From positions 14,196-58,540 of the forward strand of contig SHMW01000017.1 in the NCBI GenBank assembly GCA_008080735.1: DNA of 44,345 nucleotides, read 5' to 3'. This document shows, piece by piece, positions 1-44,345 of the stretch; within the stretch, counting starts at the first letter, position 1, and each line of letters begins with the position of its first letter. The DNA comes from Promethearchaeota archaeon. Its GTDB lineage: Archaea; Asgardarchaeota; Lokiarchaeia; Sigyniarchaeales; SOKP01. The position numbers and the translations under genes were made by a program. The notes beneath the pieces were generated by a model, which saw only the letters and a list, made by a program, of their open reading frames with translations, was not told where the DNA came from and did not search any database.

Positions 1-128
1 TCAATATATAATCTAAATAGATCTCTGGTATTATGGTTAAGCCAATAAGATTAATTTCTACCCAACAATTAGACTTAATGGAATTATTAATAATTATTTC
101 ATAAATAAGAATTATCTATTGGTTACAA

Positions 129-596
129 ATGGATCCTGAAAAATTAAGTGTTTATGATACGCGCCGATATCCTGTGAGACCGCATGTGGGCGTTGGAGTT
201 TTATTGGTTAGAGATGAGCATCTTCTTTTAGTAAAAAGAAAATATAACCCCGACGCGGGATATTGGTCAATCCCTGGAGGCCATCTAGACCTTGGCGAGC
301 AAGTCAGACGCGCAGCAGAAAGGGAGGCATTTGAAGAGACGGGTTTTAAAGTGAAAGTCACCAAACTAGCAGGGATAATCGATAAAATTATGTATGATGA
401 TAAAGGTAAAATCGAATATCATTACGTCCTACTCAATTATTTTGTCGAACAAATTAAAGGGGATGAAAACCAAAAACCTATAGCCGATGATGACGCCCTA
501 GAAGCTAAATTTGTTCCTTTTGAGCAACTGCAAGAGTATAGGTTAACGGGTTCATTGGTTGAATTATTAAAAGAGCTTAAAATAGGATTTCAATAA
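129..596 (+). CDS. Nudix hydrolase (ADP-ribose pyrophosphatase-like)
   Basis: Nudix box GGHLDLGEQVRRAAEREAFEETG fits GX5EX7REUXEEXGU. Confidence 0.93.
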   Translation: MDPEKLSVYDTRRYPVRPHVGVGVLLVRDEHLLLVKRKYNPDAGYWSIPGGHLDLGEQVRRAAEREAFEETGFKVKVTKLAGIIDKIMYDDKGKIEYHYVLLNYFVEQIKGDENQKPIADDDALEAKFVPFEQLQEYRLTGSLVELLKELKIGFQ

Positions 597-626
597 AATG
601 AATTATAAAAAACCTAAAGACAGTTT

Positions 627-1526
627 CTAATCAAAATGAGCCCGAGCAAATTGACCTATCTTTTTAATCGCTTCTTCTCCTTCAGGCGCCCAATCTGCAA
701 AAGCTTGAAATACATGGATCATATCATCCCACACCTCCAACTTCACATCAACTCCCGCTTTCTCTGCTTTTTTAGCCAGTCGTACTGCATCATCTAATAA
801 TATTTCTGGACTCCCTACTTGAATGAATAACGGAGGGAGGCCGCTTAAATCGCCATATAAGGGAGATATGAGGGGATTTTTAGGATTTTTGTCTTGAATA
901 TACAATGAAGCCATAAAAGCCAAGTCATAAGATTTTAGGAACTTATCTTGGTTCCTGTTTGCATTAATTGAATTTCCTTTCATTGCTAAATCTGTCCAAG
1001 GTGAAAGACATATTGCCGCTGAGGGTAAGGATTTATTCAACTCCTTTAGTCGCAATAAAGTCGAAATAGTTAGACCCCCTCCTGCGGAATCCCCTGCTAT
1101 AATAATATTTGATGATGGGACGTGTTGATTCTTGATTAACCATTCATAAGCGGAAACAGCATCACTCAACGCTGCTGGGAAGGGATTTTCGGGAGCTAAA
1201 CGGTAATCAATTAATAGAATTCGGGCTTCTGACGCTTTTCCGATTCTCATAGCCAAATCCTCATGGGATTTCAAAGATCCCTCCATATATCCACCTCCAT
1301 GTAAATAAAGAATAACTTTTTGAGAATCAGACTCGGGGCTATCAATCCATACTGCATTCATTCCATTTAATTCTAATTGAGTAAGATTCACATCTTCGGG
1401 AAGCTCGACCAAGGCTGCCAAACTTTCTAAGTTTTCCCTCGATTCTCGTACTCTTTTATTTAATTCGAGTTCATTACGTTTTTCAAGTAATTTCATCACC
1501 CTACGCATTCCTTTGCTTACCATCAA
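627..1526 (-). CDS. Alpha/beta hydrolase, HSL-family esterase/lipase
   Basis: HGGG oxyanion motif, GDSAGG nucleophile elbow, DYRLAPE, and C-terminal catalytic His in DMIHVF. Confidence 0.93.
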   Translation of the reverse strand: MMVSKGMRRVMKLLEKRNELELNKRVRESRENLESLAALVELPEDVNLTQLELNGMNAVWIDSPESDSQKVILYLHGGGYMEGSLKSHEDLAMRIGKASEARILLIDYRLAPENPFPAALSDAVSAYEWLIKNQHVPSSNIIIAGDSAGGGLTISTLLRLKELNKSLPSAAICLSPWTDLAMKGNSINANRNQDKFLKSYDLAFMASLYIQDKNPKNPLISPLYGDLSGLPPLFIQVGSPEILLDDAVRLAKKAEKAGVDVKLEVWDDMIHVFQAFADWAPEGEEAIKKIGQFARAHFD

Positions 1527-1750
1527 ATCACTTTAGATTTTGCTTAATAATTAAAATTAATAATTAAGATGTGGAGTTATGGATTTTTATTTATTTCGAT
1601 CTATCCTTTTTATAATTCCATTTTTTTAACCTAACTATGAATAAATAACCTTCAAAATAGTAAAGCTAAAGAATAAAATTCTAATCACATTAATTTAATC
1701 AATATCTAATATTAATAGTAAAAATTTGTTTAATTTCGAGGCAAACTATA

Positions 1751-3058
1751 TTGGCCACCTTAATGAAGGAAGCTAAAGAAGGGAATATAACCAAGGAAAT
1801 GCGAATTGTTGCCGAAAATGAAAAACTTGAACCAGAATTCATCCGTCGGGGCATCTCTAAAGGAAGAATCATTATTCCAAAGTCTAATCGAAGGGAATTA
1901 AATCCTCCCATCGGAATTGGGAAGGGATTGTTTGTCAAAATAAACGCAAATGTCGGTTCCTCGAAGAAGGTATTCGATCCCGAGGAGGAATTAGCAAAAG
2001 CACAAATTGCCGAAAAGTATGGTGCAGACACTTTGATGGATTTAAGCACAGGAATTAAGGAATCAGATGTAATTCAAATTCGGCGGAAAATTTTGGAAAA
2101 CACAAATATCCCATTGGGAACGGTCCCTATTTATCAATCTGCCTTACGTGCCATCGAAACTAAAGGAGCCATAATTCATATGGATGAAGACGATCTCTTT
2201 AATGTGGTCGAGGAGCAAGCAAAAGAAGGCGTGGATTTCTTTACTATCCATGCGGGAGTCACAAGGGAGATAATCGATTATTTAGTTGATCATCCTCGTA
2301 TGATGGGTGTAGTTTCGCGTGGCGGGACGTTTTTGGCAGCCTGGATATTGCATCATGAACAAGAAAATCCTTTTAACAAAAAATATGATTACCTATTAGA
2401 AATGGCCCAGGAATATGATTTCACGCTCTCTTTAGGTGATGGTATGAGACCAGGGGGTATATTTGATTCTACTGACTATCCTCAGATACGAGAGTTAATG
2501 GAAATTTCTACATTGGTGAAACGAGCGTGGAATAACAATGTTCAAGTGATGGTAGAGGGTCCTGGGCATATACCGGCTCACGAAATCGAACAAAATATAA
2601 AGATTCAAAAGTCTCTCTGTGATGAAGCCCCCTTTTATGTGCTTGGTCCATTAGTAACCGACATCGCTCCTGGTTATGATGAGATTGTGAGCGCAATCGG
2701 AGGCACAATGGCTGGACTTGCTGGAGCCGACTATCTATGTTATGTAACTCCCTCAGAGCATCTTGGTTTACCAAATCGGGAAGAAGTGAAGAGAGGTGTG
2801 ATTGCGTCGAAAATTGCTGCTCATGCTGTTAATATCGCAAGATATGGCAAACGTGCTTCGGAGTGGGATTATAAAATGGATATCGCCCGAAAAAATCTGA
2901 ATTGGAAAGATATGATTACTTTAGCCATAGACCCGGAACTTGCTGAAGAAAAACATCTGAGATCGGGTGAGAAACTCGATGAGGATGTGTGTTCCATGTG
3001 TGGAGATTTTTGTGCAATTAAACTCTTAAGAGATGCTTTAGAAGAAAAAAATAAATAG
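1751..3058 (+). CDS. thiC: Phosphomethylpyrimidine synthase ThiC
   Basis: KINANVG, GADTLMDLSTG, GTVPIYQ, SRGG, SLGDGMRPG, VMVEGPGH, PFYVLGPLVTDIAPGYD, CYVTPSEHL and C-terminal CSMCGDFC Fe-S motif. TTG start. A BzaF-like paralogue is not excluded, but nearby thiN favours ThiC. Confidence 0.9.
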   Translation: MATLMKEAKEGNITKEMRIVAENEKLEPEFIRRGISKGRIIIPKSNRRELNPPIGIGKGLFVKINANVGSSKKVFDPEEELAKAQIAEKYGADTLMDLSTGIKESDVIQIRRKILENTNIPLGTVPIYQSALRAIETKGAIIHMDEDDLFNVVEEQAKEGVDFFTIHAGVTREIIDYLVDHPRMMGVVSRGGTFLAAWILHHEQENPFNKKYDYLLEMAQEYDFTLSLGDGMRPGGIFDSTDYPQIRELMEISTLVKRAWNNNVQVMVEGPGHIPAHEIEQNIKIQKSLCDEAPFYVLGPLVTDIAPGYDEIVSAIGGTMAGLAGADYLCYVTPSEHLGLPNREEVKRGVIASKIAAHAVNIARYGKRASEWDYKMDIARKNLNWKDMITLAIDPELAEEKHLRSGEKLDEDVCSMCGDFCAIKLLRDALEEKNK

Positions 3059-3118
3059 GGGTTCACAATTGATTTTTGTAATAGAAAATCCCCAATCTAT
3101 AAAATATGGTTTTCTCTG

Positions 3119-4399
3119 CTACGGTTTTAAGTCATCCGAAAAATAATACGGTGTTAAAATCGGGAAAAATTCTCTGTTTAACTCCAGAAAAACTTTTTCA
3201 GGTATTAATGACCCATCTTCAGGAGGATTCTTATATTTTTGCTTTAGTTGTTTCACATATTCTCGCATCTCTAGTTTTAAGAAATATGTACCTTTTTGCG
3301 CAATTATTACTAAATAATAGGGTTCTCGATATTCTACGATTATAGCTCTATCACCGAATTTTAAAGAATCTATCCCTGCTTTCGATTTGGCAACTTCCTC
3401 ACCCACATTACTAAATGCAATAGTGAGCCCACCAATAAGCTGTGAAGTTGCGCCACTTTCATTGAAATCAGCGAATTCATCAGAAAGGGGTTTATAATAA
3501 TGCGTGATTCCCGCATCATCTACGAGGCTGACGGCTTGTACATTTGGGGGTACTAATCCTATCAACTCGGGATCTACGAAATGTGGAATACTGATTAGGA
3601 GTAGAGCCACGACGAAGATCGGTGTATTATAGGTTGAAAATTCTACTCCCACAGCATCTAATATACCTTCTGTGAATTCAAATATTATATTTATGAAGAG
3701 AAGAACGATTCCCGCAAATTGTAAACCTCCCAAAATTCTTGCCCGATTACTATGGTTAAAGAATGCTTTCGACATTCGAATTCCGATTAATAACACAGAT
3801 AAAAATACACCAATTGCACCGATTTGTACTAAAGTTCGTAGAAAAATTTGAAATGCAGTATTAGTCCCATAATCCATCGCGAACAATGAATACACATTTT
3901 TAAGACAATAGGGGATAATACAGAGTGTAATGAAGATCATGAGTCCGGGACGTGGACTATCTCTATCATTGAGTTCAAAATGGAAAAAGAGGAACAATAT
4001 GGAAAGTGTTGAGGTTAAAAGTTGTACTTCGAAAAGCCAAGTCTGTGGCACAGAACCTGCAGGATTCCAATTTGCCCATCCAAAGAAATATGAGGTCATA
4101 GACAGGAATAATCCCACTAGCAGAAATAATAAAGAGGTTAATCCGTATTTGAAAGCTCGATAAGAAAGTAAAGATGCAAAGAACAGCATAATTACAGCTA
4201 ATGTGAAAAAATAGGGTGAGAATGACCCTATCTGTCCATATACAACATTACTCTTAAACCAAGACTCAAAGATGAAACTTGTTAAAAGCAAATATATACC
4301 CGCAAAAATACTTATAATTACTGAGATAAGAATGATATATTCTTTCGCGCTTTTGAGAAATCCGAATAGATTACTTGAAAAAGTTTTTTTTATCTTCAT
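3119..4399 (-). CDS. Multi-pass membrane protein (about 8 TM) with C-terminal longin/roadblock-like domain
   Basis: About 8 hydrophobic segments in aa 20-275. The C-terminal VSLVDDAGITHY...QLIGGLTIAFSNVGEE...IDSLKFGDRAIIVE...YLVIIA pattern resembles Asgard longin-like domains. Confidence 0.7.
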   Translation of the reverse strand: MKIKKTFSSNLFGFLKSAKEYIILISVIISIFAGIYLLLTSFIFESWFKSNVVYGQIGSFSPYFFTLAVIMLFFASLLSYRAFKYGLTSLLFLLVGLFLSMTSYFFGWANWNPAGSVPQTWLFEVQLLTSTLSILFLFFHFELNDRDSPRPGLMIFITLCIIPYCLKNVYSLFAMDYGTNTAFQIFLRTLVQIGAIGVFLSVLLIGIRMSKAFFNHSNRARILGGLQFAGIVLLFINIIFEFTEGILDAVGVEFSTYNTPIFVVALLLISIPHFVDPELIGLVPPNVQAVSLVDDAGITHYYKPLSDEFADFNESGATSQLIGGLTIAFSNVGEEVAKSKAGIDSLKFGDRAIIVEYREPYYLVIIAQKGTYFLKLEMREYVKQLKQKYKNPPEDGSLIPEKVFLELNREFFPILTPYYFSDDLKP

Positions 4400-4517
4400 T
4401 TTAATCCAAGCCTTTTATTTTAGTTTATGAATAATAAATAGAGAGAAATTAACCTATTTAAAAATGTGTGAAACAGTTCTAAAAAACTGAAATTGGATGG
4501 GGGCCACAAACCTCATA

Positions 4518-5099
4518 TTACTCAATTACTTCATCTTGATGTAAAATTTCTAAAATGATCTCTAATTTCCGAATCATATCATCTGCATCTTGAGCAAATA
4601 ACCGCATCATCGCTTCTTTACCCATTGCACCTTTATCCCAAATTATATCTGGAATCCTTCCTATCTCATCAATAGTCTTCTTAATCAACCATTGCATAGT
4701 AGAATGTTCCTGTTCCTTAACCTCTTCTGGTTGTTCTTCTCTAATTATTTCTCGCAATTGTAAATCCGAGTGCTGCTCAAGTCTCTCGATTATGTGTGGA
4801 AAATATTTCAAATTCATCACAATATTGATATTCTCATCGAATTGTTTGGCAGTGAGAATCAGCCTTGCGGTATGATCCGATACACCAAATTTAATATCTC
4901 CGCACGCTTTTGGAAACCCTCCTATTACCGTTATCCGACCTTCAATAGCGGCAATATTCTCTTCGGTTTCCGTATTCCTAGTAGCTACAGATATATTTGT
5001 TCTTACTTCTGGAATAAGCATACTGAATGTTTGGATGCTAGAAAAATAATTATAGATTGCTCTAACTTGATTAATCGCGTTTGATTTGATATTCTCCAT
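4518..5099 (-). CDS. thiN: Thiamine-phosphate synthase ThiN-family protein (stand-alone)
   Basis: LIPEVRTN, AAIEGRI, FGVSDHTAR, MNLKY, STMQW and PDIIWDKGAMGKE motifs. No N-terminal HTH, so not ThiR. Lies near thiC. Confidence 0.85.
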   Translation of the reverse strand: MENIKSNAINQVRAIYNYFSSIQTFSMLIPEVRTNISVATRNTETEENIAAIEGRITVIGGFPKACGDIKFGVSDHTARLILTAKQFDENINIVMNLKYFPHIIERLEQHSDLQLREIIREEQPEEVKEQEHSTMQWLIKKTIDEIGRIPDIIWDKGAMGKEAMMRLFAQDADDMIRKLEIILEILHQDEVIE

Positions 5100-5172
5100 A
5101 ACTTTTCACAATATTCTTTAATGAAGAAAAATGAAAGAAATAATAAAAAATCAGAGATAATTGGTATAAAAC

Positions 5173-5742
5173 TCAATTAGCTCTTTCAAACGCCCATCTT
5201 GCTTTATCATCTAGTCCTAATGCTTGATAAGATCTTCCTAAATAAAGCCACGCATCTGGAAATTCAAAGTCCTGTTTTACCAATTTGAAAAGATGGTTAA
5301 TTGCCATATCATAACGCCCTCGTAGAAAATTGATTTTTCCGCGTAGAAACATTATTTCGTGCTTTTTATCATCATCATTCGTGAAACCATCCAACAGTTC
5401 TAATGCTTTTTTATATTCTTTCTGTTTAGTTAATTTCTCAATAACTTCTATTGTTTTAAGAAAAACCATATTCTTACATATTTCTTTAATCTTTATCTTA
5501 TTTTCTTCCTCCATCTGGAGTTTAAGTGCTTTCTGTGTTTCCTGCTCTTTTTTTTCTATGTAGGCTTGGAACTTTTGAATAATATTGTCATCATATTTAT
5601 CGTTGCATAAAGGACATTTTAACGAATGCGTTAACCATTCCCTTAGGCACGAAGTATGTGCCGCGTGACCGTTTGGGCATTCATCATACATCTCGGATTT
5701 TTCATCAATAGGAAGATGACAAATAATACATGAGGTTGGCAT
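5173..5742 (-). CDS. RING-H2 zinc finger plus TPR protein (putative E3 ubiquitin ligase)
   Basis: CIIC...CPNGH-AAH-TSC...W...CPLC (C3H2C3), a coiled linker, then TPR-like helices (FLRGKINFLRGRYDMAI; AWLYLGRSYQALGLDDKARWAFERA). Confidence 0.82.
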   Translation of the reverse strand: MPTSCIICHLPIDEKSEMYDECPNGHAAHTSCLREWLTHSLKCPLCNDKYDDNIIQKFQAYIEKKEQETQKALKLQMEEENKIKIKEICKNMVFLKTIEVIEKLTKQKEYKKALELLDGFTNDDDKKHEIMFLRGKINFLRGRYDMAINHLFKLVKQDFEFPDAWLYLGRSYQALGLDDKARWAFERAN

Positions 5743-5907
5743 TTGATAGTTTCTATAAGTGTGATTTATTACAATTATATTATACTAAACATATAACTCT
5801 AAATTATTATATCTAACGAGTACTTTTAAGAATGTTCTTTTCGAAAAAAGATTAAATTGAAATACCATCATAATTGTTAAAATAATAATCACTTAAGGAA
5901 ATTCTAA

Positions 5908-7470
5908 ATGTCTATCAATCTTACAGAACTCTTTGAAACTCTCTGCAACAACTTTTTTCAAGTAAACGATGAGGTAGATGCGATTATTGTTTCTGATATT
6001 GATGGACTCACGATATTTGGCGAAAAAAGAGAGGATGTAGATCTAGAAATCGTGTCAGTACTTACTTCTATTGTACATCCGGTACTGGAACGGATTCGGG
6101 ATGAATTCGCCTTCCAACAATTTGGGACTGCTTCCTTTGATACAGAGGAGCATAGATTATTATTTATCTCCATCGATGAAAAAACTACGTTAAGCTTAGT
6201 TATCGATCCAATGGCATCTTTAGACAAAATCTCTCCTTATGCGTATTTTTTAGCAGAAAAAATCGCACGAATCCTAAAAGCAGAACAAGATGATATTATC
6301 CAACTCGAAATACCTAATTTCGAATACGAAGCAGAAAGAGCTCAACAACTTAAAAACCAAATCTATCAACTCCGATTAGATACAGGGAGGAGATTTCGCT
6401 TTAAATTCATTATTATCGGTGATCATGAGGTTGGTAAGACCTCGATCGTTCGCCGTTTTGTAGAAAATAAATTTACACACGATTATCGAGCAACAATTGG
6501 TTTAAATATTCATACCCATTCCATCAACTTCTTAGAAAACGATGTAAAGTTTTCCATTTGGGATATCGGAGCTCAAAAATACTTTAAACGATTTCGAAAG
6601 ACCTATTATATCGGCGCGCAAGCAGCATTTATCGTCTTTGATTTGACTCTCAGAGAATCATTTGAAAATGTGATTTCGTGGTTTGAAGAAATTGATAAAT
6701 TCCTTAATACCGAGAAGTTACCGATCATATTAGTGGGAAATAAGTCCGATTTAGTCGAGGAAAGAGCGGTCGAGTACCAAGAAGGCGTTCAGATGACAAA
6801 TCGCCTAACTGAAAAGGGTATAACAAATATTTCCTACATTGAAACGAGCGCACTAACGGGTGATAATATTCATGACGCTTTTCGATTAATTTCCTATCAT
6901 TATATTGCAAAAAGCAAAGAAATCGAAGAACAAAAACTTAAGGCCGATGTATTAGAGGAAATTGAGGAAATATTACCATTAAAGGATCAATTGGTTATTA
7001 CATTCTTGACGGAAAGCCGATATTTTAGCCCCGCCTTACAAATCCTCAATTCTGCATTATCAGAGCATAAAATGACCAATAAAGTCGAAGTAAAAGACAA
7101 ACAAATCTATGAATACGAGAACGGTATAACATTACATAATTATTCCTATGAGAATATGGATATAGGGAATTCGGACGGTATCTTTTGCATATTTGACGCC
7201 AGAAATCGAGAATCTATCAAATCTGAATGGAAAAATATGATCATCAAAATAATTGAGAACATTGATGAGAAAAAAGTCATTTTAGTGGGAATCAGAGTGT
7301 CTGATAACGCTGATTGGTCCAAAATTATGGAAGAATTTGATATAAATGAATATTTGGAAAAGAAAATGGTGTCCTTTCTATTTTTCAAGATTGGAGAAGA
7401 ATATCGTTTGGAAATATTTGATCAACTAAAAGTTATGTTTAGTACGATTGAATCTATATCTCGTACATAG
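5908..7470 (+). CDS. Roadblock/LAMTOR-like domain, Rab/Ras-like small GTPase and degenerate GTPase-like C-terminal domain
   Basis: N-terminal VDAIIVSDIDGL (roadblock). G1 GDHEVGKTS, G2 YRATIG, G3 WDIGAQ, G4 NKSD, G5 ETSA. The C-terminal SDGIFCIFDARNRESI..W..VILVG echoes GTPase beta4-beta5. Confidence 0.88.
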   Translation: MSINLTELFETLCNNFFQVNDEVDAIIVSDIDGLTIFGEKREDVDLEIVSVLTSIVHPVLERIRDEFAFQQFGTASFDTEEHRLLFISIDEKTTLSLVIDPMASLDKISPYAYFLAEKIARILKAEQDDIIQLEIPNFEYEAERAQQLKNQIYQLRLDTGRRFRFKFIIIGDHEVGKTSIVRRFVENKFTHDYRATIGLNIHTHSINFLENDVKFSIWDIGAQKYFKRFRKTYYIGAQAAFIVFDLTLRESFENVISWFEEIDKFLNTEKLPIILVGNKSDLVEERAVEYQEGVQMTNRLTEKGITNISYIETSALTGDNIHDAFRLISYHYIAKSKEIEEQKLKADVLEEIEEILPLKDQLVITFLTESRYFSPALQILNSALSEHKMTNKVEVKDKQIYEYENGITLHNYSYENMDIGNSDGIFCIFDARNRESIKSEWKNMIIKIIENIDEKKVILVGIRVSDNADWSKIMEEFDINEYLEKKMVSFLFFKIGEEYRLEIFDQLKVMFSTIESISRT

Positions 7471-7476
7471 GGGCAA

Positions 7477-8544
7477 TCATTTTTTTAGAAAACTCTTGAG
7501 CTTTTCACTAATCAGATCACCCATTTGAGTGGTCGTGAGCGTTTCAAGCAATTTATTTTCAATATCGATGGTTCGACCCTCATTTAACGCTTCTTCTACA
7601 CTTTTTTCTATATCGTGGGCGATTTCTTCTTGCTTGAATGATTCTTCGAGCATTAATTTCACACTTAAGATGGTCCCAATGGGATTTGCGATATTTTTAC
7701 CTGCGATATCGGGGGCTGACCCGTGGATCGGTTCATACATTGACACTTGACCCGGATGGATGTTTCCGCTTGATGCCATCCCCAGACTCCCTATTAAGAA
7801 AGCTCCCTCATCGCTGATGATGTCTCCAAATAAATTTCCAGTCACAACTGTTTCATAATCGTAAGGACTGCGTATTAACCATTGGCAAAAAGCATCAACA
7901 TACATATTTTCCTTTTCTAGTTTGGGATAGGATTTTCCTATTTGTTCAAAAATTTCCCTCCATAACTGACTGGGCTTTAAAATATTAGCTTTATCTACTG
8001 AGGTTATTTTCTTATGATTATGCTTTTTTGCAAATTGGAATGCATATTCAATAATTCTCTCACAGCCACTTCTCGTATATATCATATTATTAATTGCTAC
8101 TTCCTTTTTCATGATACCTCCGATATTAGCATAAAGTCCTTCCGTATTTTCCCTCACAATGGTAAGATCAATCCCGTCTCCGATATATTGGTCTTTAAGA
8201 GGACACCGATCCTTTAATGCATCAAACAGCTTTATTGGGCGTAAGTTTACATAAAGATCTAATCCTTGTCGTATCCCTAAGATGGCGGACTCAGCGACTC
8301 CTTGCGGAAGCCCGGGTATCCCTATAGCTCCAAAAAGGAGGGCATCAGACTCTTTTATAATTGTAAAAGTTTTATCGGGTAGACTCTGGCCCATTTCTTT
8401 CCATACTTTTCCTCCTGCTGGTGCTTCTTTGAACTCAAAACTGAGGTCTGAATATTTCTCAACAGTTTTGAGGATCTTCATACCTTCCTCGACAACTTCT
8501 GGTCCCACACCATCTCCTTTTGTAATAGCAATCTGAGCTTTCAT
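7477..8544 (-). CDS. leuB: 3-isopropylmalate dehydrogenase (isocitrate/isopropylmalate dehydrogenase family)
   Basis: GDGVGPEV, LYVNLRP, RENTEGLY, VDKAN, NLFGDIISD and EPIHGSAPDIAGK. The Glu in AESAILGIR is IPMDH-like. Confidence 0.82.
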   Translation of the reverse strand: MKAQIAITKGDGVGPEVVEEGMKILKTVEKYSDLSFEFKEAPAGGKVWKEMGQSLPDKTFTIIKESDALLFGAIGIPGLPQGVAESAILGIRQGLDLYVNLRPIKLFDALKDRCPLKDQYIGDGIDLTIVRENTEGLYANIGGIMKKEVAINNMIYTRSGCERIIEYAFQFAKKHNHKKITSVDKANILKPSQLWREIFEQIGKSYPKLEKENMYVDAFCQWLIRSPYDYETVVTGNLFGDIISDEGAFLIGSLGMASSGNIHPGQVSMYEPIHGSAPDIAGKNIANPIGTILSVKLMLEESFKQEEIAHDIEKSVEEALNEGRTIDIENKLLETLTTTQMGDLISEKLKSFLKK

Positions 8545-8670
8545 TATGAAATACCTTTAAAAGTAAGATTATCTTTTATTTAACTTGATTTTAGCTAATA
8601 TTAAATATTAAATGAATTTATTGAAATCCTAAAAAAAGTACCGATGAATAATATAAGAGATGATAACATT

Positions 8671-9510
8671 ATGGAAACGTAAATTTATTATTTTTCAGGG
8701 ACAGGTAATTCGCTCCATGTTGCCAGAGAATTAAAAAAAAGAATTCCCAATACAACATTAATCCCCATTATTAGTGCGCTAAAAAGCGAGAGGACAACTT
8801 CTTCCGCAGATATAGTTGGAATTGTGTTTCCTATACATGCACATACCTTTCCTTGGGTAATAGAGCAATTTTTAAGAAAAAGTAATCTTCGGGGAGCTTC
8901 ATACCTTTTTGCCCTTTCAACACGTGAATGTGCTGATAAGGTCTTTTCTGATATGAACAAGATTCTGAAAAAGCAAGGCATAGAGCTGGATGCTTCTTTT
9001 ATGGTTAATACCCCCGAAAATTTTATTCCGGTTTTTCCAGTTCCTACAGAGGAAGAAATAAATCATTTAGAAGAAGAATTACAAAATAAGTTGAATTCAA
9101 TTCAAAATAAGATCGCTAATAAAATCCCTCACCATGAAGATACTGGGATTTTAGTTTCTGTTTTTGCAAATACTATACTTCGCATCAGCACTTTCTTATT
9201 TCAAAAGACTGGGTATTTTGGATTACAAAAAGTATATTATGCCGATGAGGGGTGTGTGGGATGTGGAACGTGTGAAAAAATATGTTTATCTAACAAAATC
9301 AATATAATTAATGATAAACCAGTTTGGAACCGAGAAATCCCTTGCATGTATTGTTTTGCATGTATTAGTTATTGTCCCCAAAATGCGATTCAAGCCAAAC
9401 GGATGCGAACCAGAAAAAAAGGAAGATACCATCATCCACAAATTATAGCAAAAGATATCTCTAACCAAAAATCCTATGCTCTAAGGGATTCTTTATCTAT
9501 AAAACACTAA
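8671..9510 (+). pseudogene. EFR1-type flavodoxin-ferredoxin with a premature stop at codon 4
   Basis: ATG at 8671 reads MET*IYYFSGTGNSLHVAREL (flavodoxin FSGTGNS loop) with TAA at 8680-8682, in frame with ORF 8824-9510. The C-terminus has two CxxCxxCxxxC motifs. Confidence 0.75.
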
Positions 9511-9566
9511 ATTTATGGGTTAATTTCATTAATATTAAAAAGGAATATGGACCTATTTGATTTGAA

Positions 9567-10505
9567 ATGACTCAAATTAATATAAAATCCAAATTCTTAG
9601 GTGGAATGATCGGAGGTGCTTTGGGTGATTGTATTGGGGAGTTAACCTTTCGGTATGGGAATGAAAAAACTCTTCTCACCCAAGTAGCTAAAAAGGACAT
9701 CATTCGATATACGGATGACACCGCAATGGCCATCGGAATCGCGGAAACAATCATTACAACTGAGGGGAACTGGACAACTCAAGACCTTGGAAGAATATTT
9801 CATGCCAATTTTAATGAGGAACCCTATCGCGGGTATGGGAGCGGACCACCTCAAATCTTTCGCACAGTAGAACGATCTGATAAAAATTATCAAGAAATTG
9901 CCAGTCAATTATTTGGTGGAGAGGGATCATTCGGAAACGGGGCTTCTATGAGAATCTCCCCTTTGGGATTGTTCTATTATGATAACTCGGATATATATGA
10001 AATCGCTAAAAAGTCCGCGGTCGCAACCCATACCAATCCGTGGGGTATTGATGGTGCAGCAACTCTAGCTAAATTAATTAGTCTCCTTGTTCCAAAACAA
10101 CCAGGAGAACTCACCGATCAACAAAAAAATGGAATATTGGATGAATTGATTGAGTTCTCCCACACAGATAAATATAAAAACATCTTAAAAAGAGGCAAAG
10201 AATTAATTCAGCAAAATAAATCTTTAAAAAATGTAGAAAGAATAATAGGGTCTGGAGTGTTAGCATATACCTCTGTTCCATTCAGCATTTTTGCATTCTT
10301 ATATAATCCAGAATCGTATAAAAAAAACCTAATTGATACGGTTTTACTTTCGAGAGACAGAGATACTGTGGGAGCAATGGTGGGGGGTTTACTCGGTGCC
10401 TATTTGGGAATTGAAGCTATCCCAGATGAATGGATTCAAAAAATTGAAAATAAGTCTTACATTGAAAATTTAACCCTTAAGCTTCTTGAACTGAAAAAAG
10501 AGTAG
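9567..10505 (+). CDS. ADP-ribosylglycohydrolase (DraG/ARH family)
   Basis: GALGDCIG, YTDDTAMA, SFGNGASMRISP, ATH and DRDTVGAMVGGLLGAYLG. Confidence 0.93.
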   Translation: MTQINIKSKFLGGMIGGALGDCIGELTFRYGNEKTLLTQVAKKDIIRYTDDTAMAIGIAETIITTEGNWTTQDLGRIFHANFNEEPYRGYGSGPPQIFRTVERSDKNYQEIASQLFGGEGSFGNGASMRISPLGLFYYDNSDIYEIAKKSAVATHTNPWGIDGAATLAKLISLLVPKQPGELTDQQKNGILDELIEFSHTDKYKNILKRGKELIQQNKSLKNVERIIGSGVLAYTSVPFSIFAFLYNPESYKKNLIDTVLLSRDRDTVGAMVGGLLGAYLGIEAIPDEWIQKIENKSYIENLTLKLLELKKE

Positions 10506-10546
10506 AAATTGTAAGTTTATTAGGATCCATAATCAAATTATATAGT

Positions 10547-12085
10547 ATGAAAGAGATTGTTTTCTATGGAGATGATGCGTTCTTCTATGATTTTCCGGAT
10601 AAAGTTGATATATACTACGCAAAACCAACGATCGAGCCCGAAAAGGATATTAATGCTGTGATTGATTCTGCACTACAAAATCCAATTAATTCTCCTAAGA
10701 TTGAGGATATAATCACTCCAGAATCAATGATATCTGTGTGTTTTGATGATATAAGCGTCCCATTACCTCCGATGAAAAGCGATGTAAGAGCAGTAGCTGC
10801 TCAACATGTTATTAGCATTCTTAGAGGAATTGGAGTGAAGGAGGAGAATATAAATTTCATTTGCGCAACCGGACTCCATAGGAAATGTAAACCTAAAGAA
10901 TTAAAACATATCTTGGGAAAAAAGATTTATCGAAAATATAAAGCCCAAATTATTAATCATGATGCTGAAGATAAGAGTAATCTTATAACACTCGCAACCT
11001 CTAGTAAAGGGTATAAAATAGAGATTAACAGAATGGCCGCTCAATCGGATCTTATTATTTATCTCAATATCAGCTTCACCCCGCTAAATGGGGGATGGAA
11101 GTCTATTATTGTTGGGTTAGGAAGTTATAACACCATTATCCCCCATCATTCCCCCGAAATGTTAAAAAAAGGTACCTTTATGGATCCTGAATCTTCGCAG
11201 TTACATAAAATCATCTGGGAGATGGGTGATCTCATAAAAGAAAAACTTAATCTGTTCACAATCGAGATGGTTATTAATAACAACTTCTATCGAGGAATTT
11301 ATGAAAAAATGTATAGACCTCTTAAATCTAAAATACAGAAACCCCCGCTATGGCGTAGAATGCTTTTTTCAATTTTTAGAGCTTTTCCGAAATCTGTGAA
11401 GGCATATGTACGGAAAAATTTGAAAGCGGGATATCAATTAATTGATGTGTTTGCGGGAGATATAGAGGATGCGCATAAGAAATCGATGGAGCTTATGAAT
11501 CGGCAGCTCAACGTGGAAATTTCTCAACAATATGATATTCTAATTTATGGAGTACCGAATCTTACCCCTTATAACGTGGGCTCAGAGATGAATCCCCTTT
11601 TACTTCATACTCTTGTTTCTGGATATTTGTTTAATATGCATCAAGGAGATTCACCTTTGAAAGAAGATGGCACTCTTATTATTTTAAATCCCGCCTATGA
11701 GAAATTTGATACTACTCAGCATCCGTCTTATCGAGATTTCTATTATGATATATTGTCTAATAAACCCGATATATTTAATCTTAAACAAATAGAACATGAG
11801 TATTTGCATAATGAAGAATATATTTCTAAATATAAGAATGAGTACGCGTATCATCCGGTTCACGCTCCCATCGTATATTATTGGGGAATTCGGGGGCTTT
11901 TAAATATTGGGAATGTAATTGTCGCTGGAGCCAAAAATAAAAATGTATTGGATATTTTCGGCTTTGAATATGCGAAGGATTTGGACGATGCACTGGGAAA
12001 AGCCCAGAGTAAATATCAAAAAGAATGCTCAATCGCATATTTTTGTATTCCTCCGTTATTTGTGGCTAAATTAGAGACAAAGTAA
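10547..12085 (+). CDS. Lactate racemase (LarA-like) domain protein
   Basis: AL.NPI.S, FDDISVP, ATGLHRK, NHD and GGWKS motifs of the LarA superfamily. Substrate unknown. Confidence 0.75.
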   Translation: MKEIVFYGDDAFFYDFPDKVDIYYAKPTIEPEKDINAVIDSALQNPINSPKIEDIITPESMISVCFDDISVPLPPMKSDVRAVAAQHVISILRGIGVKEENINFICATGLHRKCKPKELKHILGKKIYRKYKAQIINHDAEDKSNLITLATSSKGYKIEINRMAAQSDLIIYLNISFTPLNGGWKSIIVGLGSYNTIIPHHSPEMLKKGTFMDPESSQLHKIIWEMGDLIKEKLNLFTIEMVINNNFYRGIYEKMYRPLKSKIQKPPLWRRMLFSIFRAFPKSVKAYVRKNLKAGYQLIDVFAGDIEDAHKKSMELMNRQLNVEISQQYDILIYGVPNLTPYNVGSEMNPLLLHTLVSGYLFNMHQGDSPLKEDGTLIILNPAYEKFDTTQHPSYRDFYYDILSNKPDIFNLKQIEHEYLHNEEYISKYKNEYAYHPVHAPIVYYWGIRGLLNIGNVIVAGAKNKNVLDIFGFEYAKDLDDALGKAQSKYQKECSIAYFCIPPLFVAKLETK

Positions 12086-12221
12086 AAGTTTTCGATGGGT
12101 AGAGTTCCAGACTGAGAATGTTATTTGCTACTCCTTACATTTTCCACATTTCCATAGGATGGTTAGTGAAAAATTATATGTAGTACCCTCTTTTTTCATA
12201 TGCAATTTATAACCTATATAC

Positions 12222-15140
12222 GTGCTTTATCAGATGACTAAGGAAAAGTTATTAGATAAAATTGGACATTATTCGGGAAATCATCGCCTTGACGTGTCCG
12301 AATGTGAAGAACCTCGCTATGATGATGAAGAAAGTAAAAAAAAATGGATCGAGGGAGAGCGAAAAGTTCGCATCAAAAGAAAGTTAAAACGATGGCGAAA
12401 TAAAATACTAGAAACAACGCGCCCTAAAAATCTTAATATCCATATCGTCGGTCAGTCTCATATTGATTGTGCGTGGATGTGGCGTTATGAGCAAACGAGG
12501 AAAAAAGCTCAAGTGACCTTTAACAAGGCAATTTTCCATTCTAATATCTTTCCCGATTCATTTTTATTTGCGCTCAGTCAGCCGATCCTTCTCGAATGGA
12601 TCAAAAAGGATAACCCTGACCTGTTTTACCACATCCAAGAAAAGGTACTCAGCGAGAACATAGAACTTGTGGGTGGATCTTATGTGGAACCAGACTGTAT
12701 GATGCCTTCAGGCGAAGCAATGATACGGCAACGACTCTACGGAATGAGGTTTTATAATACTCATTTCCGAAAGCTCCCAAAAGTCGAATGGTTTCTTGAT
12801 TCTTTCGGTTATAATGCGGGGTTGCCGCAAATACTCGCGAAATCCGGGGCACAATATTTATGGACCAGTAAATTAACGTGGAATCGAGATACAACCTTTC
12901 CATTCGTGAATTTTTGGTGGGAAGGTCCAGATGGGACGCGATTACTTGCTTCGAACTTTCATTACGACCCCCAAGTGTTGGAAACTTGGGAAGAATATGA
13001 AATTGGGAGACATTTACTCAAGTCGGACGGGAAAAAGATGTGGAATTATAGTGATGATTATACATTACTGAAAAACCATGTCCAAATGGAAGATATTTGC
13101 CCGCATGTGGGATTCTTTTTTGGTCAGAGTGATGGAGGACACGGCCCTACCCATCAAGAGGTTGCTGAAGCCAACAAGCTCTCTGAGATGGAATGGTTTG
13201 AATGGAGCAGCGTGGAAACCTTTTTCAAAGGAGTTGAAGCGTACGCGAAAGATTTTCCGATCTGGAACGATGAGCTCTATCTGGAGTTTCATCGGGGATG
13301 TTTCTCTAACCACGGCCAAGTCAAACGTTATAATCGTAAATTTGAGAATTTCCTCCCCGCGCTTGAAAAATTAGCAGTTTTTTCACTGCTTACGAATCCC
13401 CATTATTCATATCCTCGGAAAATATTGGAAAGGTTATGGAAAACCACTTTAAAAAATCAATTCCATGATGTATTACCCGGCAGCTCGATCCCGGAAGTCT
13501 ATGATGATTGTTGGGAAGATTGGCTTAAACAACAATTACTTATTAACGAACTCCTCTCTGAAGTAGTAACAGCCTATTCCCACAACCAAACCCAAAGCAG
13601 TGAGAAACATCAAGACTCACGACATCTCATCCTTTTTAATCCTTTAAGTTGGAAGCGAACAAGTCGTGTTTTTATTCCAATTACTCTTTTTAGAGATGAT
13701 AAGATAGAACTAGATGAACATCAGAAGCCTTCCTATGCCCATCTTACCCTCTTGGATGAAAATAACAAATCATATCTCTGTCAACCAATTGCAGCGGAAT
13801 CAGAGGATTTAATTGATCCACGACCCGCAGGCTGGTGGACGGTTCTTGAAATCGATTCTTTAGCCCGATTACCCGCCAAGATTGAGCTTATTGATGATGT
13901 TAATTTAAGTGCAAAGGATGAAAATAATGAGGGACGATTTGAAGTTTCGTCTAGCTCCTTATCAAACGAATGTATTCGCATAGCGCTTGATCCAGAGACT
14001 GGTGCCTTAACCGAAGTAATCTCGAAAGATATAAATAACAACCAAAATCTCTTAAAGGGAGAGGAGTCAAATCTCACTTTCGGGTTTCTGGATAATGAAC
14101 CGATTCAATATCACGCATGGAATCTCACTCCCGAATATTGGGAACATCCCATAGATCTCTCTAACAAAAAAGGAGTTGAGATAGAAGTGGTTGGAGATGG
14201 CCCCGTCTTTAAAACCATCCAAATAAATAGGATGCTGGGAGAGAATCCAGTAATACAAAAAATAACTTTGTTTAAATCCGATCCGCTCATCTATTTTGAT
14301 TACATAACCGATTGGCAGAGAGAAAACACTATGCTAAAAGTAAAGTTTACCCCCAATTTCAGAGCTGAAGAAGTAATGGCTGATGGTATGTATTGCACGA
14401 TTTCATCAAAGGTATTTCCCGATACCCCATGCGATAAAGCCCGATTTGAAAAAATTTGTCATAAATATATTGATATGTGCACACCTGATAAGCAATGGGG
14501 TCTTGCTCTTTTAAATGAAGGAAAATACGCGTTCGATGTAAGGAACGGCGAACTTAACCTCACGATGCTGCGGGCGTGTCGCTATCCCGAATCTGCTCCT
14601 GAAGCCTGGATAAATAAGGAGCGTGAGCTCAATGAGAAATATTTCTCACAACAAGTTCCTGAATATAGTGGTTTGGGTCCTTTTAGCTGTCGCTATGCGT
14701 TATATCCTCATAAAGGTGGGACATTGCAGTATGCTGATAGGGCACCTAACGTGGACATCTATAGGAAAGCAGAGGAGTTTAATAATCCGGTTATGGTTAT
14801 CCCCATCAAAGAGAGCCTAAGTTTGGATACATCGCTCTTTGATGCCGCAGAAAAGTCGATCCGAATCATCCCCGAGAATGTGGTTTTGACTGTGATGAAG
14901 GTGAATGAATGGGATCTCGACAATTCTTTGATATTGAGATTTCATGAAACGTGTGGAGCCTCCACTCAAACGGAAATCCTATTCGGCAAATTACTTGGAG
15001 AAGCTATATCATCTATTGACTCTATAGATTTATTAGAAAGATCTGAAAAGAGAGAATTTATTTGGGATGATGTGCAGAAGACGTTAAGATTTACTATTGG
15101 GGCGTTTGAAATCGTTTCTTTCAAAATAAATTCAAATTAA
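12222..15140 (+). CDS. Glycoside hydrolase family 38 alpha-mannosidase
   Basis: SHIDCAWMW (Zn ligands), WFLDSFG (nucleophile), DGGHGP, ELYLEFHRG and QFHDVLPGSSI. The start may be the ATG at 12234. Confidence 0.92.
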   Translation: MLYQMTKEKLLDKIGHYSGNHRLDVSECEEPRYDDEESKKKWIEGERKVRIKRKLKRWRNKILETTRPKNLNIHIVGQSHIDCAWMWRYEQTRKKAQVTFNKAIFHSNIFPDSFLFALSQPILLEWIKKDNPDLFYHIQEKVLSENIELVGGSYVEPDCMMPSGEAMIRQRLYGMRFYNTHFRKLPKVEWFLDSFGYNAGLPQILAKSGAQYLWTSKLTWNRDTTFPFVNFWWEGPDGTRLLASNFHYDPQVLETWEEYEIGRHLLKSDGKKMWNYSDDYTLLKNHVQMEDICPHVGFFFGQSDGGHGPTHQEVAEANKLSEMEWFEWSSVETFFKGVEAYAKDFPIWNDELYLEFHRGCFSNHGQVKRYNRKFENFLPALEKLAVFSLLTNPHYSYPRKILERLWKTTLKNQFHDVLPGSSIPEVYDDCWEDWLKQQLLINELLSEVVTAYSHNQTQSSEKHQDSRHLILFNPLSWKRTSRVFIPITLFRDDKIELDEHQKPSYAHLTLLDENNKSYLCQPIAAESEDLIDPRPAGWWTVLEIDSLARLPAKIELIDDVNLSAKDENNEGRFEVSSSSLSNECIRIALDPETGALTEVISKDINNNQNLLKGEESNLTFGFLDNEPIQYHAWNLTPEYWEHPIDLSNKKGVEIEVVGDGPVFKTIQINRMLGENPVIQKITLFKSDPLIYFDYITDWQRENTMLKVKFTPNFRAEEVMADGMYCTISSKVFPDTPCDKARFEKICHKYIDMCTPDKQWGLALLNEGKYAFDVRNGELNLTMLRACRYPESAPEAWINKERELNEKYFSQQVPEYSGLGPFSCRYALYPHKGGTLQYADRAPNVDIYRKAEEFNNPVMVIPIKESLSLDTSLFDAAEKSIRIIPENVVLTVMKVNEWDLDNSLILRFHETCGASTQTEILFGKLLGEAISSIDSIDLLERSEKREFIWDDVQKTLRFTIGAFEIVSFKINSN

Positions 15141-15505
15141 TTCTGTCATTTTCTATGCTAAAGGACTAAGTAGTTCTAACGTTTTTTTAACTAAGTTCTA
15201 AAATGCGGAATGATTTATTGAGTTCATAATCCGAGTCAGTTGATTTTTTGGACCCCATTTCTATAAAAATCTCGTGGGAGATGGCTCAGAGGGTATCTCC
15301 CGACTTTTCTTCTGTGACTTCAATTTTTTGTCGTTCACGCAACTTTGATCAAGTTATTAACCCCATTATAAAAATTGGACGATTTTACGCAATCTTTAAA
15401 TATTTGAATTGGATATTATTAGTTAAAGGAGTTTATTGTAAAATATGTAAACTTCTCAGAATAAAAATTTTTTAAAATACAAAACTAGTGGAGGAATGAA
15501 AAGAA

Positions 15506-15721
15506 ATGGCTAAAAAAGTATTTGCCTGGTCCCCAATTCGTAAATTAATGAAAGATAATGGTGCTGAAATGGTTGCTCGAGATGCTGTTGACGCTCTAAT
15601 AGATTATCTTGAAAAATTGGCTAAACATATGACTCGAAAAGCACTTGAAATGACACGACATGCGGGCAGAAAGAAATTAACCATAGAAGATATGGATATG
15701 GCGATTGGGTTAACTGAATAA
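15506..15721 (+). CDS. Archaeal histone (HMf-like histone fold)
   Basis: 71 aa: SPIRKLMKDNGAEMVARDAV...A.EMTRHAGRKKLTIEDMDMA. GGAGG at 15490-15494 and a T-rich tract downstream. Confidence 0.93.
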   Translation: MAKKVFAWSPIRKLMKDNGAEMVARDAVDALIDYLEKLAKHMTRKALEMTRHAGRKKLTIEDMDMAIGLTE

Positions 15722-15736
15722 ATTATTCCATCAATC

Positions 15737-15770
15737 TCTTTTATTTTTTTTATTTTAATTATTATTTTCT
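15737..15770 (+). terminator. Oligo-T archaeal-type terminator after the histone gene
   Basis: ctcttttatttttttTattttaattattattttct lies just downstream of the stop codon. Confidence 0.45.
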
Positions 15771-15967
15771 CTTCAAAATTAAGGATTAAAGATAGCATCT
15801 TTTTTATTTTATAATGCGAAAGCAAATTATTCTAATAATTGACGATGACAACTATAATATGAATTATGATAATATCATAGAATTGGAAGTACCTTTTTAT
15901 TTTTGCTTGACTATTTTAGTATTAATTCAATTTAAAGGTAATTTAAAAGAAAATAAACACATTAAAA

Positions 15968-16915
15968 ATGGTTAATATTGAAGATTTAGATGAGGTCTTG
16001 ATAGTAGGGGCTGGTACAATGGGACATTCAATCGCTCAAGTATTTGCTCAAGCGGGACTCCACGTCGAACTTGTTGACATTAGCCAGGAAAAATTAAAGC
16101 ATGCTCTGGAGCTTATTCAATCCAATTTGGAGATATTAGCAGAATTCAAAAGAGTAGATGCGAACCAAATTTCTAATATATTGTCCCGAATTCATGTTTC
16201 GACCGATTTAGCCCAAGCAGCTAAAAATAAACTCTATGTGTTAGAAGCAGTTAGTGAGGTACCTGAATTAAAAGAGCAAATATTCAAGAAGTTCGCGCAA
16301 TATTGTTCTGATGAGGCCATTTTAGCAAGCAACACATCGAGTTTAGATATTTTTAAACTCGTAAAAAGAATCGTAAACTTAGAACGTGTTATCGGCCATC
16401 ATTGGTTTGCGCCTCCTCATATCATTCCCTCGGTAGAAGTAATCCCTGGCAGGAAAACATCTCAAGAAACCACTGAATTGGTAATCTCTCTGTCTGAGAA
16501 GGTCGGTAAGATCCCGATTGTCACCAAAAAATTCACCCCTTCCTATATTGTGAATAAGATTCAAGAGTCTATCAGTGCCTCTATGTATGAATTAATGGCA
16601 AGGGGAGTCGCAACCGCCGAACAAATTGATCTAGCTATAAAGACGACCCTCGGAATACGCCTTCCTATTGTAGGGGTGGTACAATTACATGATTTCACCG
16701 GGCTTGATGTAGTACAGAGTATCCAGAGCGAGAAAGGGGGATCGCTTCCGATAGTCGATAATAAAGTTGAAAAAAATCACCTGGGGGTAAAAACAGGAAG
16801 AGGCTTTTATGAGTATGGAGAACTAACCGAAAAAGAGATTTTAAATAAGAGGGATCGATTATTATTACAGCAACTTGAATTTCTAGAAAATCTCACTAAT
16901 TTTCGTCCTATTTAA
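15968..16915 (+). CDS. 3-hydroxyacyl-CoA dehydrogenase
   Basis: GAGTMGHSIA Rossmann motif, EAVSE, ASNTSS, HWFAPP and LGVKTGRGFYEY. Confidence 0.93.
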   Translation: MVNIEDLDEVLIVGAGTMGHSIAQVFAQAGLHVELVDISQEKLKHALELIQSNLEILAEFKRVDANQISNILSRIHVSTDLAQAAKNKLYVLEAVSEVPELKEQIFKKFAQYCSDEAILASNTSSLDIFKLVKRIVNLERVIGHHWFAPPHIIPSVEVIPGRKTSQETTELVISLSEKVGKIPIVTKKFTPSYIVNKIQESISASMYELMARGVATAEQIDLAIKTTLGIRLPIVGVVQLHDFTGLDVVQSIQSEKGGSLPIVDNKVEKNHLGVKTGRGFYEYGELTEKEILNKRDRLLLQQLEFLENLTNFRPI

Positions 16916-17000
16916 ACTCGCTTCTTCTATATTTAAATTATTTTCCCAACTATAGTAAAATTAAAGGAAAGAGATTTCAAGAGAAACAGTTCCTATTAAT

Positions 17001-18107
17001 CTATTCACCATGATCATTTTTTTGTGCTTTATTTTTTATATTGATGATTTCCTCGTATAATTCACCTCCAGTTTCAGGGGGAACATACAGTGATCTCTTC
17101 ACTTTTAGTTGGATGGCGCCATTTGGGCAATAATCAATACAATTTCCACATCCAATGCATCTTCGCTTGCTTATAGTAAAGATTTCGCTCTTAGGAGTAA
17201 TCGCATCCATTTGACAGCGATCCAGACACACTCCACACCCATCACATTGGTCGGAATTGATTCTCGCATAATAATTTGATTTGATAAATTTTGCTGGCAT
17301 GGGAAGCGAATTTAAGATCTTTATCGCTTCACAACAGCAAACGCAACAACTACAAATAAAATCTGGTTTTTGTGCATTATTAATTTGATGGATTAAACCG
17401 TCTTCAGCATTCTTTTTTAGGATTTCTAGAGCTTCTTTTTTATCAATTTCCCTTCCCCACCCTTGTTGAATGTATCTCTCTGCAGCATAGCCAAAGCTGA
17501 TACACACTTCTCTTCTCTCAGTCATTTCGCATGGTTGGGTTATTAAATCTTTCCCTTGGCGACATACGCAGTTCGTTACCATGAATGGTCCTTCAATACT
17601 GTGAAGTATTTTTTCAATATCATCAAATGGCGCCATTTTAGTAGAGAAATTTAGATCTTGTCTGACGGGTATTAATCGAGTTTGAGGTGTCGGAATTTTA
17701 CCAATTTCTTGTATGTAAGAGTCATACAGATATTTAATAGAATCTTTTAAAAAATCAACTGTTAATTTATTTACTTGATAATCCCACATTCCGATCATAA
17801 AATTAGCGAGACCATAAGTTTTATCTTTTCCTTTTTTGAGGGCCATAATTACCCCCTTTTTAGCCATGTTATCTAAATTTTCTTCCAATTCTTCAAAAGA
17901 CTTTCCTTTATGTTTTAACCGGGAAAAAATCTCTTCCAGTGGTTCTAAATTATCCCAAGAGAACTTTAATCCTAATGCGATTTCTGCCTCTTCTTCGGTG
18001 AAAAGCTTTTTGAGCAATCTAATCTCGATTCCAGATTTGGTTGGTGGAAAGGCAATCGTTTTCTTATCAAGATGTTGCTGTAATTTTCTGTACACTTTCG
18101 CACTCAT
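17001..18107 (-). CDS. 4Fe-4S binding protein with N-terminal winged-helix-like region
   Basis: LFTEEEAEIA, CVCR, ICSCCVCCC and two ferredoxin motifs (CDGCGVCLDRC; CIGCGNCIDYCP). Confidence 0.85.
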   Translation of the reverse strand: MSAKVYRKLQQHLDKKTIAFPPTKSGIEIRLLKKLFTEEEAEIALGLKFSWDNLEPLEEIFSRLKHKGKSFEELEENLDNMAKKGVIMALKKGKDKTYGLANFMIGMWDYQVNKLTVDFLKDSIKYLYDSYIQEIGKIPTPQTRLIPVRQDLNFSTKMAPFDDIEKILHSIEGPFMVTNCVCRQGKDLITQPCEMTERREVCISFGYAAERYIQQGWGREIDKKEALEILKKNAEDGLIHQINNAQKPDFICSCCVCCCEAIKILNSLPMPAKFIKSNYYARINSDQCDGCGVCLDRCQMDAITPKSEIFTISKRRCIGCGNCIDYCPNGAIQLKVKRSLYVPPETGGELYEEIINIKNKAQKNDHGE

Positions 18108-18391
18108 AAATAAATCAATCCAATGGAATTATTAATAGTTATCGGTATTTCTTGAAATGTCAATCAATAGAAATTGTCGAAAATATGATACTGCAAAAAT
18201 AGTGTAGAAATTAAAAGCAAGCCATATTTGTTAACGATGCGTAGACCAGATTAGTTGAACTTATTTTCTGTATACATTTATATTGACTTAAGTAAGAAAA
18301 GTTATTTATATTCGATTTAGACCGGAAAACTAATTAAATTAATGCTACTTAAATAAATTCAGAAATAGACTCATTACTCGAGCAGTTATTT

Positions 18392-18796
18392 ATGAAATTC
18401 CTTGCAAAAACAAAAGACGACATCAGCAGAGCCGCGATAGATTGCTTTAGTTTTACTCACATAATATTAGGTTTTTTTGGGTATTTTGTCCTCGATAGCA
18501 TTTCCTACACCATTTTGGGAACCAGCAATACCCCTATTAGTTTGATTTTACTAATTAGTTTCAGTATAATTTGGGAGCTTTTTGAAAATTTTGTACTATT
18601 ACAATTTGGTATTAAATTTGCGAGCAGGAAGGATAGTGTGTTAAACTCTGTGATGGATGTTATTTTCTTTTTTGGTGGTGGGATGGTCGTGATGCTAAGT
18701 TTTTATTTAGATTTATCTCAATTTCTCCTTTTCATTTTGATTTTCTTTCCCAGTACGATACTGACTTCCTTCTTCTATTTTTATTATTTGAAGTGA
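18392..18796 (+). CDS. Small membrane protein, DUF2585-like
   Basis: About 4 TM segments, with D.FSFTH, WELFEN and DSVLNSVMD motifs resembling DUF2585/UPF0314. Confidence 0.6.
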   Translation: MKFLAKTKDDISRAAIDCFSFTHIILGFFGYFVLDSISYTILGTSNTPISLILLISFSIIWELFENFVLLQFGIKFASRKDSVLNSVMDVIFFFGGGMVVMLSFYLDLSQFLLFILIFFPSTILTSFFYFYYLK

Positions 18797-18832
18797 ACAG
18801 GAAAAATAAAAAAAGGGGCTTAAAAATATAGG

Positions 18833-19648
18833 TTATTGATACGACATAGCCATTGCAAATAAGCATGGACCGAAAATGATAAGCCCTAAGTATATAGATC
18901 CGAATATTGGAAAAAAATCTGTTGAGGGAAGACTGAAATTTTGCACAATTGCATAGGTAATAGCGGCAGAGAGTAAACCAAAAAACACGAAATAACCAAT
19001 AACCCCAAAGATAATTAGGTTTTTTCTGCTCTTGGAAGCTTTTGGTTTAGACGGTTCCTCTAAATAGGTTTGATGTGAAGGTCCTTGATACTCTTTATTA
19101 TCAGACTGACTAATAATTTCAATATCTATTCCCTTTTTTTTAAGCTTTTTTAACTGGCTTTTCGGGATATTCGCCATTGGGCTGAGAGCGATATATTGTA
19201 AATTATTCAAATTTTCCAATTCTCGAATATCTGTAACTTCGTTATCTTCTAAATAAATTCTTTTTAAATTGGTAAGATTAAACACCTCCCTAACGGCATC
19301 TATCCAATTATTATTGAGATTAATCATCTCCAAATTATTCAGATTATTTAATCCCCTAGCTTGAGCTATTTTATTATGGCTAAGAATTAAAACCTTCAAA
19401 TTCCTCAGATCGTCTAAGTTTTTGATTTCCGCTATATTGTTATTCGCAAGATTTAACATCTCTAAATTCTTTAAGTGTCCCAGATTTTTAATTTCCGTAA
19501 TGTTATTACCCGATAAGTCTAGTTTTTTTAAATTAGATAAATTTTCAAGACCGTTAATTTCAGAGATATCGGAAATATTCTGGTTTCTTAAAGAAAGCTT
19601 ATTATCTATTACCTCAAATACCTGATCTCGTACAGTGACTTGTACCAT
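18833..19648 (-). CDS. Leucine-rich repeat protein (SDS22-like) with two C-terminal TM helices
   Basis: About 6 copies of the 22-aa LxxLxxLxLxxNxIxxIxxL repeat, and a hydrophobic C-terminal pair. Confidence 0.9.
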   Translation of the reverse strand: MVQVTVRDQVFEVIDNKLSLRNQNISDISEINGLENLSNLKKLDLSGNNITEIKNLGHLKNLEMLNLANNNIAEIKNLDDLRNLKVLILSHNKIAQARGLNNLNNLEMINLNNNWIDAVREVFNLTNLKRIYLEDNEVTDIRELENLNNLQYIALSPMANIPKSQLKKLKKKGIDIEIISQSDNKEYQGPSHQTYLEEPSKPKASKSRKNLIIFGVIGYFVFFGLLSAAITYAIVQNFSLPSTDFFPIFGSIYLGLIIFGPCLFAMAMSYQ

Positions 19649-20074
19649 TCATATCAACTTTTTTAATATTCACCTTCAAGATATATTATACGAATAATCC
19701 TTAGTTCAGATCTTTTTCCCATATTGCGATCCGGTAATATAGTCGGGAATATCACAATTTCATTGAGATGTTCTTATGACTTCTCTAAACAGCTCTCATT
19801 AGGCTTTAGGATATACGATCAAGAGATTTCAAGAATGGATAAAAAGATCCAAATAATAATTCGACAGTTTTATTTTTAAATATTTCGTCGCAAACACTAT
19901 ATCAGCTCTGCTTGCTATTACAGACATTAAGAGAAAGCTTTTCACACTAAGATTATCATTTTGATGAGATTTCATCATCTTGGTTTTATTAACTTAATAA
20001 AATTTTTAAAAACGATGGATGCTAATTTTACCCATAGGTTGTTTACAAAAAAAATAACGGGATATTAACCTACA

Positions 20075-20923
20075 ATGTGTCAATATTGTTATGAACACAC
20101 GAGTAAGGTGTGGTATTTACAAGATGTGGCTCATGATCTCACCGCGGGAAGATTCTTAAAATTGTTTCCCGGACGATTTCGGAAATGGTTTTATGAGTTC
20201 ATCGATTCTAAATTGGACCAATTTGTCGATGACAGCGTAGCGGATATCAATGAACTTCAAGCGGAACGAGAACCATATAAAGGGCTTACACGATGGTTTT
20301 ATAATTTCTTTGCGAAAAATATTTTGGGTGGACAAGTAACTACGTCCGTGGATGATGCCATCAAGGTGCTGGATAAGGGAGAAGACTATTTCCTTCATTA
20401 TTGCTCTTGTAAGAGGGGTGCTGGAGGTGGGGATGATTATCGATGTATTTTTATGAATCATAACGCTCGAAGACAACGAAAATTGAGCACGGAAGATAAA
20501 GGGCGATTTATTGACAGAGATGAGGCAGAGAAAATCATTAGAGAGCATAGAAAAGACCGTCATTTTCACACGGTCATGTGGGGGATGAAAGCTAAGGTCG
20601 ATTGCATATGTAATTGCGACCATTATTGCGCGGGATTATATGTGCCCGAAATTCGATGGGGACTTCTTCCTTCTATGAAGATCACGCGTGTGAGGAATAG
20701 GGATCGATGTGATCCGGATTGTAATATATGCGTGGATATATGTTATGCAAATGCGATCGTGAAAAATGACAAAGAAAGGATTCTAAAAGTGAATGAGAAT
20801 AAATGTATAGGATGCCATCTATGTGTAGAGAATTGTCCGCGCGATGTATTTGATTCTGTCCCTCGCAAAATCTATTACGACGCCGCGATCGGAAAAATAA
20901 AAAGACGTACCGAGGACCATTAA
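20075..20923 (+). CDS. 4Fe-4S dicluster domain protein
   Basis: N-terminal MCQYC, CSCK, ICNCDHYC, CDPDCNICVDIC and CIGCHLCVENCP. Confidence 0.82.
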   Translation: MCQYCYEHTSKVWYLQDVAHDLTAGRFLKLFPGRFRKWFYEFIDSKLDQFVDDSVADINELQAEREPYKGLTRWFYNFFAKNILGGQVTTSVDDAIKVLDKGEDYFLHYCSCKRGAGGGDDYRCIFMNHNARRQRKLSTEDKGRFIDRDEAEKIIREHRKDRHFHTVMWGMKAKVDCICNCDHYCAGLYVPEIRWGLLPSMKITRVRNRDRCDPDCNICVDICYANAIVKNDKERILKVNENKCIGCHLCVENCPRDVFDSVPRKIYYDAAIGKIKRRTEDH

Positions 20924-21050
20924 TTTTTAAATAGTAGCCCAGGATTCCAGACTATTTCACCCATAAAGAGTACCCTAATCAAAAAAACATATAAACGCGC
21001 TAAATTTGGTGAAGTGGGTTTAGCTTCTTTCTTTTTTCCAGCTTCGTAAT

Positions 21051-21854
21051 TTATATCTTTTTAAAACAGCAATCAGTTAACGCCATCATCTCTTCAAGGC
21101 ATTCATCCACGAATCGCACCCGTTTTTTCCATTCAGACGTGGATTGGAAGCTTCTACTCCATTTTTCATAACCACTCTCGTCTATTTCCACATGATATCT
21201 ATCTGGGGTTTCCCACTCGTGTCCTTCAACCTCAATATATTCGGGATTTTTGGCGTGATTCCATAGGATTAACGGCCATGCTCCGTAAAATCCTACTGTA
21301 GTACGAGAAGGATATCTAAGAAGATGATGTCCTAATTCAGGGGTGAAAATATAGCTCACGGAGATGATATCTATATCTTCTGAAAATCCGAGTATCTTCG
21401 ATCCTACATGATTGATGATTTTTTCTGTATCTCTTTGCGTACGAGGATGGGTTTTGAAAGCGCGATCGGAACGCCCTATATGAAGCAAATCAAAATTAAA
21501 GGAGTCTTTCATTGTCTCCATTATTTCACTAGGATAATTATTAATCCAATGGAGGAGCCTGTCGAAATCAATGTAAAAAATTCGTTGATATTGCTCTTCT
21601 TCACACACATCGAGGGCACATCGAATGGCAAAGGAATAGGTGTCGATTTGTGGGTCATTAGGAGTGAGTCTTACGGTTATATTATCCTTTTGTAGAGTAT
21701 TAATTACTTCTGAAGAGGTAAAGGAGGTACAGGAGATGATAATGTTTGGGTGGAATTTATTTATAAACGATAAGGCCTTTTCAAAACTCTTTCTGAGTCG
21801 AAACTCTGGTTCATGAAGTGTAGAGGCAATGATAATAGAATCGAAAACAGTCAT
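21051..21854 (-). CDS. Conserved hypothetical protein, possible GT-A-like fold
   Basis: 267-aa ORF with a DxD-like YIDFDRLLHW motif after a Rossmann-like N-terminus. Function inferred only. Confidence 0.55.
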   Translation of the reverse strand: MTVFDSIIIASTLHEPEFRLRKSFEKALSFINKFHPNIIISCTSFTSSEVINTLQKDNITVRLTPNDPQIDTYSFAIRCALDVCEEEQYQRIFYIDFDRLLHWINNYPSEIMETMKDSFNFDLLHIGRSDRAFKTHPRTQRDTEKIINHVGSKILGFSEDIDIISVSYIFTPELGHHLLRYPSRTTVGFYGAWPLILWNHAKNPEYIEVEGHEWETPDRYHVEIDESGYEKWSRSFQSTSEWKKRVRFVDECLEEMMALTDCCFKKI

Positions 21855-22073
21855 ATACTATATAACATACACGGCGAATTATATTTCTTCTCTGTATAGT
21901 ATTTTTCTATAGAGAGAAACACCAGCACTCATATCACTCATCTTATTTTGGATCAAAATGTCAAAAGTTAAAAACTATGAATTCTTTATTATACTCAGAG
22001 ACAAGAATACAATCGAGTCTTACGATAAAAAATAACGATTATAAATATTACAGAACACACGAAGTATTAAGTT

Positions 22074-22700
22074 ATGAATTGTATATCAACCGAAGACGTA
22101 AAAGAATGGAACGGAAGAACAATTGAAATTGATGATTCTGGCACGGGTGATATCGTAGGAGATGCATTTATTGGTTTTCACGATGTCCCGACAGGAGAAA
22201 TTATCTTTCGCGGAATTTCTGTTGGATTCTATACTGAAGAGAATAGAAATGACGATGGACCGAAAAAGCGAATTTTAGAAGCGGTCAAAGACGGCCTGAA
22301 AAGCCTCAATTATAATAAAGAACACGATCGAATCCTTCTCTGTCGAGGAAGCTGTTTTGACTTGGTAAGAGAATGGTTTGAACAAGAGGAATTTAACTAT
22401 TTACCCGCGATTGTCGAGGGTAAACTTCAAGACGCCGTTGAAGGAAGATTCATTTCCCATTTGAGATCGCTTGGAGTTAAATCCAAGAAGTTATCAAAAT
22501 CAGCCGGAAAAGAACGATTTTTTATTTTATTTAACTGGGTTTGCGAAGATTTTCCAAATCGAGAAAAATTTGTAAAGCGGGGATTCCCAGCTTGGCAAAA
22601 GCGTTGGCGAGGAAGAGCTCAGAATCGGTACGAGTCAAAAGCTCAAAAACGCAATTTTATCAAATCTCGAGCCAAGGAAATCCTTCAGAAACAAATCTAA
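22074..22700 (+). CDS. Hypothetical protein with RNase H-like N-terminal motif
   Basis: IEIDDSGTGDIVG resembles the first strand and acidic motif of RNase HII-like folds. Basic C-terminus. Confidence 0.55.
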   Translation: MNCISTEDVKEWNGRTIEIDDSGTGDIVGDAFIGFHDVPTGEIIFRGISVGFYTEENRNDDGPKKRILEAVKDGLKSLNYNKEHDRILLCRGSCFDLVREWFEQEEFNYLPAIVEGKLQDAVEGRFISHLRSLGVKSKKLSKSAGKERFFILFNWVCEDFPNREKFVKRGFPAWQKRWRGRAQNRYESKAQKRNFIKSRAKEILQKQI

Positions 22701-22958
22701 ATTGTTCTTCTTCCTTCTAAGATTTACAGATTTTAATTTGTTTTATTTTATTTTAAACACTAATTATTTTTTAGATCTAGTTAGAAATTTTTAAAAAAAT
22801 CTAGAAACTTATGTTTTTATTATATATTAAAAAATTAGTAAAATTCCTATAAAATCTCGTATTCATAACATGTATGGCATTCTATTGGATTATAATAATA
22901 GATATAAATCATAAATGAGATATAAAAAATATTTTCATATTGAAGTTAGTGATTTTTG

Positions 22959-23561
22959 ATGGTTAAAAGGAGTAATAACGAAAGTAAGAATGGAGAAAAG
23001 GATAAAGAAGAGCAAATTTATACATTTATAGAAGGGGAAAATATCGATTTGACCCCAACAAATTCCGATCATATCGAAATTTATGCAAAATGGACTAATT
23101 CAGAGAAAGTACGAAAATTTGCTAGAAACTAAGTACCTAGAACTATTGAAGAAATGAAAAAATGGTATGAACCACAGGGAGAAGGTCCTAAAGAACATAT
23201 TTCTATGGAGATATGGCATAAAAAAGATAAAAAATTAATTGGATTGGGGGGATTGAATCATATTAACTGGTATAATAGAACTGCTAATATTTTTATGCAG
23301 ATTGGAGAGTTGGATTACTGGAGTCAAGGAATCGGAACCGAAGCAGCAAAATTAATTGTGGATTATGGATTTTTGGAACTTAATTTACATAAGATTTATG
23401 CTGGTGTGTTATCCAAAAATGTAGGCTCTTGGAGTTGTGCAGAAAAGGTAGGCTTTATCCAAGAGGCAACGTTAAAAGAAGAGGCTTATGTAAATGGCGA
23501 ATATTTAGATGTTAAAAAATACTATCTTTTTAAAGATGAGTGGCTTAGCCAAAGAGACTAA
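22959..23561 (+). pseudogene. RimJ/RimL-type GNAT acetyltransferase with an in-frame stop
   Basis: ATG at 22959 reads ...FIEGENIDLTP...YAKWTNSEKVRKFARN*VPRTIEEMKK with TAA at 23130-23132, in frame with ORF 23154-23561 (YWSQGIGTEA; ELNLHKIYA). Confidence 0.8.
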
Positions 23562-23573
23562 TTATTAAACAAG

Positions 23574-24176
23574 GTGATGAGCATTTCACCCAATAAACTA
23601 AATCATAAAATAACACCCTTTTTAGATGGTGATCATATATGTCTTGTTCCAATAAAAAAAGAACATTTAGATCTTTACGTAAAATGGATGAATAATCCTC
23701 GAGTACGTCGCTTAGCCCGATCTACCACTCCCACGACAAAAGAAGATATTGAAAAACGTTTCGAGGTTCAGAAAAAAAAAATAAAAGATAGTTTCTATTT
23801 TGAAATATTCCATAAACAAGATAAAAAACTAATCGGAGATTGCGGCTTTAACAATATAAGTTGGATTGATAGACGGGGGAATATTGGTTTAGGAATAGGA
23901 GAACCGAAATATTGGAATAAGGGTATTGCTTCAGAAGCAGTGAATTTACTATTAAAATACGGATTTGATGAATTAAACTTGTTTAAAATTTATGCAGATA
24001 TTTTTTCTCCAAATATCGGCTCTTGGAGATGTGCTGAAAAAGTTGGAATGAAACGTGAAGCAGAATTAAAAAAACATGAATATATAGAAGGGAAATATGT
24101 TGATAGATATATATATTCTATCTTTAAAGATGATTGGAAAGATTATAATAAAAATAGGAAAAATTATGCTGGATAG
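23574..24176 (+). CDS. RimJ/RimL-type GNAT N-acetyltransferase (intact)
   Basis: IGEPKYWNKGIASEA acetyl-CoA motif, ELNLFKIYA and NIGSWRCAEKVG. Confidence 0.9.
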   Translation: MMSISPNKLNHKITPFLDGDHICLVPIKKEHLDLYVKWMNNPRVRRLARSTTPTTKEDIEKRFEVQKKKIKDSFYFEIFHKQDKKLIGDCGFNNISWIDRRGNIGLGIGEPKYWNKGIASEAVNLLLKYGFDELNLFKIYADIFSPNIGSWRCAEKVGMKREAELKKHEYIEGKYVDRYIYSIFKDDWKDYNKNRKNYAG

Positions 24177-24687
24177 GATTTCGTATGGGGAAAAAAAAGA
24201 AGATTGGCCAATTTGTGGGGGGGTGGTCAAATCTCACTTATTCCTTCTTACAAAGAGAACATCACTTTATATGCTAAATGGATGCATAACCCAAATATGA
24301 GAAGATTTTCACATATTCTGTTTCCTATTTCTTTAGATGAGTTCAAAAAATGGTTATAACCCTGAGAAAATAGATTTAAGGAGTTTAATGTCTTTGAAAC
24401 TCATCATATTGACGAGGAAAAGTCGATTAGAAAAGCGGGATTAAGCCATTTAATTGGTATGTTCGACATGCGAAGATTATAGTTTTAAAGAACTTAATCT
24501 GAAGAAAACTTATGTAAATATCGCAGTTCCTAATATCGGATCATGGAAAGTTGTTGAGAAACTAGGCTTTACTTTTGAGAGCACATCTAAGCATGAATTT
24601 TATGTAAAAGGTAAATATCTTGATGTGAAAAAGTACTATTTACTAAAAGAGGATTGGATAAAAATGAACCTCCTTAGATGGATTTAG
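24166..24687 (+). pseudogene. Degraded third GNAT paralogue
   Basis: Fragments GQISLIP..ENITLYAKWMHNPNMRRF...KKWL*P*ENR and ELNLKKTYV..PNIGSWKVVEKLGF lie in different frames. There are stops and frameshifts, and the acetyl-CoA-binding segment is missing. Confidence 0.8.
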
Positions 24688-24741
24688 AAAACACTTCTTT
24701 TTGTTTAGAATAAAATCAATTAGAACTTAATTAGGTCGAAA

Positions 24742-25017
24742 TCATCCACCACCCAAGGCAATGGAAAGGTGAATTTCGTCACCTTCCTTAACTTTCGTAT
24801 CATATTCATCCAGATATTTAATATCCCTTCCATTCAATAAGATTATATTCTCTTCCCGTAATAATCCATCATCTAACAATTTAGGCTTTATCTTATCTTT
24901 ATGCTCCTCTACAAATTGCGAAATAATATCTCGCATCGTCTCCCCTTCATACTCTACTTCCTTTTTCCCAAGATCTATTCGGAACATATTTAATAATTTC
25001 ATCCTAACTTTCGGCAT
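24742..25017 (-). CDS. MoaD/ThiS/SAMP-family ubiquitin-like sulfur carrier
   Basis: Beta-grasp pattern IILLNGRDI...GDEIHL with C-terminal GG. Likely start MPKVR at 25017, preceded by AAGGAG. Downstream of aor. Confidence 0.88.
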   Translation of the reverse strand: MPKVRMKLLNMFRIDLGKKEVEYEGETMRDIISQFVEEHKDKIKPKLLDDGLLREENIILLNGRDIKYLDEYDTKVKEGDEIHLSIALGGG

Positions 25018-25216
25018 ATCTAATCTCCTTATACTGTTAATTGGGTCTGTATGTATATTCAATAATATTATGTAAAAATATTCTTAAAAATTTGTTTTTG
25101 ATATTTTATAACTCAAATTGATCTACTTTGGGTAATCTAAATCTAAAGATATAAAAAAATAGAAAATAGTTAGTTGTGTGGATGGGTTGGATTGGTTTCA
25201 TTTCGGATTGGGCAAA

Positions 25217-27067
25217 TTATGCCTCTAATCCTAATTCCTTTAGTTTTGCTTTGGTGGGGTGTCCTTCTCCATCATATCCTCTCTGCTCGTAATACATGTC
25301 AAGCATCGAGTCTAATGGATGTTTATTTCCTTTTGCGGGCCCTTCAGGCATTTCTTCAGTTGTTAATCTTTTTGGTAACGAATCATCTTTTCTGCCGAAT
25401 CCTTCTCTGGCATTAAATTGTCTTTCCAAGGCATAAATTCGCTCTCCCGCTTTAACAAATTCGTCTGCGGTAAAATCACCCCATCCCATTACGGCTCCGA
25501 CCATTGGAGCAAACTCTTCCGCTCCTGCAGAGAATGTCTGAAAGAGACATGTTCCCGTCGAATCCACCGCAGCGGTAAGGTTTTGGAATAGGATAGTTAG
25601 TCCGACTTTGTCCGCACTCCCATCAAATGGGTCTGCCTTCAATGGTGCTCCAGCTATTTCAGCGGCAATTGTATAACCGTTTACATGGGCTCCACCTCTA
25701 TTAGATGTGGCGTAATTTAGTCCAATACCATAAGCCCCTCGAGGATCATAGGCAGGAAGTTCTAATCCTTTTGCTTGCATTGTATATTCTTCCGCTCCCT
25801 TACCAATTTTCTTGGCGGCAGCTAAAGAACCGTCTGCCAAAGTGTCTCCAAATCCTTCTCGCTTGCCCATCATCTCCAAGGTTTTAATCATTGCGTCCGC
25901 ATCGCCCCATTTCAACTCGAAACCTAAATCATCCTTTGTAATTAGGCCTTTTTCGTAGGCTTCCATAGCAAATCCAATAGTAACTCCCGCAGAAATAGTG
26001 TCAAATCCATATTCATTGCATATCCAGTTTGCTCTGGCAATGGCATCCAAATCATTAATTCCAAGTTCAGCACCAAAAGCCCATGTGGTTTCATATTCTA
26101 AACTCTCTCCTTCCGTTTTCTCATAATGTTTGCCGCCCCAGGTGCCTTCGTTATACTCTACCCATCGTCCACAGGCTATTGGGCATTTATAACATGCTAC
26201 TGCCTTTTTTAAGAGATCATCGGCAATCGTCTCCCCAGAAATATCTTCTGCCTCATCAAATTGCCCGGTCTGAAAATTACGAGTGGGTAATATTCCCGCA
26301 CCATTAATAACATTCACCAATACCGCAGTTCCCAACGCGTTCAATGCGCCTCCTGACTTTGTTAAATCTCCTCCGGCAGGATGGCTTTGCAACGCATTGA
26401 CCGTTTCTTGGACTGCTTCATCCATAGCATCCGGATTCGCAACTTCTATTTTTTGGGTTCCTCTGACGACAATTGCTTTTAGATTCTTACTCCCCATCAC
26501 CGCACCTGCGCCACCTCTTCCAGCAGCTCTATATTTATCGTTCATCACACCTGCGATTTTTGAAAGCTTCTCACCGGCAATACCGCATTGTAGCACATGA
26601 GCCTTCTCATCTGTCTCGCTTTTAAGAGCATCATCCACTTCAGAAACCATTTTTCCCCAGTATTTCTTCGCTTTCCGAATTTCCACCTCTCCATCATGTA
26701 TCCATAAATAAACCGGCTTCTTTGCTTTCCCCTTAATTACCAGAACGTCAAATCCCGCCTTTCTTAACGCGGCTCCCCATGTTCCACCGGAATTCGCGGT
26801 AAGAATCGTCCCTGTTAATGGAGACTTCGTGACCACCATATATCGACTACTGCTGGGTGCTTTTGTATCTGTGAGCACGCCAGACGCGATTACCATGATA
26901 TTGTCAGGCGATAATGGATCTGTGTTCGGCTCCATCTCGTTGTAGAGAATATAATCTCCTATCCCCCGTCCACCGATATATTTGCGAACGATTTCCTCGT
27001 CAAGCTCCTCTACTTCCCACTTCTCCTTATTTAAATCTACCCTTAATACTTTTCCATAATAAGTCAT
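25217..27067 (-). CDS. aor: Tungsten-dependent aldehyde:ferredoxin oxidoreductase
   Basis: KSPLTG, AAGRGGAGAVMGSKNLKAI, CYKCPIAC, EYET, DTISAG, KGLELPAYDPR, RGGAH and DSTGTCLF. Likely start MTYYGK at 27067 after GAGG. Confidence 0.93.
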   Translation of the reverse strand: MTYYGKVLRVDLNKEKWEVEELDEEIVRKYIGGRGIGDYILYNEMEPNTDPLSPDNIMVIASGVLTDTKAPSSSRYMVVTKSPLTGTILTANSGGTWGAALRKAGFDVLVIKGKAKKPVYLWIHDGEVEIRKAKKYWGKMVSEVDDALKSETDEKAHVLQCGIAGEKLSKIAGVMNDKYRAAGRGGAGAVMGSKNLKAIVVRGTQKIEVANPDAMDEAVQETVNALQSHPAGGDLTKSGGALNALGTAVLVNVINGAGILPTRNFQTGQFDEAEDISGETIADDLLKKAVACYKCPIACGRWVEYNEGTWGGKHYEKTEGESLEYETTWAFGAELGINDLDAIARANWICNEYGFDTISAGVTIGFAMEAYEKGLITKDDLGFELKWGDADAMIKTLEMMGKREGFGDTLADGSLAAAKKIGKGAEEYTMQAKGLELPAYDPRGAYGIGLNYATSNRGGAHVNGYTIAAEIAGAPLKADPFDGSADKVGLTILFQNLTAAVDSTGTCLFQTFSAGAEEFAPMVGAVMGWGDFTADEFVKAGERIYALERQFNAREGFGRKDDSLPKRLTTEEMPEGPAKGNKHPLDSMLDMYYEQRGYDGEGHPTKAKLKELGLEA

Positions 27068-27383
27068 TTTTTTTGTTCGCCTCTTCATTTTGATTGGATC
27101 GAATATTATTCATCTGACAAAAAAGTGAAGATCCGCATTTTCCGCCTTTCATTCACACGAAAAGTGAATAATATTTTTTCCAATTTTTCTGCAATTTATT
27201 CGCAAAATTGCGTTGTTCCGTATTAGAATATTATTAGGTGCTATATAAATACACATTATGCATGAAAAGACACATCGAATCTCCTCCAATTTATTACTTC
27301 TAGAAAATATACGCTTCGAAAAACTTAAATATTCATTTAAATAGGTTCTATATGTAGGTTTCAATAAAAAATACGAATCGTGC

Positions 27384-27863
27384 GTGAGATGGACAATGTA
27401 TAAGATGAATGACGAGCTCGACGATCTGGATAAGAGACTTCTCAATATATTGCAGCAAGGGAAGAAGCTGACTTATGAGCAACTGGGAGAAAAGCTGGGT
27501 TTAGCAGCCAGTACCGTCCATTCACGTGTTCAGAGTTTGAAGGTGCGGGGGGTGATCAAGCGTGTAGGACCGCTGGTGGACCCGCTCAAGGCGGGCTTAG
27601 ACACGATCGCGATCATCGGGCTGAGCGTGGACCCGCTAAAGATGGACGCCGTGGCGCACAAGCTCTCGTTTTTTGACCAGATCCCGCTTATTGCATCGTC
27701 GACGGGGGATCATGATATGATCGTCCAGATCTTAGCGAGGAATGAGAAGGAACTCTGGCGGTTTATCAACAAGAATATCAAGCCCTTAGACGGAATTCGA
27801 TCATTGATGGACGTGGCAAGTTTTATCGATATTTACAAGAACACGCATCAAGTCAAATTTTAA
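27384..27863 (+). CDS. Lrp/AsnC family transcriptional regulator
   Basis: LDDLDKRLLNILQ...LGEKLGLAASTVHSRVQSL..RGVI HTH, and a RAM domain with TGDHD. Divergent from aor. The true start is probably a downstream ATG. Confidence 0.92.
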   Translation: MRWTMYKMNDELDDLDKRLLNILQQGKKLTYEQLGEKLGLAASTVHSRVQSLKVRGVIKRVGPLVDPLKAGLDTIAIIGLSVDPLKMDAVAHKLSFFDQIPLIASSTGDHDMIVQILARNEKELWRFINKNIKPLDGIRSLMDVASFIDIYKNTHQVKF

Positions 27864-28034
27864 CCATCCTTACTGATCCTAAAAGAGCTTACTTTCTTTA
27901 CATCTATACGTCTTTTTAACATGCAATAAAACCAATCTAAATCTATTATTTCTGAAAAGTAGTATGATTAGATCTTACATTCTAAAGGGAAGAAAAGCCG
28001 ATCATTACTTTTTCTACAAAATTGACAAATTCCC

Positions 28035-28913
28035 TTAAGTCATTTCTCTCTTTATAAGGTCTCGCTCTCTTAAATAATATTTGGGATAGTACCGTATCAC
28101 ACCCATACCTGCCGTGCGATTCCCCCCGACATTCGTGTATTCCCCGAAGCGGCACAAAATTTCGAGCCAGCGACAATTCTGCTCGTAATCGTCATTTACA
28201 TATTCGTAATCATACTCTCGCTCCAAGGTCTCTAATCTCTTTTTGTAGAAATTCTTGTTGATTGGGTTTACCCGATATGTGGCATTGCCCAACCCTCCGA
28301 CAACAGGACGACGTTTACCTATCTCTCTTTTTGCCGACCGCATTTTATATCCTGTAATATAGACATGGGCATTTATCCACTCGATAAATTCATCTCGGTT
28401 AATCTCGGCTACATTCTCGACGACTTCATTCCAAATATGTGCCAAATTTCCAAAAAGCAGTACGGGGATGGGAAATCGTACGGGATAATCCCCCATACTG
28501 GTGTTAAAATAAACTGGAGTCGCAAAATTGATGTTAAACCCACGCACGGGCTTGGCCTTCTCACACATACCCCTCAAATGAACTTTTTCGAAACTTATTC
28601 GGCTAATATAATAATTTTTCTCACCAAGCTCTAACTTGACCTTCTCGCCCGCCAGGATATCGTTCATAAGAAATTTACTCAAATTATCATTGTAGGATAC
28701 CAGAACGAAGTCAATTTTGGGCTGTTTTTTATGGATTATACAGTTGATTGAATAAGGTCTGATCTCCTCATACTCGTGGAGCAGATGGACGAGTTCCGGC
28801 TCCTTTTCGCTGAGCCATTTCATGATGACACCCCGAAAGACATAGCCGTAGGGATGGTTATAGGGCTTTACTCGATCGTCTTCGGGATATAGCTCGAAAG
28901 TGAGTTTTAACAT
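28035..28913 (-). CDS. cas6: CRISPR pre-crRNA processing endoribonuclease Cas6
   Basis: C-terminal Gly-rich loop GEYTNVGGNRTAGMG, LH...RPYS and FATPVYF. Last gene of the cas operon. Confidence 0.9.
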   Translation of the reverse strand: MLKLTFELYPEDDRVKPYNHPYGYVFRGVIMKWLSEKEPELVHLLHEYEEIRPYSINCIIHKKQPKIDFVLVSYNDNLSKFLMNDILAGEKVKLELGEKNYYISRISFEKVHLRGMCEKAKPVRGFNINFATPVYFNTSMGDYPVRFPIPVLLFGNLAHIWNEVVENVAEINRDEFIEWINAHVYITGYKMRSAKREIGKRRPVVGGLGNATYRVNPINKNFYKKRLETLEREYDYEYVNDDYEQNCRWLEILCRFGEYTNVGGNRTAGMGVIRYYPKYYLRERDLIKREMT

Positions 28914-28938
28914 TTTTTTTATTATTTTTATTAGGTTA

Positions 28939-31815
28939 TTAATTTAAATGTAAATTTTTAAGAATTGTTTGAGGGATTCCTGTATCAATATCTTTATTAT
29001 ATATGAATCCTGTCGTTTTGCTATACCATTCTGGGATATATTCCTCCTTTAAATAATAATAAAGAATTTTATCATTATCCAAACAGGTACTAACAATATT
29101 TCTGGTCTGTAAACTTTGTAAAATATTTTCATTAATAGTAATTGTATATCTGTAGAACTTATTTGGAATCGCGTTTATATGACCCTTAATTAATCCTTTA
29201 TGTATCTTTTTCGCTTTTGTATCTATAGGGATGAATAAATCCACTTGATTTGGATAACCCTCAATTAAATTAAAATTTTGGCTCAATAGATTAAATTTTA
29301 AATTTTTAAATTCTTTACATAAAACTCGAGTTGTATTGGGTTTTACAATTTCCTTAAAATATTGATCAAATTCACTCCTTAATTGTGGTTCTTCTATTTT
29401 AAAATATTTTCCAAAAAATTCATGATTCAAATTTTGACTAGATGCTTTTTTCAAGATATTTTCTGTGATATTCTTTACCATATTATTTTCGTAGATCCGA
29501 TGAAAAAATAGTCTATTATTTTTGTCTGAAGGATCTATTAACTTCATGAGAAAAAATAGACCCCCATCATCATATTCTAAATTTCGATTGCATCTTCCAG
29601 CAACTTGAATTATAGAATCTAAGGGTGCAAAATCTCGAAAAACTACTGAAAAAGAAAAATCAACTCCCGCTTCGATAACTTGAGTAGATATTACAATTAT
29701 TCGTTTCTTTTTTCTATCTAAACTAGATAATTGAGTATTATGTTTTAAATGAAATTTAATTTTTTCAATTTTATGTTGTCTATCCTTTGGCAATACTAAT
29801 GTTGATAATAATTCAATTTTTGTATTTTTTAGTTTTACTTTTGATAATTCTTGAAATGTTTTTATTGTAGCCCATTTTGTATTTAGTACTAGAAGAATAT
29901 CTTTATTTGGATTTGAACTCACATAGTCTAAAAATGAATCTATAAATTCTCCTAATAAAAATTCTCTTTCAAAATAAAAAATGGTGTATCTATTGATTGC
30001 TTGACAAAGTTCGATTTCATTTGGATAAGGTGAAATCTTAACCATTTTTTTCAAATGGTCTTTGGCTATCATCTCTGTATCATCTTTATGAATTATAGCT
30101 GGTAAAGTTGCAGTTGATAAAATAAAAGTAGAATTAAGTAAATGACTGAAATTTTCCACAATCTTTCCAATAATACCCCAGTACTTAATAGGAAGACATT
30201 GAACTTCATCTAAAATTATTATAGAATTCGCTAATCGATGAAATTTCAAAAAATTTTTTTTTAATGGTTTTATCAAAGAGTTGAAAATTTTAACAAATGT
30301 AGTAACTACAAATTCCGATCTCCAAGTTGATATTAACCATTTTGCATCCTTTCCGTAGATCATTTTAATTTCTTCTTCATGCAATTTCGACCCATTCTTA
30401 TATTCTTCTCTCCATGAAATATCACTAACGTAATTATCTATCGTTAAAAGAGAAGAACTTAAGATTTTTTTGTTATCCTTGTTTTCAAAAATATCACTTA
30501 TTTGATTTGCTACTTGTGAACCTATTGAGATAAATGGTAATCCATAAATGATTTTTGGTCTAAAACTATATTTTTTTTCATATTTACAAGAAAGCTTAAC
30601 GGCAAGATTTAGTAATGTTAAAGTTTTTCCCGCTCCAGTAGGGGAGCTTAACATGAATATTCCCCCCGCATCCAATTCTTCTTCATTTGCCTTTTTAAAT
30701 AATTGGTTTCGTAATTCGTATATTACATTTTTTGGTTCCTCGGGTTCAAATTTTTTTAATTTTTGACTAAATTTGGAAAAGGGTTTAGAAACAAAATTTA
30801 CTATAATGTTTTCATCTTTAAATGATTTAAAGGGAGGGGAAAATGGGAATTCATGTTGCTTTGCATTCTCCTTTGGAAAAAATCTGGCATCCCAAATATC
30901 TAGGTCACAGAGTAATGAAGCTACAAAAATTTGTAATACATAAAGATTAATTGAATCTGAACTATTGAACCCTTTCTTAATATTTTCGATCTTCTTAAAA
31001 TCTTTTTTAATTCTGTATCTGTAACTCATATCTAACGGATTTTGAGGATTTAAAGATAATAAGTCATTTTTGAATTTAATAAAAGCCTTTTTTAGTAAAT
31101 TATTTAATTCTTTTTGATATAAATCATAAAAAGGTAGATTGGAATTATGTGTGGGATTTTCTTTAGCTATATTGATTTTTTCTGAGAGATTCTCAAAAAA
31201 AGTATGTATATTTGATATGATAGAACTTATATAGCTAAAAATTACATTAAAATCCTCTGATCTGAAATCGCTTATAAATTCGATATAGTTTTCAAATATA
31301 TACGGAGAATGGTGATTTAGTATTGTATTAAACACTAAATATTTTATGATTTTTAATTCATTTTCAGATATTTTGTATTTGCCATCCAAACTGCTTAACA
31401 TCTGAATTTTTTTCTCATGATTGGCAAAATCACAAATTACGTCACATAAGCATATAGAAAATAAAGCACTTATTAGAGTATGATAAGAAAATTTAATCTC
31501 GCTACTTGGAATAGGGGAAGGATGTCGGTTATTTATTTCTCGATAAATTTTATATTGAAAATGTGGAAGGATCTTTCCGAAATCATGAGTGATGGTAGAT
31601 ATTAGTAAACTAATTTGTATAATTTTGTTAATTTGGGTTGAAAATGATAAGTAAGATCTGAGATATTCTTTGAGTTCAATAAAGATATTAGATATATGGT
31701 CAACAAGCGTTTGATCCGGTCTTGCGAGAAAAATAAATTCAGGATCTTCCCAAATCTCCATAAAATTTTTAAAATCTTTTTCAAACATTTTCTCGTTAAA
31801 AAAAAATTTAATCAT
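28939..31815 (-). CDS. cas3: Cas3 HD nuclease/SF2 helicase
   Basis: LVDH, HDFGK, YHTLIS, NHH and CDLD (HD domain). SPTGAGKT, LDEVQ, STAT, STQVIEAGVD and QVAGRCNR (helicase). Confidence 0.95.
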   Translation of the reverse strand: MIKFFFNEKMFEKDFKNFMEIWEDPEFIFLARPDQTLVDHISNIFIELKEYLRSYLSFSTQINKIIQISLLISTITHDFGKILPHFQYKIYREINNRHPSPIPSSEIKFSYHTLISALFSICLCDVICDFANHEKKIQMLSSLDGKYKISENELKIIKYLVFNTILNHHSPYIFENYIEFISDFRSEDFNVIFSYISSIISNIHTFFENLSEKINIAKENPTHNSNLPFYDLYQKELNNLLKKAFIKFKNDLLSLNPQNPLDMSYRYRIKKDFKKIENIKKGFNSSDSINLYVLQIFVASLLCDLDIWDARFFPKENAKQHEFPFSPPFKSFKDENIIVNFVSKPFSKFSQKLKKFEPEEPKNVIYELRNQLFKKANEEELDAGGIFMLSSPTGAGKTLTLLNLAVKLSCKYEKKYSFRPKIIYGLPFISIGSQVANQISDIFENKDNKKILSSSLLTIDNYVSDISWREEYKNGSKLHEEEIKMIYGKDAKWLISTWRSEFVVTTFVKIFNSLIKPLKKNFLKFHRLANSIIILDEVQCLPIKYWGIIGKIVENFSHLLNSTFILSTATLPAIIHKDDTEMIAKDHLKKMVKISPYPNEIELCQAINRYTIFYFEREFLLGEFIDSFLDYVSSNPNKDILLVLNTKWATIKTFQELSKVKLKNTKIELLSTLVLPKDRQHKIEKIKFHLKHNTQLSSLDRKKKRIIVISTQVIEAGVDFSFSVVFRDFAPLDSIIQVAGRCNRNLEYDDGGLFFLMKLIDPSDKNNRLFFHRIYENNMVKNITENILKKASSQNLNHEFFGKYFKIEEPQLRSEFDQYFKEIVKPNTTRVLCKEFKNLKFNLLSQNFNLIEGYPNQVDLFIPIDTKAKKIHKGLIKGHINAIPNKFYRYTITINENILQSLQTRNIVSTCLDNDKILYYYLKEEYIPEWYSKTTGFIYNKDIDTGIPQTILKNLHLN

Positions 31816-31826
31816 TAAATAAAAAA

Positions 31827-32843
31827 TTATAAGTTGATTTGATATAATTCCAGAGAGGATTTTACAAATTTTTTAGTATTTTTTATTGATGAAAATTCTT
31901 CTCCTTCATAGTAGTAAGTTATTTCTTTGTCTTCTTTGTATCCTATCTTAAAGATTTCATCCCCATATTTTTGAATTATTTCAATTAATCCCCCAATTTC
32001 AAAACAACACTCTTTAAAATTACTCGAATTATTATCTAATAACTTAATAGAATTTTTTATGTTAGGTATTTGTAATCGTGGATCTTTAGGGCAAATTGAT
32101 AATAATAAACGTGGCAGTTGCTGAAATTTAGTTCTTGTATTATGTGATTTTATTCCATTCCACATCGCGTTCAACAGATTTGGATAGTCTTCCTCTTGAG
32201 CACCAGAATATTTTGATAAAGATTTCTTAATAATACCATATACAGGAAAAATTGCATAATCAATTATTGAATATCTTCCCATAGATCCTGCCCCCTTTCC
32301 CGCTTCACTCGCCAGAGTTGAGGTTATTGGAATTCGAATAATCCGAGGAATATTCAAAGAGAGAGTATTTTGAAATTGAACTGGACCTGTGGTTGCATGT
32401 AAATCTCTGTGAACATAAAACATCGATCCAAAAAGGCGATGATCTATAAATCGAGTTTCTATTAGTTTAATTAGTTCTTTTCTAGACATATTTTTTAAGC
32501 GCTTTTTCGAAACATCAAAAATATCCATTAAGTTTTGCTTAATTGGTATTTCTTTTCCATTTTTATATTTGAAGGATTGTCTCATCAAGATATTGTTTTT
32601 TTGCGTTTTATCTTTATTTAGGAAATGTCTCCGAATCATATATTTAAAAGATACATCCGTGATTATTGCTCTTCTGGAATGCGAATCTATTCTTGGGCCT
32701 TGGAAGCCAGTTTCTCTTTCCCCGTTTGGATTACAGTCTCGCGCATCAAAAAGAAATAAAATTTGGCGAGAATTCAAATATTCAATTGAATTTCCATTAC
32801 CTATCTCGCTTCCGATAGCATTTTTATCTTCAGACTCAGACAT
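31827..32843 (-). CDS. cas7: Second, divergent Cas7b/Csh2-family protein
   Basis: CNPNG...PRID...ITDVSFKYMIR, FIDHRLFG, TGPVQF and NTRTKFQQLPRLL, all alignable to 33739-34707. Confidence 0.88.
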   Translation of the reverse strand: MSESEDKNAIGSEIGNGNSIEYLNSRQILFLFDARDCNPNGERETGFQGPRIDSHSRRAIITDVSFKYMIRRHFLNKDKTQKNNILMRQSFKYKNGKEIPIKQNLMDIFDVSKKRLKNMSRKELIKLIETRFIDHRLFGSMFYVHRDLHATTGPVQFQNTLSLNIPRIIRIPITSTLASEAGKGAGSMGRYSIIDYAIFPVYGIIKKSLSKYSGAQEEDYPNLLNAMWNGIKSHNTRTKFQQLPRLLLSICPKDPRLQIPNIKNSIKLLDNNSSNFKECCFEIGGLIEIIQKYGDEIFKIGYKEDKEITYYYEGEEFSSIKNTKKFVKSSLELYQINL

Positions 32844-32876
32844 TGTATTTTAAATCCTCTTTATTAAGAATTTTAT

Positions 32877-33734
32877 TTAGATTTCTTCAGATATTAGATC
32901 TTTACCATTAGGAATAAATATTATATTTAGGACTTCAGATTTATTATCCGCTATTTTGATTTCGACAGAATAAATATCTACATCATTTTTTACCTTAATC
33001 TTCAAATTACTCTCTTTACCACCGGGTAAAATGAAATTTTCTCCGAATGTATTAACAATTTTAGTATCTTTCATTTCCATTCTGATAGGGATATTCATAA
33101 TAATGGAAACTTTGCGTTCTAAAATATTCAAATAATTCTGATCTATACAAGAAACTGGAATTACAGAACTAATTCTTTCTATATCATTTGGAATTTTTTT
33201 AATGGGATATTCTCCAATATATATTATATCTGCTAAAAGATTTGCATGTCCTAAATATGTTGGAAAAATACTCCAATTATTTTTCAAATATCTTTTAAGT
33301 TTATCATACAATTCTTGATCTATTTCTTTTTCTGGTAATTTATAATAAATCCTATAATGCACGTCCCTTAATAGGTCCAATTTTACGTCAGTAACAAATC
33401 CGCGTTTTTCCCCATCAGAGAGATATGTTTTAAGTGTCCCCGATCTTCCACCTATATTCACAGTATATTTAGTATGAGCATAGTTAACTGTAAGAGGAGC
33501 ATGTTGAAATTCAGAATTCTCTCCTAAATTTAGCAACTGAATAGCAATTTCAGAATTACCTAATGGATCATCTATTTCCCAATAAGAATTTTTTTCTTTT
33601 CCTATCATTGCTCCAATTAATCCTATAATTGATGTTCTTGTAAAAGGAAACGAAAGTGTGGCACGAGTAACTTCTGGGGTTTTGAAAAAACCGAAGTCTC
33701 CTAACACATCAAATACTAAAACTTTATCTGTCAT
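32877..33734 (-). CDS. cas5: Cas5b (Cas5h) Cascade subunit
   Basis: FDVLGDFGFFK.PE....TLSFPF.RTSIIGLIGAMIG, DVHYRIY and TYLGHANLLA. Confidence 0.92.
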   Translation of the reverse strand: MTDKVLVFDVLGDFGFFKTPEVTRATLSFPFTRTSIIGLIGAMIGKEKNSYWEIDDPLGNSEIAIQLLNLGENSEFQHAPLTVNYAHTKYTVNIGGRSGTLKTYLSDGEKRGFVTDVKLDLLRDVHYRIYYKLPEKEIDQELYDKLKRYLKNNWSIFPTYLGHANLLADIIYIGEYPIKKIPNDIERISSVIPVSCIDQNYLNILERKVSIIMNIPIRMEMKDTKIVNTFGENFILPGGKESNLKIKVKNDVDIYSVEIKIADNKSEVLNIIFIPNGKDLISEEI

Positions 33735-33738
33735 TTAA

Positions 33739-34707
33739 TTACTCTCCTTGAAAATCTAGCCAATCAACAGTAATACCTGAAAATTTTTTAGATAAATAGT
33801 TTTTAATGTTCTGAATCATCTCGTCTCCATCATATAAAGCTAACGCATCATCATGGAGAAGATTTATAGAATCTATATTTTCTTTTCCTCCCTCTATTCT
33901 CTCTATAAAAGTTGAGATATCCAAACGAGCCTCCTCAACTGAGTTGATCTCGTTTTCCTTTAATATGAATCCAAGATCCAGATCGCCAATTTGTGATTTA
34001 CCTTTTTTTGATTCTATATCCATTAATAGTCGCGGCATATGGTTAAATTTACTTCTTGTATTCAATTGTTTAGTTCCCATCCACATCCCTCGGAATAATT
34101 CATTCAAATCCTCTCTTGTAAACATAGTTTTTATCGCATTTATTTCACTTGCAATTCCATGGAAGTTTATCAAGGAATAATCCACTATATGATATTCTCC
34201 AAAAGTTCCTTGACCCTTCTCTTCTGTAGAAGCAAGAGTTGCGGTAATTGTCTTTGTCTTTATTAATGGTTTATTCAAAGAACGACCTAATCCAAATTGA
34301 ACTGTCCCTGTAATGGAATAATTAGCGTTTGATAAAGTTACCGCGGCTCCAAAACTCCTAACATCTATAAATTCCTTAGGTAAATCTGTTGCTAATTTTG
34401 CACGTGCTTCAGCGGCTTTAGATTTAGTAATAGAACCCATATTTAAAAACTCTGTTGCCAAATCATCCATGGTTTTTCTATTACCCTCTTTATTTGTTTC
34501 GGCTCGTACTAATATCTTTTCTCCATTTTCTAACCAAAAATCCCGGATCGTTCTCTTTAATCGAACATCAGTTACAATATTTTGTTCAGTTTCATCATCC
34601 ATACGTGGCATGTTTGAGTTATCGGGATCCCCGTTTGGATTTGCGTCTCTCACATCATACATGAACACAATTTCATGTCTATTTTCCAATAAATTATTTT
34701 TTGACAT
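33739..34707 (-). CDS. cas7: Cas7b/Csh2 Cascade backbone subunit (type I-B)
   Basis: YDVRDANPNGDPD.N.PRMD, VTDVRLKRTIRD, FIDVRSFG, SITGTVQFG.GRSL and TRSK...PRLL. Confidence 0.95.
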   Translation of the reverse strand: MSKNNLLENRHEIVFMYDVRDANPNGDPDNSNMPRMDDETEQNIVTDVRLKRTIRDFWLENGEKILVRAETNKEGNRKTMDDLATEFLNMGSITKSKAAEARAKLATDLPKEFIDVRSFGAAVTLSNANYSITGTVQFGLGRSLNKPLIKTKTITATLASTEEKGQGTFGEYHIVDYSLINFHGIASEINAIKTMFTREDLNELFRGMWMGTKQLNTRSKFNHMPRLLMDIESKKGKSQIGDLDLGFILKENEINSVEEARLDISTFIERIEGGKENIDSINLLHDDALALYDGDEMIQNIKNYLSKKFSGITVDWLDFQGE

Positions 34708-34801
34708 TTTTATAACCCTTCCTTAATTTTGAATTTTTTAGTTTTTGAGTTTTGTTAAGAATTTTAAGCAAAAACTCAACTAAGAAATTATTTTATAATA
34801 T

Positions 34802-36187
34802 TCACCGATTGATTTTTCTGAATAAACGGAAAAAACTTTCATAACCTTGAATAAATGAAATTATAACTTCATTAGGATCTACTCTTTCCGGTAAGGTCCC
34901 AATTAGTTTTACTAATTTTACTCTTATTTTGTTTAATTTTTGGAAATATTTTATATCATTTACGTTCTTTCGGGATATTTTTAGAGATTTTTCAATCTGA
35001 TCGCTCCATAAATATATATAAGTCTTGTATATTTCCATATATAACTCTTGAATGCTCTTCCTCACAAAATGCCGAAATAAAACATTTAATCTTTTATCTA
35101 ATCTCCCTGTTTTTACGGTTAATTTTTCTTCATGATTAGTCGTCTGAAATAGAATTCCCAATAAAAATGCTACTTTCTCAGCCTTATTTCTAAACTTCAT
35201 TTTCTTAAATTGATTAACATAATGATCTTCTGTGACAATATTTTTACCTCCAACTGAAATGGTTTTAGGTTCTCCAATATCTTCAAATATGTCTTTTTCT
35301 TTATAGCTATATTTTAGGCAATCTTCCCACAGAAATCCTGTAATAAAACCTAAAAAAAGATCTTCATCTCTAAAAGTTATAGTATCCTCCGCTATATATT
35401 TAAAAATGTCTAGTTGGATATTATCGTAGGGCAAAAATGTATTGATATCATTTTTTGGAATCTTTGAAATATTTGTGGTAAAGATTTTCAAAATAATACT
35501 ATTTGTTTCTCGTAAAATTTTTCTCAAATTTCTTAGATTGGGATTTCTTATATAGGATTTTAGAAATTTATTTAAACTTGAGGTCTTTAAATCTCTAATT
35601 TGCTTTTTAATGACTCGGAAGATGAATAATGCTGAGAGGAAACCCAATTGAAATGAATAATTCTTCTCATATCCATCATAATGCCATATTTTTTCGTAAA
35701 CAGGTGGGTTTATATTTTTTTTGCCAAATGTATCTAAAATCGCCATGGAATATAGATTATATCCAGTTATCATAGCTAAACTAAGATCTTCAGGGTCAGA
35801 TACCCAATCCCCCTCTTTTAAATTAGATAGTAAATCATCTACTTTTTCATAGAGAAAAGTTCTTGGAATATGTTTAGTTTTTGCTATAGAATTCTGAAGT
35901 CGTTTACATTTTTTCCATAAAAACTTGGCTTTTTGGTATGAGACTATTTTAAAAAGAATTATAACCTCTTTTGGAATACTCCCTGTTTGGTAAAATTTTT
36001 GTTGTCTATACGTGGTGTTATTTAAAAGCGCTCCCAAATAAAGTATCGTTCTAAGATCCTTTTCTTTGAAAAATCTCGTAGACTTAAATTCGTTTAAACG
36101 CGTTTCAAAAGCCTCCTTAATCTTATTTAAATAATCTACAAATTGACTCTTTTCACTAGTAAGATTTACGTTAATCATGTTTGACAT
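34802..36187 (-). CDS. Protein of three tandem Cas11b-like (small subunit) domains
   Basis: Three ~110-120 aa units, each opening with [YF]-x-LG-x-L (LYLGALL / FQLGFLS / AFLLGILF) and closing with D-x-[ED]...[IQT]-G-[YF] (DPEDLSLAMITGY / RDEDLFLGFITGF / DPNEVIISFIQGY). This resembles the C-terminal Cas11 region of Csh1/Cas8b. Start at 36187 overlaps the cas8 stop (TAATG) and follows GGAGG. Confidence 0.72.
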   Translation of the reverse strand: MSNMINVNLTSEKSQFVDYLNKIKEAFETRLNEFKSTRFFKEKDLRTILYLGALLNNTTYRQQKFYQTGSIPKEVIILFKIVSYQKAKFLWKKCKRLQNSIAKTKHIPRTFLYEKVDDLLSNLKEGDWVSDPEDLSLAMITGYNLYSMAILDTFGKKNINPPVYEKIWHYDGYEKNYSFQLGFLSALFIFRVIKKQIRDLKTSSLNKFLKSYIRNPNLRNLRKILRETNSIILKIFTTNISKIPKNDINTFLPYDNIQLDIFKYIAEDTITFRDEDLFLGFITGFLWEDCLKYSYKEKDIFEDIGEPKTISVGGKNIVTEDHYVNQFKKMKFRNKAEKVAFLLGILFQTTNHEEKLTVKTGRLDKRLNVLFRHFVRKSIQELYMEIYKTYIYLWSDQIEKSLKISRKNVNDIKYFQKLNKIRVKLVKLIGTLPERVDPNEVIISFIQGYESFFRLFRKINR

Positions 36188-37761
36188 TATTGATAATCCC
36201 TCCATAATTTGCCATTAGAAAATAAGAAATTATATAATTCATAACTTTTTAATGGGGATCTATAAGATAATTTTATTCTCTTTTTTTCATCATTTTCTGT
36301 TCTAAATGCAATAAAACTCTTTTTTAAAGGTACCGCAGTATCTTTAATAAAATTTTTCCTGTACACTTTTTTTAAACTTAATAATGAAGAATAATAATGC
36401 AAAAAACTTCTCGAATCCATTAAATTTTTTAGCCCCGATAAGCGAACTTTATTAATATCTAGAATATCATTATTCTTTGCCTTGAAAAAAAGATCTGCAA
36501 GCTTTTCGATATTACTGCTGTTCATAATAATTTGAGACATAATTTGTTTTGTCTTAGGATTTAATTTTTGATTGGTTATTTTAAAATATAAATCCATTAT
36601 AGGTATTGCCTTTTCCTCTGAAAATAATTCAATAACAATCTCTTCGATAGGGAATGAATTTGAAATACTTTCCAGTTGTTTTTCATTCTTTGAAATCCTT
36701 TCTTGATAATCTGTTTTTAATTTATTCAATTCCTTTTTTGTTAATTCTTTTGCTTTCTCATTAATATCTTCAATTGAAGAACGTAATTGTTTTAAGTTAT
36801 CTTCAAAATTTTTCTTAGCTTTTTCATCATAATGTTGTTTTGCTTTTTTTATCGTTTCAACGTCATCTTTTAAAGACTTTAAATCTTTAGACAATGGTAT
36901 TACATAATGATAGATCGGAACAGATTTTCTTCCTTCTTTAATTTTATAGGAATAAAAAGTTAGATCTTCTTTCAAAATAACATAGCCTAAAAGGGAATAA
37001 AAATAACAATTGCTACACATGAGATATTGGAATGAAAAATCTGAGGTATTTTCAAAAAATGCAGATTGAAAACTGGCTTGATCTATTGTATATAATCCAA
37101 AATTAAACCCTTCACGAATACCTTTTGAACTTCCGCAAATCGAACATTTTCCATCTTCATCTAATTTATCCGTTTTTCCAAGATAAATATATTCATACAT
37201 TCTGCGCATTAGAGGAATCTCTCCCAAGAATTTTTCACCGTCTTCATCAATTATTTTAAATATCAATGGATTTTGGAAGCTAGAATATCCTTGTTTTTCT
37301 AAAAAATTAGCAAGCTTCTCTTGAATTTCTTTTTTATTTTCTTTAATATATTCAAGTAGATTTTTAATCTTTAGAGTATAATTTCCAAAATCAGCTTCTA
37401 ATAACTCAAAAATAGGTTTTTTATCGATCTTTTCCTTGAGGATTTTAATGATTTTATTTAGCTTGATTTTTCTATTCTTTCCCGATTTACTCCAACCAGT
37501 ACTCAAGGTTAATGAATAATTTGTTGATCTCCCAGAGGTCAATCCTAAAAGATAATCTCTTGATTTTTCAGCTTCATAATCAATAATTCTATACTCAAAT
37601 GAGATATCTTCGATTTCCTGAATATTTGCTTTTATTGTTAGTAATTTTGGAGGATTTTCATCATCTGATTTAACAGGATTTTGGGTTCTTATTAAAATTT
37701 CATATGGTTCTTGTTCATCGTAAAACGCTCTCCCGATCTTTTGGATTTGATTAATAATCAT
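36187..37761 (-). CDS. cas8b: Cas8b1 (Csh1/TM1802-like) large subunit lacking the C-terminal Cas11 domain
   Basis: MI..I..IG N-terminus, CSIC...YTIDQASF...CSNC zinc finger (similar to Csh1 FYT.DK.GF) and YVIP. First gene of the Cascade block. Confidence 0.78.
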   Translation of the reverse strand: MIINQIQKIGRAFYDEQEPYEILIRTQNPVKSDDENPPKLLTIKANIQEIEDISFEYRIIDYEAEKSRDYLLGLTSGRSTNYSLTLSTGWSKSGKNRKIKLNKIIKILKEKIDKKPIFELLEADFGNYTLKIKNLLEYIKENKKEIQEKLANFLEKQGYSSFQNPLIFKIIDEDGEKFLGEIPLMRRMYEYIYLGKTDKLDEDGKCSICGSSKGIREGFNFGLYTIDQASFQSAFFENTSDFSFQYLMCSNCYFYSLLGYVILKEDLTFYSYKIKEGRKSVPIYHYVIPLSKDLKSLKDDVETIKKAKQHYDEKAKKNFEDNLKQLRSSIEDINEKAKELTKKELNKLKTDYQERISKNEKQLESISNSFPIEEIVIELFSEEKAIPIMDLYFKITNQKLNPKTKQIMSQIIMNSSNIEKLADLFFKAKNNDILDINKVRLSGLKNLMDSRSFLHYYSSLLSLKKVYRKNFIKDTAVPLKKSFIAFRTENDEKKRIKLSYRSPLKSYELYNFLFSNGKLWRDYQ

Positions 37762-37932
37762 TTTCTTTTATGTTGATTAATACCCTGTATTTTTTGAATA
37801 AATGTCCTTTTTTAATAAATTATTAATAAGTTTATGATTTAAAAGTTTTGTGAAATTAACAAATTTAACAATTTGTCAATTTTGATTTTTGATGAAATTC
37901 TTAATTAATTGAAATTAAAACTGATCCAATTC

Positions 37933-39084
37933 CTAAATAAAATAAATATTTTTATTATTTTCCAATAAATTAGATAAAAAATAAGAGAATTCAGCAATTC
38001 GACCATGATTGAGTACTATCTTTTTTGGTTGACAATCGCTTATAAATTCAGTTAAATTCTTAAAGTCGACATGATCACTATACTTAAAATATTCGTCAAC
38101 GGGGAATTTGTTCCTATATTCTTCACTTATAACTTTACCACTTAATAATACTAATTTTGCTCCCGACCTGATTAGTGTTTTATAGGGTTCTCTAAACATA
38201 TAATACGGAGGAATTAATAAGACGTAATCTTTTTTCTTTTTCAATTTATTTTTTGTATAATTTCCATATGGTTCCCAATTTCCAAAATCAATTCCATTCA
38301 ATTCCAATATCTCTACAATGTTCGATATCGATCTCTCTAGTATAACTTTTTTAGAACATTCAAGCATATTAAGGATTGCTTGGCTTTTACCAAACGAATA
38401 AGATAATATAATTATGGGGAATCCTTGAGTTAGATGTGTTTTAACATACTCATTTATTCTTTTTTTTAATGTAAAGAATGAAGGAAATGTAAATTTTGGA
38501 GATCCATATGTACATTCTGTTATTAAATAATCACATTTAATTGGTTCTAAGCCCCTTAATCCTGTTCTATTTTTTCCGAAATACTTGTTCTCGCCGATAA
38601 AATCACTTGTAATTAAGATCCTTTCTGACCCCTCGATCAATAGGCTCCTCGATCCGTATGTATGGCCGTTCTCTATTAAACTTATTTTGAGATTGTCAAA
38701 ATAAATAGATTCTCTTGTTTTATTACTCTTCCCTAATAACCACATCGATTCTGGAAAGGTAAATTTCTCTCTTTTCCTATGTTCTGCTATTTCTTTAGTT
38801 ATTTTGGTGCATAGAAATCCAACCTCGGAATCACCTTTTTCTAGTTTTGTTATATCTTTATTAGGAATATTTGGGATATGATCCATATGCGCATGTGAAA
38901 TATAAATTAAATCCGCTTTAGGATTCCAATGATCAATAGCAATTAGAGTATCATCAATTTTTATAAAATTTCCATATAATGCATGTTTGCGAATTATCAC
39001 ATTTTTATTTTTTAATCCATGATCTCTTTCTTTACTTCTTAAATAATTTTTTAAATTTCGTATAGGATTTTCTAATTTTTCCAT
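37933..39084 (-). CDS. MBL-fold beta-CASP nuclease within the cas locus
   Basis: IAID, SHAHMDH, NGHTYGS, TSDF, ITECTYG (motif A), YSFGKSQ, YSDHVD (motif B) and LNHG (motif C). Confidence 0.9.
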   Translation of the reverse strand: MEKLENPIRNLKNYLRSKERDHGLKNKNVIIRKHALYGNFIKIDDTLIAIDHWNPKADLIYISHAHMDHIPNIPNKDITKLEKGDSEVGFLCTKITKEIAEHRKREKFTFPESMWLLGKSNKTRESIYFDNLKISLIENGHTYGSRSLLIEGSERILITSDFIGENKYFGKNRTGLRGLEPIKCDYLITECTYGSPKFTFPSFFTLKKRINEYVKTHLTQGFPIIILSYSFGKSQAILNMLECSKKVILERSISNIVEILELNGIDFGNWEPYGNYTKNKLKKKKDYVLLIPPYYMFREPYKTLIRSGAKLVLLSGKVISEEYRNKFPVDEYFKYSDHVDFKNLTEFISDCQPKKIVLNHGRIAEFSYFLSNLLENNKNIYFI

Positions 39085-39134
39085 TGAGAACTTCCCATTT
39101 TCTTTTGTATAAAATTAAAATTTTTCTTAAATAA

Positions 39135-39809
39135 TTATGCCCTTAAACAATATGTATTACATTCACAATCTCTACATTTATTTTTATGGCTCGTCGGGTC
39201 AGGAATCTTTTCTGAATGTATCATTTCTTGAATTTCTTTAATAACTTTAAGTACATTTAACTTATCCTCAATACCAATAGGGTATTCAATAAATTTTTCA
39301 TACTTCAAATAAAACACACGAACTTTTTTTACTAGAAAATCGAAATTTCTCTCAATTAAAAGTGCTTGAGCAGCAACTTGGTATTTATCTGGATTTTTCA
39401 TCCCTTCTGGTGGAATATTTCCTGATTTAATCTCAATCGGATACGCCTCATTCCCATCGTACTCAAAGTAGTCTATTACACCCACTAATCCGACTTCAGA
39501 ATCTGTTAGATAGATATTAAAATATTTTTGAGTTTTTTCATGAGATTTATTCGATAATTTTTGTAATTCTTCATGCTTCTCTAAACCATATTGCATTTTA
39601 TAAGTTTGCCTCATTGGGGAGTTCAAAACATATCTAAAAAATATCTTTCTTTTACAATATATATACTGTCGAATCTCCTCTGTCCCTATTAAAGATTTCT
39701 CAAATAAATTAATATTTGGATATGCTCTTCTAATATTATTTAACTCATCTCTTCCCAGCCTGTATTTCCTCAATAATTCTTCAATTCCTTTTTCTTTCAT
39801 TATATTCAA
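39135..39809 (-). CDS. cas4: Cas4 RecB-like nuclease with Fe-S cluster
   Basis: QYIYCKRK, G...H, GVID, PIEIKSG, QVAAQ and KCRDCECNTYC (1+3 Cys). Confidence 0.93.
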   Translation of the reverse strand: MNIMKEKGIEELLRKYRLGRDELNNIRRAYPNINLFEKSLIGTEEIRQYIYCKRKIFFRYVLNSPMRQTYKMQYGLEKHEELQKLSNKSHEKTQKYFNIYLTDSEVGLVGVIDYFEYDGNEAYPIEIKSGNIPPEGMKNPDKYQVAAQALLIERNFDFLVKKVRVFYLKYEKFIEYPIGIEDKLNVLKVIKEIQEMIHSEKIPDPTSHKNKCRDCECNTYCLRA

Positions 39810-39858
39810 TAGAATGGAATAATGATTTTTCTTTAAACTAATTGGAATTTACATTTAT

Positions 39859-40152
39859 CTACATTGACAAAATATCTTCAATTACTTTATAGCCATCCCC
39901 AAATTTAGATTTGACCGTTATAACTTTTGAATGACATCTTTTGCATATCGGAATTATTCGCACATCTCCAGGGACATTCTTCATCAATTTCTCTAACTTT
40001 AAGGCAATCTCCTCGGCTTTGTTATACGTAAGGTCACCAAAAAATACGCTATAATTTAAGCGAACCATATAATATGATAATAGAATATCCGAGATTTTCG
40101 TGCGAATCGGATCAAATTCCACAGGAATATCATAAATAACCAGAAATTTTAT
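39859..40152 (-). CDS. cas2: Cas2 (probable non-ATG start)
   Basis: Extending the ORF upstream gives IKFLVIYDIP...R.KISDIL..Y...R.NYSVFFG...DVRIIPICKRC. The VIYDI motif lies upstream of the GTG used by the ORF track. Confidence 0.9.
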   Translation of the reverse strand: MKFLVIYDIPVEFDPIRTKISDILLSYYMVRLNYSVFFGDLTYNKAEEIALKLEKLMKNVPGDVRIIPICKRCHSKVITVKSKFGDGYKVIEDILSM

Positions 40153-40265
40153 GATTAAAACCTCCTTTAATTTAGTCTCGTTTTTTTAATTTTGTATTTG
40201 TTAAATCTAATCGATCAATTATGAGTTGTAATTTATATTAGACATATACTTAATGAGCATATCCC

Positions 40266-41345
40266 TCACCAATCCATAATATACGGCTCGTAGGAAGATG
40301 TAGAGCCGATAAGATAATTAGCTAATCTTCTTGCTTGCTTTACCATAGCTTTTTTATAATTCTTTTTCATTACATTTTTAATGTCTTCGTCATATTCCGA
40401 CTCGGAAAATAATTCTTCTGATTTATCCCCGCCTTGGACTTCTTTCCTCAATTCTTCATAGTATAATGACTTTTTTTCTTGGGTCAACCGATATCCGTGA
40501 AGCGATTGCTCAAAATCCTCCACTTTTAACTGGTTCTGCTGTATTAAACGGAGAACTAATCTGTCGATAATTGGTTGCCTAAACTCTTCAAGAAGATCAA
40601 GCGCTAATGATGGTTTACCTGACCGATCGCTATGAAGAAATCCGCCATATAATTCCAATCCCGCTGAAGCAATTGCGGTCGTTACGTGCCCTTGAAGTAC
40701 AGTATATCCAAGAGATAATAGTGAATTTACGGGATCCTTAGGTGGCCGCCTTGACCTTTGAAATGTCTTAAATTCATTGGGAAATGAATTTCCGTATGCT
40801 TGAAAATAGATGGCAGCAGATTTTCCTTCAATTCCCATTATCTCACGCCTCCTCTTATTAATTGTATCTCCTTTAGAGATAGTCTTTTTGAACTTTTCCA
40901 ATACTTTCGTCATTTTCTTTAAATTCTTCGCAGCTACGTCAAGAAATTTAGCTTTTGCTGGACTATTCTTGCGACGATTTTTCGCTAAATATTTCAATAA
41001 CCTCCGTTTATTCTCAATCGTAGCGTAGGCTATTTGCGATGCTACATGCAACCCTCTCTGATCTTCATACGCAAGAATTTGTTGTCTACGAGTAAATACA
41101 GTACCAACATTAGCGAAAGGAGTAAAAAGACCATATGGATTCCCAAGGGAAGTATATACGATATTTACCGCATAAGAGGAAAGCGCTTTTAACGCTTGCG
41201 ACGTAATTTGCACCCCGTTACCGACAATTATGCTTTCTACTTCCCTTAGTGGGATTTCGACGTTGTCTCTTTCTGGAACTGAAATCTTTATCATCTCTTT
41301 CCTTTTACCAACCCGGGTTCCAGGAGTTTCTAAAATTATATCCAT
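40266..41345 (-). CDS. cas1: Cas1 integrase
   Basis: MGIEG..A..YF, RRPPKDPVNSLLSLGY, GFLH and SLALDLLEEFR; catalytic E, H and D/E are present. Confidence 0.96.
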   Translation of the reverse strand: MDIILETPGTRVGKRKEMIKISVPERDNVEIPLREVESIIVGNGVQITSQALKALSSYAVNIVYTSLGNPYGLFTPFANVGTVFTRRQQILAYEDQRGLHVASQIAYATIENKRRLLKYLAKNRRKNSPAKAKFLDVAAKNLKKMTKVLEKFKKTISKGDTINKRRREIMGIEGKSAAIYFQAYGNSFPNEFKTFQRSRRPPKDPVNSLLSLGYTVLQGHVTTAIASAGLELYGGFLHSDRSGKPSLALDLLEEFRQPIIDRLVLRLIQQNQLKVEDFEQSLHGYRLTQEKKSLYYEELRKEVQGGDKSEELFSESEYDEDIKNVMKKNYKKAMVKQARRLANYLIGSTSSYEPYIMDW

Positions 41346-41473
41346 TTTTAATTTTTTTCTCTCTCTGTTTTATTTTGATGCAAATTTATCTGTTCTACTG
41401 TTTATATATTCCTTATTAACTTTTTTTATATATTCTCCTTTCTCGAATACTGGTTGTTTTATACATTTTCTGT

Positions 41474-43174
41474 TTAGATTATTACTCTCCCGATTAATTC
41501 ATTTATATGGATAATTGAGGGTTCTCGTGAAAGATTTGTGTTCGAAATTAACCAAGGACCTAATGAAGCATAAACATTATACATTTCCAACTTATTCAAT
41601 TGATATGATTTTATTTGAAAAAAATCCTCTACAACATTTCCAAAAAGTCTGTATAACACCGTCACATTGGGGTTCGATTTCCTTGTTTTATCTTCCTCTT
41701 TTAATATAGCATCTAAAAGTATATTGGATAAGTTTGAAGAGTTCGGTTTAGCATCGATGAAATTACTCACAAGTAAATAATGCCCTACATACTCCTCAAG
41801 ATAATCTCTAAACTCGGTATATAGGGGTGGAAATTTTCTGTAAATATTAATAACATTTAAGACTTCTATATCCAGCTTTAAAAGGGCATCAACGATGCAC
41901 TTCAATAATTCTGAAGGTCTAATGAGTAAATAGTTAAGCAAACCTTTAACTTTGGTGTCATTGTAATAATTAAGAAACGAAAAGATTAACCATTCTGTTA
42001 TTCGATCTTTCATAATGTTTGCTGATATCTCCTCTTCTTCCGGTGAAAATATGACTCTCAAATGGAAAGGCTTGGAATTATTATGATTTTGGTCATTCTG
42101 ATGAATCTGATGATTATTATAACAATTATAGAGGTCATAATAATAATTATCCTTATTACGATAATCTGAGCTGATGGAATCATTCATAATTTTAGAATAA
42201 TTTTTATCCTCCCTATCCTCCCTATCCTCATTATCCTCATTATGATTTGTTATTTCTATAACCGAGATTAACTCTCTCGCTACTTTTGATAATAAGTTTG
42301 TTAGTGTTTCCAAATTGATGATTCGATTTCGACGCCCTAAGATTACACCAAACAAGCCTCCCTCCCAAATCATTTGATATTTTAGCGATCCTAACGGAGC
42401 TATTGTAATCTTGAGTGTCTGTGTATCATACATGACTAATCCGATTCCATAATCTTTTAAGCATGGATTTAATCGCTCTGAGTCCTTAGGAAAACCACAT
42501 TGCGGTTCTAACAAGTTCTCACATAATACATCATTTTTATAAGAGGCACTTACAAAATCCTTGCCGGCCTCATTGGATTTATTATTAGGTTGATGTCCGT
42601 CTCTGGAATGGGTTAAGTTAAAAGCATTTTCGATTACCGCATTTAGACAATCCCAATAATCATAATATACCTTCTTCTGACAATCAGCACATAAGGCAAT
42701 TGGAACCTGTTTTAGAGGTTTTGATGGGATTATTGGTTTTGGTGATATCATTGGCTTTGATAACTCTAGTGGCTTTAATGAATTTGATTGTTTTGAAGCT
42801 CCTTTAATAAGATTACTATTTTGACGACTATCTCTACTTTTAAATTTGCCCGTTAACGGTGTCTTAGTGAAACAGTTATAGTTCTTAAGGTTGCTTTCGC
42901 ATAAAACACATACTTTCTTAGAAGTAAAATTCACATTTACAGACCCATAAAAATATGTCAATTGAGTATCACGTTGGGGAGAATGAATATCAAGATACGG
43001 ATACCATCTCCCTAAATATGGCCTTAAGATAATGCGCTTAATAATCTTCCTGGGAAAAATTAATTGTAAACTCTCCTTAACAAATATGTCTGAAGCCTCT
43101 AAAAGAACGTTTTCAACTTCGTATTTCCCCAAAATGGAATTACTTTGACCTTCTTGAGAAAACGCATCTTCCAT
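41474..43174 (-). CDS. Divergent DUF2797-like Zn-binding protein with low-complexity insertions
   Basis: CVLC...CADC...C...C..C...C pattern, TLKITIA...MIWEGG and C-terminal LGPWLI...HINELIGR recall the DUF2797 layout. Recognition is tentative. Confidence 0.5.
   Translation of the reverse strand: MEDAFSQEGQSNSILGKYEVENVLLEASDIFVKESLQLIFPRKIIKRIILRPYLGRWYPYLDIHSPQRDTQLTYFYGSVNVNFTSKKVCVLCESNLKNYNCFTKTPLTGKFKSRDSRQNSNLIKGASKQSNSLKPLELSKPMISPKPIIPSKPLKQVPIALCADCQKKVYYDYWDCLNAVIENAFNLTHSRDGHQPNNKSNEAGKDFVSASYKNDVLCENLLEPQCGFPKDSERLNPCLKDYGIGLVMYDTQTLKITIAPLGSLKYQMIWEGGLFGVILGRRNRIINLETLTNLLSKVARELISVIEITNHNEDNEDREDREDKNYSKIMNDSISSDYRNKDNYYYDLYNCYNNHQIHQNDQNHNNSKPFHLRVIFSPEEEEISANIMKDRITEWLIFSFLNYYNDTKVKGLLNYLLIRPSELLKCIVDALLKLDIEVLNVINIYRKFPPLYTEFRDYLEEYVGHYLLVSNFIDAKPNSSNLSNILLDAILKEEDKTRKSNPNVTVLYRLFGNVVEDFFQIKSYQLNKLEMYNVYASLGPWLISNTNLSREPSIIHINELIGRVII
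42205..42240. repeat. Four in-frame 9-bp tandem repeats TATCCTC(CC/AT)
   Basis: tatcctccc tatcctccc tatcctcat tatcctcat, encoding the NEDNEDREDRED tract on the minus strand. Confidence 0.85.
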
Positions 43175-43949
43175 AGAACTATTTACACCTCAATTTTTTT
43201 CATATTGTCTCAAATCGCCTTAGCCTACTTAAACCACCTATATGGCGAAATCCTTTTTCAGTTATTAAGCTGTTGTGTTGTAGGAATTATGTCGTTAATA
43301 TATCAATCTTCAACATATAAAAAGGAAAAATTATCATATTTAAATATAACTCCATCGTGAAATTTGGGATTTTTAACAAATATTCAAGATTTTTTGATTT
43401 CGTCAGGTATATCTTAGCTGCTTTTCGATAGAAAATAATTCAGATTACCCGTCTTTATAATAGGCTGGTTTTTTTCGCTAAAATAAATATAACTTAACTT
43501 ATACTCTTCCAGCATTGTTGCGTTAGAGGGTAAATCCATTTTATAATTCTTTTAATATTAAACTACAAACTTTTCATCATTGTGGCTACCCCGATTAGAT
43601 TCACTAATAAATTTTAAAATTTGAGTGAGGATCAAAAAAACATTCTTCATTCTAAGTCTAAAATTTTTTTCCCAAAATTACAATATCTTTTATCTCCTGA
43701 ATTCATATCTTATATCAAAATTCACATTTGGGATCAAAATCTATTTAAAGTATATATATCATTTCGAGTCTTAAAGCTAAGTTATGAATAGATTTTTCAT
43801 AACTTAAAATTATGGACGCCATCATGACCGCTGAGGCGGGGTACCTCCCTAAAAAGCTTACTTGATCAAGTGAACTCTCGTAAAATAACTCTGTTTTGAC
43901 TACGGTTCATTGAGATAAAAATCCTCAAAATCTAAGATATCCTCAAAGA

Positions 43950-44285
43950 TTTGATTTATATGCGATAAATAGAATGGAGAAAAACCCTTCTCCATCGATT
44001 TCCTGGAAGCAAAAAATTTCGAGTCCTTGTTTTAAATAAATGAATTTTTTAGTAAGACTCGATTTACCTCTCCCTTTTGCAATTTTATTATATAGCGCTC
44101 GAAATATGATAAGTCTAAATAAGAAAACCATTGAATTAAATAAAATGAAAATTTGTGGCATTAATTCATTTTGCCGTCTCAATTATTCACAGAAAAATTT
44201 TCATTCGAAATATAATCGTAAAATGAAAGTGAAAAACCAAAAAAATAAATACCGAGAAGACCTTTTTTTCTAGTAATATTTAAGG
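43950..44285 (+). promoter_or_regulatory. Putative CRISPR leader
   Basis: AT-rich, no credible ORF, immediately upstream of the repeat-like sequence. Boundaries approximate. Confidence 0.5.
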
Positions 44286-44287
44286 AG

Positions 44288-44345
44288 GACATAGAATATA
44301 GCTTCAGAAAGAAGATTGAAATATGCAAGAAGGTATGTGTTCAGT
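44288..44345 (+). CRISPR. Probable first CRISPR repeat (ends 44322) plus partial spacer, truncated by the window end
   Basis: GACATAGAATATAG-CTTC-AGAAA-GAAG-ATTGAAAT: a 4-bp stem followed by exactly 8 nt (ATTGAAAT), the usual Cas6 handle. Only one copy is visible, so the 5' boundary is uncertain. Confidence 0.6.

Follow-up and report, generated by a model that had tools for sequence, protein, structure and literature searches.

[quoted passage not shown]

The window analysed here, 44,345 nucleotides of DNA from a Promethearchaeota (Loki-group) Asgard archaeon, encodes what we judge, on balance, to be an active type I-B (Hmari/Cas8b1-related) DNA interference system with a position-specialised Cascade, beside an independently mobile UAS-44 cassette. 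The finding is two independent things, an altered effector and the UAS-44 pair. An initial annotation had read all the deviations of this locus as one re-engineered Cascade; that reading survives for the triple Cas11 and the Cas7 pair, both of which are conserved, under selection and syntenic in relatives, with a fixed small-subunit number and the joining of both Cas7 in one complex as predictions, and fails for the beta-CASP and DUF2797-like genes, which appear from their sequences and linkage to be not Cascade changes but the acquisition-linked pair UAS-44.

All 12 open reading frames of the locus are unbroken and lie on the minus strand (Table 1). Their order is as first described, and the Asgard host and the assignment to type I-B hold as well, the Cas8b, Cas7b/Csh2 and Cas5b/Cas5h families being matched for the latter. 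The HD, Walker A, DExQ and motif VI residues of Cas3 are intact, and the catalytic motifs of Cas3, Cas1, Cas4, Cas6 and the beta-CASP protein are all kept in orthologues. Against locus L001, dN/dS values of 0.006-0.26 indicate purifying selection in all ten genes compared, which are free of stops. Cas2 probably starts at 40152. With an HD and SF2 helicase Cas3, genes for Cas5, Cas7, Cas8 and Cas6, and a CRISPR array, the locus has the hallmarks of type I, and PAM-dependent, RNA-guided degradation of DNA is its predicted activity. The array is cut by the contig end and its transcription is directed away from the cas operon; at the same position, a run X2 contig carries a repeat, a 38 nt spacer and a repeat, so the array continues past the contig end. 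A non-coding stretch similar to the inferred leader separates the array from the DUF2797-like gene in L001 and L005. Spacers of the variant loci are 35-41 nt long, the same as in ordinary Asgard I-B; searches for protospacers and a PAM were negative, and Rfam gave no meaningful match.

Table 1. Features of the locus, in window coordinates.
Feature	Position	Strand	Evidence
Cas6	28035..28913	-	PF10040 above cut-off; G-loop intact
Cas3 HD nuclease-helicase	28939..31815	-	PADLOC Cas3b E 7e-126; TIGR01587 above cut-off
Cas7b-2, divergent paralogue	31827..32843	-	PF05107 E 3e-36; TIGR02590 best but below cut-off
Cas5b	32877..33734	-	TIGR02592 E 7e-23 (below cut-off); PADLOC Cas5b E 2e-31
Cas7b-1, canonical backbone subunit	33739..34707	-	TIGR02590 above cut-off; PF05107 E 9e-60
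Triple Cas11, three tandem helical small-subunit domains (about 30-165, 170-302, 322-467)	34802..36205	-	profile-profile comparison and model
Cas8b, N-terminal part only, 524 aa	36187..37761	-	PADLOC Cas8b E 5e-14, residues 3-484
Short beta-CASP nuclease, Uas44B homologue	37933..39084	-	383 aa; best NCBIfam TIGR04122 E 1e-32
cas4	39135..39809	-	TIGR00372 above cut-off; four Cys and RecB-like core intact
cas2	39859..40152	-	PF09827 E 2.5e-15
cas1	40266..41345	-	PF01867 E 4e-77; catalytic E/H/D intact
DUF2797-like Cys-rich zinc protein, Uas44A homologue	41474..43174	-	30% identical to published UAS-44 DUF2797 protein; dN/dS 0.26
AT-rich leader and divergent promoter region (inferred)	43175..44285	.	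no conserved ORF
First CRISPR repeat, 37 nt	44286..44322	+	matches contig C64 mini-array repeat and L005/L020 arrays

The triple Cas11 gene has no match in Pfam, NCBIfam or PADLOC. In profile-profile comparison its three units match one another (E 4e-11 to 4e-13, with shuffled or reversed controls at E>0.06), and all three match stand-alone Cas11 genes of 140-170 aa (E 1e-13 to 3e-15), one of which matches the C-terminus of a Cas8b model. Units 1 and 3 find a further match (E 1e-8 and 5e-10) in the C-terminal domain of a fused Cas8b. At the level of sequence, these comparisons confirm the gene as three predicted Cas11 small-subunit domains. Each unit has a dN/dS of about 0.16 and forms one side of a branch in the tree (SH-aLRT 88-94, unstarred), and no conserved internal start was found ahead of unit 2 or 3. 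The predicted structure consists of three helical bundles (pTM 0.82). Unit 3 aligns over 113 positions with 8dej, a C-terminal domain of Cas8c (rmsd 3.5, Z 8.0), and unit 1 weakly with I-A Cas11 and I-B Cas8 C-terminal domains (Z 4.9-5.7), all scores within the generic range for helical bundles. Foldseek against the PDB returned nothing for the triple protein, and a PDB sequence search with alignment A2 nothing relevant; the top VIA match of the triple protein, PIEZO1 (rmsd 8.6), was set aside as a generic helical match.

Cas8b is correspondingly short. It aligns to residues 1-525 of a fused 723-aa Cas8b (P0034, a PF09484 protein; E 1.8e-27), its orthologue at L117 carries PF09484, and it matches none of the Cas11 units (E>0.19). 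Canonical I-B has the composition Cas8b1-Cas7b7-Cas5b1-Cas6b1-Cas11b3 (PMC11096372), with Cas11 made as an internal translation product (PMC11899642, PMC13199841, 10.1101/2020.04.18.045682). Because Cas8b here lacks a Cas11 unit and a separate gene holds three, the canonical Cas11 arrangement does not apply.

Nor, at the level of the genes, does that of a single cas7 with a homo-oligomeric backbone, since two selected paralogues only 33% identical flank cas5 and fall into separate starred clades of the Cas7 tree. Cas7b-1 retains the residues common to single-copy Cas7b, whereas Cas7b-2 has lost about 22 positions conserved elsewhere in Cas7b and gained invariants of its own; its mean identity is 47% against 59% for Cas7b-1, its dN/dS is 0.17, and its thumb is of normal length. 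In two lineages (P0054 and P0055, 50% identical to each other, one of them in three metagenome samples) Cas5 and Cas7b-2 are fused. The two fusions are sisters and thus reflect a single event. The fusion suggests that one specialised Cas7b-2 copy sits beside Cas5, with the fusion linker of about 30 residues leaving its position loose.

The effector order of split Cas8b, triple Cas11 and cas7-cas5-cas7 recurs in 13 further loci, all with Asgard hosts where the host is named; cas7-cas5-cas7 lies downstream of triple Cas11 in 11 of the 11 homologues looked up, and in G133 and L117. Only one cas7 is present in two distant triple-Cas11 loci, L097 and L017 (in the latter, the 304-aa gene that follows cas5 matches no Cas7 profile), so triplication and the second Cas7 are not obligately coupled. 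The combination of split Cas8b and one Cas11 is frequent among Asgards, with 12 or more other loci in this phylum, and could plausibly have been an intermediate. A separate cas11 gene, listed as a deviation in the initial annotation, is indeed absent from canonical I-B, but its frequency in the phylum means that it is not special to this locus. Arranged from extant architectures, with the order unrooted, the path probably led from fused Cas8b to split Cas8b with a single Cas11, then through one triplication and the gain of a second Cas7 to the Cas5-Cas7b-2 fusion of one clade.

UAS-44 has been described as an acquisition-linked pair of a large zinc-finger DUF2797 protein and a beta-CASP protein (Altae-Tran 2023, PMC10910872 supplement). 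Here, too, the two flank cas1-cas2-cas4, with Uas44A adjoining cas1 and the Uas44B beta-CASP after cas4. The reference for the 30% identity of the former is the G106 gene, which has the same coordinates and start as the UAS-44 representative; the beta-CASP protein is 50% identical to the product of L094 10582-11751, which shares its N-terminus with published uas44B, and keeps HxHxDH and motifs A-C, with His at motif C. In the representative locus (G106/L094), Cas8b is split and Cas11 and Cas7 are each present once, with neither the triple Cas11 nor the second Cas7 of the present locus. The DUF2797-like gene had no Pfam match, PF10977 (DUF2797) included; its low-confidence model gave one predicted-structure match to DUF2797 (TM 0.61 by target), nothing in Foldseek against the PDB and Z<5 in VIA-align. 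The alignment behind this model has 13 rows, one of them wrong (L019:17268-18986, a beta-CASP). The apparent DUF2797/beta-CASP fusion at L019:17268-18986 was circular, that gene being beta-CASP only, and a G133 match to the alignment was spurious, owing to the beta-CASP row. The UAS-44 pair accompanies cas1-cas2-cas4 next to effectors of the I-D, I-B/Tneap and single-Cas11 I-B kinds, and is missing beside the triple-Cas11 effectors L021, L113 and L116.

Among known systems, type I-B1 (Hmari, Cas8b1/Csh1-Cas7b/Csh2-Cas5b; Thermotoga maritima, Haloferax volcanii) shares Cas8b, Cas7b and Cas5b, a fused HD-helicase Cas3, Cas6, Cas1-Cas2-Cas4, 37-nt repeats and spacers of about 36-40 nt, but not the Cas8b without a C-terminal Cas11 domain, the separate three-domain Cas11 gene, the two Cas7b paralogues or the Cas5-Cas7 fusion of one clade. 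Types I-A and I-E likewise encode the small subunit apart from Cas8, but as a single-domain Cas11 in several copies, with other Cas8, Cas7 and Cas5 families and one cas7. Type III (Cmr1/4/6, III-D, Cas7-11) also has Cas7 paralogues with set positions and covalently fused repeated subunits; unlike it, the present system has no Cas10, has Cas7b and Cas8b subunits and is predicted to interfere with DNA through Cas3, and the likeness is convergence of architecture only. The transposon-associated I-B2 (Tn7 CAST; tns/tniQ, Cas3 loss) was rejected, Cas3 being intact and the annotated neighbours metabolic or regulatory. Type VII (Cas14 beta-CASP, Cas7, Cas5) likewise combines archaeal CRISPR loci with a beta-CASP nuclease and is defined by the lack of an adaptation module and by III-D-related Cas7 and Cas5 (PMC12669027); the presence of cas1, cas2 and cas4 and of I-B type Cas7b and Cas5b rules it out here. 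In agreement with the initial annotation, which knew of no described variant, no named variant or published description combining triple Cas11 with two Cas7 was found in a search that left out Makarova 2020 on Asgard CRISPR (PMC7307682), a paper that concerns ARAMP and Cas1 variants according to PMC8730458. In the passages searched, Makarova 2025 and its supplements describe no such I-B variant, and literature searches for type I loci with a second cas7 or with Cas11 in tandem gave nothing relevant.

We therefore regard the locus as a new I-B variant, with a Cascade that is probably position-specialised and an ordinary Cas3 DNA interference, the subunit stoichiometry being our inference. Cas6 cleavage of repeats is established chemistry, and Cas6 would here cut the 37-nt repeats into crRNAs with spacers of roughly 36-40 nt. 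Cas5b would bind the 5' handle, followed, as the Cas5-Cas7b-2 fusion and spacer length suggest, by one Cas7b-2 directly after Cas5 and then about six Cas7b-1. Cas8b would read the PAM. The belly that holds the displaced strand, usually built from the Cas8b C-terminal domain and internally translated Cas11 copies, may here be formed by one chain whose three Cas11 domains are diverged and largely basic, and Cas3, to judge by its motifs, would then degrade the target DNA. The belly of the Synechocystis I-B complex has four domains, one more than a chain of three units, and a complex might therefore hold two chains or enlist further partners. Judging by linkage, the most likely role of the beta-CASP protein and the DUF2797-like protein is to assist Cas1-Cas2-Cas4 in producing or trimming prespacers. 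It is tempting, if rather doubtful, to go further and see a hard-wired Cascade that merits its own variant name, composed of Cas5 with one Cas7b-2, a Cas7b-1 filament, a single-chain three-domain belly and a Cas8b that lacks the C-terminal domain. In such a Cascade that domain would no longer have a part in R-loop locking or Cas3 licensing, each belly or backbone position would have its own function, and the whole would converge on type III organisation.

Perhaps, instead, Cas7b-2 caps the Cas6 (3') end or mixes freely with Cas7b-1, in the manner of type III Cmr6/Cmr1 or Csm5, and the Cas5 fusion is incidental read-through. The fusion arose only once, between adjacent and co-oriented genes that are easily fused, the thumb length is normal, and type III has specialised Cas7 paralogues (PMC3973734). 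However, the fusion has survived 50% sequence divergence and forces a 1:1 ratio with Cas5 where it occurs, and we find this arrangement unlikely. That Cas7b-2 works outside Cascade altogether, as a regulator, an anti-CRISPR decoy or the backbone of a second complex, would agree with its lost residues and faster evolution, yet its gene is invariably part of the effector operon, with cas5 on one side and cas3 on the other, is under purifying selection and in one clade is joined to cas5, which makes such a role improbable.

The initial annotation also counted the beta-CASP protein as part of the altered Cascade, and a type VII-like, RNA-targeting effector recruited to Cascade could be imagined, as cas8b is the next gene downstream here and in six relatives, the beta-CASP active site is intact down to the motif C His, and in type VII Cas14 a beta-CASP is coupled to a helical domain resembling Cas10/Cas11 (PMC10910872). 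We consider this very improbable. The 383 aa protein lacks the Cas10-like C-terminal domain of Cas14 and stands beside Cas3 and Cas8b, the Cas14 model covers residues 51-244 of 612 only (39 bits against a cut-off of 800), and besides the absences and the company of other effectors noted above, and the published acquisition linkage, the gene stays with cas1-cas2-cas4 even where that block is inverted relative to the effector (L056). An assembly artefact or decaying duplication is next to negligible. The locus comes from a MAG with 7% contamination and the effector block has 28% GC against 34% for the genome, a difference that fits horizontal acquisition of the block; but the genes are selected and free of stops, and in contigs of two runs (one study, possibly the source sample) depth is even, mostly 3-7, from the flanking genes across the locus, with no joints. 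This and the repetition of the gene order in independent assemblies make a chimera unlikely.

The acquisition-linked reading of the beta-CASP and DUF2797-like genes has its own consequence, as the linkage data sharpen the case for UAS-44 as an effector-independent acquisition cassette. For the effector, the significance is broader. In the usual description of type I, the Cascade backbone is a homopolymer of Cas7 and the small subunits are all alike, and in types I-B, I-C and I-D Cas11 arises by translation from a concealed internal site; neither rule appears to hold in this lineage. When I-B is expressed in other hosts, having to supply Cas11 separately is a known obstacle (PMC13199841), which a natural single-chain trimer of Cas11 could remove. 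Fused, split, triplicated, two-Cas7 and Cas5-Cas7-fused forms coexist in related genomes, and this range makes it testable what sets small-subunit number, and whether the Cas8 C-terminal domain is needed for R-loop locking and the call to Cas3.

The cas locus consists of twelve ORFs, all co-oriented on the minus strand from 43174 to 28035, and Pfam, NCBIfam and PADLOC identify Cas6, Cas3, two Cas7b, Cas5b, a partial Cas8b, beta-CASP, Cas4, Cas2 and Cas1 among them. The gene order described in the initial annotation is correct, and catalytic motifs are intact and also conserved among orthologues. The window's edge coincides with the end of its contig; since the terminal repeat matches a mini-array on another contig of the genome (C64) and a repeat-spacer-repeat was seen at its position in one sequencing run (X2), the array extends past the contig end. 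In two runs from a single study, depth was even across the flanking genes and the locus, and no joints were seen. Because these data represent contigs, and perhaps the source sample, independent assemblies are the stronger case against chimerism. GC content is 28% in the effector block, compared with 36% in the window's left part and 34% genome-wide, which is consistent with horizontal acquisition. Elsewhere in this genome, the C64 mini-array, with a repeat nearly the same as the window's, adjoins two NE0113-family CARF genes, a Csx1 CARF gene and a RAMP, and contig C82 carries the end of a type III-like operon with a second cas6; arrays may be shared between CRISPR systems.

Coordinates of features in the window and in cas loci (L) of this and related genomes or metagenomes
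Location	Feature	Size	Remark
Window 44286-44322	CRISPR repeat	37 nt	Matches mini-array on C64
Window 36187-37761	Cas8b		
Window 34802-36205	Triple Cas11		Three tandem units
Window 33739-34707	Cas7b-1		
Window 31827-32843	Cas7b-2		
Window 28939-37761	Effector block		
Window 18833-19648	Leucine-rich repeat protein		
Window 5908-7470	Protein with central Ras/Roc small GTPase domain	520 aa	Eukaryote-like signature of Asgard
L113:7088-8923	Natural Cas5-Cas7 fusion gene	611 aa	
L117:10001-11845	Natural Cas5-Cas7 fusion gene	614 aa	
L054:9198-11107; L101:1173-2932	Tandem Cas7b duplication		cas7-cas7-cas5
L017:9290-10675; L097:6624-7922	Triple-length Cas11-like genes		
L001:7794-8321; L003:2816-3331	Gene between beta-CASP and cas8b	171-175 aa	Weak AAA_assoc_C match
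L019:17268-20699; L143:2711-6066	Different adaptation block		
L140:9248-12486	Asgard type I-D locus		
L062:9310-14480	C64 mini-array and neighbours		
L144:1-3525	C82 type III-like operon end		
L019:3297-6008	Reverse transcriptase ORF	903 aa	DUF7172 match, internal repeats; upstream of variant cas operon
L005:15187-17017; L107:2080-4071	Tandem cas6 duplication		

Library models gave no match to the triple Cas11 gene. An exhaustive profile search with it returned 18 proteins at E<1e-30, almost all full length. Below these came 130-170 aa proteins, which align to each of the thirds, together with the C-terminal end of a 723-aa Cas8b. The thirds match one another at E 4e-11 to 4e-13, where shuffled and reversed controls gave E>0.06. 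They also match stand-alone genes that other Asgards carry between cas8b and cas7, at E 1e-13 to 3e-15. The predicted model is a helical bundle repeated three times. Among Cas structures it best matches the C-terminal domain of Cas8c (Z 8.0), I-A Cas11 and the I-B Cas8 C-terminus, with modest scores. In a tree of units, which are mostly of positive net charge, every unit position groups on its own (SH-aLRT 88-94), a pattern that fits a single ancient triplication with later specialisation. dN/dS is near 0.16 in each unit, and no conserved internal start precedes unit 2 or unit 3. Two distant loci (L017, L097) carry highly diverged triple-length genes alongside a single cas7; these are 26% identical to each other, and the middle unit of each groups with unit 2.

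The two Cas7b proteins share 33% identity and form one starred clade each. Cas7b-1 retains the ordinary Cas7b residues; about 22 of these are missing from Cas7b-2, which has acquired invariants of its own and is usually more basic, yet is under purifying selection. The expectation that the atypical effector genes would be syntenic in relatives holds, as cas7-cas5-cas7 follows the triple Cas11 in 11/11 homologues looked up and in G133 (Promethearchaeota Bin_342, sharing the order of the window's genome) and L117. A Helarchaeota lineage and its Promethearchaeota sister lineage have an in-frame fusion of Cas5 to Cas7b-2, with some 30 linker residues in between, which fixes the ratio of the two proteins at 1:1 there. 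This one fusion event, the sole positional evidence, points to Cas7b-2 as a single copy adjoining Cas5. An independent tandem Cas7b duplication within the same family occurs with a single Cas11 (L054, L101).

The window Cas8b aligns to residues 1-525 of the fused Cas8b and holds no Cas11 unit, so the large subunit is split. Such splitting is by itself common in Asgard I-B loci: Cas8b is accompanied by a single 140-170 aa Cas11 gene in L013-L016, L054, L093-L095, L098, L101, L107, L110 and L111, and long fused-type Cas8b also occurs in the phylum (e.g., L102-L106, L108). Frequent stand-alone cas11 runs against the textbook view, repeated in Cas11 reviews, of I-B without a separate cas11 gene. 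The I-D locus L140 has a separate Cas11d gene after Cas10d and an adjoining UAS-44 cassette (DUF2797 protein plus beta-CASP).

The initial annotation also counted beta-CASP as part of a re-engineered Cascade. The gene belongs to a conserved unit with DUF2797-like, cas1, cas2 and cas4. That unit adjoins I-D (L140), I-B/Tneap (L139), single-Cas11 I-B (L093, L094) and tandem-cas7 I-B (L054) effectors, is inverted relative to the effector in L056, and beta-CASP is absent beside the effector in L021, L113 and L116. The genes published as representing UAS-44 are those of L094, with agreeing coordinates and an identical beta-CASP N-terminus, and the supplement of that paper places them under acquisition; the window DUF2797-like and beta-CASP proteins are 30% and 50% identical to them. 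This pair has already been described and does not represent a change to Cascade. The window beta-CASP is short, with TIGR04122 as best match and the Cas14 C-terminal domain absent. Its 566-aa partner has conserved Cys clusters, and a low-confidence predicted model matches DUF2797 (TM 0.61), which is reported in a preprint to have a cryptic GIY-YIG-like fold (10.64898/2026.10.10.758204); nuclease activity is doubtful because visual inspection suggests substitutions at the Tyr and Arg positions. The extra gene of close relatives L001 and L003 is absent from the window, where intergenic DNA matches its flanks only, and is a fragment in L107. In the L019/L143 block, Cas2 (270-290 aa) and Cas4 are both long, and the beta-CASP, at 560-576 aa, is extended at its N-terminus and belongs to a clade further away; linkage of beta-CASP to adaptation may have arisen more than once.

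In variant loci, spacer lengths of 35-41 nt imply about seven Cas7 in the backbone, by analogy with the Synechocystis I-B Cascade, Cas8b1-Cas7b7-Cas5b1-Cas6b1-Cas11b3 (PMC11096372). In the simplest model, the backbone would run from Cas5 through one Cas7b-2 and about six Cas7b-1 to Cas6, Cas8b would read the PAM, one three-domain belly chain would take the place of both free Cas11 and the C-terminal domain of Cas8b, and Cas3 would degrade DNA. The sequence data themselves show which domains are present, their synteny, the selection on them and the Cas5-Cas7b-2 fusion, and from these the copy numbers, positions, activity and sequence of evolutionary steps are inferred.

Homologue hosts are named Promethearchaeota and Helarchaeota, and the variant is rare in the set searched, as a second-Cas7 pattern search of 185,579 GTDB genomes matched G133 alone. 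In the 2025 classification I-B2 is the CAST variant, and the passages covered mention no I-B system that has two Cas7 or Cas11 in tandem. Text searches of literature other than Makarova 2020 on Asgard CRISPR likewise found no such variant. The variant is less striking than first held, because its nuclease genes are published and effector-independent, Cas8b is often split in Asgards and the system probably carries out ordinary Cas3 interference. Its specialised second Cas7 and conserved single-chain belly still depart clearly, and testably, from the architecture of type I.

Follow-up and report, generated by a model that had tools for sequence, protein, structure and literature searches.

[quoted passage not shown]

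Type I Cascades are described as homo-filaments of Cas7 accompanied by loose copies of Cas11. An operon of an Asgard archaeon (4.1-Mb assembly) carries two divergent cas7 genes, one on either side of cas5, and it raises the question of what a second Cas7 would do in such a complex. The operon lies in a stretch of 44,345 nucleotides of contig C17 (referred to below as the window), and relatives of the locus are labelled Lokiarchaeota, Promethearchaeota and Helarchaeota. The run of genes, all on the minus strand, consists of a gene for a 566-aa unknown protein, cas1 (40266-41345), cas2 (39859-40122), cas4 (39135-39809), a beta-CASP nuclease gene (37933-39084, 383 aa; TIGR04122, E 1e-32), genes for proteins of 524 aa (36187-37761) and 467 aa (34802-36205), cas7, cas5, cas7', cas3 (28939-31815) and cas6 (28035-28913). 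The Cas3 protein (958 aa) is an HD-nuclease/helicase, which passes TIGR01587 and matches the HD model TIGR01596 (E 3e-10), and Cas6 (292 aa) passes PF10040.

The first of the two genes, cas7b copy 1 (33739-34707, minus strand, 322 aa), encodes a canonical Csh2-type backbone subunit (PF05107, E 9e-60). It is followed by cas5b (32877-33734, minus strand, 285 aa), whose sole NCBIfam match, TIGR02592 (E 7e-23), reaches 81.5 bits against a cut-off of 97, and by the divergent copy 2 (31827-32843, minus strand, 338 aa; PF05107, E 3e-36), which we call Cas7'. The description given in the initial annotation, of two full-length Cas7b reading frames flanking cas5 and sharing their motifs in the same order, was borne out, both genes being intact and matching PF05107. 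The two proteins are 33% identical over 308 aligned columns (E 2e-42); with the Cas7/Csh2 model TIGR02590 (cut-off 171.55) copy 1 scores 236.6 bits and copy 2 remains below, at 122.4 bits. No further cas7 of the PF05107-type family was detected in the genome.

An AT-rich gap of 94 bp (34708-34801) lies upstream of cas7 copy 1; gaps of 43-106 bp are found there in six related loci, and the other junctions of the two-cas7 module are mostly shorter. This gap might act as a promoter within the operon or enhance translation of the multi-copy subunit. A scan with a bacterial promoter model, unsuited to archaea, gave fewer matches than expected by chance, and codon adaptation (with a reference set of only five genes) gave no sign of higher translation of copy 1 than of copy 2.

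The differences between the copies were analysed by comparing 22 sequences of copy 2 with 29 of copy 1 and 43 single-copy Asgard Cas7 proteins. Copy 1 retains the canonical motifs of single-copy Asgard Cas7b. Copy 2 retains 36 core positions, the RRM core and a full-length, well-conserved thumb, and has fixed changes at otherwise near-invariant sites: D27/P28 are replaced by E/R, R49 mostly by C and S219 by T, and N32 and E12 are lost. These changes (DP to ER, R49 to C, loss of N32) are concentrated in the N-terminal loop and the first helix. The replacement of NPNGDP by NPNGER, first noticed in the window protein, proved to be a family-wide trait (E42 in 82% and R43 in 95% of the 22 sequences), whereas in copy 1 and in the single-copy Asgard proteins D/P occupy this position in 97-100% of the sequences. 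The change of RLKRTIR to SFKYMIR is present in the window, and closely similar in its two nearest relatives, but does not extend to the family, whose consensus is VCLKRxIR. An N-terminal extension, also listed as a feature of copy 2, is not conserved, being missing in P0006, P0008 and P0009, and was rejected as a functional feature. The median pI is 8.8 for copy 2, 5.7 for copy 1 and 6.0 for single-copy Asgard Cas7.

A protein search yielded 16 orthologues of copy 2 (37-79% local identity), and the alignment comprised 22 sequences in total. When 1.8 billion representative sequences were searched with a profile, seven Cas7' clusters (50% identity) scored 335-461 bits, and the next match, at 271, was ordinary Cas7b. 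Cas7' is present in 13 of the 13 readable loci of the two-cas7 lineage, all of which are ordered cas8b, a gene for about 470 aa, cas7, cas5, cas7', cas3. The family is rare: of 400 genomes of the phylum, the window genome and G049 were the only ones with it; pattern scans of genomes and metagenomes gave no loci beyond those from the protein search.

When the window is compared with locus L030 (dS about 0.6), the dN/dS values of cas7', cas7 copy 1, cas5 and the 467-aa gene are 0.19, 0.13, 0.16 and 0.20, respectively. The distances of copy 1 and copy 2 are correlated across 12 loci (Spearman 0.73), with copy 2 diverging at 1.57 times the rate of copy 1 and 1.07 times that of Cas5. According to the initial annotation, absence or decay of copy 2 in related loci would speak against its proposals; the gene is instead kept across the lineage under purifying selection. 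The view that copy 2 has become redundant or is decaying, or that it acts outside Cascade, is scarcely credible. In its favour one could cite the score of copy 2 below the TIGR02590 cut-off and one assembly (L117:6386-7313) in which the loss of about 50 nt disrupts the gene, but three other assemblies of the same strain have it intact, and the low dN/dS, the intact gene in 22 divergent sequences and the fixed, family-specific residues argue against it. We also rejected a reading of copy 2 as a pseudogene.

Several observations concern individual loci. In L114 (9135-11904) cas3 was called as two ORFs, of 475 and 414 aa. The two-cas7 locus L029 (1-2659) has, upstream of cas6, a reverse-transcriptase gene with six internal repeats of 81-nt period. 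In the two closest relatives of the window locus an ORF of 171-175 aa, absent from the window, lies between the beta-CASP gene and cas8b (L030:4452-4979, L036:2816-3331); a Pfam scan of the L030 copy gave no match.

In phylogenetic analysis the copy 2 sequences form one clade (support 100/100) on a stem of 0.95, and the trees of Cas5, Cas8 and Cas3 each group the two-cas7 loci as a monophyletic unit (support 99-100), which indicates that the module arose once and has been inherited whole. Copy 2 is placed closer to the Asgard Cas7 lineage of L021 and L084 (98/88) than to copy 1, a position that may be an artefact of its long stem; an AU test constraining both copies to one clade, as expected had the gene been duplicated locally and not recruited from a sister lineage, gave p = 0.058. 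This position, as if the gene came from a sister system, would suit a second backbone protein, which could polymerise together with copy 1 or make up a Cascade of its own (e.g. for anti-CRISPR escape or for other crRNAs), as would the full length of Cas7' with its core RNA-binding motifs and thumb. We nevertheless regard a second backbone as unlikely. Residues that never vary among the filament-forming Asgard Cas7 proteins are exchanged in Cas7', only one repeat type occurs at each locus, and no locus with copy 2 but without copy 1 was found. Moreover, Cas7' is in some loci fused to Cas5 (see below), so that every such subunit of a filament would bring a Cas5 with it. The alternative backbone of the initial annotation is therefore disfavoured, because a Cas5-fused subunit cannot easily build a filament and copy 2 is never found alone.

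An independent tandem duplication of cas7 was observed on another branch, in two genera of the family to which the window genome belongs (L018:9198-11624 in G033 and L019:1173-3440 in G017). There the genes are ordered cas8b, a single cas11, cas7, cas7, cas5, cas3; the two cas7 copies are 42% identical, and the one adjacent to cas5 has the longer branch and a change of DVRLKR to PYRIKR.

In three loci cas5 and cas7' form a single reading frame: L111 (614 aa, on three contigs), L112 (633 aa, on two) and L114 (611 aa, on one). All three keep a separate canonical cas7. The fusion proteins form a single clade (100/97), in which the terminal branches measure 0.45-0.72, and the fusion thus arose once and has persisted. 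No in-frame ATG, GTG or TTG codon and no Shine-Dalgarno-like word was found in the linkers (34-62 aa), so Cas7' is tied 1:1 to the single-copy Cas5. As the solved I-B and I-C structures contain a single Cas5 per Cascade, the fused Cas7' should likewise be present in a single copy, near Cas5. An AF2 model of the fused chain (pTM 0.82, with a low-confidence linker) and the resemblance of its Cas7' half to Cas7c/Csh2 structures each lend weak support. A predicted complex of Cas5, Cas7 copy 1 and Cas7' scored 0.85, compared with 0.80 for a control in which another chain took the place of copy 1, and these scores speak neither for nor against such an arrangement.

[quoted passage not shown] A single-copy first subunit was among the options of the initial annotation, and it is this one that the Cas5-Cas7' fusions, purifying selection and universal retention in the lineage support. 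We infer that Cas7' is incorporated into the complex, with 1:1 stoichiometry and at its base. For the unfused orthologues, including the window protein, this role would be an extrapolation from 3 of the 22 members, whose fusion has one origin; in addition, a linker of 34-62 aa is long enough to extend past the first backbone position, which counts against the base-position reading. In I-C the 5' handle is clamped by Cas5 and the last Cas7 (PMC7684278), in I-E the Cas7 adjacent to Cas5 adopts a unique conformation, with its finger domain rotated, and contacts PAM-proximal DNA (PMC5965380), and in III-Dv the Cas7 fused to Cas5 is located directly above Cas5 (PMC11026444).

Single-copy behaviour is compatible with either end of the filament, and Cas7' might also be a cap at the 3' head, like Cmr1/Cmr6 or Csm5 of type III or the extra head Cas7 in which the I-C filament ends; the type III caps are themselves diverged Cas7 paralogues. 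Such a position is very unlikely, given that Cas5, to which Cas7' is fused, is located at the other end of the filament, that the linker between the two can measure as little as 34 aa, and that the thumb of Cas7' is full-length and well conserved.

Another conceivable main job of Cas7' is the docking of a partner enzyme, either Cas3 or the beta-CASP nuclease. The gene always lies directly before cas3, Cas8b is shortened, and a subunit at the base could also serve for docking. However, Cas7' is missing from single-cas7 loci in which the same split Cas8b is accompanied by Cas3, the N-terminal extension is lacking in some family members, and the beta-CASP gene and cas7' are uncoupled in both directions, the former being present in the single-cas7 loci L021, L104 and L105 and absent from the two-cas7 loci L034, L112 and L114. 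Docking as the main role is thus highly improbable. The nuclease travels with cas1, cas2 and cas4; the earlier suggestion that it docks on copy 2 is not supported, and we rejected the nuclease as an effector or a partner of Cas7'. In the window (37933-43174) the beta-CASP gene and a gene for an unknown protein of 420-570 aa flank cas1-cas2-cas4, and the same pair occurs in many Asgard I-B loci (L018, L021, L027, L104, L105, L111 and L113), whatever the form of the effector. The two may be accessory genes of adaptation, encoding e.g. a prespacer-trimming nuclease.

The second Cas7 is not the only unusual subunit of this system. The 524-aa protein is 29% identical over its length to Cas8 of L111, which matches PF09484 at positions 2-462 of 602, and its sequence identifies it as a Cas8b large subunit without the last part of PF09484. 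A Cas11 HMM, built from 16 stand-alone small subunits of 138-170 aa, did not match it, and matched full-length Asgard Cas8b once, at the C-terminus. With the 467-aa protein the same HMM gave three matches (E 2e-16, 7e-12 and 5e-9); its Cas11 domains lie at residues 24-153, 174-291 and 330-461 and are 21-26% identical to one another. The AF2 model of this triple Cas11b is all-helical (pTM 0.87), and its repeat 1 best matches the C-terminus of Cas8c (Z 8.2, rmsd 3.4, 110 aligned) and Cas11c (Z 7.4). Such structural scores (Z 7-8) are moderate for helical proteins, the comparison covered chiefly repeats 1 and 2, and Foldseek gave no match to the model at E <= 0.001, so that the assignment as a triple Cas11 rests on the HMM result.

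Proteins with several Cas11 domains (432-461 aa) also occur in the single-cas7 loci L021 (7590-8975) and L084 (7624-8922), where two repeats were detected and a third is likely; L021 has an unknown 304-aa ORF (10821-11735) at the position of cas7' in other loci. In many Asgard I-B loci (L071-L083, L104, L105) the shortened cas8b is followed by a separate gene for a Cas11b of 138-170 aa, in contrast to I-B as described, where Cas11b is translated from within cas8b. Asgard loci show a set of states, namely full Cas8b; split Cas8b with a single Cas11; multi-Cas11 with one Cas7 (L021, L084); triple Cas11 with two Cas7; and the Cas5-Cas7' fusion. Any order of events among these states would be conjectural.

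A single CRISPR repeat ending ATTGAAAT (44287-44322, plus strand), preceded by an AT-rich stretch, is found 23 bases from the end of the contig, which probably truncates the main array. It resembles the array repeats of L105 and L113. Arrays of 12-64 repeats are present at L111-L114. The spacers (mostly 35-41 nt) and the 5' handle (ATTGAAAT) of two-cas7 loci equal those of single-cas7 Asgard loci; the geometry of the guide therefore looks unchanged, and no new RNA feature explains the specialisation of Cas7'. Contig C64 of the window genome holds, near 5100-5330 on the minus strand, a small degenerate array of two near-identical and two partial repeats. The cas6 gene of the window differs in GC3s (0.47) from the effector genes (0.16-0.22), which points to an origin apart from theirs; contig C82 holds a second cas6, with 34% identity.

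Comparison with known systems places the locus in type I-B (Csh2/Hmari), for which the system of Haloferax (PMC11899642), the Cascade of Synechocystis (PMC11096372) and the Thermobaculum Cas7 (PDB 7XZ3) served as references. Shared with I-B are a Csh2 backbone gene (copy 1 passes TIGR02590), a putative Cas5b, a TM1802-type Cas8b (by its homology to the L111 protein, PF09484 2-462), Cas3 with an N-terminal HD domain and an SF2 helicase, Cas6, Cas1, Cas2, Cas4 and repeats ending ATTGAAA(T/C), an 8-nt handle ending ATTGAAA(N) being found in the one repeat of the window and in the L111-L114 arrays. Known I-B systems have one cas7, with a homo-oligomeric backbone, and translate Cas11b from within the 3' part of cas8b. 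In contrast, the Asgard system has a shortened cas8b, three Cas11 domains in a separate gene and two conserved Cas7 paralogues, the second sometimes fused to Cas5.

With I-C (D. vulgaris, PDB 7KHA/8DEJ; PMC7684278) it shares the Cas7 family (PF05107; best fold match) and three Cas11 folds, supplied in I-C by the Cas8c C-terminus and two Cas11c and in the Asgard system by one chain. I-C, however, has seven identical Cas7 and no Cas6, its crRNA being processed by Cas5c, whereas cas6 is present here and the two Cas7 reach only 138.7 and 77.4 bits with TIGR02589 (cut-off 182). Position-specific Cas7 paralogues and subunit fusions, including Cas7-Cas5, characterise the fused effectors III-Dv, III-E and III-I (PMC11026444; PMC12669027), but those are RNA-targeting and Cas10-derived, with unrelated Cas7 families, and the order of the fusion here is Cas5-Cas7'. 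With Cas8b and Cas3 in the operon and both Cas7 in PF05107, the locus does not belong to III-Dv, and the parallel is one of convergence. Type VII, in which the beta-CASP nuclease Cas14 acts with Cas7 and Cas5 (PMC10910872), resembles it in being archaeal and in having a beta-CASP gene near cas7 and cas5. The type VII effector has a Cas10-like C-terminus and no adaptation module, though, while the beta-CASP protein described here, of 383 aa, follows adjacent adaptation genes, reaches 39 bits with the Cas14 model NF045584 (cut-off 800) and is accompanied by Cas8 and Cas3.

The Asgard system with Cas7', triple Cas11 and split Cas8b is thus a real and conserved variant of type I-B. As we envisage it, a DNA-targeting Cascade of the Csh2/Hmari type would have made its repeated subunits position-specific. 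The crRNA would be cut by Cas6, and Cas5 with one Cas7' would clamp the 5' handle at the base, in the position of Cas7.7 in I-C and Cas7.6 in I-E. Along the spacer of 35-41 nt the filament would be built from about six canonical Cas7 subunits (copy 1), the PAM would be read by the shortened Cas8b, one triple-Cas11 chain would provide the three belly domains, and the target would then be degraded by Cas3. More speculatively, the more basic Cas7' might grip the PAM-proximal duplex, and the split might be kept for subfunctionalisation or for escape from inhibitors that bind the base position.

Searches of the 2025 classification with its supplements and of the literature, together with the main text of the 2023 survey based on clustering, revealed no type I system that has two different Cas7 proteins, joins Cas5 to Cas7 or carries a triple Cas11; Makarova et al. 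2020 (PMC7307682), which deals with Asgard CRISPR variants, and the supplementary locus figures of PMC10910872 lie outside this scope and may contain an earlier mention. We lean, by a little, towards the view that Asgard I-B followed an undescribed route from a homo-oligomeric Cascade to fused parts of fixed stoichiometry, in which Cas11 was split off Cas8b and tripled into one chain, and duplication of Cas7 gave a paralogue specific to the base, which was fused to Cas5. Type I would thereby have its own equivalent of the path from III-D to III-Dv to III-E.

To conclude, the results suggest a Cascade in which normally identical, repeated subunits have turned position-specific, a situation so far described mainly for type III. 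If this is true, the Cas5-adjacent position could be mutated alone, which is impossible in a homo-oligomer, and what it contributes to handle binding, to gripping of the duplex and to sensitivity to anti-CRISPRs could thereby be tested directly.
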